From assembly GCA_002372175.1 (NCBI GenBank), contig DFIS01000080.1, positions 1-39,664 of the forward strand: a stretch of DNA of 39,664 nucleotides, in the 5' to 3' direction. The notes below the pieces were generated by a model, which searched no databases, was not told the origin of the DNA, and was given only the letters and a program-made list of their open reading frames with translations. The position numbers and the translations under genes were made by a program. Shown piece by piece: positions 1 through 39,664 of the stretch. The first letter of the stretch is position 1, and the number at the start of each line of letters is the position of its first letter. The DNA comes from Solobacterium sp. UBA3691. GTDB lineage: Bacteria > Bacillota_I > Bacilli_A > Erysipelotrichales > Erysipelotrichaceae.

Positions 1-43
1 TGTCTACTTGACAAGGGTCATATCATCCCAAGATTCTGTTTTA

Positions 44-493
44 TCATGTATTCATTTCGGTATTGAATTTCTTCTGCAGCTGTTTCCTGCATACCAGATA
101 TGCCGGTATCGCAAACAGTGCTGTAAAGATCCAGACCAATGCATTGGCACAGCATACCCCGGTAAAGCCAAACGGCCCTGCCAGGATATAACAGGCAAAG
201 GCTCTGCCCAGTACTTCTGTCATTCCGGTCACGAGTGATACCACCGGATATCCCATGCCCTGGATAATACCAGGTATGCACGTTGCAGGACCCAGTACCG
301 CAAAGCCGATCACAAGATTCATGAAAAACGCTGTGGCACCGAACCCCGCAAGCTGATTCAGGCCGAGATATCGGCCGACGATCATCGTATCCGCGATGTT
401 GTACATCTGCTGGAAAAGAATGCCAAGCCAAACCGGGAAGGCAAACCTGAGCAGATGCGTTAACGGTGAACCCGATGTCATATTATTGATCAT
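44..493 (-). pseudogene. Truncated MATE-family transporter remnant. The N-terminal ~65 aa is fused in-frame to the C-terminal ~80 aa of a MATE protein; the ~300-aa core is missing.
   Basis: The 149-aa ORF begins MINNMTSGSPLTHLLRFAFPVWLGILFQQMYNIADTMIVGRYLGLNQLAGFG, which parallels the N-terminus of the adjacent 455-aa MATE (MTKDMTVGSPLRHILSFAIPVLLGNLFQQLYNVADTLIVGRFLGLNQLAGVG). It then jumps to a C-terminal-like segment IIQGMGYPVVSLVTGMTEVLGRAF...AIPAYLVCRKQLQKKF, compare ILQGMGFSIASLITGITEVVGRII...AYPAYFILRKRLAQKF. It lies in tandem directly downstream of the intact paralog. Confidence 0.55.
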
Positions 494-508
494 ACGGGAA
501 CTCCGGTA

Positions 509-1876
509 TTATGCACGCATCAGTGCCTGCGCATCCTCAGCCGCAAACTTCTGTGCGAGACGCTTACGCAGGATAAAGTATGCCGGATATGCGAACAGTG
601 CTGTTAACAGCCAGGCCATGACCGAAGCCGAGGCGACCCCGGCAAAGCCCCACCACTTTGCAAAGTACCTGGCAGCGATGATTCGTCCGACAACTTCCGT
701 GATGCCGGTGATGAGACTCGCAATCGAGAAGCCCATGCCCTGCAGGATATTCGGCACTGTATTCACAGCCATCAGGAAGATAAACCCGGAAGTACTGATC
801 ATGTTCGCAAGATAACCAAGCCGGATGACTTCCTCCGGGGCATCCTTGACGAAGATACCGATCAGCTGTCTGCCGAAGAAGAACGAAACCAGCATGCCGA
901 AGATCCAGATGCCGATCTCCAGCATCGAGGCAGCACGCAGACCCTGTGATACACGGTCCAGTCTTCTCGCCCCGATATTCTGTCCGGCAAACGGTGCCAG
1001 TGACTGTCCTACCGCCATGATCGGTGCTGACAGGATACCGTAGATCTTGCCGGAAGCCGTCATCGCCGCAACCGCATTGGTACCCATCGAGTTGACAGCC
1101 ACCTGCAGGATCGAGATGCCCGAGGCAATGATCGTCAGGCGGATACCCATCGGTACGCCATGACGAAGCAGTTCCTTCGTATGTGCAGGTGAGAAAGCCA
1201 GATCTTCCTTATGCATATGCAGCAGGGGAACACGCCTGTATATGTGATACACACAGGTAAGACCGGAGATCAGCTGGGCAAGCACCGTAGCCAGCGCAGC
1301 ACCCCGTACACCCATGTTAAATGCCAGGATAAACACCAGATCAAGGACGATATTGATCAGGGAGGACATCACCAGCAGAAGTACCGGTGTCTTACTGTCA
1401 CCGAGGGAACGGATGATCGAAGCCGTATAGTTATACAGCATCGTAAACGGAAGACCCAGGAAGATGATCTGAATATACGCATGGGCATATTCGTAGATAT
1501 CCGCAGGTGTCTTCATCGCTGTTAACAGCGGACCGCAGAACACAGATACGAGTGTCGTGACTACAGCCGCAATGATCACAGCCATGCGGATACCGTTAGC
1601 CAGGTATTTCCGCAGTTCGTTATGTCTGCCGCCGCCGAAGCTCTGCGCGATCGGTATCGAAAACCCGTTGCATGTGCCGTTGCAGAACCAGATCACAAGG
1701 AATGACAATGAGCCGGTGGAGCCGACGCCTGCCAGCTGATTCAGACCGAGAAAACGTCCGACGATCAGCGTATCTGCCACATTGTATAACTGCTGGAACA
1801 GGTTGCCCAGCAGAACAGGGATTGCAAAAGAAAGGATATGCCTGAGCGGAGAACCAACCGTCATATCTTTGGTCAT
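509..1876 (-). CDS. MATE family efflux transporter (NorM/DinF-like), 455 aa
   Basis: Length and 12-TM hydropathy are typical. The N-terminal GSPLRHILSFAIPVLLGNLFQQLYNVADTLIVGRFLG MATE signature and a duplicated half-repeat structure are visible. Confidence 0.9.
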   Translation of the reverse strand: MTKDMTVGSPLRHILSFAIPVLLGNLFQQLYNVADTLIVGRFLGLNQLAGVGSTGSLSFLVIWFCNGTCNGFSIPIAQSFGGGRHNELRKYLANGIRMAVIIAAVVTTLVSVFCGPLLTAMKTPADIYEYAHAYIQIIFLGLPFTMLYNYTASIIRSLGDSKTPVLLLVMSSLINIVLDLVFILAFNMGVRGAALATVLAQLISGLTCVYHIYRRVPLLHMHKEDLAFSPAHTKELLRHGVPMGIRLTIIASGISILQVAVNSMGTNAVAAMTASGKIYGILSAPIMAVGQSLAPFAGQNIGARRLDRVSQGLRAASMLEIGIWIFGMLVSFFFGRQLIGIFVKDAPEEVIRLGYLANMISTSGFIFLMAVNTVPNILQGMGFSIASLITGITEVVGRIIAARYFAKWWGFAGVASASVMAWLLTALFAYPAYFILRKRLAQKFAAEDAQALMRA

Positions 1877-1987
1877 ACTGCACCTCCCGATGATACCGGA
1901 ATTAAAAACCGAATTGCTCTTGGTTATATACTAACGCAGAGAATTCGGCTGTATCTATCGCAAAAACTGCATTGTATGCGATGTTTC

Positions 1988-2584
1988 TTATAATACCAGT
2001 GTCTTTAATGCTTTATGCATACGCATATCAGGATCCTGGAAATGCCCTCCCGGATTCAGTTCATACGTTACCGTACAGTACTGTCCCAGAAGATCCCGGA
2101 CCTGTTCTGTCTTTTCTTCCACCGCAGACATGACCGGGTTCTTCGTCTTCTTCTCTTTCTCGCCGACGGAAAGGTATACCCGCTCACAAAGTACCGGATG
2201 CGTCTGTAAATACGCTGTAAAATCAGGAAACCACAGTGATCCCGATACCGAAGCAGCACCCGTAAAGCCCCGGATCTTTGTGACGGCATACAGCGAGAAA
2301 AGACCGGCCAGGGAATATCCCATCAGATACGCATGATCATACGTCTCTCCCGCAAGCACGGAAGCCACTGCCTGTACCATCTCATCCGCCTGTCCGCCGA
2401 AGTCTTCACCCTGTCTGAATATCTTCTGTGCCGGCCACGGTGACATATACATGTTCCAGTCATAGTCATAAATATTGACTGCCCGGATACCCTGCAGATC
2501 ACCCAGGATCTTTGCGGGATCCTCCTCCCGCATCATGATCACGAGATCTTTTCCTTCCCCGTATCTGCTTACCTTGTACTCCAT
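1988..2584 (-). CDS. alpha/beta-hydrolase fold esterase (putative esterase family), 198 aa
   Basis: A GYSLAG nucleophile-elbow (G-x-S-x-G) is present, with a downstream His/Asp-containing C-terminus. A GGAGGA RBS lies 7 nt upstream of the ATG (read on the minus strand). Confidence 0.7.
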   Translation of the reverse strand: MEYKVSRYGEGKDLVIMMREEDPAKILGDLQGIRAVNIYDYDWNMYMSPWPAQKIFRQGEDFGGQADEMVQAVASVLAGETYDHAYLMGYSLAGLFSLYAVTKIRGFTGAASVSGSLWFPDFTAYLQTHPVLCERVYLSVGEKEKKTKNPVMSAVEEKTEQVRDLLGQYCTVTYELNPGGHFQDPDMRMHKALKTLVL

Positions 2585-2650
2585 TGTCTTCCTCCGTTTT
2601 TACAAATCCCTTCATATCCGCTATGATTAATTTCAGCGGAGGTGATGTAT

Positions 2651-3352
2651 ATGACTTCTCAGAAAAAGAGATTCCCGCTGATCCGTTTCCTGGTCAGTCT
2701 GTGTCTCATAGTATGTGCCTGCCTGATGTGGGTACTGTATCATACGACATTGTTCGTCAGTAACCGTACAGCTCCCGAAGGCTATCTCGATATCAGTTCC
2801 TACAAACTGTATGACGAAAGCGGTAAGGCAGACAACGATCCCCTGCGCTCGATCGACGGCAGCTCCTACACCTGGTATACCGACATGAATACGCTTAAGA
2901 CGGCGGAAGGTATCGGTCCCGGCAGCTCCTGGGAAGAGTTCCTGCAGGCCTACGGCTCATACAAAGTCAAGTATATCGATATATACAGCGAAAACGCTGA
3001 CTACGAGAGTGATGAATACTATGCGACCCATCACCTCAAAGATATTACGCCCGAAGAATTCGACAGACGCTTTCTGCAGACCGGTATTATCGACCCCGAA
3101 AACGAGGACATCGATATCACCTTCGGTGTCTATGCCCGCGGTACGGAACTGCTGTATACACAGTCAGAGATCGATACTGCCCTTGATAAGTACTATGACA
3201 CGTTCTTCATGGTCGGTCCCTGGCGTTTCTCCCTGAGTCCCCAGTATCATACGGTCACGATGGACTTTGAGTTCCGTCCCATGAAAGAAATATACGGACA
3301 TGAGGACGAAGCAGGCTCCGTCCTCTATTCCGTCAGTATTTACAAGTACTGA
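2651..3352 (+). CDS. Hypothetical membrane-anchored, probably extracytoplasmic, protein. It has an N-terminal TM/signal anchor followed by a D/E/Y-rich domain.
   Basis: The ORF track starts at a GTG at 2642. A GGAGG at 2637-2641 with 9-nt spacing favours the ATG at 2651 (MTSQKKRF...). The hydrophobic stretch is LIRFLVSLCLIVCACLMWVLY. No recognisable catalytic motif was found. Confidence 0.6.
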   Translation: MTSQKKRFPLIRFLVSLCLIVCACLMWVLYHTTLFVSNRTAPEGYLDISSYKLYDESGKADNDPLRSIDGSSYTWYTDMNTLKTAEGIGPGSSWEEFLQAYGSYKVKYIDIYSENADYESDEYYATHHLKDITPEEFDRRFLQTGIIDPENEDIDITFGVYARGTELLYTQSEIDTALDKYYDTFFMVGPWRFSLSPQYHTVTMDFEFRPMKEIYGHEDEAGSVLYSVSIYKY

Positions 3353-6220
3353 TCACCTGACGATCTCAAGACCATCTACGGTATTCAGTTTACCCTCGGC
3401 TGCCACTACACATACGGCAGCCTTTTTCATGCCCTCTTCGAGCCAGTCCGCCAGCTGTACAAAGTCCTCCGGCGTCGTATGCAGAAGCTCTTCACGCAGC
3501 TTTTTGCGGTATTCATACGTAATACCGCTGATCTGACGCAGATCTTCAAGACGTATTCTGGACTGCGGAGACTGCAGCGGATCACCGGCTGCTACAGCAC
3601 CGATGATATACGCGTCCAGCGGGGTATCGCCCCTGGCCAGCTCACGTGTGAATTCACCCAGTGTCTTTGTGATATGGATCGTATTCGCCGGATCGGGATC
3701 ACGGAAAGAGTATGCGGTAAGCGTACCGTCAGCTCCCACGGAAAGTCCGGTACCGTAGGCACCGCCCTTGACTCTGACTTCATTCCAGAGATAGCCATAC
3801 GTCAGGATATGACTCAATGCCCTGATCGCTCCGGAGATCCTGCCGCCGACATCCTTCAGGTTGAACGAAGCTGCACTGTAGGCAATACCTGCAGGAATGA
3901 CCATGCCCTCCTGCTTTCTATCTTCGATCGGGAAGTGTACAACACCTCTCTCGAATCTCTGTGTCTGGTACTTATCCGAAAGATCGGTCAGAGCTTTCAG
4001 ATTCTCTTCACCGGTCATGCTCAGGATCATGCGCTCCCTGTTGAACAGGATATCCCTGTACATCTCCAGATTGGCGATGAATTCCTCAGCTCTTTCATCA
4101 TAGTGTTCATACAGATCACTGACCCAGCAGATCGAGGCATAGCCATCGAGGTCTTCCCTGGCACTGCCGCCGGCACTGCACTGTGACGCTGTTCTGATCA
4201 TCGCCGCAAGATGACCGCTGCTGATCATCGCCTGTCTGTTGGCTTCGACCTCCTGTGCCAGAAGAGCCCTGATCATCTCCTTGTCGAAGATCGTCTTCTG
4301 GGTGATCTCCCATACCAGATCCATCGCCGTCTGCAGGTTCTTCTTCAGTACCTTGCCGGTCGCATACAGCAGCGGAATCGCCGCATCACGGTCTTCAGGC
4401 AGGGAACTGACCGTTGTCCCGAAAGCCAGTCCGCCAAGGTCTCTGCGGATGATCTGGCGCAGTTCTGTCAGGGTATGATCTTCGGTCGGAAGACTGCCGA
4501 GCAGATCCGCGAACTCACCGACTTCCGCCAGTGACTTCTTCGTAATACCGTTCATCAGGAAGTACATGCTGAAGTAGACGATACCTGTCTTCTCCTCCGG
4601 ATACAGCATGACCGGTATGCCCCTGTATTCACGCTTCTCCGGTTCATAACGCATCGGTTCTGCCGGTACATCACTGATCTTCAGCTGCGGCAATGTCGCC
4701 AGCTGTTCCGGTGTATCCGGTGTCTCCTGCCATTCATCCAGGACCCTGTTGATCTCCACGAAGGCATTAACATCTTCCCAGCTCTCTTTCGCCTTCTGCA
4801 GACGTGCTGCCTCTTCCGCTTCTCTTTCTTCACCGAGCGTCTTTGACGGTATGGCTGTCAGAATATTGACATCTTCTGCCAGAAGTCCCTCTCTGATCAG
4901 TTCTTCAAAGTATCCCTGATTCAGCTTCTCCCGCAGCTCATCGTAGTAATGTCCGGCATCGAGATACATCGTCGGATCACCATCATACAGCCAGCTTCTG
5001 AGCATCATCTCGGCATAGATGACACCGCTGGGTTCCTTGGGCTCATGGTAGCGGAACTCCATCCCGTTAAGGACTGCCTTTACCTCTTCCCTGTCGATAC
5101 CCTTTGTCACAATATCCGTCAGTACTTCTCTGACCGTCTTTAATACTTCGTCCTTCTTCTCAGGATCGGTATTTCTGACTGACAGTGTAATATACGGCTG
5201 GATCATCTCATCCATCAGGGCGATCTCCACATCCTGCCCAAGACCGCTGTCAATAATAGCCTTCTTTAACTGTGTCTCATTACTTCCGGTCAGTACACCC
5301 GAGATCACATTCCAGGCGATCTGTTTCTCCGGCTCCGTGTAGTCACCGACGATCTTGGCCAGTGTTACTACAGTCTTGGCACTTTCATCCTCATCCGGGG
5401 CGATCTCATAGATTACCGTACGGTCTTCAGCAGGCAGGATCTTCTGCATATCGATATGTACATGCATATCCCTGGCTTCATATTCCTGCAGTACTTCATC
5501 GATCCTTGTCAGTACGGTATCGATATCAAGATCTCCGTCCAGGAAGAAGTACGCATTGGAAGGATGATAGAATCTTCTGTGATCGGCAATAAACTGCTCA
5601 TAGGAAAGATCAGGAATATGCCTGGGATCACCTCCCGATACATACTGATAGCAGGTATCCCTGAACATCATTCTCTGCAGTTCATCGATAATGATCTCAT
5701 CCACGGAAGAGAAAGCACCCTTCATCTCGTTAAAGACAACACCCTTGTATATCGGTTCCTCTTCAGGATCTCTGATCTCATAGTGCCATCCCTCCTGATA
5801 GAAGATATTCGGATTTGTATAGATCGCCGGGTGGAATACCGCATCCAGGTAGACATCCATCAGGTTCAGGAAGTCCTGAGGATTCCTGCTGGATACCGGA
5901 TACATCGTCTTATCGTTGAAGGTCATCGCATTCAGAAACGTCTGCATACTCCCCTTTAACAATTCCACAAACGGTTCTCTCACAGGGTACTTCTTCGAGC
6001 CGTTTAAGACACTGTGTTCAAGAATATGAAAGACACCCGTATCATCCTCGGGTACGGTCTTAAACGCCACCGAGAACGTCTTATTCTCTTCATCACGCTT
6101 TAACCAGGCAAGCTTTGCGCCGGAGTGAGGATGTTCCATCACGATCAGCTCTGCCTGTATGTCATTAACCTTACGGATCTCCTTAACCGTAAAACCATGT
6201 ATGATCTCATTTATCTGCAT
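3353..6220 (-). CDS. M16C family zinc metallopeptidase (insulinase/PreP-like), 955 aa
   Basis: An inverted zinc-binding motif HxxEH (HILEHSV) lies near the N-terminus. The ~950-aa length and four-domain organisation are typical of M16C. Confidence 0.9.
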   Translation of the reverse strand: MQINEIIHGFTVKEIRKVNDIQAELIVMEHPHSGAKLAWLKRDEENKTFSVAFKTVPEDDTGVFHILEHSVLNGSKKYPVREPFVELLKGSMQTFLNAMTFNDKTMYPVSSRNPQDFLNLMDVYLDAVFHPAIYTNPNIFYQEGWHYEIRDPEEEPIYKGVVFNEMKGAFSSVDEIIIDELQRMMFRDTCYQYVSGGDPRHIPDLSYEQFIADHRRFYHPSNAYFFLDGDLDIDTVLTRIDEVLQEYEARDMHVHIDMQKILPAEDRTVIYEIAPDEDESAKTVVTLAKIVGDYTEPEKQIAWNVISGVLTGSNETQLKKAIIDSGLGQDVEIALMDEMIQPYITLSVRNTDPEKKDEVLKTVREVLTDIVTKGIDREEVKAVLNGMEFRYHEPKEPSGVIYAEMMLRSWLYDGDPTMYLDAGHYYDELREKLNQGYFEELIREGLLAEDVNILTAIPSKTLGEEREAEEAARLQKAKESWEDVNAFVEINRVLDEWQETPDTPEQLATLPQLKISDVPAEPMRYEPEKREYRGIPVMLYPEEKTGIVYFSMYFLMNGITKKSLAEVGEFADLLGSLPTEDHTLTELRQIIRRDLGGLAFGTTVSSLPEDRDAAIPLLYATGKVLKKNLQTAMDLVWEITQKTIFDKEMIRALLAQEVEANRQAMISSGHLAAMIRTASQCSAGGSAREDLDGYASICWVSDLYEHYDERAEEFIANLEMYRDILFNRERMILSMTGEENLKALTDLSDKYQTQRFERGVVHFPIEDRKQEGMVIPAGIAYSAASFNLKDVGGRISGAIRALSHILTYGYLWNEVRVKGGAYGTGLSVGADGTLTAYSFRDPDPANTIHITKTLGEFTRELARGDTPLDAYIIGAVAAGDPLQSPQSRIRLEDLRQISGITYEYRKKLREELLHTTPEDFVQLADWLEEGMKKAAVCVVAAEGKLNTVDGLEIVR

Positions 6221-6284
6221 AGTATTCCTGCCATTTCTAAGCCCATGGGCAATCTATGGATATTGTACCAACGGATAAGAGAAA

Positions 6285-6326
6285 GAGGCAATAAAACAAA
6301 ATACTCCTGTTGGACAAGAGTATTTC
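6285..6326 (-). terminator. Candidate weak rho-independent terminator downstream of the TIR gene 6554..9184 and upstream of the M16 peptidase gene
   Basis: An 8-bp stem AAATACTC/GAGTATTT (6299-6306 and 6318-6325) has an 11-nt loop. On the minus strand it is followed by UUUGUUUUAUU. The stem is AU-rich, so confidence is low. Confidence 0.3.
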
Positions 6327-6553
6327 TTTGCTGTCTCTCCCTGTTACTGCGGGACAGATATCGATTTACAGGACAATCAGCCACGGGGATGGGATGCATC
6401 ACATGACAAGTAACACAAACTTCTTCAATGCGTATTTCAGCAGAGAGTATCCCGCTAGATGTATGAAGAATTATCAAAAGATGATCAACTTCCGTACCGA
6501 TGCTCTAAGACATCATATTTCTTATTTAGAAACTGTAGAATTATAATTGCTGA

Positions 6554-9184
6554 TCAATTGATTTTCACCCACATAGCTGGACGGATCATGTACTCGTATT
6601 TTTGTTTAACAATCGGAGAATATCCATCAACGTATATACCATACAAGCCAATGCCTCCATCATGTACTCCAAAAGCAGCAGTATAAGGTTCTTGACCGGG
6701 CGAGCGCAGCCACCAATTAGAACCATTAGTGACATCGTTGACATAAACACCTTTCCCGAGTGTATATGGTGTTGCTTTTGCCAATCTTTCAGCATCAGAA
6801 TTAAAATACTGCTGAGCTTCCTGTATTGATAACAGGAATATCTTATCCTGTGTATCTTTTCCCGGATCTGTATTGTACTCCGGATTCTTGTCTGCTGTCA
6901 CAGTGCTTGTTTCAATGAGTGATTGTTCTTCACCGGTAAATGCTGATGAAATAAAATAACTATTCAACCATTTTCGAAGTGAACAAGTTTGCCATGTACC
7001 ATTCTCCCTTGATGTATCATATGGCTGACTGTCCAATCCGTATTCACTGATCAAAAGGATCCTGTTATCTTCTTTTGCTAAAACTTTCCATGTAATAGCT
7101 TCTTTGCCATTAGAAGTACTCGCATCCTGTTCATATGAACCAAATGTTACTATTTCTCCGGGCTTGGCAACCATAACTGTAACATACGGATTTTCTTCTC
7201 TAATAGATGCTGCCAGTTCAGCGCTGTCTTTATATCCATTCAAACCCATCAATATCTCATATGCGCCGGCATAATCTCCATTTTCTCGCATAGCAATTGC
7301 GGATTTATACTTATTGCTTGGAATTACCGTTGTTCTTATGATCACAAAAGCAACCACACAAAGAACCAAAACAGCAGTAACTATGCCAATTATGCTCTTT
7401 TTCTTTTTACGGGAGATTTCTTCCTGTTTTCTCTGAATCGCATACTGTCGCTCTATTTCTTTGCGATTCTCTTCTGTTAATCTGTCTATCTCCTTCTGGC
7501 AATACTCTGAATAACCGCCGCTTTCCTGATAACCCTTAAGCGAATCAAATACTGTTTTTGCTTTTTCAAAAGACGTTATATCTGTTGCGGCATTCATCGC
7601 AGTAATAGCTTGTGTATAGTCCAGATTTCTCCTTTGCTCTGCCTGCTCAGCCAATGCCTGCACTTCTTTATCTGCTTGTATAAGGAAAGCAGCATAATTA
7701 CTCTTCACCTTAGAAATACTGTTCTCATCTGTCTTTTTAGCAAGGGTGATACGCTCGTCCAAAATACGGTTTAATTCTGAGAGTTCATTTTCCAGCTTCT
7801 TCTTTGTTTCACCTTTAGCGTATTGTAATGCTCTGGTCAGATTACGTTCTGATTCCAATTCTTTTTGCAGCTTTGATTTTTGAATTCTTCTGCTTTGAAG
7901 ATAAGAGTCAAATCCAAGATCATATTGATATTGTCTCAGAATAGCTTCTCTGTCCAGGTATCCGTCAATACTGTATTTCTGTACTGCTGCATTAATATGA
8001 TCATTATCTTCCTGTCCTGCTTTTACTCGCTGGATGCCGGCATGTTTATACTCTTCTTTGTAATGATTAAACAAAGCTTCAAGATTTGGCTGACGGTTTT
8101 TCAGCAGAAGTTTTCCAAGATATGCTTCTGCAGATTCAGGCTCCTGATTCAGTGCTTCTTCAAAGAAACTATCGGCTTTATCCCATTCCTTGTCCTCAAG
8201 AGCTATCATGCCTCTTTTGACAAATGCCGAGGCACCACCTGAAGAATTGTTCTGAGTAACCGCCTTCTGAACAAACGGGGCTGCAGTCTCCTTTATAACC
8301 ACCTTTTTGATTCCACGAACCACATCATTGATAAATCCAATCTTACTCATGTCCTGTGCCTGGAGATGTGAGAATTCTTCAGGCAGGTCATATGCATCCA
8401 TATCTCTGTAGCAAGGAATCAGCAGCTTGGTACGGTCTTTTTTCATCAATTTCAGGAAACGTGACCATTCGTTCTTTACCCATACTGCATTGAAATACTC
8501 CGGTCTAGTGCCAATCACCAGCATTACTTTTGCTGTATTCAGTGCTGAGAAAATATACGGTTCATATTCTTTTCCCAGTTTATCTTCCAAAGTAATAGCC
8601 GCAAAGAATACTTTAAATCCTTCACGTGTCAGTTGGTAATAGATTTCATTGGCAATCACACTATCCTGTGTTCGTTTCCCAGATTCATCCGTCTCCTTAT
8701 AGCAGATGAAAACATCATATGGATCTTCTTTCTGTGCAAGGGCAAGGATTCCGCGCTGGATCTCATCGATCTCTTTAGCCTGAGCTTCATAGATTCCTCT
8801 TTGGGCAGTATCTGCGTAATATAATGCGTTCTTATAATCTTCATCCGCAGTGACTGATTCATATGACGCACGATGGCATGTCGGAACTCTCTTATACGTC
8901 ACCGGATCTTCAACATACTCAATACCGTACTTACAGAGGATAAGCCCCCAGTATGCTTCAGCTTCTGTTTCACTCCTCTGAAGGATCTTTTCATAGATCT
9001 CTGCTGCTTTATCAAACTCAGAGCGCATACGAAGCGTATTTGCTCTGTTGAAAAGCGTCTGCAAACCTTCATCATGAACAGAAGGAATTGTTTGTCTGGT
9101 ACCGCAGAACTCACATTCACATACCCTGCTTCCCTCTATAACGGTTAAATCACCGCCGCACATCTTACATTTCCATACCACCAT
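6554..9184 (-). CDS. Zinc-ribbon + TIR-domain + coiled-coil + single TM + C-terminal DUF6273-like domain protein (876 aa from the ATG at 9184; the ORF track extends to 9214)
   Basis: The N-terminus CKMCGG...CECEFCG forms a zinc ribbon. The TIR core DVFICYKETDESG...FKVFF...IFSALNTAKVMLVIGTRPEYFNAVWVKNEWSRFL spans about 8315-8722. A long K/E/Q-rich coiled-coil follows. A KKKK-SIIGIVTAVLVLCVVAFVIIRTT TM helix spans about 7328-7396. The C-terminal domain carries ITWKVLA, CSLRKWLN, KIFLLS and WWLRSPG motifs. AAGGAGA precedes the ATG at 9184, and this start aligns with the paralog start MVALKCKMC. Confidence 0.85.
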   Translation of the reverse strand: MVVWKCKMCGGDLTVIEGSRVCECEFCGTRQTIPSVHDEGLQTLFNRANTLRMRSEFDKAAEIYEKILQRSETEAEAYWGLILCKYGIEYVEDPVTYKRVPTCHRASYESVTADEDYKNALYYADTAQRGIYEAQAKEIDEIQRGILALAQKEDPYDVFICYKETDESGKRTQDSVIANEIYYQLTREGFKVFFAAITLEDKLGKEYEPYIFSALNTAKVMLVIGTRPEYFNAVWVKNEWSRFLKLMKKDRTKLLIPCYRDMDAYDLPEEFSHLQAQDMSKIGFINDVVRGIKKVVIKETAAPFVQKAVTQNNSSGGASAFVKRGMIALEDKEWDKADSFFEEALNQEPESAEAYLGKLLLKNRQPNLEALFNHYKEEYKHAGIQRVKAGQEDNDHINAAVQKYSIDGYLDREAILRQYQYDLGFDSYLQSRRIQKSKLQKELESERNLTRALQYAKGETKKKLENELSELNRILDERITLAKKTDENSISKVKSNYAAFLIQADKEVQALAEQAEQRRNLDYTQAITAMNAATDITSFEKAKTVFDSLKGYQESGGYSEYCQKEIDRLTEENRKEIERQYAIQRKQEEISRKKKKSIIGIVTAVLVLCVVAFVIIRTTVIPSNKYKSAIAMRENGDYAGAYEILMGLNGYKDSAELAASIREENPYVTVMVAKPGEIVTFGSYEQDASTSNGKEAITWKVLAKEDNRILLISEYGLDSQPYDTSRENGTWQTCSLRKWLNSYFISSAFTGEEQSLIETSTVTADKNPEYNTDPGKDTQDKIFLLSIQEAQQYFNSDAERLAKATPYTLGKGVYVNDVTNGSNWWLRSPGQEPYTAAFGVHDGGIGLYGIYVDGYSPIVKQKYEYMIRPAMWVKIN

Positions 9185-9265
9185 ACTTAAGTCTCCTTCG
9201 TAGTTTTCTGGCAAAAGCTATTCCTATTACATTTTTGGTTTATGATTCACCTATTTGTTATATTT

Positions 9266-10207
9266 CTATCCTTCAAAAATATCGGTCAAATGCTCATCCA
9301 AAAAGTTTTCTAGAGCAGCATTTACCAATCTCAGACACTTCAAATCCAAATCATTTTTAAACGCTATCAGCTGTATCGGTCTATTTGCATGAAACAGTGT
9401 GCACCGAAGGTAATATGACAGTTCACCGACGATAAATCCCTCTACGGTGATATCCTTTTTGACATGCTTTTCTATATAATGACTGATGATCTTATATGTT
9501 TTGGTTTCACTGTCCCGAATATCCTTCAGGAAGGTGTTTTCGCTGACTTCCTGCAGTGCCAAAAGCGGAGATTTTCCTAAGCTTTCTCGTTCTCTCTGTA
9601 TCAGCATTTCATTTCCAAGATGATATCGCCTTAAAATTCTCTCTATATTGGGTTTATCCTTATGTTTTTCAGCATCACGTCTGGATGAATAAAAACCATT
9701 AAATGCCATCCAAAGATTCTGAAACCGTTCTGTTTCATATGCTCTGCTTTTGCTGTACAAATATGCAGATAAAGCCGCGCTCTCACTTCCCTTTTCGGTT
9801 TTTGTTGCCGACATCGCTTTTTGAAGGAATTGAGTTTCCTTAACGTATTCCGGCAGGGGTCTCAACAATTTGGAATTGATCATCGAGTAAGGCATAAAGC
9901 TTGTATCGATAATCTCCTTACATTCATTCCCATCAATCACAGTTAATTCAAAGCATTGATTCTTGATAGGTGCTTCATATAGAAAAAGATGCAGGATCAT
10001 TGCACGCCTGATTCCTTCTCTCATGAGATTGATAAGATACTGATTATTTGTTTTTCTATAATCTTTACCAATCAAAGCACTGATCGTGTACTTATCCTTT
10101 GCTATCCGAACACTAATGTGATGGGTTCGCTGAAAAGAGAATTCAAACTTTTTAGCTCTTCTCAATTCATCATTACAGTTTACCTTTAACAAGTATTTCA
10201 GTTTCAT
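9266..10207 (-). CDS. Hypothetical 313-aa protein with a C-terminal Rx4H (HEPN-like) motif; possible Abi/HEPN-type RNase
   Basis: It is a clean ORF with island-typical AT-rich codon usage. The C-terminal YYLRCTLFHANRP fits HEPN Rx4-6H. It is predicted to be mostly alpha-helical. No other motif was recognised. Confidence 0.65.
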   Translation of the reverse strand: MKLKYLLKVNCNDELRRAKKFEFSFQRTHHISVRIAKDKYTISALIGKDYRKTNNQYLINLMREGIRRAMILHLFLYEAPIKNQCFELTVIDGNECKEIIDTSFMPYSMINSKLLRPLPEYVKETQFLQKAMSATKTEKGSESAALSAYLYSKSRAYETERFQNLWMAFNGFYSSRRDAEKHKDKPNIERILRRYHLGNEMLIQRERESLGKSPLLALQEVSENTFLKDIRDSETKTYKIISHYIEKHVKKDITVEGFIVGELSYYLRCTLFHANRPIQLIAFKNDLDLKCLRLVNAALENFLDEHLTDIFEG

Positions 10208-10277
10208 TCTTTTTCCTATTAACGTGACAGCCCTGAGGAACAGGGTGTTTTCACGTCTCTTATTGATCTGTTTTCAT

Positions 10278-10967
10278 TTACTTGTTTCGTGCACAAAGCA
10301 CATTTCTTTCTTTCAGCTGTGCAGTAATCTTTAAACAGCTTTTCTCTGCTTCTGAACTATTCTTTTCCGTCAGATATTTCTTCAATTTTTCCATCTCGTT
10401 CAGAAGATCATATTCATGCTGGATCGTCGCATCAGACGATACCGGATCACTATATTTAAACTCTTCTGTAAGATCCTGAAGTTTTTTCTTTAATGACCCA
10501 TCCTCACAAATACTAACTAATGCTGAACAGGCTGCCTGTAATGAACGCATGTTCGTAGTATCTTTCTTTATCTTTACTTCCTGTCGTTCTACTTCTTCTC
10601 TTGCTGCATCTGCTGCTACAGTACCTATAACAGCCAATGCTGCGGGCAGTATGTTGATCACGACAGCGATCCATGTCTTTATATATGGCGCAGCAATCAT
10701 CCCAATCAGACTGATCACCAACTGGGCAATCATATACATGACTCCTACACGTGCAATAGGAAAACCATAGAATTTACTTTTTGTTTCTGCTCCGTCAGCA
10801 AACGATATTTTCAGAACATACACCTGGAATACGATGGCAATTACACCAAACAGATATGAAATCCAGAAAACAGCATTTTTATTAAATGGAGCCGCAAACG
10901 CTATAACACTGAAGACGGCAAATATTACAGAAAGGATGATATACCGACGAAGTTCGTTTTTAGACAT
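10278..10967 (-). CDS. Hypothetical membrane protein, 229 aa. It has four N-terminal TM helices and a ~100-aa C-terminal coiled-coil/soluble domain.
   Basis: The hydrophobic helices are IILSVIFAVFSVIAFAA, FWISYLFGVIAIVFQVYVL, VGVMYMIAQLVISLIGMIAAPYI and IAVVINILPAALAVIGTVAA. Its start lies 2 nt after the stop of the upstream SPFH gene, which indicates translational coupling. Confidence 0.75.
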   Translation of the reverse strand: MSKNELRRYIILSVIFAVFSVIAFAAPFNKNAVFWISYLFGVIAIVFQVYVLKISFADGAETKSKFYGFPIARVGVMYMIAQLVISLIGMIAAPYIKTWIAVVINILPAALAVIGTVAADAAREEVERQEVKIKKDTTNMRSLQAACSALVSICEDGSLKKKLQDLTEEFKYSDPVSSDATIQHEYDLLNEMEKLKKYLTEKNSSEAEKSCLKITAQLKERNVLCARNK

Positions 10968-10969
10968 GT

Positions 10970-12820
10970 CTATTCACCTCTTCTCTTTCCGCATATATTG
11001 CAGAAGTTACCGATTATATTCTTGTTACCGCACGAGCAATCCCATGTTGCAGGAACCGACGGTTCCGGTCTCCTGGCTCCGCACATATTACAGAAATTGC
11101 CAATGATATTCTTATTGCCGCATGCACAGTCCCATGTATCCGGTTTAACAGGCTGCGGTCTTCTGGTTCCGCACATATTGCAGAAGTTACCGACGATATT
11201 CTTATTACCGCATGTACAGTCCCATGTATCTGCAACCGGCTGTGTACTTGTTGCAGGATTCGGTACTGCACCTGTCTGTGTCATGTTCATATTTTGGAAC
11301 ATACCGCCAATCTGCGGTGCAACTGCATTCATTGCAGCAAGTCCTACACCAAGACCAAGCATGTCACCCATAACATTGGAGCCCCCGCCTGCAGAGATTG
11401 CCGGTCCCATATTCCCGATTCCTTCAGCATATGCTTTCTGCACTTCAGCCTGCAGTACGTCCCTTTGAGAATATCCCTTGGCAGCCATAACCTCTGCTTC
11501 TGTTAAACCTGCCATTCTCTGTGCCTGCGCTTCCGCCTGGGCAGCAATGACTCTTCTTTCAGCTTCACGTCTGGCGATCTCCGTTTCAGTCGTCTGTCTC
11601 TGCAGTTCAGCTTCACGGCGTGCTGCTTCGATCGTCGCTCTGCTTTGTTCCTGCGCGGTTCTGTACTGAGTCTCTGCCTGTGCCTGTACAGTCTTTATCG
11701 TTGCATCTGCCTGCACAACTCTTGCCTGAAGGGTAATTGTATGCAGTTCTCTTATCCGTTTGAAATTCGGATCATTTTCCGGAAGCACCACACTTGTTAC
11801 ATATAACTGAGGGATGGTTAAACCATATTCTTCAAATCCCGGAAGAATCTTCTGTCTGAGATTTTCAGATATAAGATCCAGCTTCTCATCAATCTCCAAA
11901 AGATCAATATTCTCATTTTTAATTACTGAAGACAGATTGGTTTTTACAGCATTTGCGATTAATGGCCGGAAGGATGCCTGAAGTGATTTTGTCATACCTT
12001 CCCCACCGTCCCATGAAACTCCTTTTGTTGTTCCTACAAGCTTTACAAGCAGTTTCCTGGCATTAGATACCTGTAGATTCATTTCACCGGATGCTCCGAT
12101 CTCCAACGGTGTACCGGTCAATGGATCAATGAAGCGTACTTTTTCCGGTGTCCCCCACTTAATAGCCATCTGAACAGTCTTATTAATAAAATACACTTCA
12201 GAGTGGAAAGTCCTGTCTGTATCTGTAGGCAGCTGATAAATAGAATCCAAAATCGGAAGTTTCTGAGTTTCAAGTGTGTATCTGCCCGGTCCAAACAGAT
12301 CTAACGCCTGGCCATCTCTGAAAAAAACCGCTTCCTGACTTTCGTGCACGATCAACTGAGATCCCATATTGAAATCTTCTATAGGATGCTTCCAGATAAA
12401 AGTATTATTATCTCCTTCATATTTGATGATGCTTGCCAGACCGTCTTTTCTCATCTTTTCAGCCATCAGGCGTTCCGGAACATTATTCACAAAGTCACAA
12501 ACTGGACATGTATAGGAAGATGCCGCCTTGCTGGTGATCAGTTTCACACCACATTGGGCGCAGGAAAATTCTGCCATTTTATCTTGGCCTTCCATCGTAT
12601 TGATTGGTTCTCCGCAGACAGGACACTTCGCCTTTGCTCCTTTTGACTGATCAAAAACAACATCATTGCTGCAGTGAGGGCATTTTCTGCTTATAAGTTT
12701 ATCCATACGAACATTAATCGTGTAACCGCAGGAACAATCAATTTTCTTTCTTGCAAAGAACCCACTGCTTGCTTCTACATATTTGCCGCAGTTCGGACAC
12801 TCCATTACGAATTTAGACAT
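10970..12820 (-). CDS. SPFH/band-7 family protein (Band_7_1/COG4260-like), 616 aa, with three N-terminal CxxC...CxxC zinc ribbons and three C-terminal tandem 30-aa RanBP2-like zinc-ribbon repeats
   Basis: The N-terminal ribbons are CPNCG...CSCG, CPHCS...CPVCG and CAQCG...CPVCD. The SPFH-like core runs about aa 130-380. A Q/A/E/R-rich coiled-coil (ATIKTVQAQAETQYRTAQEQ...) is followed by a Gly/Met-rich linker. The repeats are 3x TWDCxCGNKNIxGNFCNxCGxRRP. A GAGGGAGA RBS precedes the ATG at 12818-12820. Confidence 0.85.
   Translation of the reverse strand: MSKFVMECPNCGKYVEASSGFFARKKIDCSCGYTINVRMDKLISRKCPHCSNDVVFDQSKGAKAKCPVCGEPINTMEGQDKMAEFSCAQCGVKLITSKAASSYTCPVCDFVNNVPERLMAEKMRKDGLASIIKYEGDNNTFIWKHPIEDFNMGSQLIVHESQEAVFFRDGQALDLFGPGRYTLETQKLPILDSIYQLPTDTDRTFHSEVYFINKTVQMAIKWGTPEKVRFIDPLTGTPLEIGASGEMNLQVSNARKLLVKLVGTTKGVSWDGGEGMTKSLQASFRPLIANAVKTNLSSVIKNENIDLLEIDEKLDLISENLRQKILPGFEEYGLTIPQLYVTSVVLPENDPNFKRIRELHTITLQARVVQADATIKTVQAQAETQYRTAQEQSRATIEAARREAELQRQTTETEIARREAERRVIAAQAEAQAQRMAGLTEAEVMAAKGYSQRDVLQAEVQKAYAEGIGNMGPAISAGGGSNVMGDMLGLGVGLAAMNAVAPQIGGMFQNMNMTQTGAVPNPATSTQPVADTWDCTCGNKNIVGNFCNMCGTRRPQPVKPDTWDCACGNKNIIGNFCNMCGARRPEPSVPATWDCSCGNKNIIGNFCNICGKRRGE
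10991..11260. repeat. Three tandem direct repeats of 90 bp, high DNA identity, in-frame within the 3' end of the SPFH gene
   Basis: Units begin at 10991, 11081 and 11171 (gcaYatattRcagaaRttRccgaY...cagtcccatgt). They encode the 30-aa zinc-ribbon repeats TWDC(T/A/S)CGNKNI(V/I)GNFCN(M/I)CG. The opposite-strand ORF 10998..11468 shows the same periodicity and is an artefact. Confidence 0.9.
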
Positions 12821-12939
12821 TATAATTCTCCCTCTTCAGTGCTTTTACTTATCTCCTGAATCACTTCATTAAAAACAGTCAGACTGTTCTTCTTGTTAAT
12901 TGGTATATCAAGAATTTTTGCGTCATGATCCATATTCAT
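12820..12939 (-). CDS. Possible small ORF (39 aa, MNMDHDAKILDIPINKKNSLTVFNEVIQEISKSTEEGEL) translationally coupled to the SPFH gene
   Basis: Its TAA stop shares one nucleotide with the SPFH ATG (TAATG). There is no convincing RBS and no recognisable domain. It lies in a 332-bp AT-rich intergenic region. The longer 64-aa version in the ORF track is unlikely. Confidence 0.2.
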   Translation of the reverse strand: MNMDHDAKILDIPINKKNSLTVFNEVIQEISKSTEEGEL

Positions 12940-13152
12940 TTCTGCTGATAGCCTACAAATATATACCGATATTATTTTGCCGATTTTTTGCGATCTACCA
13001 CGATATATGAACATTGATCTTTTGACTTTGTTATTACAGCAAGTTCGCTCTGTCCTGCCTTACTTCCGTAAATCTCAAATACATTGCTATGTGATTATGG
13101 GATCGACGCTTTGCAACATTTCCCGGGCTTCGCTGGATTTCTGATTTTAGGA

Positions 13153-15738
13153 TTAGTCGATTTTCACCCATAAAGCGGGGCGGACCGTGTTACTGTCATC
13201 ATCCACGGAGTCGCCGATCACATCGACAAGAACAGAGATCTTAGCAGCAAACCCGGAATCGCTGCCGGGCGACCGCAGCCACCAGGAACACATTCCTTTG
13301 TCATTTGTATAAGCTCCATTCTTTTTTGCGTATGGCGTTGCTTTAGCACTTCTATTTTCATCGGATTTGAAATATTTGTTTACTTCAGGCACAGATAAGA
13401 GAAATATCTTATCCTGTGTATTCTTACCAGGGTCTGCAGGATACTCAGGATTCTTATCCGCAGTTACTTTTGTCGTAAGAATCCGTGCTTTTTCCTGTCC
13501 ATTAAACACAGTATTATAGAACTCTTTATTCAACCATTTTCTTATCGAACATTTTTCCCATGTTATACTTTCGTATTCTTCGTTGTATGGCTTCGCATCA
13601 ATTCCATCTTCTGTAATCAGCAGTGCTCTGTCTTTTTTAACTTCAAGTATTCGCCATTTAATTGGTTTCTTCTGAGAATCATATTGATAAGTGCCAAACC
13701 CTTGACTTATTATTTGAGCTTTATTAATTAACGGGTTTATTGCATTTATAATCATTGCCTTTGCAGAGACAGTATTATTTTGATGTATGATTACTGCTTT
13801 CTTTTCCGGCTTTGGCTTTTGTACGGGTTTATCTGCTGGCTTGGTCACTGGTTTCGTTTCAATGAGTGTTTTTTTCAAAGCCGCAATATTATCCTCCAAC
13901 TCTTTTCTCTTTTTGCCGGAGAACAAACCTTTCAAATTCTTTTTTTCAGATTCTAATTTCTTTATTTTCTCTTCCAATTCACCTTTTTTCTTCTCTGCGG
14001 TTATACATGATTCTTCATAATCAATTTTGGATTGTTCCCATTTCTTTACAGCTAGATTATTATCGTTTTCCCATTGACTAATATCTCTCTGGTAAGAATC
14101 TTCAGCGTCTTTTTCCGCTTTCTTTCTTGCTGTTTCTTCCTCTATTTTTATTTTGGAAATCTGATCAGCATTTTTTTCTAAACGATCAGAAATATCTCTT
14201 TTAAACAATTCTGACTGTTCAGCCAATAATTTTTCTGCATTTTTTCTCTTTTCTAATTCTTTTGACATTTCAGATTTAAGAAGATCCCTGAGTTTGTCGA
14301 TCACTTTGTTTATTTCTTTTTCAACATTTCCATCTTTGTATCTGCATGCGCGTTTGTAATCGCGGTTGTTAAGAAGTTTCCCAAGACCTTCAACTGATAA
14401 ATTTCTGAATGCCTCCCTATAGCACACAGGATCCTCTAGTGTAAATGTTATTTTTTCAGGATGTAAGCCAATCAGCAATTTATCCAGTTCCTGATCAGAG
14501 AATTCATCGAGGAAGTGCCGAGAATCTGCTTCCCTTGCATATGCATGCGCCTCAAATGGAAGCGTCTGAACCCATAAATGTTCTTGCGCGTGCTTTTTAA
14601 TCTGGTCAAATAATTTTTTTGCCAATTCTGCTGAGCAATTCGAATTATACACGCACAGTACTTTCCCCCAGTAAGCAGCGCCACATTCTGCATCATTGTT
14701 AAGAACCTGCTCATAAAACTCATTAGCTCTTGTAAAATCACCATCTTCAATTGCCATATTGCCACGTTTCAATAGTGACTGTGTCTGCGCGTTCAAAACT
14801 GACAGCCCGCTGTCAGTATTTTTTTCTTCTTTTTCCTTATTATCTTTTCTCAGAATTTTATCGATCCCTCTCAAAAGATCCTGCATTGCACCTACTTTTC
14901 CCATATCTTGTGCCTGCAGTCTTGCAAATTCCTTCGGCATATCATATGCATCCAGATTTTTATATACCGGGATCATTGTTTTCTTTTCTCCTGAAGCTAT
15001 AAGATGAAGATATCTACTCCATTCGTTCTTTACCCATACCGCATCAAAATATTCAAATTTTGTTCCAACGGCCAGCATCAGTTTGGCGGAATGAAGTGCC
15101 GCAAAGATATATGGTTCATATTCCGTGCCGAGTTTATCTTCTAACGTAATTCTGGAGAAGAATACCCGATATCCCTTTTCAGTTAAAGCATTATAAATAT
15201 CCTGTGCCAGAACACTGTCCAGTGTCCTTTCTCCGTTTTCATCGGTTTCTTTGTAGCAAATAAAGATATCATACGGCTGTTCATTGGAAGATACTTCTAT
15301 TATGCCTTTTCTCAGATCTTCAATTTTCTTAGCCTCGTCACGATATACACGCTTTGCAACTGCATCAGCATATTCCATGACCATCTCATAATTATTGTCA
15401 TCAAAAATACTTTCAAACGAGGATCTGTGGCAGGTAGGCACTTTCTTTCCGGTTAGCGGATCATCAACATACTCTATTCCATACTTGCAAAGAACCAGTC
15501 CCCAGTATGCTTCTGCTTCTTCCTGAAATTCAGAAATGATAGCTTCATATACACCGGCAGCTTTGTCGAATTCATTATTAAAACGAAGTCTGTTTGCCCG
15601 TGTAAACAAATTCATCTTTTTTTCATTATCCGCATTTGGAATTGTCTGCAAAGTTCCGCAGAATTCACATTCACATACTGTACTGCCTTCTATCGGTGTA
15701 AGATCTCCACCGCACATTTTACATTTCAGAGCCACCAT
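13153..15738 (-). CDS. Paralogous zinc-ribbon + TIR + coiled-coil + C-terminal DUF6273-like domain protein, 861 aa, with no predicted TM helix
   Basis: It is about 60-65% identical to the 6554..9184 product over the first ~300 aa, from MVALKCKMCGGDL to the TIR core DIFICYKETDENG...AVWVKNEWSRYL at about 14854-15276. The middle is extremely K/E-rich and coiled-coil (ELEKRKNAEKLLAEQSELFKRDISDRLEKN...). The C-terminus carries ITWEKCSIRKWLN, KIFLLSVPE and WWLRSPG motifs. GGAGGG precedes the ATG. Confidence 0.85.
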   Translation of the reverse strand: MVALKCKMCGGDLTPIEGSTVCECEFCGTLQTIPNADNEKKMNLFTRANRLRFNNEFDKAAGVYEAIISEFQEEAEAYWGLVLCKYGIEYVDDPLTGKKVPTCHRSSFESIFDDNNYEMVMEYADAVAKRVYRDEAKKIEDLRKGIIEVSSNEQPYDIFICYKETDENGERTLDSVLAQDIYNALTEKGYRVFFSRITLEDKLGTEYEPYIFAALHSAKLMLAVGTKFEYFDAVWVKNEWSRYLHLIASGEKKTMIPVYKNLDAYDMPKEFARLQAQDMGKVGAMQDLLRGIDKILRKDNKEKEEKNTDSGLSVLNAQTQSLLKRGNMAIEDGDFTRANEFYEQVLNNDAECGAAYWGKVLCVYNSNCSAELAKKLFDQIKKHAQEHLWVQTLPFEAHAYAREADSRHFLDEFSDQELDKLLIGLHPEKITFTLEDPVCYREAFRNLSVEGLGKLLNNRDYKRACRYKDGNVEKEINKVIDKLRDLLKSEMSKELEKRKNAEKLLAEQSELFKRDISDRLEKNADQISKIKIEEETARKKAEKDAEDSYQRDISQWENDNNLAVKKWEQSKIDYEESCITAEKKKGELEEKIKKLESEKKNLKGLFSGKKRKELEDNIAALKKTLIETKPVTKPADKPVQKPKPEKKAVIIHQNNTVSAKAMIINAINPLINKAQIISQGFGTYQYDSQKKPIKWRILEVKKDRALLITEDGIDAKPYNEEYESITWEKCSIRKWLNKEFYNTVFNGQEKARILTTKVTADKNPEYPADPGKNTQDKIFLLSVPEVNKYFKSDENRSAKATPYAKKNGAYTNDKGMCSWWLRSPGSDSGFAAKISVLVDVIGDSVDDDSNTVRPALWVKID

Positions 15739-15905
15739 GATGATCCCTCCATTTCCCCTTATAATTGATTAAGATTATCTATTTATCGCAATTCGCTCAA
15801 TCTGGACTAAAACGTGTACTTTTTTGCTTGGTAATATGTCTAAATCAAATTTTAACATATACCGCTCTTTATGCGCATAACAATAAGGTACTTAGAAGCT
15901 AATAC

Positions 15906-16597
<692 letters not shown>

Positions 16598-16681
16598 TCA
16601 TCCATGTTTTCTGCGCATGCATATATGAAAAAGTCACCTGTATGTAACCCTTGATTTGATACAGTTGACTTTCTTTCTTTA

Positions 16682-17647
16682 TTATTTGTTTACAACGTTT
16701 ACCGGTTCACCCTGCAGGTAACCTTTGATGTTATCTACCGTCATGTCCATGATACGCTGTCTGGCTTCCTTTGCGCCCCAGGACATATGCGGTGTAATGA
16801 TGCAGTTCTTTGCGGTAAGCAGAGGATTATCACCCTTGATCGGCTCGGTGCTGGCGACGTCTACACCGGCTGCGGCGACCTTCCCTCTGTCCAGCGCATC
16901 CGCAAGATCCTGTTCAACGATCAGCGGTCCCCTGGAGTTATTCAGGATGATCACACCGTCCTTCATCTTTGCGATACTGTCCTTGTTGATGATCCCCTGT
17001 GTCTCCGGGAATAACGGACAGTGCAGGGCGATCACATCACTCTTTGTGAACAGTTCATCCAGTGTCACATAGTCTGCGATCTGTCTGCCTGCCTCATTCT
17101 CAAAGCTGTCATATGCCAGTACATGCATACCCAGTGCTTTGGCGATCTCACCGGTCCTTCTGCCGATGCGTCCGAAGCCGATGATGCCAAGTGTCTTGCC
17201 GGCCAGTTCGATCAGCGGATAATCCCAGTAACAGAAGTCGGGGCAGTTCTCCCACTTACCTTCCTTGACAGTTCTGTCATGGTGACCGATATGATGACAG
17301 ATCTCCAGCAGTAAGGCAATCGCAAACTGGGCTACGGAATCTGTACCGTATGTCGGTATATTGCATACCGGGATGCCCTTCTCTTTCGCATATGCGGTAT
17401 CGACAATGTTGTATCCGGTTGCCAGCACACTGATCATCCTGATCTGCGGACATGCGTCCAGTACATTCTTCGTGATCGGTGTCTTGTTGGTCAGTACGAC
17501 TTCTGCATCCCCGATGCGGCTGATGATCTCCTCTTCATCATGCAGAGGAGTTCTCTCATAGACTGTCAGTTCACCAAGTGCTTCTACACCTTCCCAGGAG
17601 AGATCTCCGGGATTCTCTGTATATCCGTCCAGTACTACGATCTTCAT
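16682..17647 (-). CDS. D-isomer-specific 2-hydroxyacid dehydrogenase (glycerate/hydroxypyruvate reductase-like), 321 aa
   Basis: The GIIGFGRIGRRTG Rossmann motif and the catalytic-domain pattern of the D-2-hydroxyacid dehydrogenase family are present. It starts MKIVVLDGY. Confidence 0.85.
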   Translation of the reverse strand: MKIVVLDGYTENPGDLSWEGVEALGELTVYERTPLHDEEEIISRIGDAEVVLTNKTPITKNVLDACPQIRMISVLATGYNIVDTAYAKEKGIPVCNIPTYGTDSVAQFAIALLLEICHHIGHHDRTVKEGKWENCPDFCYWDYPLIELAGKTLGIIGFGRIGRRTGEIAKALGMHVLAYDSFENEAGRQIADYVTLDELFTKSDVIALHCPLFPETQGIINKDSIAKMKDGVIILNNSRGPLIVEQDLADALDRGKVAAAGVDVASTEPIKGDNPLLTAKNCIITPHMSWGAKEARQRIMDMTVDNIKGYLQGEPVNVVNK

Positions 17648-17650
17648 CTC

Positions 17651-19057
17651 TCACTCCACTGCGTAGATCACATCCAGAGGCTGATCCAGTCTGTCCAGTA
17701 CCTCGGCAACGATCTTATTCTTGTTTACCTTGATCTCGGCAGGAATACCGTTCATCTTATCAGCGATCTCCTTCAGTTCCTGCATCGTCTTCATCGGCAG
17801 CCTGGCCTTGGCAAACTGCTCAACGAGATCTTCTCTCTTCGGATTGACCGCAATACCATACTGTGTAACCAGGATATCCACATCCTTGCCGGGTGTAGAT
17901 ACCGTCAGTACTTTGTCTACGACGACCGGCATTCTGGCTCTGCTTACCGGAGCTACGATCATCGTCAGTTTCGCTTCTTCCGCCACATCGGTATGTCCGC
18001 CGGAGCCGCCGATGATATAACCACGGGAATCCGTATGTACATTGACGTTGAAATCCGTATCGATCTGGGTTGCGCCTAAGACAACAACATCCAGGTTTCT
18101 TGCGGCATTACTTTTAGCCGTAGGACTGGCATACTGTGTGGAAGAGATCTCGAAGTGACCGGGATCATCTCTTAACGATTCAACAGCCTTCAGGTCAAAG
18201 CACTGTACATCCTGGATCGCCTCAAAGAGTCCTTCTCTGTACATATCCACGATATAGCCGGTAATACCGCCGAGGGCATAGCTTCCCTTGATACCGCGTT
18301 CTTTCATGATGTCACGGACATATGCTGCACAGGCAAGCGAAGCCCCGCCGGCACCGGTCTGGAACGAGAAACCATCCTTCAGAAGACCTGAGGCATCGAT
18401 TGCCTTGGCCGCAAGCTCCGCAATACGCAGAGATACAGGGTCCTTTGTTACCTTTGTTGTGCTGGCAACGATACCCTGGGGATCACCGATCGCATCAACT
18501 TCGACAACATAGTCGACATAGTTTTCAGGTACCGAGAAATCCGTCAGAGGATACGGTACCAGGTTATCGGTAATGACAACAACTTTATCCGCAAAGTATG
18601 CATCCTCAAAGGCATAGCCTAGAGAACCGCAGGCAGACTTGCCGATCTTACCTGTAAAGTTACCCATCGGGTCACTTGTCGGTGCTGCGATAAACGCAAC
18701 ATCGATATGCGACTTGCCGGCAGCCAGTGAACTCGGTCTGCCTCCGTGTGTACGGAAGATCAGCGGCTTCTTCATATATCCTTCGGATACTGTCTTACCG
18801 ACTTCAATACTCATGTAGTTTGTCTCTACGCACGTTACGACACCGCTCTTGATATGTTCAGCCAACGGCGCATGTCCGGGATGGATCGAGCTGGCATTGA
18901 TCGTCAGATCCTTAAGACCGAGCTTGGCGATCTCATCCATGACCAGATTCAGCACAAAGTCACCGGAGCGCAGATGATGATGGAACGAGATGGTCATGCC
19001 ATCCCTGACACCCGCAAGCTTTACAGCTTCGGCAATACTTCCGACAAGTTTACTCAT
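17651..19057 (-). CDS. citF: Citrate lyase alpha subunit / citrate CoA-transferase
   Basis: DGMTISFHHH, HAPLAEHI, IDVAFIAAP and FQTGAGG match E. coli CitF closely. Its start overlaps the citE stop by 4 nt. Confidence 0.9.
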   Translation of the reverse strand: MSKLVGSIAEAVKLAGVRDGMTISFHHHLRSGDFVLNLVMDEIAKLGLKDLTINASSIHPGHAPLAEHIKSGVVTCVETNYMSIEVGKTVSEGYMKKPLIFRTHGGRPSSLAAGKSHIDVAFIAAPTSDPMGNFTGKIGKSACGSLGYAFEDAYFADKVVVITDNLVPYPLTDFSVPENYVDYVVEVDAIGDPQGIVASTTKVTKDPVSLRIAELAAKAIDASGLLKDGFSFQTGAGGASLACAAYVRDIMKERGIKGSYALGGITGYIVDMYREGLFEAIQDVQCFDLKAVESLRDDPGHFEISSTQYASPTAKSNAARNLDVVVLGATQIDTDFNVNVHTDSRGYIIGGSGGHTDVAEEAKLTMIVAPVSRARMPVVVDKVLTVSTPGKDVDILVTQYGIAVNPKREDLVEQFAKARLPMKTMQELKEIADKMNGIPAEIKVNKNKIVAEVLDRLDQPLDVIYAVE

Positions 19058-19959
19058 ATTTCTTCTACCTCCATACCCATGGCTTTGGCGTTTTCCAGGA
19101 CCAGTCTTGCACGCATGACGATCGGTGCATCGACCATCTTACCGTTCAGGGATATCGCACCCTTGCCCTGTCTCTTGGCTTCTTCGATCGCTCTGAAGAC
19201 AGCCTTGGCATGATCAACCTCAGCAATCGTCGGGCTGAAGATACGGTTGACAGTCTCTACGTGTCTCGGGGAGATAACCGCCTTTCCGGTATAGCCGAGG
19301 CTCTTCGCAAAGGCCGCATCTTTTGCCAGGCCTTCCAGATCTTCGACATCGGTAAACGGTGTATCGTAGGCTTCAATACCGGCAGCTCTTGCGGCTGTGA
19401 CGAGTCTTCCTCTGGCGTAGAGGATCTCGTTGCCTTCCTTGGTACGCTTGCATCTGAGATCTGCGGTGAGGTCTTCCGCACCGAGATACAGAGCTTCCAT
19501 ACGCGGTGTGCTCGTGGCGATCGCAAAGGCATTCTCAATACCAATCGCTGTCTCCAGCAGCGGGATCAGCTTGATCGTACCTACCGGAATACCACATTTC
19601 TCTTCGATCTCATCCATCTTCGCAGACAGTGTCCTGCAGTACTCGGCACCGCTGACCTTGGTAGGCATGATCATATCCGGCTTCAGCGGGATCACCGCTT
19701 CCAGATCATCCACCCAGTACGGTGTATCCAGCGCATTGATACGGACAATGATCTCGCATCCGCCGAAGTCTACAGACTCCAGGGCATTCTTTACGAGTTC
19801 TCTTGCGGCATCCTTCTGATCCGGTGCTACAGCATCCTCGAGGTCGAGAATGACACTGTCAGAGCCCAGAATACCGCCGTTAATGATCATATTCGGGTTA
19901 TTACCCGGCAGAAACATCATCGTACGTCTCATGTCAGTCCTCCTTCGAAGAACGGACAA
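19054..19959 (-). CDS. citE: Citrate lyase beta subunit / citryl-CoA lyase
   Basis: MMFLPGNNPNMI, IVRINALDT, LYLGAEDL, AYDTPFTD and ISLNGKMVD are collinear with E. coli CitE. Confidence 0.9.
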   Translation of the reverse strand: MSVLRRRTDMRRTMMFLPGNNPNMIINGGILGSDSVILDLEDAVAPDQKDAARELVKNALESVDFGGCEIIVRINALDTPYWVDDLEAVIPLKPDMIMPTKVSGAEYCRTLSAKMDEIEEKCGIPVGTIKLIPLLETAIGIENAFAIATSTPRMEALYLGAEDLTADLRCKRTKEGNEILYARGRLVTAARAAGIEAYDTPFTDVEDLEGLAKDAAFAKSLGYTGKAVISPRHVETVNRIFSPTIAEVDHAKAVFRAIEEAKRQGKGAISLNGKMVDAPIVMRARLVLENAKAMGMEVEEI

Positions 19960-20203
19960 GCGCCGTCTTCAGTCTTGCCTTGATCGTACAGTCCAGAGCA
20001 CCGTGGTCAACAGCACTGACCTGTACCGAGTCCACGCCCTCTGCCCGCAGAACATCTTCGATCACGCGAATAATTGCGTCGTGGTAGTACATGTCCACCG
20101 TGGAGTCAAGATCGATCGCTACCTCACCGTTGCCGGGTGCCACCGTGATCATGACATCACTGGATTCCAGTGTACCGCACACTGCAGGATGTTTAATTAT
20201 CAT
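19934..20203 (-). CDS. citD: Citrate lyase acyl carrier protein (gamma subunit)
   Basis: MIIKHPAVCGTLESSDVMITVAP carries the prosthetic-group Ser within the ESSD motif. GGAGG lies 7 nt upstream of the ATG at 20201-20203. The ORF track's upstream extension (to 20266) lacks an RBS. It overlaps the citE start, as is usual. Confidence 0.8.
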   Translation of the reverse strand: MIIKHPAVCGTLESSDVMITVAPGNGEVAIDLDSTVDMYYHDAIIRVIEDVLRAEGVDSVQVSAVDHGALDCTIKARLKTALVRSSKED

Positions 20204-20215
20204 ACGTATGTCCTC

Positions 20216-20243
20216 CGTTCTGTATACTGTTAAATGTATACAT
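20216..20243. promoter_or_regulatory. Two GTATAC-core palindromes (cTGTATACt at 20220-20228; ATGTATACAT at 20234-20243), a candidate GntR-family operator
   Basis: ATGTATACAT is a perfect 10-bp palindrome. Both sites fit the GntR GT-Nx-AC consensus. They lie between citD and the divergent GntR gene, abutting the -35 of the regulator promoter. Confidence 0.4.
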
Positions 20244-20271
20244 TTGACATTCTCAAAATACCACATACAAT
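20244..20271 (+). promoter_or_regulatory. SigA-type promoter for the GntR regulator gene: -35 TTGACA (20244-20249), 16-nt spacer, -10 TACAAT (20266-20271)
   Basis: It has near-consensus hexamers with canonical spacing. It lies 70 nt upstream of the ATG at 20341. Confidence 0.5.
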
Positions 20272-20340
20272 ATATCTAGGCAACAAAATATTGTCATGAC
20301 ATCACGGAATACTCCGATGAACCACAGGAAAGAGGCAAGT

Positions 20341-20985
20341 ATGCGAGCATTAACAAACAATCTGACCAAAGACAGAGTCGTTGCCGAACTGCGCAAGGAG
20401 ATCCTGTACGGCAGCTATGAACCCGGTGATACCCTGTATCAGGAGAAGATCGCCGAAGAACTCGGTGTATCCAGACTCCCTGTACGGGAAGCTTTTCAGA
20501 TCCTGCACAATGAAGGACTGATCACCGTCAAGCCCAACAAGGTAGCCTATGTCAACGAGATCTCTCTGGACTTCCTGCGTGATCATTTCGCCGTCAGAGC
20601 CCTGATGGAGAAGGAAGCCGCTAGACTCGCCTGTGTCAACGGTATCGACACTGCCCCGCTGTACGAAGAATACAGGAAGGCCGAAACAGCGATCGCACGC
20701 GGAGACCTCTCTGCCTTCGACGACAGTAATCATGCGATCCATGCCATGATCTGGGAAGCGGCCGGCAATGTCGTCCTGGAGAGAATGATCTCTTCGATCT
20801 GGAATACGATGATCAGCAGTGAGGAGACTGCTCTGGAATATGCCAAAGCATCCAACCGTGATCATTTACAGATCATTGAAGCTCTTGAGAAAAGAGACAC
20901 GGAAGCTGCCATGACCCTCAGTGAGAACCATGTCAGACGAAGCTATGAAAGGATCCGCAAACGGATCTGTAAAACCGTGAAGTAG
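20341..20985 (+). CDS. GntR family transcriptional regulator with FCD (FadR C-terminal-like) domain
   Basis: The wHTH is EKIAEELGVSRLPVREAFQILHNEGLITVKPNKVAYV, followed by a helical FCD domain. AAAGAGG lies 6 nt upstream of the ATG at 20341. The ORF track's longer start (20296) lacks an RBS. Confidence 0.85.
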   Translation: MRALTNNLTKDRVVAELRKEILYGSYEPGDTLYQEKIAEELGVSRLPVREAFQILHNEGLITVKPNKVAYVNEISLDFLRDHFAVRALMEKEAARLACVNGIDTAPLYEEYRKAETAIARGDLSAFDDSNHAIHAMIWEAAGNVVLERMISSIWNTMISSEETALEYAKASNRDHLQIIEALEKRDTEAAMTLSENHVRRSYERIRKRICKTVK

Positions 20986-21030
20986 ACAAAAGCCGGTCGA
21001 TTGACCGGCTTTACTGTCCTCAGATATATA

Positions 21031-22095
21031 CTAATTATTCCTGGCATACAGTGCCTGCATTCTCTCATAGAATGCCGGATTCTCATCACCGTACTGTTTC
21101 TGGCACTCATCCAGAGCAGCCTTGTACAGACTCGTATTGATATGATTGTCGATATTGATACGGATACCCTGTGCATCCAGGAGACCCAGACGCTTCATGT
21201 AAGCCCAGGCTCTCTTTACCGAACTCCTCATCGGATCGGTATTGACCTCAAACCTCGGATTATCCATGAATGCCCTGACATGTTCCTCATCTTCACCAAG
21301 CTGCTCAGCCATCAGCTTTACAGCCTCCTCATGATGTGTCTCATAGTAAGCCATAGCCCGGATCCACGCCTTCATCAGGCCCTTCACCGCCTCCGGGTTT
21401 TCTTCTACCCACGAAGTCAGTGCCTCCGAACGGCAGCACGAATAGTCAGGCAGGACATCACTCGCATACGTCAGGATCTTGAGATTGGGATTCGTATTGA
21501 TCTCATAATTTAATCCCGTACCGACAAGTCCGAAATCCGCTTCACCCGACTCCACCGCCGCAATACGCTCTTCCTGATTCTCTGTCTCGAGCCAGGTGAC
21601 CTCCTTCAGCGGATCATAGCGCATCTCCAGCAGAGGACCGGTGATCGCGTAGAGGTTCGGCTCCCAGGCAACCGTCTTACCGATGATATCTTCAATGCCG
21701 TGCCATTCCGCATCAGCCCGCCCGAATACAGGCATACAGCCGGTAAGCAGATAGCCGCCGAAGATCGTCAGATCCATGCCCTCAGAGATATGCTGAAGAG
21801 GCAGATTCGTACCGGAATTGGTCGCAATATCGATCGTACCGTTCCTGATACCTTCAAATACTTCGATATCATTCTGTACTTTGACATATTCAATGATGAT
21901 GCCCTCATCCTTCAGGTACCCCTGTGCCTCTGCGATCGCTGTCAGCACATGCCCGTTGGGATGATCCGCAAGCCGTACCGTGATTATCTCCCGCGGTGTT
22001 TCTTCGGGGATATCCTCCTGCGGTTTTTCCGTACAGCCGGAGACTGTCAGCACACTGCTCAGGAGCACTGCCGCAATCATACTGCGTTTATTCAT
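21031..22095 (-). CDS. NMT1/THI5-like (NitT/TauT-type) ABC substrate-binding lipoprotein, 354 aa
   Basis: The lipoprotein signal is MNKRSMIAAVLLSSVLTVSGC (lipobox VSGC). The fold type is periplasmic binding protein. A GAGGAGG RBS is present. Its start overlaps the MscS-family gene stop by 8 nt. No ABC permease or ATPase lies adjacent. Confidence 0.8.
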   Translation of the reverse strand: MNKRSMIAAVLLSSVLTVSGCTEKPQEDIPEETPREIITVRLADHPNGHVLTAIAEAQGYLKDEGIIIEYVKVQNDIEVFEGIRNGTIDIATNSGTNLPLQHISEGMDLTIFGGYLLTGCMPVFGRADAEWHGIEDIIGKTVAWEPNLYAITGPLLEMRYDPLKEVTWLETENQEERIAAVESGEADFGLVGTGLNYEINTNPNLKILTYASDVLPDYSCCRSEALTSWVEENPEAVKGLMKAWIRAMAYYETHHEEAVKLMAEQLGEDEEHVRAFMDNPRFEVNTDPMRSSVKRAWAYMKRLGLLDAQGIRINIDNHINTSLYKAALDECQKQYGDENPAFYERMQALYARNN

Positions 22096-25000
22096 GTTTC
22101 ACAGCCTCCTCATTTGCCCTGGCTTCCTCTTCGGCCTTGAAATCCTCGATCGTCTTACGTCCGCTCATATCCAGCTGGGATATCGTTACATTCGGGAACG
22201 GTACATTGATACCGTTTCTGTAGAAGATCTTCAGCACCTCCGCATTCAGGTATCTGTTCATGCCCTTGACATCCTTCTCAAAGCACTTGCAGATGACCAG
22301 GACATCGATACCGCTGGCCCCGAGATTGGAAACACCCAGATATGTAGGACCATCCAGGATCAGATCATTCTTCTCTCTCAATGCCGGCAGTTCACGCTTC
22401 ATGACAGCTTCCACATAGTCGATATCCTGTCCGTATTCGATACTGATCGTTGCCGAAGCGATCGAAGCTTCCTTCGTCATGTTCAGTACACCGGAGATAT
22501 GACTGTTGTTGTAGATCTTGATATTTCCGCCGGGCGCCTGGATCTTGGTCGTACGCAGACCGATATCCATGACCGTACCTCTGGTACCGTCGATCGTCAC
22601 GATATCACCGACCCGGAATTCTCCCTCAAAGACGATGAAGATACCGGCAATGATATCCGTGATCAGACTCTGGGCGCCAAGACCGATGACAAGTGACAGA
22701 ATACCGGCACTGGCCAGAACGTTGCTCGAATCCATACCCACAAGATACAGACAGTAGAAGAAGGCACCGATGGCACCGCCGTACTTCAGCACCGACAGTA
22801 ACAGATGACCCAGGGTCTCACCTCTCGTGCCAAACAGCGACACAACAAGCTGTATCGGGAATCTGCACAGGGATACACCGACGATCGCCACGGTCATGAT
22901 CAGCACACAGGAAGTCAGCGCAAAGATATTCCATCCTCTGTCCCAGGAACTGTAGACGATATACTTGATGATCGACTTTCTGTGGATCAGACTATCCGCC
23001 CCAAGTACGGAGATCAGCACATAGATCATCAGCAGGATACAGATGATCTTGATCATTAACATCAGTTTCTGTTCGGGACTGCGCTCACTCCATGATAAAC
23101 GGCGATTGCTCCAGCGTGCTGCCGCCGTCACCGTCGAAGCCGTCCGTCCGGAAGGAAGAATAATACTGTAGACAGCCGCATTGTTTCCGCTCTCCATCTC
23201 CTTATTGAGGGACTCGTAGAGCTTCTCTTCTTCTCTGTCTGTCAGCGTGATCGTTAACGACAGGATCAGGATCAGCACAAAGCAGATCACCGACGTGATC
23301 AGGGCGATCGGCAGACGTGCCGCAAACATACTGCTGCGCGGTATTGCCGTACAGATATAGTATCCGTCAAGGTAACGGAAATACTGGAAGTATGTCTCCG
23401 TACCGATCCGGTTAAAGCCAAAGTAATTCTCACTCAGGAAGGCCTTGTCAGGAATGCCGAGATCTGCGGCCTTCTTGCCGACATTCACTTCCAGCGGTGA
23501 ATACAGACATATATGATCATCGGTCGTATCAAACATGGCAATGGAACCGCCGTCCAGCATATTCGAAGACAGAATACTGGACACATCCGTAGCCTCCAGC
23601 AGTGAATCTGTCAGTGAATCATCCAATTCGATCTGGATCATCGACCGGTGTGCCGTAATACTGCCTTCTTCCGTCTCTGTCAGCCCGGATCCGTTGATCA
23701 TATCCTCATATTCAAACCGGGAAACATACAGTGTCTCCCCGTTTTCATCCTTTGCGGTATAGTAGTGGAATACCGTACCGATATACCGGGATGTCTTACC
23801 GAGATCATTGACCATCCTCTCCTGGATATAGCTGTCTTTCCTGCCGTCGATCACATCCAGGAACGGATAGGACTGATCTCCTTCATTATGACTGATCCGG
23901 AAGAACCAGTTCGGTGTACTTGTCGCAATGGTCCTGCCGTTTTCATCATAGATATAGATCTCATTGATGCCGTTAACCTCACACAGCTTCTTCAAAGCCT
24001 GTGAATTGGCCACAGACTTCAGTCTGTTGCCCTCATCATCTGTCAGATATACTTTATTGTTGTCTTCATCATAGATACTGTGATATCTGTCTGACTCTTC
24101 ATTCAGGATCGCAGGGTCTTCCTCCGCGCCAAGTGAGACAAGGGCTGCCGTCGTCAGGAAACGCCTGTCGTGGTACTGGTTGATCAGCTGCCGGCTCTCC
24201 TGGCTCTCCTCATATCTGCCGATCACTTCCTGCAGGGCAACTTCCGACTTCTCGATGCCTTCCGTCACCTCCAGCAGTGTCTGTGTATAGAACGACAGGC
24301 CGAACATGGCCATGATGCCCGTAAGCAGCAGCGGGAAGATCTTCTTGAATATGGACTTATCCAGGTAGATCGGATCTTTCGAATTACCGCGCAGGACGAT
24401 CCTGTCGGTCTGTACCTCCCGGCGGACAAAGTCATTGCGCACAATGACCGCATATGCCAGACACAGGATCATGATGACATTAAAGGCCAGGACTGACCAG
24501 AAAGCAACATAATTGACATCCTCACGGATCATGTCATATTCTGCTGCCGCCAAGATCACCGTATGATCCGGAAGCTCCTCGGTAACCACATAATACTCAT
24601 GACCGCCGATTCTCTGCGTACCTCTGTATCCTGCTGTCAGCGCCTCTTCCGTAAGTCCGCTGTTGGCTGTCTTCTGTCCTGTTAACAGCTGATCTCCGCT
24701 GTTGTAATACCTGAAGATCCTGTCGGAGGGATCCACAGCGAAAAGGAAACCGTCGTTGATCACGGCTGCACGCTTCAGCACCGACTCAACATTCGTCAGC
24801 TCTTCCGTCTGATGATCCAGAATATCTGCTTCGGCACCGATCGCCAGGACATACTCCTGATCCTCATACCGGTATGGCTTTGCGTAGAAATAAAAGATAC
24901 CGAACCGGTTTTTCACCCGCACATATGCCGGCGCATCAGTACCGCCTGCGGCACATGCCAGCAGTTCGTTGACATTCTCCTGGGTCATATATGCAGGAAC

Positions 25001-25465
25001 AGCCGGATTCAGCCCGATCAGCGCTTCGTCCGGAGATAACAGCACCGTCCCGTCCTGATCCATCAAAAACAGCAGCTTCGTCTGTGAACGTTCGGCAATA
25101 TTCGCAAAGATCTCCGCCTGTATCATACTGTCCGCATCCTGCATTGACGCAAACAGCCCGTTCGACAGGATCATCTCCACATCATCCAGCATCTGCCGGT
25201 TGCCCGCATGAAAGACTTCAGTCAGCTCTTCCGCACTCTCCCGGTTCCTCTCGATCACTGCCGACACCTGCTCGATCGCCTGCAAACTGTTCTGTTCCTG
25301 TTTCCGCAGAGATGCTGTTACCTGCATTTTCCGCAGCAGAATACTGATCAGTGCCGATCCCACCAGCAGCAGGATAACATTAAAAGCCATCTTCGCGAAA
25401 AAGTAGACATTCGCGCGTCTCTTTGTCTTATTCTTCTGTTCTGTCACCTTGGTATCTTCACTCAT
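22088..25465 (-). CDS. Mechanosensitive ion channel (MscS) family protein, 1125 aa, with two very large extracytoplasmic loops
   Basis: The C-terminus has the MscS pore helix and beta domain (GLGAQSLITDIIAGIFIVFEGEFRVGDIVTIDGTRGTVMDIGLRTTKIQAPGGNIKIYNNSHISGV...). The N-terminal two-thirds has about six TM helices separating ~280-aa and ~350-aa soluble domains. Confidence 0.85.
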   Translation of the reverse strand: MSEDTKVTEQKNKTKRRANVYFFAKMAFNVILLLVGSALISILLRKMQVTASLRKQEQNSLQAIEQVSAVIERNRESAEELTEVFHAGNRQMLDDVEMILSNGLFASMQDADSMIQAEIFANIAERSQTKLLFLMDQDGTVLLSPDEALIGLNPAVPAYMTQENVNELLACAAGGTDAPAYVRVKNRFGIFYFYAKPYRYEDQEYVLAIGAEADILDHQTEELTNVESVLKRAAVINDGFLFAVDPSDRIFRYYNSGDQLLTGQKTANSGLTEEALTAGYRGTQRIGGHEYYVVTEELPDHTVILAAAEYDMIREDVNYVAFWSVLAFNVIMILCLAYAVIVRNDFVRREVQTDRIVLRGNSKDPIYLDKSIFKKIFPLLLTGIMAMFGLSFYTQTLLEVTEGIEKSEVALQEVIGRYEESQESRQLINQYHDRRFLTTAALVSLGAEEDPAILNEESDRYHSIYDEDNNKVYLTDDEGNRLKSVANSQALKKLCEVNGINEIYIYDENGRTIATSTPNWFFRISHNEGDQSYPFLDVIDGRKDSYIQERMVNDLGKTSRYIGTVFHYYTAKDENGETLYVSRFEYEDMINGSGLTETEEGSITAHRSMIQIELDDSLTDSLLEATDVSSILSSNMLDGGSIAMFDTTDDHICLYSPLEVNVGKKAADLGIPDKAFLSENYFGFNRIGTETYFQYFRYLDGYYICTAIPRSSMFAARLPIALITSVICFVLILILSLTITLTDREEEKLYESLNKEMESGNNAAVYSIILPSGRTASTVTAAARWSNRRLSWSERSPEQKLMLMIKIICILLMIYVLISVLGADSLIHRKSIIKYIVYSSWDRGWNIFALTSCVLIMTVAIVGVSLCRFPIQLVVSLFGTRGETLGHLLLSVLKYGGAIGAFFYCLYLVGMDSSNVLASAGILSLVIGLGAQSLITDIIAGIFIVFEGEFRVGDIVTIDGTRGTVMDIGLRTTKIQAPGGNIKIYNNSHISGVLNMTKEASIASATISIEYGQDIDYVEAVMKRELPALREKNDLILDGPTYLGVSNLGASGIDVLVICKCFEKDVKGMNRYLNAEVLKIFYRNGINVPFPNVTISQLDMSGRKTIEDFKAEEEARANEEAVKHE

Positions 25466-25514
25466 ATTCGATATTATCTGTATTTTAGATTATATACCGC
25501 AAATAAGTCTCTGC

Positions 25515-26156
25515 TCAATGCGCAGGTTCATAATGACGCACCGGGAATGTAAAGAATGTCTCCGGATACGGTTCCTGCGCCAAGGTAAAGTGCCACCACT
25601 CCTCTGCCAGAGGCACAAACCCGTGTCTTTCCATGGCATCCCTGAGAAGTTTCCGGTTTCTCTTCTGTCTCTCCGAAAGCCCTGCATATGCATAATGACT
25701 GCGTTCTCCGAAGTAATCAAAGATACCGCCCATATCGATATCCTCCCCGGTCATCCTGTCGGTCAGGGTCAGATCCACGGTACTCCCGCGGCTGTGTCCG
25801 GAATGTTTACTGACATACCCAAGAGGGATGATCTCTCTTTTCTCCGTATCGGGATAGAAGATATCCTTCATCCGGATATCCCCCGGATCCTCTGCCCAGC
25901 GCACAAAGTGATCCACGGCCTGCTGAGGACGGTAGGCATCATAGATCTTCAGTCTGTACCCTTTTGCATATACTTCATCACTGACTTCCTTCAGCGCATA
26001 CGCCGCTTCCCGCGTCAGTAATGCTGCAGGCTCCTCATAGCCGCAGATCCTCTCCCCGACAAAGTTAAATGACGTATAATACCTGATCTCCGTGATCACT
26101 TCGGGAATGATATCCCGGATATTCACAAAGTCTGATCTGTCATCCGCATACTTCAT
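25515..26156 (-). CDS. D-alanyl-D-alanine dipeptidase (VanX/DdpX, peptidase M15D)
   Basis: SKHSGHSRGSTVDLTL (SxHxxGxAxD-like) and EEWWHF motifs are present. The ~200-aa length is typical. Confidence 0.85.
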   Translation of the reverse strand: MKYADDRSDFVNIRDIIPEVITEIRYYTSFNFVGERICGYEEPAALLTREAAYALKEVSDEVYAKGYRLKIYDAYRPQQAVDHFVRWAEDPGDIRMKDIFYPDTEKREIIPLGYVSKHSGHSRGSTVDLTLTDRMTGEDIDMGGIFDYFGERSHYAYAGLSERQKRNRKLLRDAMERHGFVPLAEEWWHFTLAQEPYPETFFTFPVRHYEPAH

Positions 26157-26184
26157 ATTTTTATCTCTTCACACCTGCCCGTGA

Positions 26185-26493
26185 TCACATGATCCTGATC
26201 AGAAACATGTATATGACCGTACCGGCCAGGATACTGATGATCGAATTGCGCTTCCACACATGTGTCAGGACAACGCACACAGACGCGATCAGCTCCGGTA
26301 TACCGTACGGATAGCTTAGAACAGCCGTATCCTTCAGACAGTATACCACCAGCATGCCGATGATCGCCTGCGGGAGAACCTTGCCAAGATAACTGATGTA
26401 TGCCGGTGTATGTCTGCGGAAGACAAGAAACGGCAGGAATCTCAGCAGGATCGTTACGGCAGCCATCACTGCCACAAGCACAGCCGCCCTCAT
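26185..26493 (-). CDS. azlD: Branched-chain amino acid transport protein AzlD
   Basis: It is a ~100-aa hydrophobic protein, MRAAVLVAVMAAVTILLRFLPFL... Its ATG overlaps the azlC stop in an ATGA arrangement. The ORF track's N-terminal extension overlaps azlC and is not used. Confidence 0.75.
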   Translation of the reverse strand: MRAAVLVAVMAAVTILLRFLPFLVFRRHTPAYISYLGKVLPQAIIGMLVVYCLKDTAVLSYPYGIPELIASVCVVLTHVWKRNSIISILAGTVIYMFLIRIM

Positions 26494-27173
26494 ACCCGTT
26501 TCTCCATCCTTCCCCGCAGAAGTGTCAGCACCAGTGTAATCACCAGCATCGCCGGGATCAGGAATCTCTCCGGTCCGAACAGGATCAGACACACAAGCGT
26601 GCTGAAAAGCCCCGTCAGTGCCGAGACATGATCATGTGTATTCAGCCACTGCTCCGTAAACGACGCAATGAACAATGCTGTCATGGAGAACTCGATACCG
26701 GCCGTAGAAAACGGAATGACAGCCCCTAGCAGACTTCCCAGAACACATCCGGTGATCCAGTAGCTGTAATTGAACATGGAGACCAGAAAACGGTAGAGAT
26801 CCGCATGTTCACGGTCCGGTGTATCCCCGTCGCAAAGCAGGGAGTACGTTTCATCGGTCAGCGTAAAGATCATATACGGCTTATACTTACCGGCATCCTT
26901 ATATGTATCGATCATCGAGATGCTGTAGAACAAGTGCCTGGCATTGACCATGAGCGTTGTGATCGCAGTCGTCAGCACCGACGCTCCGCCTGCCAGAAGA
27001 CTCACCCCGACATACTGCATCGATCCCGCGTAGATAAACGCTCCCATTGCAAATGACCAGAGCACACCGAAACCGGCATTCCGCAGCAGAATGCCAAAGC
27101 CTATGCTCAGTACGATATAACCCGCCATGACCGGCAGGGAACGCAGAAATGCCTGCTTAACGATCCTGCCCAT
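26490..27173 (-). CDS. azlC: Branched-chain amino acid exporter/permease AzlC family
   Basis: It is a 227-aa polytopic membrane protein, LPVMAGYIVLSIGFGIL...GSMQYVGVSLLAGG, typical of AzlC. Confidence 0.85.
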   Translation of the reverse strand: MGRIVKQAFLRSLPVMAGYIVLSIGFGILLRNAGFGVLWSFAMGAFIYAGSMQYVGVSLLAGGASVLTTAITTLMVNARHLFYSISMIDTYKDAGKYKPYMIFTLTDETYSLLCDGDTPDREHADLYRFLVSMFNYSYWITGCVLGSLLGAVIPFSTAGIEFSMTALFIASFTEQWLNTHDHVSALTGLFSTLVCLILFGPERFLIPAMLVITLVLTLLRGRMEKRV

Positions 27174-27199
27174 GCGTTACCTCTCCAAGACTCATGCAT

Positions 27200-27250
27200 A
27201 TATTGTACACAACGGAAAACTTTACAGTATACTCATTCTGTATATATCAG
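27200..27250. promoter_or_regulatory. Operator-like motifs upstream of azlC: ATTGTACACAA (27200-27210), AGTATACT (27226-27233) and CTGTATATATCAG (27238-27250)
   Basis: These are near-copies of the palindromes found upstream of leuC/gntR (ATTGTATACAAT; CTGTATA...TATACAG) and of citD/gntR (cTGTATACt). Confidence 0.35.
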
Positions 27251-27287
27251 TACTAAAAATGCCACCCTGAGATAGCATTTGAATGTA

Positions 27288-27797
27288 TTAATCCTTTCCG
27301 AACCGTTTCCTCATCAAGGGCTTGATACCGCCTGCTTCAAGGATCATCTTCTGCTGTTCACCAAGCGGATCACAGGGCAGTACTTCACCCGTTTCCTGTA
27401 CCGTGACTGTACCCGCATCGAGATCCAGTGTCAATGTCATACCCGTCTCCACCTTCTCACTGATCCCGTGACAGACGATCGGCAAAAGTCCGAGATTGAC
27501 CGCATTCCTGTAGAAGATACGCGCAAACGAATCTGCCAGGACAGCTTTCGCACCCATCGCCAGCAAAGCGATCGGCGCATGTTCACGGCTGGATCCACAG
27601 CCGAAGTTCCTGCCTGCCGCAATGAAACCGCCCCGGGGCAAGTTCTTTGAGAAGTCAGTGCTGATCCCTTCCATACAGTGACTGCCGATCTCCTGCGGAT
27701 CGGTCAGCGCCAGGTATGCCCCGGGATAGATCTGATCTGTGTCGATATTATTGCCGACAACGGTAACCTTACCGGTGATCTTCGTTTCCATGTCCAT
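27288..27797 (-). CDS. leuD: Aconitase-family dehydratase small subunit (3-isopropylmalate dehydratase LeuD-like)
   Basis: It is LeuD-like over its full 169-aa length. It could equally be a LeuD paralog acting on citramalate or methylmalate. No leuA or leuB lies adjacent. Confidence 0.8.
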   Translation of the reverse strand: MDMETKITGKVTVVGNNIDTDQIYPGAYLALTDPQEIGSHCMEGISTDFSKNLPRGGFIAAGRNFGCGSSREHAPIALLAMGAKAVLADSFARIFYRNAVNLGLLPIVCHGISEKVETGMTLTLDLDAGTVTVQETGEVLPCDPLGEQQKMILEAGGIKPLMRKRFGKD

Positions 27798-27802
27798 TCC
27801 TC

Positions 27803-29062
27803 CTAAAGATATTCACGGGGATCGGTGATCTTCCCGCTGATCATACTTGCGGCAACCGCAGCCGGACTGGCCAGATACAGCTTCGCTTCCTTGGAACCCA
27901 TACGTCCCGGGAAATTCCTGTTTGTACTGGTAATGCAGGTCTCCCCCGGCGCAATGATACCGCCGTGCACACCAAGACAGGCAGCACATCCAGGTGCCAT
28001 GATCGTTGCCCCGGCATCCATCAGATCCTGGATATACCCAAGCCTGATGCACTCCTGCATGACCTCTGCCGAAGCCGGCACGATGACAAGACGTGTATAC
28101 TTCGCAATATGTCTGTCCTTAAGGATCTTTGCGGCAACCGCGATATCCTCGACTCTTCCGCCCGTGCAGGAACCGATGTAACCCTGATCGAGGAACACAT
28201 CGCCCTGTGCCACTACACTTTCCAGCGAATGGACATTTTCAACACTGCTCGGGCAGGACAACTGCGGAGACAGCTCTGCCACGTTGAACACATAGCTCTC
28301 GGCATATGCATAACCGGGATCGGTATACTGCACCTCAAACGGTCTGACCGCACGCTTTGATACATATTCGAGGACTTCCTTGTTCGGCTGCATATACGCT
28401 GTCTTGGCACCCATCTCCACAGCCATGTTGCAGATGACCATGCGTCCTGCCACACCCAGCTCTTCAACATAGCTGCCGGTAAAGTCGATCGCCTTGTATA
28501 CGGCACCGTCGGCTCTGATCTTACCCAGAACAGCCAGGATCACATCCTTCGGGAATACCCCGGCAGGTGCCTTGCCTTCCAGTCTTACCTCAATGATCTC
28601 CGGCACCCTGAACCAGAGCTCACCGGTCATCAGGATCGTAGCCATGTCGGTCGCTCCGCAGCCTGTGCCAAGAGCCCCGAATGCACCATGTGTCGTCGTA
28701 TGACTGTCCGTTGCCACAACGATCATTCCGGGATAGATGACACCGGCTTCCGGCATCACCTGATGGCATACACCGCAGTTGGTGTCGAAGTGAAAGCGCA
28801 GGTTGTTCTTCTTTGCGAACTCACGCATCTCCTTATGGTTTGAAGCACTCTTCACATCCGGACACGGAGCATAGTGATCAAACACAAACGCACAGCGTTC
28901 ATTATCCCAGACACGTTCACCGCCCATCTCGTAGAATGAATAAACAGTCTGCAGGTACAGGTCGTTGATCTCCGCAAAATCGATCTTCGCGGTAATGATC
29001 TCCCCGGCTTTTACGGTCTCTCTGCCGCTGTTCTTAGCCAGGATCTTCTCCAAAGCGTGCAT
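27803..29062 (-). CDS. leuC: Aconitase-family dehydratase large subunit (3-isopropylmalate dehydratase LeuC-like)
   Basis: Fe-S cluster ligand regions (GSCTGGR, APGCAAC...) are present. The real start is likely the ATG at 29060-29062 (MHALEKIL), which has an AAGGAGG RBS. The ORF track begins at a TTG at 29092. Confidence 0.85.
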   Translation of the reverse strand: MHALEKILAKNSGRETVKAGEIITAKIDFAEINDLYLQTVYSFYEMGGERVWDNERCAFVFDHYAPCPDVKSASNHKEMREFAKKNNLRFHFDTNCGVCHQVMPEAGVIYPGMIVVATDSHTTTHGAFGALGTGCGATDMATILMTGELWFRVPEIIEVRLEGKAPAGVFPKDVILAVLGKIRADGAVYKAIDFTGSYVEELGVAGRMVICNMAVEMGAKTAYMQPNKEVLEYVSKRAVRPFEVQYTDPGYAYAESYVFNVAELSPQLSCPSSVENVHSLESVVAQGDVFLDQGYIGSCTGGRVEDIAVAAKILKDRHIAKYTRLVIVPASAEVMQECIRLGYIQDLMDAGATIMAPGCAACLGVHGGIIAPGETCITSTNRNFPGRMGSKEAKLYLASPAAVAASMISGKITDPREYL

Positions 29063-29081
29063 GTTGTCCTCCTTTTTGCAT

Positions 29082-29174
29082 ATTGTATACAATATACGAT
29101 TTACAAGGATAATCTAACACCAGGTTTTGCGTGTGTCAATATCATGTATAATATATTCTGTATACGATATACAG
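29082..29174. promoter_or_regulatory. Perfect 12-bp palindrome ATTGTATACAAT (29082-29093); inverted repeat CTGTATA-cga-TATACAG (29158-29174) just downstream of a TATAAT -10 (29147-29152) for the GntR gene
   Basis: They lie in the divergent leuC/gntR intergenic region. The second site overlaps the predicted TSS and RBS of the regulator gene, an autoregulation-type position. They share the GTATAC core with the sites at 20216-20243 and 27200-27250. Confidence 0.4.
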
Positions 29175-29184
29175 GAGATGTATG

Positions 29185-29823
29185 ATGGAACCTTTTGAAG
29201 TGATGCCTGTCAGAGTCCGGCTGACAGCTGTATTAAAGAAAGCGATCTATACCGGTGAGATCAAAAGCGGACAGGAGCTGAGCCTGACGGATATTGCCGA
29301 AAAGACCGGTGTCAGCCGCACACCTGTACGTGAAGCCTTCCAGGCCCTGGCTGCCGAAGGACTGATCACCCTGCGTATGAACAAGGGTGCGATCGTCAAC
29401 CCGATCGATGCCGGCTTCATCCGTGATCACTACGAACTGCGGGCACTGCTGGAGGCTGACAGCGCTGCCAGAGCCGCCGGACAGAAACCGGATGTATCCG
29501 CCCTGCTGGAACGCCTGCAGACAATGCGTGAACATACCGATACTGTTTCTGCTGAAGATTATGAGAAACTGAACCAGGATATCCACATGACGCTCTGGAA
29601 CGTATCCGGAAACAAGCGCATCAAGACCCTGCTCATGGATCTCTGGAACGGTCCGAGCACCGGTGAGACTGCGGAGGAAAAACGGCAGCACTACGCTGAA
29701 TCTACCGCTGAACACATCGAGATCCTCGAAGCTGTACAGCGCGGAGACAGCGAAACAGCCGGAAAGGTAATGAAAAAACACATCCTGCGCAGTATGCAGA
29801 ATATCCTGAAGTATTATCAGTAG
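29185..29823 (+). CDS. GntR family transcriptional regulator with FCD domain (paralog of 20341..20985)
   Basis: The wHTH is LSLTDIAEKTGVSRTPVREAFQALAAEGLITLRMNKGAIV, followed by an FCD domain. AGGAG lies 7 nt upstream of the ATG at 29185. Confidence 0.85.
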   Translation: MEPFEVMPVRVRLTAVLKKAIYTGEIKSGQELSLTDIAEKTGVSRTPVREAFQALAAEGLITLRMNKGAIVNPIDAGFIRDHYELRALLEADSAARAAGQKPDVSALLERLQTMREHTDTVSAEDYEKLNQDIHMTLWNVSGNKRIKTLLMDLWNGPSTGETAEEKRQHYAESTAEHIEILEAVQRGDSETAGKVMKKHILRSMQNILKYYQ

Positions 29824-29830
29824 AAAGCGT

Positions 29831-30724
29831 ATGAAAGATCTACTGCATAAATATCGGAAACTGCTGCTGACTTCAGCCATCCTTATCATTACCATTGCCG
29901 TAGTTTTTGTGCTGAATTACCGAAACAAACCAGTCACATATTCATGGGATGAAAAAGAAAAAGATAATCATCTCAGCAGGAAGATCACAACGGCGATCAA
30001 TGTTTATACAGACGGCAAAGCACAGGAAGTGTTTCATGAAAGCGGAACGCTGGAAGGAATCCCGTATGACATACTGAGAGTCACCCCTTCTGAACATACA
30101 TTTCTGCAGGTCGATTATTCAGAGGTTCCAAAGCCGCTGAGCGAACTGGCTGATGAAGAAACGACGGCGGCAGGATATGCGTATGCAGGAGGAATCAACG
30201 GAGGATTTTTCCAGCTGACCGGAAAAGAATACGGCAGACCCGTCGGGGCAGTCCGCAGAAAAAACAACTGGACGAAATGGCAGGGTGAGGATAATACACC
30301 TGCTTACGGCAGCGGTTTTGCCACAGTATACTTTACCGGTGACACGATGCGTCTGAAGTATCACGGTTGGCAGAACGGTATCTGGATCGGAGACGAAGAC
30401 TGGACATACGAATCCGGTTATGCGATCGATGCCGAAAACGCTCTTTCAGGGTCGTATACATATATCGCTGACGGAGAGGTAAAGGATATTACCGGAGACG
30501 ATCACGGCAGTATCGATTACCGTACATTCGGCAGAGCCGCCACAATATTTGCCCAGAATACGCAGCACGAATACTTGCTGATCACGATTTTCGGGGTAGT
30601 TGACGATACGAAGATCCTGGAATTTCTCCAATCACAGAATACCGTGAATGCACTGCGCATGGACGGCGGTATTTCAACGCAGATGGTATATATCCGGAAA
30701 TATGTCACCGAAGTCAAATCATAG
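29831..30724 (+). CDS. Membrane-anchored phosphodiester glycosidase family (DUF2233/NAGPA-like) protein
   Basis: It has an N-terminal TM anchor (LLLTSAILIITIAVVFVL). The GINGGFF motif is typical of the phosphodiester glycosidase family. Its start is 8 nt after the GntR stop, so it is probably co-transcribed. Confidence 0.5.
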   Translation: MKDLLHKYRKLLLTSAILIITIAVVFVLNYRNKPVTYSWDEKEKDNHLSRKITTAINVYTDGKAQEVFHESGTLEGIPYDILRVTPSEHTFLQVDYSEVPKPLSELADEETTAAGYAYAGGINGGFFQLTGKEYGRPVGAVRRKNNWTKWQGEDNTPAYGSGFATVYFTGDTMRLKYHGWQNGIWIGDEDWTYESGYAIDAENALSGSYTYIADGEVKDITGDDHGSIDYRTFGRAATIFAQNTQHEYLLITIFGVVDDTKILEFLQSQNTVNALRMDGGISTQMVYIRKYVTEVKS

Positions 30725-30789
30725 TACTGTGCAGAAAAGGACTGCTCAGATCCAGCCTGCGGCTGTTTCTCAGCAGTCCTTTATATAGA

Positions 30790-32151
30790 TCAGATATGTG
30801 CAGTTTCACCATCCGGGGGAAACTTCCGGTATACCGTCAGATACATCGCCAGCGCACAGGCACTGCCGCCGATCAGGTTGGAGATCGCCTCCGCCCAGTA
30901 TACACCGTTGACCCCGAAGCCCATCCTCGGCAGAAGAATCGTTAACGGCACAACGATAATGACCTTTCTGAACAGCGAGAAGAATACCGCTCTTTTCGTA
31001 CACCGCAGAGCCGTAAATGTCGACTGTCCCGCACTCTGTCCGGCCATGAACGCAAATGCAAAGAAGTAGATCTTCAGGGATTCCGTACCGACTCTGATCA
31101 TCTCTTCATCACTGGTGAAGATACCCATCAGCGCATGCGGGATCACCAGTACCGCGATCCAGGCAATGATCATATACAGCAGACCGGCAAATGACATGAA
31201 CCGGATACCCTCTTTGATACGTGTATACTTTCTGGCGCCGAAATTGAACGACAGCACAGGCTGAGCACCCTGGGTGATACATCCGCCCGGCAGCGAGAGG
31301 ATCTCACGCACACTGTTGATGACAGTCATCACACCAACGTAGATATCACCGCCGTATGTACGCAGCGTAACATTGCACAGAATATTGACCAGCGTATTGG
31401 TTCCCTGCATGACAAAGCCCGCAAAGCCAAGCGGAACGATCTCCTTCAGAAGAGAGATATCCGGTTTCATATACGCTCTGCGGATATGATACGGCGCATT
31501 CTTCTTCAGGAAGAACGAAACCGCCCAGACACAGGAAACGACCTGACTGATCACGGTCGCAAGCGCAGCACCGACAACGCCCATATTCATGACATAGATG
31601 AATACCGGGTCAAGAACCAGGTTGATCGCCGCCCCGATAAAGATCGTTAACATACCGATACGGGGATACCCGGAAGCATTGATAAACCCGTTCAGACCTG
31701 TCGACAGCATCGCTGCCGTCGTGCCCCAGATATATACACGCAGATAATCATCCGCATACGGATAGGTCACATCACTGGCCCCGAACAGATACAGGATATC
31801 CTTTTTCCAGATCAGGGAGACAATAAGCAGCACAAACGAAGTCCACACCAGCATGCCTGCCACCTGACCAAGCACACGCTCTGCCTTTGCCTCGTTCTCC
31901 TCACCGCGGGCAATTGCGAATAACGGTGCACCGCCGGCCGCAAACAGACTCGTAAATGCCCCGACCAGTGTTGTGATCGGAAAGGCCAGTCCGATACCGG
32001 TCAGAGCCAGTGAACCCGTCCCCGGCAGATGACCGATGTAGATCCTGTCCACCACGTTATACAGCAGGTGTACCAGCTGTGCGAGCAGCAGCGGGATCGC
32101 CTGCGACATGATCACTTTCCAGATCTTACCTTTGCCAAAATCATTTTTCAT
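30790..32151 (-). CDS. MATE family efflux transporter, 453 aa
   Basis: It has a 12-TM hydropathy profile. The N-terminal MATE signature is IPLLLAQLVHLLYNVVDRIYIGHL. Confidence 0.9.
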   Translation of the reverse strand: MKNDFGKGKIWKVIMSQAIPLLLAQLVHLLYNVVDRIYIGHLPGTGSLALTGIGLAFPITTLVGAFTSLFAAGGAPLFAIARGEENEAKAERVLGQVAGMLVWTSFVLLIVSLIWKKDILYLFGASDVTYPYADDYLRVYIWGTTAAMLSTGLNGFINASGYPRIGMLTIFIGAAINLVLDPVFIYVMNMGVVGAALATVISQVVSCVWAVSFFLKKNAPYHIRRAYMKPDISLLKEIVPLGFAGFVMQGTNTLVNILCNVTLRTYGGDIYVGVMTVINSVREILSLPGGCITQGAQPVLSFNFGARKYTRIKEGIRFMSFAGLLYMIIAWIAVLVIPHALMGIFTSDEEMIRVGTESLKIYFFAFAFMAGQSAGQSTFTALRCTKRAVFFSLFRKVIIVVPLTILLPRMGFGVNGVYWAEAISNLIGGSACALAMYLTVYRKFPPDGETAHI

Positions 32152-32204
32152 ACAGCGTCTATCTTACCATACCAAAAACTGCGTGATAAACACGCAGTCC
32201 TGTC

Positions 32205-33089
32205 TTATCTTGTCAAAATACTTACACATCCCGGTATATGCACACGTGAAAGTATCTCCTGAGGAAGATGATCTTCCCCGATCCTCTGCACATGCAGCTC
32301 ATCACTGTACCGGTTTGCCGTAAAAAGATACCCATCCTGAATAAAGATATCCCGGGGATGGTCACCTTCCGCAGATACCGAACCAGTTACCTGCAGGTCT
32401 TCCGCACGCACACAGAAGATCCTGTTCGTCTCCCGCACCGAGATATACAGATGATCCTCATACAGCCTGACGGCCGCCGGCGCCCCGCCGAGCACGACCG
32501 AATGCAGGATCCTGTGCTCCTTCAGCGATACCGCGTAAAGCTCGCCGCTCAGCTCTGTCGCAATATACAGGATATCCCCGATGATCACACCGTGTCTCGG
32601 CCCGCTGCCCTTCGGAAGGACGATCTCATCACACATGCGCAGATCCCGGTCAAGGATAACGACCCTGTCCTGCACAAGTGAGGGCACCAGCAGATGCTCA
32701 CCATACGGGATCACCTGGTGACAGCCAGCCCCGTCCCCGATCAGCACCCGGTTACGCAGTGAGAGACTGCCATCTTCACAAACGATATCACTGACGGTAC
32801 CGGCATGATAATTCGCTGTATACAGGTGATCCCCCTCCCTGCAGATATAACAGGAAGGTTCATGTTCAAAGATCACCTTGGCGGACAAGGTTCCGTCTGA
32901 CGCATACGCAAAGACCCCGCAGCCTTCGTCACCCCTGCCGACCGCAAAGATCCCTTCACCTGTACAGAGATACTTGGGATCCCTGATCCCGGCGAATACC
33001 TGTACATCCGACAATTTCCCGTCTCTGCACTCTGCCGTGTAGATACCCTGACTGCCCCGTTCCGCGTAGGTCCCGATATACAGTTTCAT
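32205..33089 (-). CDS. Beta-propeller lactonase family protein (6-phosphogluconolactonase/3-carboxymuconate cyclase-like)
   Basis: The GSGPRHG (GPRH) motif and the LYTANYHAGTVS segment resemble the Lactonase (PF10282) family. It is somewhat short, at 294 aa. Confidence 0.55.
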   Translation of the reverse strand: MKLYIGTYAERGSQGIYTAECRDGKLSDVQVFAGIRDPKYLCTGEGIFAVGRGDEGCGVFAYASDGTLSAKVIFEHEPSCYICREGDHLYTANYHAGTVSDIVCEDGSLSLRNRVLIGDGAGCHQVIPYGEHLLVPSLVQDRVVILDRDLRMCDEIVLPKGSGPRHGVIIGDILYIATELSGELYAVSLKEHRILHSVVLGGAPAAVRLYEDHLYISVRETNRIFCVRAEDLQVTGSVSAEGDHPRDIFIQDGYLFTANRYSDELHVQRIGEDHLPQEILSRVHIPGCVSILTR

Positions 33090-33091
33090 AC

Positions 33092-34576
33092 TTATATAAC
33101 GAAATCGTCAGTCACGGCAGGCTTCATCGTGTAGATCTTCACTTGCGCATCCGCATTCACTCTGTAGTTATGTTCGACATCGGTCGGATAGACATGTGCT
33201 GTAAAGGTCTGTTCACCGCCGTTGATGAAGATCTCTGCCGAGCAGTGATCGATAAAGATACGCATATCTTCAAGCTCTCTGTCCAGCGGTACTTCCAGCA
33301 CTTCCCCGATCTCCTTGTTAAAGCTGAGCTCCATGCCTGACTTATCCACGGTCAGTACTTTCTTTTCCGGATCCGCGGTGATGCGCAGACCGCCGTTTCC
33401 TTCCAGATCCGCAAACAGGGACAGATCACAGGCTTCCTCGCCGAATCTGATCAGGATCTCACAGGCATCCGGCAGGCTGCTGTCACCGGGGATCTCCTCC
33501 TCCCGCAGCTCAGCGATCTTTCTGACCGGTTCCTGGATCAGCCTGCCATCCTTCAGTGACAGTACTCTCGGGATCGTCATACTGCCTTCCCAGTCGATCT
33601 CCGCTGTCGGATAGTGATTGTCCGGAAGTCCGATCCAGGCGATCACAGCCGCATGGTCTTCATCAAGATTACTGCCGGCAGCCTGTGCCGCATAGAAATC
33701 AAAGCCGTAATCAAGATATCTGTATCCGGTCTCCGGCGTGAATGTCAGTGTATCATAGTCCATCGTACCGATGATATAGACCGTATGGTTGGTGCTCTCT
33801 GCTCTGCCCGGAAGCTTCGTATACTGCGGCGAGAAGATCAGCACATCCTTACCGCTGAGCCTGATGACCGAAGGACACTCCCACATACCGCCGAAGTCTT
33901 CATAGCCCGGTATCTTCAGCTCTCCCGCAAACGTCCATCCTGTAAGCAGTTCATCGGAAACATAGACCAGTACAGCACCATGTTTCTCTGCTGTCTGGGC
34001 ACCGATGAAGATATAGTACTTCTGTTTCTCTTCATTCCATACAAGCTTGGGATCCCGCTGATGTTCCGTATATCCCGACATCGGTCCAAACAGAGGCTCC
34101 GTAAGCTTGACCGGCTTACCGTCCTTCATCTCTGCTGCACATGTATACGGTGTCCGGATCCACTCCTCATCCCGGTGATTGCCTGTATAGAAGATATACA
34201 TCTCACCATCTTTGACAAAAGCACTGCCGGAATGCACACCATGACTGTCATAGAACGTATCCGGCTTCAGACCGATCCCTTCGTTCTTCCAGTGCACCAG
34301 ATCCCGGGAACTGACATGGTACCAGTATTTCAGCCCGTGTACAGCACCCCATGGACACCACTGGTAGAACAGATGCCACGTATCCCCAAGCTTGGCAAAA
34401 CCGTTGGGATCACTGGACAGACCTGTCACCGGCTGGACATGAAAGATCTGTCTGTACTTGGTACCGGCTATTTTGTCATAAATCTCACGGATCTCTTCAG
34501 GATCCTGCAGAACACGATAGCGTTCTTCTCTTGTCCACTCTCTCATCATCCACCTCCGAACAAAAAGACCCGGCAT
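33092..34576 (-). CDS. Glycoside hydrolase family 32 (sucrose-6-phosphate hydrolase/beta-fructofuranosidase)
   Basis: GH32 catalytic motifs are present: SDPNG (the NDPNG nucleophile region), FYQW, the RDP box (HQRDPK) and the EC box (WECP). The true start may be an internal Met, MMREW or MREW. Confidence 0.9.
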   Translation of the reverse strand: MPGLFVRRWMMREWTREERYRVLQDPEEIREIYDKIAGTKYRQIFHVQPVTGLSSDPNGFAKLGDTWHLFYQWCPWGAVHGLKYWYHVSSRDLVHWKNEGIGLKPDTFYDSHGVHSGSAFVKDGEMYIFYTGNHRDEEWIRTPYTCAAEMKDGKPVKLTEPLFGPMSGYTEHQRDPKLVWNEEKQKYYIFIGAQTAEKHGAVLVYVSDELLTGWTFAGELKIPGYEDFGGMWECPSVIRLSGKDVLIFSPQYTKLPGRAESTNHTVYIIGTMDYDTLTFTPETGYRYLDYGFDFYAAQAAGSNLDEDHAAVIAWIGLPDNHYPTAEIDWEGSMTIPRVLSLKDGRLIQEPVRKIAELREEEIPGDSSLPDACEILIRFGEEACDLSLFADLEGNGGLRITADPEKKVLTVDKSGMELSFNKEIGEVLEVPLDRELEDMRIFIDHCSAEIFINGGEQTFTAHVYPTDVEHNYRVNADAQVKIYTMKPAVTDDFVI

Positions 34577-34594
34577 ACACCGGATCAGACAGTA

Positions 34595-35068
34595 TTAAAG
34601 AATATCGATAACTTCCCCGATAAACATCGTATGGGGAGCTTCTTCCGTATAGTAGCGGTCTCTTGCAAAATCCGGTATCGCATCGATATCCAGATCCTGG
34701 GTGTAGATCTTCCGGCACAGCAGTGTCGTCTTCGCTTCCCTGAATGTTACCGCATTCTCGAGATATACCGGTGTAAACCCTGTCTCTTTTACCTTATCGG
34801 TATCTCTGCCAGATTTCGACCCAAAGACACCCAGGGCCTTCCTGTACTGCTCATCATAAAAGCTGACCGTGAAGTAATCATTCTCCTTCAGGAAGTTCCA
34901 GGTATATCTGACCGGCTTGACATAGACTGTCGCCACAGGCTTTCCCCACAGCGTGCCAAGACCGCCCCAGGAGACCGTCATCGCATTGCATGACTCCTTC
35001 GTACCGGCCGTAACCAGTGCCCATTCCCGATCAAATACCTCAAAGCTCTTCGCGTTAAACTCTTTCAT
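34595..35068 (-). CDS. Flavin reductase family protein (FMN-binding split-barrel domain)
   Basis: It is 157 aa. The LVTAGTKESCNAMTVSWGGLGTLWGKPV pattern is typical of flavin reductase-like proteins. Confidence 0.75.
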   Translation of the reverse strand: MKEFNAKSFEVFDREWALVTAGTKESCNAMTVSWGGLGTLWGKPVATVYVKPVRYTWNFLKENDYFTVSFYDEQYRKALGVFGSKSGRDTDKVKETGFTPVYLENAVTFREAKTTLLCRKIYTQDLDIDAIPDFARDRYYTEEAPHTMFIGEVIDIL

Positions 35069-35075
35069 ATTCCTC

Positions 35076-35792
35076 CTAGTACATCGCTCTGTCCCGGCGT
35101 GATCCTCTGCGGATCAGTCCGCTCATGGTCAGATACATCACAGCAATAAACAGCCAGAAGACGATCATCGCCGTATCCGTGCCAATCATTGCGGCCGCAT
35201 CGTAGATCCCGTGGAAAGCCGCTGCCGAAGTCCAGGCCAGCAGAAGATGCCGGAAGCACTTCCGCTCATCGCCCCAGATATCCGCCAGCTTTGCCTGACC
35301 GTAGAAATACCCCATCAGCACCGCAAACGCCGTATGCCCGGGAATTGCCAGCACCGCCCGAAGACCCGCAACCTGCAGACCGTACTCATAGACGTAGAAG
35401 ATATTCTCAAAAGCCGCAAAGCCCAGTGACACAAAGACAGCGTAGACTACACCATCGTAGAGATAATTGAACGCAGGATGATTCCACGTATACTTCTTCA
35501 GGAAGAAGAACTTGCATCCCTCTTCGATCATACCGGTAGTAATACCGATCAGCGCAAAGCAGACCTCCTCACTCTGTATATCCGCCATCGGCAGGATCAC
35601 ATTGCCGACAAACTGCTCCAGTAACGCGGCCGGAAAACAGGACACAACGCCAAGCACCAGCAGTCTGCCCAGCAGAGGCAGAGGCTCCTTCTCATGTTTA
35701 TCGGAACGGTAGATACTGATCATCAGGATGACCGCAGGGATCACCGCCGCAGCGATCAGCAGCGCACTCTCTCGAAACATCGGCAGAAACAT
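35076..35792 (-). CDS. PrsW-family intramembrane metalloprotease-like protein
   Basis: It is polytopic, with MIEEGCKFF (EExxK), AAFENIFY (FxxxE), PGHTAF and FHGIYD motifs resembling the PrsW signature. Confidence 0.65.
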   Translation of the reverse strand: MFLPMFRESALLIAAAVIPAVILMISIYRSDKHEKEPLPLLGRLLVLGVVSCFPAALLEQFVGNVILPMADIQSEEVCFALIGITTGMIEEGCKFFFLKKYTWNHPAFNYLYDGVVYAVFVSLGFAAFENIFYVYEYGLQVAGLRAVLAIPGHTAFAVLMGYFYGQAKLADIWGDERKCFRHLLLAWTSAAAFHGIYDAAAMIGTDTAMIVFWLFIAVMYLTMSGLIRRGSRRDRAMY

Positions 35793-35799
35793 AACTCAC

Positions 35800-36654
35800 C
35801 TAACTGCACTTCTCGTGCACAAGATCATAGATCTTATTCTTGGATATCCCTGTCTTCTTCGCTGTCTCACGGATCGCCTCCGAGCGCGAGATTCCCTGTT
35901 CGACATACTCTTCGACCATATGCATGATCTCTCCGTAATCGATATCCTTCTCATAATCATCATGATTGCCTTCCACGACAATGACCATCTCCCCCTTCAG
36001 CGTATCCGTTTCCTTACGGATCTCACTGATCTTACCGCGGATAAACTCCTCGTGGACCTTGGTCATTTCCCTGGCAATACATATTCTTCTGTCCCCGAGC
36101 ACATCCTGCAGGCATTCCAGCATCCTGCTGATCCTGTGCGGTGCTTCATAGAAGACCATCGTCATCGGATAGCTCCGGTACTCCCGCAGTTTCTTCCGGC
36201 ACTCTCCGGCAGAGCTGGGCAGGAAACCGACAAACAGGAACGGCTGGGCAGGCAGACCGCTGGCAACCAACGCATTCAGCACAGCACTGCTTCCCGAGAC
36301 AGGAACGACATTGTATCCGGCAGCGGAGGCTTCCATGACCACACGCTGTCCCGGATCGCTGATCAGCGGATATCCTGCATCACTGATCAGGGCAACATTC
36401 TGCCCCTGTGACAAGAGATGCACGATACCCCTGGCACTTGGCTCTTCGTTGAAATTCTGGTAGGAGATCAGTCTGGCATGAATATCAAAATGCTTGAGCA
36501 GCACACCCGAAGTCCGTGTATCCTCACAGGCGATCACATCCACCTTCTTCAGGATATCCACAGCTCTCGGTGTCAGCTCATCCAGATTGCCGATCGGTGT
36601 CGCCACCAGATACAGCGTTGGCATATCATTTTCAAAACTCTTCTGCCGTATCAT
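35800..36654 (-). CDS. rsmI: 16S rRNA (cytidine1402-2'-O)-methyltransferase
   Basis: TLYLVATPIGNLDELTPRAVDIL and the tetrapyrrole-methylase fold signature are present. It sits in the conserved ricT–rsmI position. Confidence 0.9.
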   Translation of the reverse strand: MIRQKSFENDMPTLYLVATPIGNLDELTPRAVDILKKVDVIACEDTRTSGVLLKHFDIHARLISYQNFNEEPSARGIVHLLSQGQNVALISDAGYPLISDPGQRVVMEASAAGYNVVPVSGSSAVLNALVASGLPAQPFLFVGFLPSSAGECRKKLREYRSYPMTMVFYEAPHRISRMLECLQDVLGDRRICIAREMTKVHEEFIRGKISEIRKETDTLKGEMVIVVEGNHDDYEKDIDYGEIMHMVEEYVEQGISRSEAIRETAKKTGISKNKIYDLVHEKCS

Positions 36655-37904
36655 GCCTGACCTTCATCTTTATGTTTGGAACTCTTGAAACTTCTTACCG
36701 TAATATTCGGATTATTCGCATTCTTATCCGTACGGTTATCCTGTCTGCGCCTGTTTCTGTCCTTCTGACGGTTATTGTTCCGGCGCTGTTCATTCTTCTC
36801 TTTTGCCTGTTTGTTTTCTTCCTTACGCTGCGGTTTCTCCGGCTTCTGCTTTCTCGGCTCGTTATTTACCGCAAGCTGTGCAGGTGCCTTCTCCTGCGGA
36901 TTACTGATATTGTTTTCACGGCGGAAGGTACGCACTTCTGCCTTGTTCTTCTCTTTCGCTGTCTCTGCCTGCTTGGCTTCGATCTGGGCGCTTCTGACGA
37001 CCTTGACAGACCTTCTCTGTCCGTCTGCTGCCTTCTTGACCGATACACCCTTGCGGATGATACCCTTTTCTCTCAGCTCATCCAGCGTCAGGATACGGTA
37101 TGTCTCACTGTTTTCAATACGTGCTTCATTCGCGATGACATTGATCGAAGTGACTTTGTACAGTTCATCCTCGTATTCAACATTGCCGCCTAGCTTGGGC
37201 AGTCCGGCAATACACTGCTTGTATACATCATCCTCAAACTTCAGACAGCACATCAGCTTACCGCACATACCGGAAAGCTTTTCGATATTCAGCGCCAGCT
37301 GCTGGTTCTTCGCCATATTGATCGAGATGATGTCAAAGTGGTTCTTAAACCGTGTACAGCAGCACTCCATGCCGCAGATACCGATACCGCCGGTCATCTT
37401 CGCCTTATCTCTGTCACCGATCTGACGCAGTTCTATACGGCAGTGCAGTCTGGCCCCGAGACGCTTCAGCAGCTCACGGAAGTCCACTCTCTGTTCAGCC
37501 ATGTATACGATCAGGATCTTGGATCTGTCCAGCAGGTAGGAAGCACTGAGCAGACGCATCTGCAGACCGAGATCGGAGACCTCTTCCTGACATACTCTCA
37601 GGGCATCCTTGGCATAGATAAAATTGTCTTCAAAGTTCTGTATATCTTCTTCTGTAGCTTTTCTCAGTACAGGACTCAGTATCAGTTTCACAGGCTGCTT
37701 TTCAATACTAACGGATGAAGACTGACACTGTCCGAGTTCTATCCCCTGCGATGTCTCCACAACAACACGGTCTCCCGCACACAGTGTGGGGTCATCGGTT
37801 CCGAATGTATATGATTTACTGGTGTTATGAAACTTCACCTGTACTGTATATAGGAAAGTCCGGATCTCCGGTACGGCTTCCTGTGTATTTTCCACAACCG
37901 TCAT
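36651..37904 (-). CDS. ricT: PSP1-domain protein RicT/YaaT (stage 0 sporulation/RNase Y-associated), with an unusual ~130-aa highly basic C-terminal tail
   Basis: The cysteine-rich region is GICGMECCCTRF...CGKLMCCLKFEDD. It sits in the conserved holB–yaaT–rsmI position. The tail is KQKPEKPQRKEENKQAKEKNEQRRNNNRQKDRNRRRQDNRTDKN... Confidence 0.8.
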   Translation of the reverse strand: MTVVENTQEAVPEIRTFLYTVQVKFHNTSKSYTFGTDDPTLCAGDRVVVETSQGIELGQCQSSSVSIEKQPVKLILSPVLRKATEEDIQNFEDNFIYAKDALRVCQEEVSDLGLQMRLLSASYLLDRSKILIVYMAEQRVDFRELLKRLGARLHCRIELRQIGDRDKAKMTGGIGICGMECCCTRFKNHFDIISINMAKNQQLALNIEKLSGMCGKLMCCLKFEDDVYKQCIAGLPKLGGNVEYEDELYKVTSINVIANEARIENSETYRILTLDELREKGIIRKGVSVKKAADGQRRSVKVVRSAQIEAKQAETAKEKNKAEVRTFRRENNISNPQEKAPAQLAVNNEPRKQKPEKPQRKEENKQAKEKNEQRRNNNRQKDRNRRRQDNRTDKNANNPNITVRSFKSSKHKDEGQA

Positions 37905-39010
37905 TTTCCCAATACCTCCATTCTGTATATCGCCTGATCCATAAGCAGATTCAGGTCGTTATTCCGATTGATCAGATCCCTCTCCTCTACTGCGATCTTC
38001 AGGATCTTCGCAGTATCGGCATACCGGGGATGCTTTACAGCTTTATGATACCACGGCGGACCGTCTTCGGCACCACGCAGGATATCTTCACAGTATGTGA
38101 TGATCATCCCGAAAAACATCTGTACCAGAGCCAGATTCACATCCTTCACATTCTCTCCGGGACCGGCATCCTTCGGCTTTACCCGCATACGTACGTCGTA
38201 GTCCACCAGCAGATATGCCCGGTTTCCTTCCTCACCCAGCCATTGCCTGAACATGGTCTTGGCACGCTGGTATGCGGGGGAAGCCGCCATAGCCCCGTAA
38301 TCGCCGGTCTTGCCGGTGATGCGGGAAAGAAAGTAAGCATCTTCGGGATCGAGCCCTTCCTGCAGGGCAAGTTCATAGTATACGCTGCTGTCGATTGGTT
38401 TGAAGGGAACCGGCACACAGCGTGAGATGATCGTCGGCAGCACTCTTTCGCGGTTGTCGGTGATCAGGATCGCATAGACATTGTCAGCGGGTTCTTCAAG
38501 AAACTTGAGCAGGCTGTTCATGGCTCCGTAGGTCATATTCTCACAGTGTTCAAGGATATACAGCTTGCGGTCTCTTTCCTCCATGGATGTCTTGGCAAAG
38601 GCTTCCTGCAGATCATCCACATCATTCTTGTCGATTGCCTGACTGCCGGAGCCGTCATAGTACAGAAGATCGCCATAGGTGCCTTCAGCGATCCTGCGGG
38701 CATCTTCCTTGTCCTGACCGCTGAGTTTTTCCTCATCGATCAGTTCATGCGCACCGAGGATGATACTCTGGGCAAACAGTACCGCCATCTCCTTCTTCAG
38801 GGAACCTGCGGTACCGGTAAACAGGCAGGCATGGGGTACCTGATCCTGTTTCAGCGCCTGTTCAAGCATACGAAAAACCACCGGCTGATGTTCCGCCAGC
38901 AGTTTTCTTGAAGCGATCCTTGCGTTCAGCTGTATGCGTTCCGACTCTGTGCGTTCGTTGGCTTCTCTGACCTGTTCAGCTTCCTTCTTTGTCAGTGATA
39001 CCTTAGGCAT
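37901..39010 (-). CDS. holB: DNA polymerase III delta' subunit
   Basis: It has an AAA+ fold with PHACLFTG (the HAYLF-type box) and a sensor-1 IISRC. The AAGGAG RBS and the ATG at 39008-39010 lie just after the tmk stop. The ORF track's start at 39040 would overlap tmk by 38 nt. Even so, there is a ~50-aa N-terminal extension relative to typical HolB. Confidence 0.85.
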   Translation of the reverse strand: MPKVSLTKKEAEQVREANERTESERIQLNARIASRKLLAEHQPVVFRMLEQALKQDQVPHACLFTGTAGSLKKEMAVLFAQSIILGAHELIDEEKLSGQDKEDARRIAEGTYGDLLYYDGSGSQAIDKNDVDDLQEAFAKTSMEERDRKLYILEHCENMTYGAMNSLLKFLEEPADNVYAILITDNRERVLPTIISRCVPVPFKPIDSSVYYELALQEGLDPEDAYFLSRITGKTGDYGAMAASPAYQRAKTMFRQWLGEEGNRAYLLVDYDVRMRVKPKDAGPGENVKDVNLALVQMFFGMIITYCEDILRGAEDGPPWYHKAVKHPRYADTAKILKIAVEERDLINRNNDLNLLMDQAIYRMEVLGK

Positions 39011-39629
39011 CAAGGATCTCCTTGATGATCCTGCAGGCATCCTCTATGACTTCTTCGGGAGTGCGGCCGGCATCTACGCATATGATCCTGTCGGGATAGC
39101 GTCTGACGACTTCCTGATAGCCTTCGTATACAGCTCTGTGAAACTCTATGCTTTCCTGGTCAAGACGGTCAAGGAAACTGCGGTCAGCGATACGCTTCAG
39201 TCCCTCTTCGGCAGAGATGTCAAGAAAGATCGTCTTGTCAGGCATGGCCCCGGCAATCGCAAATTCGTTGATGGCATAGACTTCTTCAATGCCAAGTCCC
39301 CGGCCGCAGCCCTGATAGGCCAGTGAGCTGTCGACAAAACGGTCACAGATCACATGTGTGCCTTCTTCAAGAGCGGGGAAGACTCTGTCGACGAGGTGCT
39401 GACGTCTGCTTGCGGCATACAGTAAAGCCTCCGTACGGGCATCCATCTCCGTATTCTGCGGATCAAGGATGATACCGCGGATCTGTTCAGCGATATTACT
39501 GCCTCCGGGTTCCCTTGTATAACGTACGGGATAGCCCATCTCCTGCAGTTTCTTTACCACTGCCGTGCTGACGGTCGTCTTGCCGGATCCATCCGGACCT
39601 TCAAATGTAATAAACTTTCCTCTGGTCAT
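39003..39629 (-). CDS. tmk: Thymidylate kinase
   Basis: The P-loop FITFEGPDGSGKTT, a DRF/DRY-type motif and the 208-aa length are typical. Confidence 0.9.
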   Translation of the reverse strand: MTRGKFITFEGPDGSGKTTVSTAVVKKLQEMGYPVRYTREPGGSNIAEQIRGIILDPQNTEMDARTEALLYAASRRQHLVDRVFPALEEGTHVICDRFVDSSLAYQGCGRGLGIEEVYAINEFAIAGAMPDKTIFLDISAEEGLKRIADRSFLDRLDQESIEFHRAVYEGYQEVVRRYPDRIICVDAGRTPEEVIEDACRIIKEILDA

Positions 39630-39664
39630 CGATAAGATTATACCACGGGAGAAGCCTGTGATTC

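Follow-up and report, generated by a model that had tools for sequence, protein, structure and literature searches.

To our knowledge, TIR-based immunity in bacteria has so far been described as cytoplasmic, and the coupling of threat sensing at the outer face of the cell to a cytoplasmic TIR domain has been a hallmark of animals. The papers on bacterial TIR systems that were consulted describe no TIR sensor that spans the membrane and has its binder outside the cell, and in a 2025 survey of such signalling systems transmembrane (TM) helices are mentioned for effectors only. Multicellular bacteria possess C-lectin 'antigen sensors' diversified by diversity-generating retroelements (DGRs), which are proposed to recognize fast-evolving antigens (Dore et al. 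2024, PMC10907252; cyanobacterial variable proteins, PMC7517822). Phage proteins with a DUF6273 domain are described as receptor-binding proteins. In Bacillus subtilis, the soluble protein YdjI, which combines an SPFH domain with a C-terminal zinc finger, requires the membrane proteins YdjG and YdjH, and YdjG opens with a zinc ribbon ('MIISYKCPNC', as given by a cloning primer; PMC8581546).

The stretch of DNA analysed here (the window; 39,664 nucleotides) encodes a protein, termed protein A, in which a TIR domain and a DUF6273 domain lie on either side of a predicted TM helix. The minus-strand open reading frame spans 6554-9214 and translates to 886 aa if read from a TTG codon and to 876 aa if read from the ATG at 9184. 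The ATG is the true start, because it is preceded by a Shine-Dalgarno sequence and because homologues also open with 'M..KCKMCGG'. A protein 100% identical to protein A (P0001) occurs in at least three human-gut metagenome samples. The features of gene A and the paralogue with which it is compared are as follows.

6554..9184, minus strand: gene A, encoding an 876-aa zinc-ribbon/TPR/TIR/TPR/coiled-coil/TM/DUF6273 protein, stop codon 6554-6556 (open reading frame and Pfam)
9193..9199, minus strand: Shine-Dalgarno sequence GAAGGAG, 8 nt ahead of the ATG start codon at 9184 (from sequence)
9089..9175, minus strand: N-terminal zinc ribbon, aa 4-32, with C6, C9, C24 and C27 (alignment)
8729..9070, minus strand: TPR hairpin, conserved 'YGIEYVEDP...VPTCHR' beta unit and long helix, aa 39-152 (Pfam TPR, invariant residues, AF2)
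8297..8713, minus strand: TIR domain, aa 158-296, with box 'YDVFICYKETD' and W235-x-x-x-E239 (Pfam, alignment, AF2)
7820..8233, minus strand: second TPR block and small alpha/beta unit, aa 318-455 (Pfam TPR at aa 318-364; AF2 pLDDT above 90)
7403..7813, minus strand: long, coiled-coil-like juxtamembrane helices, aa 458-594 (AF2 helices 458-532, 536-548 and 555-594)
7328..7396, minus strand: predicted single TM helix, aa 597-619, preceded by KKKK (19-residue hydropathy, conservation, positive-inside bias)
7169..7324, minus strand: TPR-like helical stalk, aa 621-672, predicted to be extracellular
6557..7153, minus strand: C-type-lectin-like DUF6273 domain, aa 678-876, predicted to be extracellular
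6575..6715, minus strand: aa 824-870, 'WWLRSPG...IRPAMW', corresponding to the variable region that DGRs target in relatives (TR/VR pairs of relatives map there)
13153..15738, minus strand: paralogue B, an 861-aa zinc-ribbon/TPR/TIR/TPR/helices/DUF6273 protein with no TM helix (Pfam, hydropathy)

The four cysteines of the zinc ribbon are invariant across a 42-sequence alignment, and the CxxC...CxxC pattern is found in 141 of 149 diverse family representatives. Pfam TPR matches cover aa 43-81 and aa 318-364. A sequence-only reading of this DNA had placed about 300 aa of coiled-coil between the TIR domain and the membrane; in the AlphaFold model, long helices within this region are confined to aa 458-594 (about 140 aa), with TPR hairpins at aa 318-378 and a small alpha/beta unit at aa 385-455. 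The TIR domain is situated about 300 residues from the membrane. The cytoplasmic part as a whole (~600 aa) is better conserved than the ectodomain.

Profile comparison bears out the TIR assignment made in that reading. Protein A matches Pfam TIR_2 (PF13676) with 45.4 bits at aa 158-280, against a gathering score of 28; paralogue B scores 44.4 bits and 17 relatives 36-50 bits, such that every relative examined lies above the Pfam threshold. Within W235-V-K-N-E239, the glutamate is invariant in 42 sequences, and the WxxxE motif recurs in 149/149 diverse representatives. E239 aligns to the catalytic Glu of the flax L6 TIR, which lies in 'SKWCLMEL'. The AF2 model orders the secondary structure of aa 158-296 as bA-aA-bB-aB-bC-aC-bD-aD-aE, the expected (beta-alpha)5 pattern, at moderate pLDDT (55-90). 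Foldseek with the full model and a profile-based search of PDB sequences both yielded TPR and IgA-protease matches only, and no solved TIR. The nearest defence models to protein A are ThsB1 in PADLOC (16.1 bits, E 1e-3, below threshold) and ThcB4 in NCBIfam (25.9 bits versus a cut-off of 220). The retained NADase Glu of the WxxxE motif and a weak grouping with ThsB-like TIRs of bacteria make the domain a probable enzyme, as opposed to a scaffold that recruits adaptors.

At the opposite end of the protein, what had been described as a resemblance to DUF6273 is a full-length match to the Pfam family (PF19789; 104.7 bits, aa 706-874, profile positions 1-171 of 172), well above the gathering score of 23.5. 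The ectodomain is modelled with a pLDDT of 95.3 and is structurally similar to solved DUF6273 and C-lectin-like domains, including the Lcl adhesin and the DGR target TvpA. [quoted passage not shown] On this evidence, the domain would be a ligand binder of the kind that works outside cells.

The two ends are joined by the segment SIIGIVTAVLVLCVVAFVIIRTT (aa 597-619), and the prediction of a single strongly hydrophobic 23-aa helix at 7328-7396 proved exact in its coordinates. Its 19-residue Kyte-Doolittle mean is 3.32, compared with 0.89 for the second-highest peak in the protein, and hydropathy reveals no signal-peptide-like segment at the N-terminus. Exactly one TM-grade helix is present at the same position in 120/120 of the closest homologues, and the segment is therefore not a chance feature. 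The preceding KKKK had been taken to place the N-terminus in the cytoplasm, and the charge distribution agrees: the 15-aa flanks contain seven Lys and Arg residues on the N side and three on the C side, the 120 homologues average 7.2 and 1.8 respectively (N side higher in 119/120), and the same bias occurs in 74/76 of an independent diverse homologue sample. In the AF2 model, aa 597-619 are a continuous helix that is exposed rather than packed into a core, with hinges of low confidence. These topology calls, for protein A and for the family, are made from hydropathy and charge bias, and they support protein A as a predicted bitopic protein with one TM helix in N-in/C-out orientation. Bacterial bitopic receptors are ordinarily N-in/C-out, and hence the 'reversed' domain order is not remarkable by itself.

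Protein A belongs to a family of at least 4170 clusters at 50% identity, spread over at least 588 species and restricted to gut and rumen Clostridia, of which literature searches found no published description. The architecture had been called unusual for a bacterial TIR protein, a description that suits the published record but, given the size of the family, not its occurrence in nature. The outer domain is interchangeable, being a DUF6273, an RCC1 propeller or a BspA-type LRR; among single-TM proteins sharing the common TM helix, DUF6273 was counted 49 times, RCC1 14 times and LRR_5 three times, always C-terminal to the helix. The BspA-type LRR_5 ectodomains occur in 3/77 single-TM relatives (e.g. 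L047). Other members have no TM helix (21% in one sample and 31% in another) and likewise carry DUF6273, RCC1 or LRR binders. Paralogue B is one of these: it is 38% identical to protein A over the full length and contains DUF6273 (112.6 bits), with a Pro/Lys-rich linker in place of the TM helix and a maximum 19-residue hydropathy of 1.08. The binder module is thus not exclusively extracellular and evidently also folds in the cytoplasm, and because 21-31% of members have binders without a TM helix, sensing is not inherently extracellular either.

Some of these binders are targets of hypermutation. TR/VR pairs were detected at 4/79 sampled loci (L004, L006, L008 and L009), with 16-21 mismatches that fall nearly all at template adenines, and adjoining bAvd-like and RVT_1 genes were confirmed in L004 and L009. 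Across five proteins of at least 90% identity in the L004 cluster, about 20 of 50 substituted columns lie within aa 817-851, a concentration for which Fisher's test on hand-counted, hand-entered columns gives p = 5e-18. DGR hypermutation marks some DUF6273 ectodomains as ligand binders. Protein A itself shows no sign of being a DGR target: its sequence is identical across three samples, and no TR-like repeat or RT is present within the 39.6-kb window, although a distant DGR elsewhere in the genome could conceivably act on it.

Upstream of gene A lie three further genes on the same strand.

9266..10207, minus strand: 313-aa gene of unassigned function, in a slot of variable content that separates TM229 from the TIR gene
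10278..10967, minus strand: partner TM229, four TM helices (aa 10-118) and a soluble tail of ~100 aa (hydropathy)
10970..12820, minus strand: partner SPFH616, a soluble SPFH/Band_7_1 protein with five N-terminal and three C-terminal CxxC motifs

Only three gene families are conserved across the 79 related loci: SPFH, TM229 and the TIR protein. The SPFH gene is found in 52/79 loci and in 13/18 well-flanked loci, on the same strand in 51/51 cases, and TM229 is found in 43/79, directly after SPFH in the gene maps. SPFH616 matches Band_7_1 (PF13421) with 129 bits against a threshold of 24, lacks a TM helix and contains a low-complexity stretch, with C-terminal CxxC motifs at 547, 577 and 607; together with TM229 immediately downstream, its Band_7_1 match, soluble character and C-terminal zinc-binding motif agree with the YdjI type. 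TM229 has no credible Pfam, NCBIfam or PADLOC match, and SPFH616 likewise matches no PADLOC model. The 313-aa gene is present in 0/79 related loci, has no Pfam match even at E<=10 and is not a conserved part of the system; elsewhere the slot is filled by HEPN, DUF4365, FRG or DUF2971 genes. No separate effector gene is conserved across the 79 loci, and no known defence-system model of PADLOC or NCBIfam reaches threshold. Related loci contain tandem arrays of up to six TIR paralogues, and the present locus sits in a low-GC island with an adjoining resolvase remnant. Together with the genes that fill the slot elsewhere, these features make up a conflict-type context.

On balance, these observations incline us to read gene A as an outside-in bitopic membrane receptor that forms one module of a conserved three-part system. 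The parts would be a soluble zinc-ribbon SPFH/Band_7_1 protein, a 4-TM protein that probably anchors it to the membrane, and one to six paralogous TIR proteins with the binder either outside (single TM) or inside (no TM). A multivalent ligand, for which a phage particle or some other rapidly evolving surface structure is the most plausible candidate, may cluster the ectodomains, and the coiled-coil/TM segment could then gather the cytoplasmic TIR domains. Activation by assembly is expected of TIR NADases. The assembled TIR domains would become active NADases and bring about NAD+ depletion or a nucleotide signal, while the SPFH/4-TM scaffold might confine or organize the receptors in the membrane. 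Such a receptor would probably have an immune role.

Other readings of the same data have been weighed. In one, the hydrophobic segment does not cross the membrane, protein A is soluble like paralogue B with the helix buried or oligomerizing, and DUF6273 is cytoplasmic in all members. This is very improbable: paralogue B and the other TM-less members do carry the same C-terminal binders, but the helix of protein A combines more than 20 uncharged residues with a hydropathy far above the next peak, remains the sole such segment in all the closest homologues, is flanked by a textbook positive-inside asymmetry and is exposed rather than packed in the model. An unlikely reading is that of a surface adhesin or colonization factor, whose ectodomain would bind host mucin or glycans, IgA, food particles or other microbes, with the TM helix as an anchor and the zinc-ribbon/TPR/TIR part tethering it to an SPFH microdomain or reporting attachment, the TIR acting as an interaction scaffold. 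Adhesion requires neither so large and well conserved a cytoplasmic part nor an invariant TIR catalytic motif, and paralogues that carry these binders but no TM helix cannot act as adhesins, however well the host-directed IgA protease, the confinement to gut and rumen Clostridia and the lack of a PADLOC match would suit such a role. Linkage to a DGR is compatible with immunity and adhesion alike, because cell-surface DGR targets are often adhesins; the tandem paralogues and defence-type slot genes fit conflict systems better.

We also think it distinctly unlikely that the cluster is an envelope-stress or membrane-integrity module akin to B. subtilis PspA-YdjGHI, in which the ectodomain would monitor wall polymers of the cell itself, the SPFH/4-TM pair would organize membrane repair and the TIR protein would take the role of YdjG. 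A constant self-structure leaves the swapping of DUF6273, RCC1 and LRR domains, the tandem paralogues and the DGR hypermutation unexplained, as it does the carriage in a low-GC island, and no conserved PspA gene lies near the cluster, there being no fourth conserved family in the 79 loci. What speaks for this reading is the likeness of SPFH616 to YdjI in its Band_7_1 domain, low-complexity stretch, C-terminal zinc-ribbon repeats and want of a TM helix; by analogy, the multi-TM protein that follows it may correspond to YdjH, and the 'MVVWKCKMCGG' start of protein A to the zinc-ribbon start of YdjG.

Returning to the receptor reading, a broader and more tentative proposal, to which we give less than even credence, is that the family constitutes a widespread, unrecognized class of bacterial single-pass transmembrane immune receptors. 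Their interchangeable ectodomains, with tips retuned by DGRs in some lineages, would sense outside threats such as adsorbing phage and relay to an SPFH-organized TIR NADase, with TM-less paralogues surveying the cytoplasm. If so, Toll-like-receptor logic (an ectodomain, one TM helix and a TIR domain) would exist in a very large bacterial family, with two features of its own: plug-in ectodomains including LRRs, and retroelement-driven hypermutation of the binding site that resembles antigen-receptor diversification. Bacteria would then possess outside-in innate immune signalling with targeted receptor diversification, a function could be assigned to the conserved SPFH/4-TM gene pair, and DUF6273 would gain a cellular role beside its phage role. 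An E239 point mutant, ectodomain swaps and the natural variant libraries of DGR-bearing loci provide experimental handles. Should the immune reading fail, abundant gut commensals would nonetheless have yielded new biology, in the form of a conserved three-gene cluster and of TIR receptors targeted by DGRs.

Compared with known systems, the cluster shares with PspA-YdjGHI a soluble Band_7-type SPFH protein with C-terminal zinc motifs beside membrane proteins, one of which (YdjG, like protein A) begins with a zinc ribbon. However, it is without PspA, its gene order differs, and its zinc-ribbon membrane protein carries a TIR domain and an exchangeable binder, unlike YdjG. [quoted passage not shown] Those proteins are virion-borne or secreted and have no cytoplasmic part, whereas in protein A the domain is the predicted outer end of a transmembrane protein with a ~600-aa cytoplasmic TIR module. 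DGR antigen sensors (PMC10907252, PMC7517822) resemble the family in that an adjoining Avd-TR-RT cassette hypermutates a C-terminal variable region of C-lectin fold, in being sometimes fused or linked to TIR effectors and in being predicted for the cytoplasm as well as for the outside of the membrane. They are, however, STAND NTPases or MoxR-vWA ternary systems of Proteobacteria and Cyanobacteria with multicellular habits, and no NTPase domain of either type (STAND or MoxR + vWA) is present in protein A, paralogue B or the conserved neighbours. The present family instead combines a fixed zinc-ribbon/TPR/TIR N-module with a single-pass TM design and SPFH/4-TM pairing in unicellular gut and rumen Clostridia, and its DGRs are limited to the four loci noted above, protein A not among them.

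Thoeris ThsB, SpbK, TIR-SAVED, SPARTA and AbTir have in common with protein A a TIR_2-type domain and a conserved catalytic Glu. The weak best defence matches of protein A are to Thoeris (ThsB1 and ThcB4), far below cut-offs, and neither a ThsA-like nor another known effector (SIR2/SLOG, Macro-TM, etc.) adjoins the TIR gene, beside which only SPFH and TM229 are conserved. The sequence-only reading had likened the protein to Toll-like receptors, an analogy strengthened by the LRR and RCC1 sister ectodomains behind the same TM helix and by the DGR-hypermutated DUF6273 ectodomains. As in Toll-like/IL-1 receptors, one predicted TM helix separates an extracellular binder from a cytoplasmic TIR domain, and both groups have multiplied paralogues with differing ectodomains; some bacterial members even carry LRRs outside (L047), though of the BspA-type LRR_5 and not the TLR type. 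Toll-like receptors are type I proteins, whereas protein A is predicted to be N-in/C-out (type II), with an N-terminal TIR domain, no signal peptide and a C-type-lectin-like DUF6273 ectodomain in place of LRRs, and it differs further in its cytoplasmic zinc-ribbon and TPR modules and its SPFH/4-TM partners. The likeness to Toll-like receptors is one of analogy rather than homology, the TIR fold excepted.

The open reading frame of gene A spans window 6554-9214 on the minus strand. Its start is placed at the ATG at 9184, giving a protein of 876 aa (protein A), because a Shine-Dalgarno sequence (GAAGGAG) lies 8 nt upstream and homologue N-termini begin at the same residues. The TIR and DUF6273 domains proposed by the sequence-only reading are borne out by Pfam matches above cut-off, namely TIR_2 (aa 158-280; 45.4 bits, cut-off 28) and DUF6273 (aa 706-874; 104.7 bits, cut-off 23.5), and Pfam also places TPR repeats at aa 43-81 and 318-364. 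An AlphaFold2 model of the full-length protein, built on 42 homologues (mean pLDDT 84.8), gives the following predicted layout, with the zinc ribbon also read from the alignment and the TM helix from the sequence:

C6, C9, C24, C27: zinc ribbon, all four cysteines invariant
After the zinc ribbon, before the TIR: TPR hairpin and conserved beta unit 'YGIEYVEDP...VPTCHR'
aa 158-296: TIR region, (beta-alpha)5
aa 299-315: disordered linker
aa 318-378: second TPR hairpins
aa 385-455: small alpha/beta unit
aa 458-594: long helices
aa 597-619 (window 7328-7396): TM helix SIIGIVTAVLVLCVVAFVIIRTT
aa 621-672: three to four TPR-like helices
C-terminal to the TPR-like helices: mixed alpha/beta domain

The stretch of about 300 aa initially taken for coiled coil is thus modelled as about 140 aa of long helices plus TPR. 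Neither the TIR box 'YDVFICYKETD' nor the motif W235-V-K-N-E239 varies in the homologue alignment. A WxxxE-type TIR motif is found in 149/149 diverse representatives of the family, defined as proteins with the N-module (aa 1-300 of protein A, comprising zinc ribbon, TPR and TIR). In a single-sequence search of the TIR region, in which the only matches, to flax L6, were sub-threshold (E 0.14), the residue paired with E239 is the Glu of 'SKWCLMEL' in the L6 TIR, a Glu known to be catalytic. Given the invariance of the motif, this alignment and the presence of the motif in all 149 representatives, the TIR is probably catalytically competent. Foldseek comparison of the full-length model with the PDB retrieved IgA protease and TPR proteins only, with no TIR structure, and a family-alignment profile searched against PDB sequences likewise gave TPR matches and no TIR.

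The TM segment of protein A has a 19-residue Kyte-Doolittle mean of 3.32 (next peak 0.89) and is directly preceded by KKKK; no signal-peptide-like stretch is found by hydropathy at the N-terminus. Exactly one TM-grade helix is present in 120/120 of the closest homologues, where it separates the cytoplasmic-type half from the C-terminal domain. Counted over the 15 residues on either side of this helix, K+R averages 7.2 before and 1.8 after, with the N-flank exceeding the C-flank in 119/120 of these proteins; for 76 single-TM representatives sampled independently, the averages are 6.9 vs 2.1 (N>C in 74/76). The single TM helix first noticed at 7328-7396, and its positive-inside orientation with the N-terminus in the cytoplasm, both withstand this wider comparison. 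This charge bias, the lack of a signal peptide, and the N-terminal placement of the four-Cys zinc ribbon and the NAD-type enzyme domain together make a firm computational case for a predicted N-in/C-out topology. Such a layout is usual in bacterial bitopic receptors, including PASTA kinases, RsgI-type anti-sigma factors and ToxR-like proteins, so the 'inverted' order relative to Toll-like receptors (TLRs) is unremarkable in itself.

The domain predicted to lie outside belongs to a type encountered in extracellular settings. A secreted, sortase-anchored IgA protease carries DUF6273 immediately after its signal peptide (PMC12402451). According to three papers, DUF6273 serves gut phages as a C-type-lectin-like receptor-binding domain, and the variable region (VR) of a diversity-generating retroelement (DGR) lies at the domain's C-terminal end. 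BFVD matches are DUF6273 proteins of uncultured gut phages. From its location in the secreted IgA protease and its receptor-binding role in phages, DUF6273 is demonstrably a ligand binder working outside cells.

Gene A lies in a low-GC block (window about 6000-16600; GC 0.38-0.42 vs about 0.51 in the flanks), set out here with its borders:

3353-6220: M16C/PreP-type peptidase gene (border)
6554-9184 (-): gene A
9266-10207 (-): slot gene, 313 aa, between TM229 and gene A
10278-10967 (-): TM229, 229 aa, four TM helices and a soluble tail
10970-12820 (-): SPFH616, 616 aa, SPFH/Band_7_1 protein
13153-15738 (-): paralogue B, 861 aa
15906-16567 (-): serine recombinase (resolvase), at the block edge
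16682-17647: D-2-hydroxyacid dehydrogenase gene (border)

The recombinase is apparently disrupted, as its N-terminal catalytic part (profile 1-105) is encoded in 15986-16567 (-) and its C-terminal end (profile 111-144) in an overlapping ORF of another frame (15906-16412). The block looks like a horizontally acquired island, and the same gene arrangement recurs in human-gut metagenome contigs. A 172-nt direct repeat (333-504 and 1716-1887, 1.4 kb apart, 73% identical), unrelated to these genes, lies close to a MatE transporter gene at the window's left end.

The SPFH-TM229 pair, flanked in the window by paralogue B and gene A, recurs beside family members. Among 79 related loci compared with the window, the SPFH gene is present in 52 (13/18 of those that are well flanked), on the same strand in 51/51, and the TM229 gene in 43, directly after SPFH in gene maps; TIR genes follow TM229, precede SPFH or occupy both positions, with up to six per array. 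When 1,015 neighbouring ORFs were clustered all against all, no other conserved neighbour family emerged, and neither PspA nor a ThsA-like effector was among them. SPFH616 (Band_7_1, 129 bits) has no TM helix and eight CxxC motifs, five of them at the N-terminus; its C-terminus is encoded by three tandem 90-nt repeats (68-81% identical; window 10979-11243, minus strand), each specifying a zinc ribbon 'WDCxCGNKNIxGNFCNxCGxRR'. Shorter SPFH versions elsewhere (about 380-500 aa) align only from about aa 105-128 of SPFH616 and appear to be without the N-terminal zinc-ribbon part. In Bacillus subtilis, the soluble SPFH protein YdjI carries a C-terminal zinc finger and depends for its membrane location on two membrane proteins, YdjH and YdjG, the latter with an N-terminal zinc ribbon (PMC8581546). 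This case suggests by analogy that SPFH616 may be anchored by TM229 and that the system's zinc ribbons may act in docking; no profile match bore on a homology of TM229 to YdjH or of protein A to YdjG. Some clusters also encode proteins with an N-terminal zinc ribbon and TPR, sometimes RCC1, and no TIR (L020 9800-11389, L072 7508-8755, L078 4672-5892 and L059 8088-8999), which suggests that this head serves as a docking module shared across the system.

The slot gene is present in 0/79 loci, and searches of Pfam, NCBIfam and PADLOC return nothing for its product, Pfam not even at E<=10. Elsewhere the same slot holds HEPN (pEK499_p136), DUF4365, FRG, DUF2971 or TIR-less zinc-ribbon/TPR proteins. 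In the 313-aa protein an R-x4-H motif seen by eye ('RCTLFH') hints at a HEPN, an assignment set aside for want of Pfam support.

The family is large. At least 8,000 proteins were found in a word-indexed protein search, the N-module matches at least 4,170 50%-identity clusters at E<=1e-30, and it stands at the protein N-terminus in 149 of the best 150 matches. Relatives occur in at least 588 species-representative genomes, nearly all labelled as gut or rumen Clostridia (Lachnospiraceae, Oscillospiraceae, Acutalibacteraceae, Ruminococcaceae and Christensenellales), plus one Erysipelotrichaceae MAG. Cultivable carriers of the cluster include Oribacterium sp. FC2011, Lachnospiraceae NE2001, Ruminococcaceae YRB3002 and Anaerotignum MSJ-24. 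Typical Clostridia-type clusters also appear under Bacteroidaceae, Alistipes or Sodaliphilus MAG labels (L004, L029, L052), probably through mis-binning, though transfer into Bacteroidota may be the alternative. Carriage by phages or plasmids was rejected within the collections searched, where tblastn with the N-module found no match. Public annotation knows these proteins only as 'DUF6273 domain-containing protein' or 'TIR domain-containing protein', and literature searches found no description of this TIR family or of a TIR-SPFH association.

The conserved N-module is joined to several kinds of binder:

Ectodomain classes in 108 complete N-module proteins from 79 loci
One TM helix: DUF6273 49, RCC1 propeller 14, BspA-type LRR_5 3, LRR+RCC1 0, other/none 11
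No TM helix: DUF6273 8, RCC1 propeller 8, BspA-type LRR_5 0, LRR+RCC1 1, other/none 6
2-4 C-terminal TM helices: DUF6273 0, RCC1 propeller 0, BspA-type LRR_5 0, LRR+RCC1 0, other/none 8

In all single-TM proteins of this set that have a binder, the binder is C-terminal to the TM helix; one example is a TIR-TM-LRR protein (L047 10001-13990; TIR_2 37.8 bits, LRR_5 645 bits). Leucine-rich repeats were at one stage counted as the main non-DUF6273 ectodomain (20/27), a result rejected because single linkage had merged RCC1 and LRR tails; the corrected single-TM counts are RCC1 14 and LRR_5 3. A more diverse sample contains 76 proteins with one TM helix, 44 with none and 22 with several. The window carries both of the first two kinds: paralogue B is 38% identical to protein A and has the same zinc-ribbon/TPR/TIR/TPR/helices/DUF6273 layout, with a Pro/Lys-rich linker ('KPVTKPADKPVQKPKPEKK') in place of the TM helix. 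As the TM-less subfamily shows, being extracellular is not an intrinsic property of the module. In L039 (a Christensenellales MAG), L022, L049 and L069, three to six N-module TIR genes stand in tandem and look like receptor-gene expansions; one member in L039 reaches 2,324 aa, about 1,800 aa of it ectodomain.

Textbook pairs of DGR template repeat (TR) and VR emerged in L004, L006, L008 and L009 from a screen for imperfect repeats whose mismatches are adenine-specific. The VR occupies the final ~125 nt of its TIR-TM-DUF6273 gene, in the part encoding 'WWLRSPG...VRPA', and the TR copy lies about 700 nt downstream; each pair has 17-21 mismatches, 16-21 of them at TR adenines. The gene order at DGR loci is SPFH, TM229, (slot), target, Avd, TR, RT, with bAvd-like and RVT_1 genes flanking the TR in L004 and L009. 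In L008 (13114-15913) the TR/VR pair is clear, but neither of the two downstream ORFs examined matches RVT_1, and the reverse transcriptase may be elsewhere or degraded. Five proteins at least 90% identical to the L004 target, from different contigs, differ at 50 columns, of which by hand count about 20 lie between aa 817 and 851, each showing four or five alleles (Fisher p = 5e-18 on the hand-entered counts); this concentration indicates ongoing diversification. Protein A keeps the VR scaffold (window 6575-6715). Hypermutation of protein A itself was rejected for the window, whose 39,664 nt contain neither TR nor RT; as its sequence does not differ among three metagenome samples either, it counts as a non-diversifying member.

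These observations support and extend the original interpretation of a real TIR-TM-ectodomain architecture. As a whole, the proposal that protein A is an outside-in receptor has, in our judgement, slightly better than an even chance. We infer its functional steps as follows. A multivalent external ligand would cluster the lectin-like ectodomains, the juxtamembrane and TM helices would draw the cytoplasmic TIRs together, and the TIR assemblies would consume NAD+ or produce a signal nucleotide. Other TIR NADases are known to be activated by assembly. The SPFH/4-TM pair would scaffold or restrain the receptors, or TM229 might instead be a signal-gated effector, and paralogues lacking a TM helix, such as B, would act in the same way within the cytoplasm. 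A putative immune role for the family is favoured on account of binder swapping, tandem paralogues, DGR targeting, island carriage and defence-type slot genes.

Protein A could instead be an adhesin or colonisation factor with the TIR as scaffold, consistent with known surface targets of DGRs; we consider this unlikely, since it leaves both the highly conserved catalytic cytoplasmic half and the TM-less paralogues unexplained. The SPFH partner would also suit a PspA-YdjGHI-like envelope-stress module sensing self wall polymers, a reading that the absence of PspA, the swapping of binders and the hypermutation render improbable. That protein A is not inserted in the membrane at all is contradicted by its hydropathy, by conservation of the TM helix and by the charge bias, and we give it hardly any credence.

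PADLOC and NCBIfam searches assigned protein A to no defence system and returned only weak ThsB and ThcB4 matches; it differs from Thoeris in that its ThsB/ThcB4-type scores are sub-threshold and no ThsA lies beside it. Among published concepts, the closest is that of a DGR-diversified C-lectin 'antigen sensor' in multicellular bacteria, which rests on STAND or MoxR-vWA machinery (PMC10907252). With an ectodomain, one TM helix and a TIR, protein A would work like a TLR; however, it is not a member of that group, as its orientation, type of ectodomain and probably enzymatic TIR all differ. The family is instead akin to two known kinds, bacterial TIR conflict proteins and DGR-targeted lectin receptors.

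Follow-up and report, generated by a model that had tools for sequence, protein, structure and literature searches.

SARM1, AbTir, TcpB, ThsB and plant TIRs all use the glutamate of the TIR-domain WxxxE motif as their catalytic base. The presence of this residue is the accepted predictor of TIR catalysis (10.64898/2026.04.20.719644; PMC9092222). A published structural criterion asks, upon superposition, for a Glu Cα no further than about 3 Å from ThsB E85 and a side chain that can turn towards the NAD+ pocket (10.64898/2026.04.20.719644). In AbTir the C-helix motif (W204, E208) is required for activity, facing inward only upon substrate binding and assembly (PMC10641520). The same residue is kept in TLR2, IL-1R9 and IL-1R10, where NADase activity is undetectable (10.64898/2026.04.20.719644). 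Human SARM1 (E642, W638, G601) is an ARM-SAM-TIR octamer; AbTir and TcpB/BtpA join a coiled coil to a TIR that is constitutively active as an isolated domain, and have been studied as virulence factors; Thoeris ThsB (E85) is small and soluble; TLR1/2/6/10 couple a ligand-binding domain through a single transmembrane (TM) helix to a cytoplasmic TIR; and the PspA-YdjGHI (SamGHI) system of Bacillus subtilis encodes a Band_7_1 SPFH protein together with Zn-ribbon and membrane partners.

The locus described here belongs to a family in which a sole member, Eubacterium eligens EUBELI_RS07950 (C4Z355), has been assayed in vitro. That protein has the same Zn-ribbon/TPR/TIR head, with its TIR at residues 157–293, and NADase activity was seen with neither of its two constructs (PMC9092222 Table S2, Weagley 2022). 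The assay used the isolated, bead-bound TIR at 10 μM NAD (PMC9092222), and because it was negative the microbiome members of the family are labelled 'Inactive' in the same source. This one negative entry is all that we found on the family in the searchable literature, which yielded no account of a system joining TIR with SPFH (Band 7) or DUF6273; the receptor-like TIR family is apparently undescribed and is absent from PADLOC-DB v2.

Two TIR paralogs in a Solobacterium locus

The window (the whole 39,664-nucleotide stretch of Solobacterium sp. UBA3691 DNA analysed here) encodes two paralogs that are 77–80% similar to each other by self-BLAST. Paralog 1 (6554..9184, minus strand; delimited by its ORF and Pfam matches) is an 876-residue protein formed, in order, by a Zn ribbon, TPR-like helices, a TIR domain, a TPR, a coiled coil, one TM helix and a DUF6273 domain. 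Its ORF can be read from an upstream TTG (window 6554–9214); the true start is the ATG at 9184, which has a ribosome-binding site (GAAGGAGA) upstream and is the start used by all homologues. Gene callers choose it too where metagenome contigs carry the identical sequence, and three of these contigs yield the exact 876-residue product. Paralog 2 (13153..15738, minus strand; 861 residues) repeats the head and the DUF6273 tail, and hydropathy gives it no TM helix. The amino-terminal Zn ribbon of paralog 1 (9104..9169, minus strand; C6, C9 ... C24, C27) is modelled as β-hairpins, and its CxxC pairs are invariant or nearly so in the family.

The TIR domain of paralog 1 (8294..8722, minus strand) spans residues of about 155–297, from βA (158–162) to αE (284–295), and that of paralog 2 (14848..15276, minus strand; Pfam TIR_2 E 2.9e-11) is 62% identical to it. 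Both lie above the TIR_2 (PF13676) cut-off of 28 bits, at 45.3 bits for paralog 1 and 44.4 bits for paralog 2, and the fold is the flavodoxin-like one of TIR domains, ordered βA-αA-βB-BB loop-αB-βC-αC-βD-αD-βE-αE. A sequence-only reading of this DNA had given the range 8315–8722, which corresponds to residues 155–290, the TIR of paralog 1. It had also ended the domain at ...WSRFL, which is too early: that stretch is αC (234–249), and βD (254–259), αD, βE and αE follow it.

Position of the WxxxE glutamate

The motif stretch reads PEYFNAVWVKNEWSRFL in paralog 1 and FEYFDAVWVKNEWSRYL in paralog 2. In each, a minus-strand GAA codon (8468..8470 in paralog 1; 15022..15024 in paralog 2) encodes the glutamate of WVKNEW, as the sequence-only reading had said. 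Its residue numbers were half right: E239 is correct for paralog 2, and the E249 given for paralog 1 counts from the TTG and is likewise E239 when numbered from the ATG. The tryptophan of the paralog 1 motif is W235 (TGG, 8480..8482, minus strand), which falls in the SARM1 W638 column, and the BB-loop glycine is G204 (GGA, 8573..8575, minus strand).

In a search of PDB sequences with a TIR-only family profile, WVKNEW lines up with WPAREL (Brucella TcpB/BtpA), WCLMEL (flax L6/L7) and WCQYEL (a TLR15/TLR2 TIR). This profile took the place of one built on all 300 residues of the head, whose top matches were spurious (WD40 and designed TPR). The best PDB sequence match is the TLR15/TLR2 TIR (E 7.7e-5), with the W-C-x-Y-E form of the motif in common; the sequence similarity to AbTir and TcpB is marginal (E about 0.1), and a fold search gives AbTir-3AD a TMt of 0.73. 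Against SARM1 (its sequence checked against the PDB), default local hhalign aligned βA–βB only (36 columns, probability 51%). Global and low-MAC modes lengthened the alignment through WxxxE, pairing W235/E239 with W638/E642 at a posterior confidence that is low there, and we therefore cross-checked the result with a nine-sequence MAFFT alignment. In this, the tryptophan, the glutamate and the BB-loop glycine each occupy one column with SARM1, TcpB, L7 and two gut TIRs that have proved active as NADases in experiments; the G204 column is also glycine in TLR15/2 (G601 in SARM1) and is arginine in the inactive E. eligens protein. SARM1 carries a 15-residue insert before αC that the window family lacks, and the family in turn adds 6–7 residues in the βA–αA loop.

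An AlphaFold model sets E239 within the first turn of αC. The sequence-only reading's placement of the residue at the position of the catalytic glutamate of TIR NAD+ hydrolases is supported by sequence and profile alignment. By these alignments, both paralogs have a canonical TIR_2 domain with E239 as its αC WxxxE glutamate.

Conservation and the case for catalysis

W-x-x-N-E-W occurs in all 267 family proteins fetched (267/267) and in 115 of 115 complete TIR copies from 79 related genomic loci, a recurrence that marks the shared motif as homologous rather than coincidental. The bare presence of the glutamate is textbook, expected in a bacterial TIR. The whole domain is highly conserved, at about 80% identity over more than 3,000 clusters, so that conservation of one residue is expected with or without catalysis and the glutamate adds little. 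The sequence-only reading had argued from the glutamate in both paralogs for enzymes rather than pure scaffolds. The residue is there, and the step from it to an enzyme is only partly supported, given this overall conservation, the glutamate kept by TLR2, IL-1R9 and IL-1R10, and the inactive E. eligens protein. W235, E239 and G204 are jointly invariant in the family. The αC motif withstands divergence: members of 60–63% identity retain it, and the E. eligens protein keeps WVKNEW despite differences at 19 of the 46 family-invariant positions. Sequence and profile alignment find the glutamate, tryptophan and BB-loop glycine of the TIR NADase class in these domains, which may be catalytic.

The explanation that we favour as a whole, and hold with moderate confidence, is that E239 is the catalytic-position glutamate of a receptor-built, latent NADase that clustering activates. 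As monomers the TIR heads would be latent. They would be brought together by a ligand bound to the carboxy-terminal domain or by a disturbance of the membrane that the SPFH module encoded alongside passes on, and clustering would complete a composite active site in which the BB loop of one TIR lies over the WxxxE pocket of the next. NAD+ would be cleaved after assembly, giving NAD+ depletion or an ADPR-derived signal, and the output would probably be an anti-phage or other conflict response.

Alternatively, the heads may be non-catalytic assembly modules like those of TLR2, MyD88 and MAL, nucleating hetero-oligomers among the paralogs and with the SPFH protein and the 229-residue membrane protein of the operon, and retaining the WxxxE helix for TIR–TIR contacts instead of catalysis. 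We consider this unlikely. No purely scaffolding TIR has, to our knowledge, been demonstrated in bacteria, and true scaffolds here would be the first bacterial TIRs of that type that we know of. The joint invariance of tryptophan, glutamate and BB-loop glycine also speaks against it. The negative E. eligens assay speaks against catalysis; the domain tested is atypical, being 43–46% identical in the TIR, with arginine for the BB-loop glycine and a differing LQAQDM motif, and we rejected the result as settling the question of activity, the BB-loop glycine being among the 19 altered positions. Moreover, true TIR enzymes in many cases show no activity as isolated domains before they assemble. In apo AbTir, W204 and E208 face outward (PMC10641520). 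Were the heads latent enzymes, as we favour, the TIR NADase capacity of gut microbes would currently be underestimated, and bacteria would possess a class of transmembrane TIR receptors, with a bearing on the origin of receptor-coupled TIR signalling.

Receptor-like architecture

The predicted TM helix of paralog 1 (7337..7393, minus strand; IIGIVTAVLVLCVVAFVII; hydropathy 3.3) is preceded by RKKKK and predicted to run N-in/C-out. The charge bias holds family-wide, with a K/R value of 6.6 before the helix and 1.9 after it (positive-inside), and at least one TM helix is predicted in 97 of 133 family proteins (73%). Beyond the helix lies a C-type-lectin-like DUF6273 domain (6563..7069, minus strand; Pfam E 6.3e-30), predicted to be extracellular; Pfam finds this domain in both paralogs. 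Among 58 representatives the carboxy-terminal domain varies, with DUF6273 in 15, LRR_5 in 5, RCC1 in 3, LRR_8 in 3, Ank in 2 and MORN in 1. The predicted family plan is a conserved cytoplasmic Zn-ribbon/TPR-like/TIR head, a coiled-coil stalk, usually one N-in/C-out helix and an interchangeable carboxy-terminal binding domain.

The DUF6273 fold and its role in phage diversity-generating retroelement (DGR) targets have been described (PMC10743442, PMC11792537). We rejected a reading of the present tails as DGR targets: self-BLAST of the window gave no TR/VR-like repeat, and there is no reverse transcriptase among the ORFs of 6000–18000.

Paralog 1 is predicted to join an ectodomain to a cytoplasmic TIR through one TM helix, which recalls TLR1/2/6/10, and some relatives of the window proteins have LRR tails. 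The polarity is inverted, however, with an amino-terminal TIR; the ectodomain in the window is DUF6273 and not LRR, and paralog 2 lacks the helix. No shared descent of the architecture is implied. AbTir and TcpB/BtpA have no membrane anchor or SPFH partner, and SARM1 has neither the amino-terminal Zn-ribbon/TPR module nor the TM helix and extracellular tail of the window family. Compared with ThsB, the window proteins are 3–5 times longer, with membrane topology, a swappable ectodomain and no ThsA-like effector.

It is possible, and we propose it only tentatively, that these proteins form an abundant, undescribed immune or sensing system, a Toll-like receptor turned around, in gut and rumen Clostridia: a swappable ectodomain would sense a phage or surface ligand, the TM helix and coiled coil would relay the event, the head would cleave NAD+ upon clustering, and the SPFH and four-TM proteins would act as obligate partners or effector. 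The interest of the locus lies in the family, in which a TIR head under very strong constraint carries interchangeable binding domains, is mostly membrane-anchored and is linked to an SPFH module.

Operon partners

The operons of the family carry one to five TIR genes alongside co-oriented genes for two partners, an SPFH protein with Zn ribbons and a membrane protein of four helices. In the window, the first partner (10970..12820, minus strand; Pfam E 2.5e-37) is an SPFH protein of the Band_7_1, YdjI/SamI type with amino- and carboxy-terminal Zn ribbons, 54% identical to the neighbour at a related locus, L004. A co-oriented SPFH homologue is found in 20 of the 25 related loci that are fully flanked. 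The second partner (10278..10967, minus strand) is a 229-residue protein whose model has four TM helices and, on the cytoplasmic side, a bundle of four helices; it recurs, co-oriented, in 18 of the same 25 loci, each time directly behind the SPFH gene. Its bundle is conserved and contains an invariant YSDP motif. Searches of Pfam, PADLOC, NCBIfam and PHROG assign the protein to no family, and a PDB fold search with its model gives nothing under E 0.15. A 313-residue gene lies between the partners and paralog 1, with no match in any library or the PDB and a homologue in 1 of the 79 loci; we treated it as unrelated cargo outside the system.

One sub-case of a catalytic head is Thoeris-like signalling, in which the TIRs would make a cyclic ADPR isomer or a related signal and the SPFH-held 229-residue protein would be the effector, binding that signal and breaching the membrane. 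The conservation of that protein beside the TIR genes is in its favour, as are its four TM helices, helical bundle and YSDP motif, and the newly described Thoeris types V–XI commonly have TM effectors whose sensor domains are novel (10.64898/2025.12.03.692087). Weak matches to ThsB and ThcB4 models point the same way but fall far under the curated cut-offs (PADLOC ThsB1, E 0.0012, 16 bits; NCBIfam ThcB4, 25.9 bits against 220). ThsB, moreover, is no 860-residue membrane receptor, and the 229-residue protein has no detectable similarity to a known effector or ligand-binding fold. No effector with a recognisable signal-binding domain (SLOG, Macro, SAVED, STING or SIR2) is encoded in the window or at two other loci, L004 and L007, where the neighbours are again the SPFH and four-TM proteins. 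An SPFH protein with a membrane partner fits a YdjI/SamI-type membrane-stress module equally well, and we regard the Thoeris-like sub-case as quite improbable.

A further alternative is a different chemistry or role. The glutamate would be catalytic with the TIR acting on another substrate, such as NADP or nucleic acids (like the 2',3'-cNMP synthetase activity of plant TIRs), or the system would be a surface-sensing or envelope-stress signalling device rather than an immune one. In B. subtilis the YdjI/SamI type of SPFH protein has been linked to signalling of membrane stress (PMC8581546, 10.64898/2026.02.06.704340), and the lectin, LRR and ankyrin tails might recognise glycans of the host or other bacterial cells. 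Unlike SamGHI, the window has Zn ribbons as part of the SPFH chain, lacks a PspA gene and couples the module to TIR proteins. We found no positive evidence for another substrate, and the co-location with defence genes and the island context described below better fit a role in conflict; we judge this alternative very unlikely.

Genomic setting and extent of the family

The paralogs sit in a low-GC island with a recombinase remnant. Around 18 related loci, about 14 of 148 flanking genes match PADLOC models, for example Pycsar, PARIS AriA, PDC-S01, MADS and Dpd, a raw count with no formal control. A phage origin was rejected, since 2.9 million viral contigs contain just 2 loci of the family, a scarcity that also suits a non-immune role. 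The family, found in gut Clostridia and specific to Clostridia, is very large, with roughly 6,000 hits, including a shell at E 1e-10 to 1e-3, and more than 3,000 clusters at 50% identity. A set of 185,579 species-representative genomes contains at least 587 of its loci.

The catalytic-position glutamate

The two paralogs are encoded on the same strand (paralog 1, ORF 6554–9214 (−) including an upstream TTG, with the ATG at 9184; paralog 2, ORF 13153–15738 (−)) and share 38% identity overall, far more across their first 300 residues. A sequence-only reading had placed, by eye, the glutamate of a WxxxE NADase motif in each TIR domain, within the range 8315–8722 for paralog 1 (residues 155–290, which is the TIR domain). 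Reading from the DNA bears out both codons, GAA at 8470–8468 (−; Glu of VWVKNEWSRF) and at 15024–15022 (−; Glu of VWVKNEWSRY). The former numbering of the first as E249 counted from the TTG; because GAAGGAGA precedes ATG 9184, this start agrees with the M-x-x-x-KCKMCGG start common to all homologues, and an identical 876-aa product is called from its equivalent on three metagenome contigs, we take ATG 9184 as the true start, making the glutamate E239 in both paralogs.

Both proteins match Pfam TIR_2 (45.3 and 44.4 bits for paralogs 1 and 2, threshold 28), and an AlphaFold2 model of the first 300 residues (50 homologues, pLDDT 82.6) shows the canonical TIR order: βA (158–162), αA (173–187), βB (192–196), a low-confidence BB loop (197–207), αB (208–217), βC (220–225), αC (234–249), βD (254–259) and αE (284–295). 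W235 and E239 sit within the first turn of αC, and ~55 further TIR residues follow WSRFL, where the domain had been thought to end. Foldseek against the PDB ranks SARM1 and the AbTir–3AD complex highest (TMt 0.73), followed by TRR-2, Roq1, RPS4, TIR-STING and SPARTA TIR-APAZ. The βA–αA loop adjoins the NAD+ pocket in known TIR enzymes; in both paralogs (residues ~164–175) it carries a 6–7-residue insertion, ETDESGKRTQDS, relative to all reference TIRs in a MAFFT alignment, with R171, T172, D174 and S175 invariant in the family.

Residue equivalence, as judged from alignments, puts E239 at the catalytic glutamate position and upholds the placement made by eye. When a TIR-only family profile is run against PDB sequences, WVKNEW falls opposite WCQYEL of a TLR15/TLR2 TIR (E 7.7e-5), WCLMEL of flax L6/L7 and WPAREL of Brucella TcpB/BtpA. 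With SARM1 (query identical to PDB SARM1 residues 563–699), hhalign in default mode aligns βA–βB alone; its extended/global mode pairs W235/E239 with W638/E642, at low posterior confidence there. MAFFT alignment of nine sequences (both paralogs, a Eubacterium eligens relative, SARM1, TcpB, L7, TLR15/2 and two gut-bacterial TIRs proven to make v-cADPR-x and ADPR, the sequences of these two being taken from PMC9092222 Table S2) gives one column apiece to the Trp, Glu and BB-loop Gly. AbTir needs W204 and E208 of this 'C-helix WxxxE motif' to be active, and both residues swing inward only when the assembly has bound substrate (PMC10641520); two recent surveys use the glutamate as the criterion for predicting TIR catalysis (10.64898/2026.04.20.719644; PMC9092222). 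At residue level the finding is an ordinary one, a known catalytic motif in a new TIR.

Conservation and the assayed relative

WxxxE occurs in all 267 family proteins fetched and in all 115 complete TIR copies from 79 genomic loci; the family counts 6093 cluster representatives when the limit is E≤1e-3, and 3035 when it is E≤1e-30. Retention of the glutamate in both paralogs had been read as arguing for an enzyme. The residue does hold the catalytic position, but its conservation proves less than that: the whole TIR is ~80% identical across the family (47 of 146 alignment columns invariant), and one conserved residue therefore adds little. Some specificity does attach to the motif: the divergent E. 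eligens protein, which departs from the family at 19 of 46 invariant positions, still has the motif's W, V, N, E, W and R; members at 60–63% identity also keep WxxxE. The glutamate is necessary, not sufficient, for TIR catalysis, since TLR2, IL-1R9 and IL-1R10 possess it and show no activity, the side chain reportedly facing away from the pocket (10.64898/2026.04.20.719644).

The main rival reading is a non-catalytic scaffold TIR. Besides the domain-wide conservation, it draws on sequence affinity (the best PDB sequence match of the TIR-only profile is a TLR2-type TIR) and on a negative assay. The 160 isolated TIR domains assayed by Weagley et al. 2022 (~138 aa, Strep-tagged, bead-bound, 10 μM NAD; PMC9092222) included two constructs of E. 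eligens EUBELI_RS07950/C4Z355, scored NADase 'No', product 'None' (Table S2); microbiome proteins of the family were accordingly labelled 'Inactive' by nearest neighbour. This protein is a family member, starting MGALKCKMCG, with a TIR at 157–293 containing DVWVKNEWNRYL. Its TIR is only 43–46% identical to those of the window and has Arg at the BB-loop Gly position, a glycine otherwise invariant in the family and present in both paralogs and in every active enzyme aligned (SARM1, TcpB, L7 and the two active gut TIRs). Enzymes activated by assembly are, moreover, often silent when their TIR domains are isolated. For these reasons the assay weakens the enzyme reading without settling it, and the family-wide label may rest on an atypical member. 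We regard a pure scaffold as rather unlikely and lean, by a modest degree, towards a latent NAD+-cleaving TIR activated by assembly within a receptor-like protein.

Architecture and predicted topology

Family proteins share a constant head (Zn ribbon C6/C9/C24/C27, TPR-like helices, a conserved β-hairpin and the TIR) and vary throughout beyond ~residue 300; family-wide, the head protein is ~80% identical and the tails are unrelated. Among 58 representatives, C-terminal Pfam domains include DUF6273 (15), BspA-type LRR_5 (5), RCC1 (3), LRR_8 (3), ankyrin (2), MORN (1) and FtsK-gamma (1). Between our paralogs, head DNA is 77–80% identical in blocks (8465–8596/15019–15150, 8874–8966/15428–15520 and 9084–9184/15638–15738) and the tails are far more diverged, a pattern that would permit tails to be exchanged through recombination. 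DUF6273, a lectin-like (C-type) binding domain, is known from phage receptor-binding and DGR target proteins (PMC10743442, PMC11792537, 10.1101/2024.10.15.618418); self-BLAST of the window revealed no DGR template repeat, and the ORFs of the island include no recognised reverse transcriptase. The DUF6273 tails (13162–13632 and 6563–7069, both (−)) match PHROG families, one annotated 'Hoc-like head decoration' (E 3.8e-6), in agreement with the domain's use as a gut-phage binding module.

At least one hydrophobic helix follows the TIR in 97 of 133 long representatives. The 75 one-helix members average 6.6 Lys/Arg in the 15 residues before the helix against 1.9 after it, a bias from which an N-in/C-out topology is predicted, placing the variable domain (median 257 residues beyond the helix) outside the cell. 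Paralog 1 conforms (predicted helix 598–616, RKKKK just before); paralog 2 has no such helix, though its DUF6273 tail is as in paralog 1. Roughly one family member in four lacks a TM helix, and 9 of 19 loci with at least two scorable paralogs mix both kinds, so soluble and membrane forms could work together. The likeness to Toll-like receptors is architectural, with polarity inverted. As a system this is a TIR fused to a sensor, a known kind; for the combination of Zn-ribbon/TPR head, TM helix, swappable ectodomain and SPFH operon we found no description in the literature.

Operon partners and a possible mechanism

Three same-strand genes lie between the paralogs, encoding an SPFH protein (10970–12820 (−)) of Band_7_1 (YdjI/SamI) type with multiple Zn ribbons, a 229-aa protein (10278–10967 (−)) and a 313-aa orphan (9266–10207 (−)). 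Two unrelated metagenome contexts likewise place two or three tandem TIR paralogs beside a Band_7_1 protein, one with a gene of ~230 aa after it. At least 587 loci exist; in the 79 studied, from species-representative genomes (Oscillospiraceae, Acutalibacteraceae, Ruminococcus, Lachnospiraceae, Faecousia and others), homologues of the SPFH and 229-aa proteins occur in 50 and 44, and in 20 and 18 of the 25 fully flanked loci. In these 25 the genes always share one orientation, arranged as [TIR]n-SPFH-229aa-[TIR]n, and the TIR genes number one to five. The 229-aa protein is modelled as four TM helices with a cytoplasmic four-helix bundle and matches no known family or fold. In B. subtilis, Zn-ribbon and membrane partners recruit SPFH proteins of the YdjI/SamI type to build a membrane-stress sensor (PMC8581546, 10.64898/2026.02.06.704340).

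If the TIR is indeed a latent enzyme, a ligand on the variable tail, or membrane disturbance passed on by the SPFH module, would trigger assembly of TIR heads and activate NAD+ cleavage, the output being NAD+ depletion or an ADPR-derived signal that might act on the 229-aa membrane protein. Our data show the motif, fold, conservation, architecture, predicted topology and synteny; from these we infer catalysis, trigger, output and biological role.

Genomic context

Both paralogs lie in a low-GC island (~6.2–16.6 kb, GC 0.37–0.42 versus ~0.51), at whose edge lies a serine recombinase (resolvase) gene (15906–16567 (−)). Two reading frames share its domain (Pfam Resolvase positions 1–105 in ORF 15986–16567, 111–144 in ORF 15906–16412), which probably makes it a frameshifted remnant. 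None of the PADLOC systems is matched by the TIR proteins themselves; by the tests applied this is not Thoeris, with scores below threshold and no ThsA-type effector. Across 18 loci, ~14 of 148 flanking genes match PADLOC models (including Pycsar, AriA, PDC-S01, PDC-S48, MADS, DpdF and PD-T4-2), a count without a control that suggests the related loci are defence islands. Hardly any family members occur on viral contigs. In another genome, related locus L007 (1–17470; also L008) carries three tandem TIR paralogs and the SPFH gene, flanked by genes for two BspA-type LRR_5 proteins, an AAA_15/AAA_23 protein and a HerA/DUF87 ATPase of 880 aa; it has the look of a larger conflict island.

Searches of Pfam, PADLOC, NCBIfam, PHROGs and PDB sequences gave no match for the 313-aa ORF, which has a homologue in only one of the 79 loci and is probably cargo; it contains RCTLFH, an Rx4H with HEPN-like spacing. 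The SPFH protein has about four N-terminal CxxC pairs and, at its C terminus, three tandem W-D-C-x-C-G-N-K-N-I-x-G-N-F-C-N-x-C-G zinc-finger repeats, resembling the RanBP2 type, encoded by 79–86% identical direct DNA repeats (10979–11230). A small ORF without a family match (12820–13014 (−)) is called by gene callers on the identical metagenome contigs; it runs into the start codon of the SPFH gene (ATGA) and is 64 aa long, or 39 aa if read from an internal ATG.

Follow-up and report, generated by a model that had tools for sequence, protein, structure and literature searches.

The window analysed here, the whole stretch of 39,664 nucleotides, contains a low-GC island with a recombinase gene, and in this island sits a cassette in which the genes of a zinc-ribbon SPFH protein (SPFH616) and of a 4-TM protein (TM229) are flanked by the genes of two TIR proteins, TIR861 and TIR886 (Table 1). 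An earlier note on this DNA had described SPFH616 as a 616-aa ORF, coupled at a gap of 2 nt to a 4-TM protein and located between two TIR genes, and all of this was borne out by the ORF check, by ORF positions, hydropathy and an AF2 model of TM229, and by matches of both flanking genes to TIR_2 in Pfam (E=1.4e-11 and 2.9e-11). The same note had read the protein as an SPFH-like core, to be checked by HMM search, with three zinc ribbons at the N-terminus and a Q/A/E/R-rich coiled coil followed by a Gly/Met-rich linker, which agrees with the Pfam matches, the Cys pairs, the composition and the helix of the AF2 model described below.

Table 1. Positions of the genes and sequence features of the cassette, numbered from the first letter of the window.
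Feature	Position	Strand	Basis or remark
SPFH616, soluble Band_7_1 (YdjI/SamI)-type SPFH protein	10970..12820	-	ATG start, 616 aa
Three N-terminal Cys4 zinc ribbons, aa 1-113	12482..12820	-	Cys pairs
Band_7_1/SPFH domain, aa 149-349	11774..12376	-	Pfam and Foldseek
Long A/R/E/Q-rich helix, aa 351-445	11486..11770	-	AF2 and composition
Low-complexity Gly/Ala/Met-rich linker, aa 466-530	11231..11425	-	Composition
Three tandem C-terminal zinc ribbons, aa 533-610	10991..11224	-	W-D-C-x-C-G-N-K-N-I-[VI]-G-N-F-C-N-[MI]-C-G
TM229, 229-aa 4-TM protein	10278..10967	-	Starts 2 nt past the SPFH616 stop codon
P313, variable 'slot' gene between TM229 and TIR886	9266..10207	-	Orphan protein
TIR886: ZnR, TPR, TIR_2, TPR, coiled coil, one TM, DUF6273	6554..9184	-	
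TIR861: ZnR, TPR, TIR_2, TPR, coiled coil, DUF6273; no predicted TM	13153..15738	-	
Serine recombinase (resolvase) gene, frameshift near codon 105	15906..16567	-	Edge of low-GC island
Terminator-like hairpin downstream of TIR886	6298..6326	-	Hairpin

SPFH616 matched the Pfam family Band_7_1 (PF13421) over residues 149-349 with E=2.5e-37 and 129 bits (gathering cutoff 24), and Band_7 (PF01145) with E=1.2e-8 and 35.7 bits (cutoff 23.6). Its sequence retrieved no PDB chain at E<0.06, and a Foldseek search of the PDB with the AF2 model returned 28 matches at E<=1e-3, all of them to flotillin, prohibitin, stomatin or HflK/C, with a best E of ~1e-5 and TM-scores, normalised to the target, of up to 0.75 on isolated SPFH domains. 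The full-length model has a mean pLDDT of 59, with residues 126-216 below 50, and was therefore taken for fold class only. A, R, E, Q and T predominate in residues 351-445. In the model a single helix spans residues 351-437 (block-mean pLDDT ~74-81), and this region is the counterpart of the segment that builds the coiled-coil wall of SPFH cages. The subsequent linker holds 13 Gly, 9 Ala and 7 Met among its 65 residues and has pLDDT values below 50, and no TM segment was predicted in SPFH616, since no hydropathy window reached the threshold.

HflK/C, flotillin, prohibitin and stomatin form large rings or cages attached to membranes. SPFH616 shares with HflK/C, flotillin 1/2, prohibitin 1/2 and stomatin the SPFH fold followed by a long helix, but it is only 10-17% identical to them and has no TM or hairpin anchor, and none of them is known to carry zinc ribbons.

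All 24 Cys residues of SPFH616 are invariant in an alignment of 50 sequences. Six Cys pairs within the first 108 residues (8/11-29/31, 47/50-66/69 and 87/90-105/108) make up the N-terminal ribbons, for which Pfam returned just generic zinc-ribbon matches below threshold. At the other end, the motif W-x-C-x-C-x3-N-x5-C-x2-C has three exact matches (residues 533-550, 563-580 and 593-610), and the DNA that encodes them is a tandem repeat of 90 nt (10979-11243). The number of C-terminal ribbons given in the earlier note is thus upheld by three exact copies, whereas their RanBP2 label is not: a single repeat reached E=1 and 9.1 bits against Zn_ribbon_RanBP (PF00641, cutoff 27), the triple repeat did not match this Pfam family at all, and a PDB sequence search found no RanBP2-type finger. 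The RanBP2 consensus is W-x-C-x(2,4)-C-x3-N-x6-C-x2-C. The ribbons of SPFH616 resemble it in being Cys4 ribbons of ~20 residues with a Trp ahead of the first Cys pair and an Asn between the two pairs, but both of their spacings are one residue shorter (x1 against 2-4 and x5 against 6), and the C-terminal zinc ribbon of the YdjI family is the better description for them.

Across the SPFH family, the C-terminal ribbon has the consensus TWDCxCGNKGIxGNFCNNCGxKR and occurs in 1-5 copies per protein, while N-terminal ribbons number three in 57 of 77 members, one in 7 and none in 13. Members with zero or one N-terminal ribbon and 1-5 C-terminal ones keep the same partner genes. The decoration with three ribbons at each end is the commonest form, yet it is not essential, and since the 13 of 77 proteins that lack N-terminal ribbons retain their partners, docking cannot depend on these ribbons.

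SPFH616 is a member of the YdjI/SamI branch of SPFH proteins. In YdjI of B. subtilis, a C-terminal zinc ribbon is combined with a low-complexity segment (PMC8581546; PMC11237479); YdjI is a soluble protein that is recruited by YdjG/YdjH and in turn recruits PspA, and the role of YdjI/SamI lies in membrane-stress signalling and differentiation. Taking the YdjI side from published descriptions, both proteins are Band_7_1 SPFH proteins without TM segments in which a low-complexity, Gly-rich segment precedes the zinc ribbon, and the genes of both lie beside those of a membrane protein and of a protein with a zinc ribbon at its N-terminus. In contrast, SPFH616 adds the three N-terminal ribbons, has three C-terminal ribbons where YdjI has one motif, and is paired with an unclassified 4-TM protein instead of the TPM-domain protein YdjH. 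Moreover, the YdjI operon comprises pspA, ydjG (ZnR and TM) and ydjH (TPM domain), whereas the recruited partners of SPFH616 would be TIR proteins; no PspA or TPM-domain gene is present in the island of the window.

The partner protein TM229 has four hydrophobic helices according to both hydropathy and its AF2 model (mean pLDDT 84.5). The TM helices lie at the N-terminus and precede a helical domain of ~110 aa, predicted to be cytoplasmic by the positive-inside rule, and the motifs SKFYGFPI and F-x-YSDPVS are conserved. TM229 matched no family in Pfam, NCBIfam or PADLOC, and its fold search returned generic helical bundles only, with no recognisable relatives.

The TIR proteins of these cassettes measure 800-1600 aa and combine a strongly conserved ZnR-TPR-TIR head of ~300 aa (50-70% identity) with C-terminal tails that diverge. 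In the window, TIR886 has its TM helix at ORF residues 604-634, and gene callers place its start codon at 9184 (ATG, 876 aa), while the open frame extends to a TTG at 9214. The head family comprises 2395 cluster representatives at E<=1e-30. A putative catalytic Glu (E239 of TIR861, in the motif W-V-K-N-E-W) is at least 90% conserved as W-V-x-N-E-W in 99 aligned heads, and W[VI]xNEW was found in 149 of 150 head representatives; this Glu is assigned by motif position only, because the head gave no useful sequence match in the PDB.

Tail domains detected in 57 scanned TIR proteins included LRR_5 (10), DUF6273 (9), RCC1_2 (8) and LRR_8 (8), as well as Sel1, MORN and WG repeats. A single TM helix stands ahead of the tail domain in ~44% of the ZnR-TPR-TIR proteins. 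The order TIR, TM and then LRR, Sel1, RCC1 or DUF6273 was found within individual proteins, and the genes with this arrangement belong to SPFH loci; the LRR_5 gene of locus L078, for example, lies directly upstream of the SPFH gene. The very diverse C-terminal domains are putative ligand-binding domains, and both window proteins end in a C-type-lectin-like DUF6273. Elsewhere, the tails are BspA-type LRR, RCC1 propeller or Sel1. ZnR-TPR-coiled-coil paralogs without TIR are present in the same cassettes. As in animal Toll-like receptors, relatives of the window proteins join a cytoplasmic TIR, one TM helix and a repeat ectodomain, including LRR. However, the order is reversed, with an N-terminal TIR, the head is a bacterial-type ZnR-TPR, and the window's own two proteins carry DUF6273 instead of LRR; the likeness is most likely due to convergence.

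The conservation of this neighbourhood was assessed in 80 species-representative genomes, drawn from a species scan that gave 264 related stretches. Among 1020 neighbouring ORFs, three families alone recurred, all co-directional: SPFH (76), 4-TM (64) and TIR (103 genes in 63 loci), with no other flanking family present in more than 12 of the 80 loci. The SPFH gene has a TM229-like partner on the same strand in 68 of 80 loci and a ZnR-TPR-TIR partner in 63; the 4-TM gene follows it directly in 64-68 of 80, at a median distance of ~7-12 nt between aligned gene ends. In 35 loci both flanks are at least 5 kb long, and of these all 35 have a TIR gene and 34 the 4-TM gene. Cassettes contain from one to five or six ZnR-TPR-TIR genes. 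In 17 loci these genes stand on both flanks of the SPFH gene, 23 loci have them solely upstream and another 23 solely downstream, and SPFH identity to the query drops to 48%; the linkage has therefore outlived rearrangement and long divergence. A reverse scan from the TIR head covered 80 metagenome loci and found the SPFH gene in 56 of them; the remainder are mostly contigs that end near the match, and a few TIR heads have no SPFH gene within 10 kb (for example, L097). The recurrence of TIR genes beside homologs, which the earlier note had proposed to check, is hence seen in both directions of search. Many Clostridia of gut and rumen carry this mobile cassette, and an SPFH616-type gene together with a TM229-type gene forms its invariant core.

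Known defence systems did not account for this cassette. PADLOC-DB v2.0.0 returned zero families for SPFH616, TM229 and P313 and a single match for the window TIR proteins, to ThsB (E=0.0012, 16 bits), and NCBIfam matches were far below threshold (ThcB4, 25.9 bits against a cutoff of 220). Like Thoeris, the cassette has TIR proteins with a conserved Glu motif, often as several paralogs, flanking one constant partner in a mobile, island-like context. It differs in that a constant ThsA-type partner (SIR2-SLOG or Macro-TM) is missing, with no ThsA-type effector gene beside the TIR genes of the window and SIR2_2-like variable genes in only ~7 of 80 cassettes, at sub-threshold scores, and in that its TIR proteins are long, with ZnR-TPR heads and sensor tails of their own. 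A full-text literature search, in which most subscription journals lay outside coverage, so that absence is not proof, retrieved no paper tying SPFH/Band-7 proteins to Toll-type TIR domains; the 'Tir' of a PSP paper proved to be the unrelated CesT/Tir chaperone. The SPFH/4-TM/TIR cassette is widespread and, to all appearances, undescribed.

Intact homologs of the recombinase lie just upstream of the SPFH gene in four other loci (L003, L004, L005 and L163) and close upstream of it on plasmid pNP21 (L164), where the order is SPFH, a 4-TM-like gene and then a ZnR/TPR/coiled-coil protein without TIR. In one IMG/VR phage contig the cassette follows an endolysin gene; a phage collection gave no full-length match, only ribbon-repeat matches in small faecal phage contigs. 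No convincing direct repeats marking attachment sites were found at the flanks of the island in the window. Genes for RES, CAP12/Pycsar-type TIR (E=1e-33), DUF2971, DUF4365, AbiEii-like ATPase and HNH proteins are interspersed in the cassettes, and these defence-type genes may be hitch-hikers in a hotspot.

Taken together, these results suggest that SPFH616 probably organises a membrane-linked immune or sensing system, and the suggestion of the earlier note that it could be the scaffold or effector of a TIR module gains support from the SPFH match and the co-occurrence with TIR, neither of the two refuting outcomes named in that note having been obtained. The SPFH/4-TM pair would most likely be a shared sub-membrane platform for TIR sensors. 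TM229 would anchor SPFH616 on the inner face of the membrane, as YdjG/YdjH do for YdjI in B. subtilis, and SPFH616 would, as other SPFH proteins do, oligomerise into a ring or cage, on which many zinc ribbons would be displayed, each protomer contributing six. The TIR sensors would dock on this platform by their conserved ZnR-TPR heads and be restrained or concentrated there, and thus several specific sensors could be served by it. Binding of a ligand by a sensor tail would then lead to TIR-TIR assembly and to NAD+ cleavage or signal production, with growth arrest or an anti-phage response as the possible outcome. Docking, as opposed to purely chemical coupling, appears favoured by the conserved heads set against diverging tails, by the ZnR-TPR paralogs without TIR and by the arrangement on pNP21, and a defence function of the cassette is one that we infer from association only. 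As a whole, the explanation with an SPFH616 ring held by TM229 and docking TIR sensors is tentative, with chances that we place a little short of even. We are more doubtful of a Toll-like-receptor-style raft, in which single-pass or cytosolic TIR receptors with LRR, lectin-like, RCC1 or Sel1 domains would sit on a TM229-anchored, flotillin-like SPFH cage whose ribbons dock their heads, a ligand outside or inside the cell triggering TIR NADase activity or signalling.

The same gene arrangement could be read in the manner of Thoeris, with TIR sensors producing a nucleotide signal to which the SPFH/4-TM pair responds as their shared effector: the SPFH ring would cage or gate TM229, a potential pore or membrane disrupter, until the signal or an activated TIR releases it, causing depolarisation and abortive infection. 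A constant pair amid 1-5 variable TIR paralogs does follow the numerical pattern of Thoeris, where several ThsB accompany one ThsA, the motif with the putative catalytic Glu is almost invariant, and most cassettes hold no other constant candidate effector. Small multi-TM effectors are also common in CBASS, Pycsar and type II Thoeris, and solved SPFH cages have been deposited with membrane proteins (FtsH-HflKC, and aquaporin 1 bound to stomatin, according to entry titles). Against this, SLOG, Macro, SAVED, CARF and cNMP-binding domains were undetected in SPFH616 and TM229 with Pfam, PADLOC and NCBIfam, the cytoplasmic domain of TM229 is a generic helical bundle, the similarity to ThsB and ThcB4 falls far under the family cutoffs, and the TIR-less ZnR-TPR partners, including that of pNP21, argue for physical coupling, so that we consider a Thoeris-like mode of action rather unlikely, though a genuine competitor.

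A role in envelope surveillance or signalling instead of immunity is improbable in our judgement. The cassette would in that case be the equivalent in Clostridia of the YdjGHI/PspA membrane-stress system, its SPFH/4-TM complex monitoring or stabilising the membrane and its TIR-TM-lectin/LRR proteins acting as surface receptors for cues other than phages, such as glycans, neighbouring cells or host factors. Such a role would suit the function of YdjI/SamI, the closest characterised relative, the more distant Band_7_1 genes, which lie beside genes for small membrane proteins, zinc-ribbon proteins and polyamine genes with no TIR, and the many sensor tails of lectin or LRR type that are predicted to be extracytoplasmic. 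However, the PspA family is not recurrent among the neighbours of the 80 loci, the cassette has been met on a plasmid, in a phage contig and, in the window, within a low-GC island that has a recombinase gene, its flanks differ between species, and conflict systems typically show such an expansion of paralogs, such hypervariable tails and such interspersed genes (RES, HNH, CAP12-type TIR and DUF2971). Finally, the pair and the TIR genes might be unrelated neighbours in a common defence island or integration hotspot, and unrelated defence-type genes do intersperse these loci, but this is very improbable and already contradicted by the linkage statistics: TIR genes accompany the SPFH gene in every well-flanked locus of different species and invariably on the same strand, despite divergent SPFH sequences, variable gene order and unconserved flanks, and the association also holds when the search starts from the TIR head.

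SPFH/flotillin proteins are universal and their roles in bacteria are poorly defined, while TIR proteins have a central place in immunity across bacteria, plants and animals. If their genes are linked almost obligately, as seen in 80 species-representative genomes and thousands of metagenomic variants, SPFH proteins would gain a specific task that can be tested, that of organising TIR sensors at the membrane. If the platform explanation is true, it adds a membrane-platform layer to bacterial TIR immunity, together with a large family of TLR-like bacterial receptors, combining TIR, TM and LRR or lectin-like domains, in the dominant Clostridia of gut and rumen, whose phage-host biology, important for the microbiome, is difficult to study.

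Among the remaining features of the window, a 39-aa ORF at 12820..12939 was rejected as a real gene and treated as spurious, because it was found only in L001 and L002, other assemblies of the same sequence. P313 matched no family in Pfam, PADLOC or NCBIfam and a set of 5.8 billion proteins yielded only two proteins for it; its conserved motif Y-Y-L-R-C-T-[LM]-[FI]-H-A fits Rx4H, and by this motif only the protein may be called HEPN-like. The hairpin downstream of TIR886 likely marks the end of the co-directional gene block.

SPFH616, the 616-aa SPFH protein of the window, is one part of a cassette whose members, the SPFH protein, a protein with four transmembrane helices (4-TM) and ZnR-TPR-TIR proteins (ZnR, zinc ribbon), occur in near-obligate linkage. 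A scan that sampled each species by a single genome gave 80 loci, whose SPFH proteins are 48% to 77% identical to the query, in Lachnospiraceae, Oscillospiraceae, Ruminococcus, Acutalibacteraceae, Christensenellales and other groups. Clustering of all 1020 neighbouring ORFs yielded only three recurrent families, all on the SPFH strand. The SPFH gene was present in 76 loci, the 4-TM gene in 64 (at a median of 7 nt past the SPFH match) and ZnR-TPR-TIR genes in 63, where they numbered 103. The earlier note had asked whether TIR genes recur beside homologs of SPFH616, and they do so in every one of the 35 loci that have 5 kb or more of sequence to each side; 34 of these carry a gene of the TIR861 type and the remaining one (L057) a gene of the TIR886 type, named after the two proteins whose genes flank the SPFH/4-TM pair in the window. 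The 4-TM gene was likewise present in 34/35, and a chance neighbourhood is effectively ruled out. TIR genes lay only upstream of the SPFH gene in 23 loci and only downstream in another 23, and 17 loci had them on both sides; a strict count gave one to five copies per locus. SPFH members lacking N-terminal ribbons retained both partners (L050-L060). The reverse scan of metagenomes from the TIR head recovered an SPFH gene at 56 of 80 loci; in most of the others the contig ends near the match. One locus clearly breaks the linkage: L097 holds a truncated, solitary ZnR-TPR-TIR gene, and neither an SPFH nor a 4-TM gene lies in the 10 kb to each side of it. An SPFH and 4-TM pair with 67% identity to the query was also seen on a contig binned to a Paludibacteraceae (Bacteroidota) MAG (L047), which could be due to horizontal transfer or to misbinning.

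Features of the window and of the related loci, with coordinates on each record
Feature	Record	Coordinates	Strand	Description
TIR886 gene	window	6554..9184	minus	ZnR-TPR-TIR protein; TIR_2 and DUF6273
P313 gene	window	9266-10207	minus	variable slot gene
TM229 gene	window	10278..10967	minus	4 TM helices, then ~110-aa helical domain
SPFH616 gene	window	10970..12820	minus	616 aa
Tandem DNA repeat	window	10979-11243		3 copies of 90 nt, 68-81% identity to reference copy; encodes C-terminal ribbons
39-aa ORF	window	12820-12939	minus	stop codon overlaps SPFH616 start
TIR861 gene	window	13153..15738	minus	ZnR-TPR-TIR protein; TIR_2 and DUF6273
Serine recombinase (resolvase) gene	window	15906-16567	minus	frameshifted near codon 105; at island edge
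Low-GC island	window	~6200-16600		
Cassette	plasmid pNP21 (L164)	4925-10053		recombinase, opposite-strand hypothetical, SPFH, 4-TM-like, 465-aa ZnR-TPR-coiled-coil gene
Cassette	phage contig L163 (IMG/VR)	59-15037		phage genes up to endolysin, then 521-aa unknown gene, resolvase, SPFH, 4-TM, HEPN-like, TIR-DUF6273
Solitary TIR gene	L097	9968-11146		392 aa

The architecture that the earlier note had described for SPFH616 was borne out in all respects but one. Six cysteine pairs within the first 108 residues make up three Cys4 ribbons, residues 149-349 match Band_7_1 strongly (Pfam, E=2.5e-37; Band_7, E=1.2e-8), and the Q/A/E/R-rich coiled-coil and Gly/Met-rich linker proposed to follow correspond to residues 351-445 (A/R/E/Q/T-rich, a single long helix in the AF2 model) and 466-530 (Gly/Ala/Met-rich, disordered in that model). 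The motif W-x-C-x-C-x3-N-x5-C-x2-C occurs in three exact copies starting at residues 533, 563 and 593; only the name 'RanBP2-like' fails for these ribbons, as Pfam PF00641 matched at E=1 and no RanBP2 finger was returned by a PDB sequence search. All 24 cysteines are invariant in a 50-sequence alignment, and no TM segment was predicted in SPFH616. Overall confidence in the AF2 model is low (mean pLDDT 59), and the confident part matched solely flotillin, prohibitin, stomatin and HflK/C in Foldseek (E~1e-5). The gene has a GAGGGAG ribosome-binding site 8 nt upstream of its ATG, and the 4-TM gene begins 2 nt past its stop codon, as had been reported, as had the position between two TIR genes. 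The 39-aa ORF at its start is probably spurious, despite its annotation by gene callers, since it was seen only in L001 and L002, the other two assemblies of the same sequence.

The SPFH616 family is very large, with more than 8000 matching database proteins, and full-length relatives in Lachnospiraceae (64-86% identity) are annotated as 'SPFH domain-containing protein'. Among 77 members, N-terminal ribbons numbered three in 57, one in seven and zero in 13, and C-terminal ribbons (consensus TWDCxCGNKGIxGNFCNNCGxKR) numbered one to five in 76 and were missing from one; the 3+3 form of SPFH616 is the commonest (22/77). The 90-nt ribbon unit is present in 1 to 5 copies in nearly every relative, which suggests that it expands and contracts by recombination. 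Bacillus subtilis YdjI/SamI has the same published architecture, in which a soluble Band-7 domain is combined with a low-complexity segment and a zinc ribbon at the C-terminus (PMC8581546; PMC11237479), and SPFH616 is a new member of this YdjI-type SPFH group. YdjG, which has zinc ribbons and a TM segment, and YdjH bring YdjI to the membrane, and YdjI in turn recruits PspA (PMC8581546; bioRxiv 10.64898/2026.02.06.704340; PMC11237479). Distant Band_7_1 genes, for example on a Bacteroides plasmid and a Ralstonia megaplasmid, neighbour small membrane-protein, zinc-ribbon or polyamine genes and had no TIR genes beside them, which indicates that the TIR link is specific to this Clostridial SPFH subfamily. 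Three small unannotated human-faecal phage contigs (MT837562.1, MT839061.1 and MT838602.1) encode tandem repeats with 44-49% identity to the C-terminal ribbons and no SPFH domain, so the W-x-C-x-C-G ribbon type is also present in phage proteins.

The TIR proteins combine a conserved head with highly diverse tails. The head (~300 aa, 50-70% identity) carries the motifs K-C-K-M-C-G-G, G-I-E-Y-V-x-D-P, Y-E-P-Y-I-F-A-A-L and A-V-W-V-x-N-E-W; the Glu of the last, putatively catalytic from its position, is at least 90% conserved and was found in 149/150 distant representatives. Out of 1.84 billion cluster representatives, 2395 matched its first 150 residues alone at E<=1e-30, with lengths from 279 to 1643 aa. 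Tails in 57 scanned proteins included LRR_5 (10), DUF6273 (9), RCC1_2 (8) and LRR_8 (8), as well as Sel1, MORN and WG repeats. A TM helix follows the TIR domain in ~44%, with individual proteins ordered TIR, TM, then LRR_5, Sel1, RCC1 or DUF6273; in the window, one precedes DUF6273 in TIR886 and none was predicted in TIR861. LRR- and RCC1-tailed genes share loci with SPFH genes, and in L078 an LRR_5-tailed gene lies immediately upstream of the SPFH gene. DUF6273 is a C-type-lectin-like domain that serves as a receptor-binding domain of gut phages, diversified by diversity-generating retroelements (PMC10743442; bioRxiv 10.1101/2024.10.15.618418).

The cassette is found in a mobile, conflict-type context. 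The core genes are interspersed with variable slot genes on their strand (58 in all, forming 38 clusters; L003-L082). Some of these gave significant Pfam matches: RES, DUF2971 (three), DUF4365, an AbiEii-like AAA_21 ATPase, HNH and a CAP12/Pycsar-type TIR (E=1e-33). Others had weaker HEPN-, SIR2_2- and AbiH-like matches or encode STAND-like NTPases or TIR-less ZnR-TPR-coiled-coil proteins. The slot genes may be alternative effectors or hitch-hikers. The cassette lies beside intact resolvase genes (L003-L005) and, in TIR-less form, on the Butyrivibrio fibrisolvens plasmid pNP21, where the SPFH protein lacks N-terminal ribbons, the 4-TM-like gene is apparently frameshifted or only partly annotated and the ZnR-TPR-coiled-coil protein has no TIR domain. 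In phage contig L163 it follows portal, major head, structural, tail-fibre and GH25 endolysin genes, and thus occupies a prophage moron position; the HEPN-like gene there matches pEK499_p136 (E=3.6e-5).

The earlier note had suggested that the SPFH protein could be the scaffold or effector of this module. We tentatively prefer a platform for TIR sensors, in which, by analogy with YdjGHI and solved SPFH cages, TM229 would anchor an SPFH616 oligomer beneath the membrane, the zinc ribbons and SPFH surface would dock the conserved ZnR-TPR heads of several sensors, and an activated sensor would set off assembly of the TIR domains, with NAD+ cleavage or signalling as the outcome. An effector role for the pair seems somewhat less likely than the platform, because some ZnR-TPR partners lack TIR and neither protein shows a recognisable nucleotide-sensing domain, and a non-immune role in envelope signalling is less probable again.

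No PADLOC model or NCBIfam name matches the three-part cassette, and no published description was found in the full-text literature, whose incomplete coverage makes an earlier one possible. As in Thoeris, a single constant partner is accompanied by several TIR paralogs, and as in Toll-like receptors, TIR, TM helix and LRR are combined, but the cassette qualifies as neither.

Within the window, the helical domain of TM229 is cytoplasmic by the positive-inside rule; TM229 received no family assignment and its fold matches were only generic. The longest open frame of TIR886 starts from TTG at 9214 (886 aa), and public calls and the family alignment place the start at ATG 9184 (876 aa, beginning MVVWKCKMCGG). 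P313 is an orphan with only two matching proteins in a 5.8-billion-protein set, and in L035 a 33%-identical gene immediately precedes the SPFH gene. Their shared motif YYLRCT[LM][FI]HA, an Rx4H signature, suggests a HEPN-like RNase, a reading backed by no HMM match. The five cassette genes are co-directional in the low-GC island (0.37-0.42 except for a single 1-kb window of 0.47, vs ~0.51 in the flanks; ~6.2 to 16.6 kb), which is bounded by genes for an M16 peptidase and a predicted dehydrogenase-like protein and in which no tRNA gene or clear flanking direct repeats were found. Its split resolvase gene has the N-terminal catalytic part in one frame and the rest in another, and the frameshift is also present in two independent public assemblies (L001 and L002).
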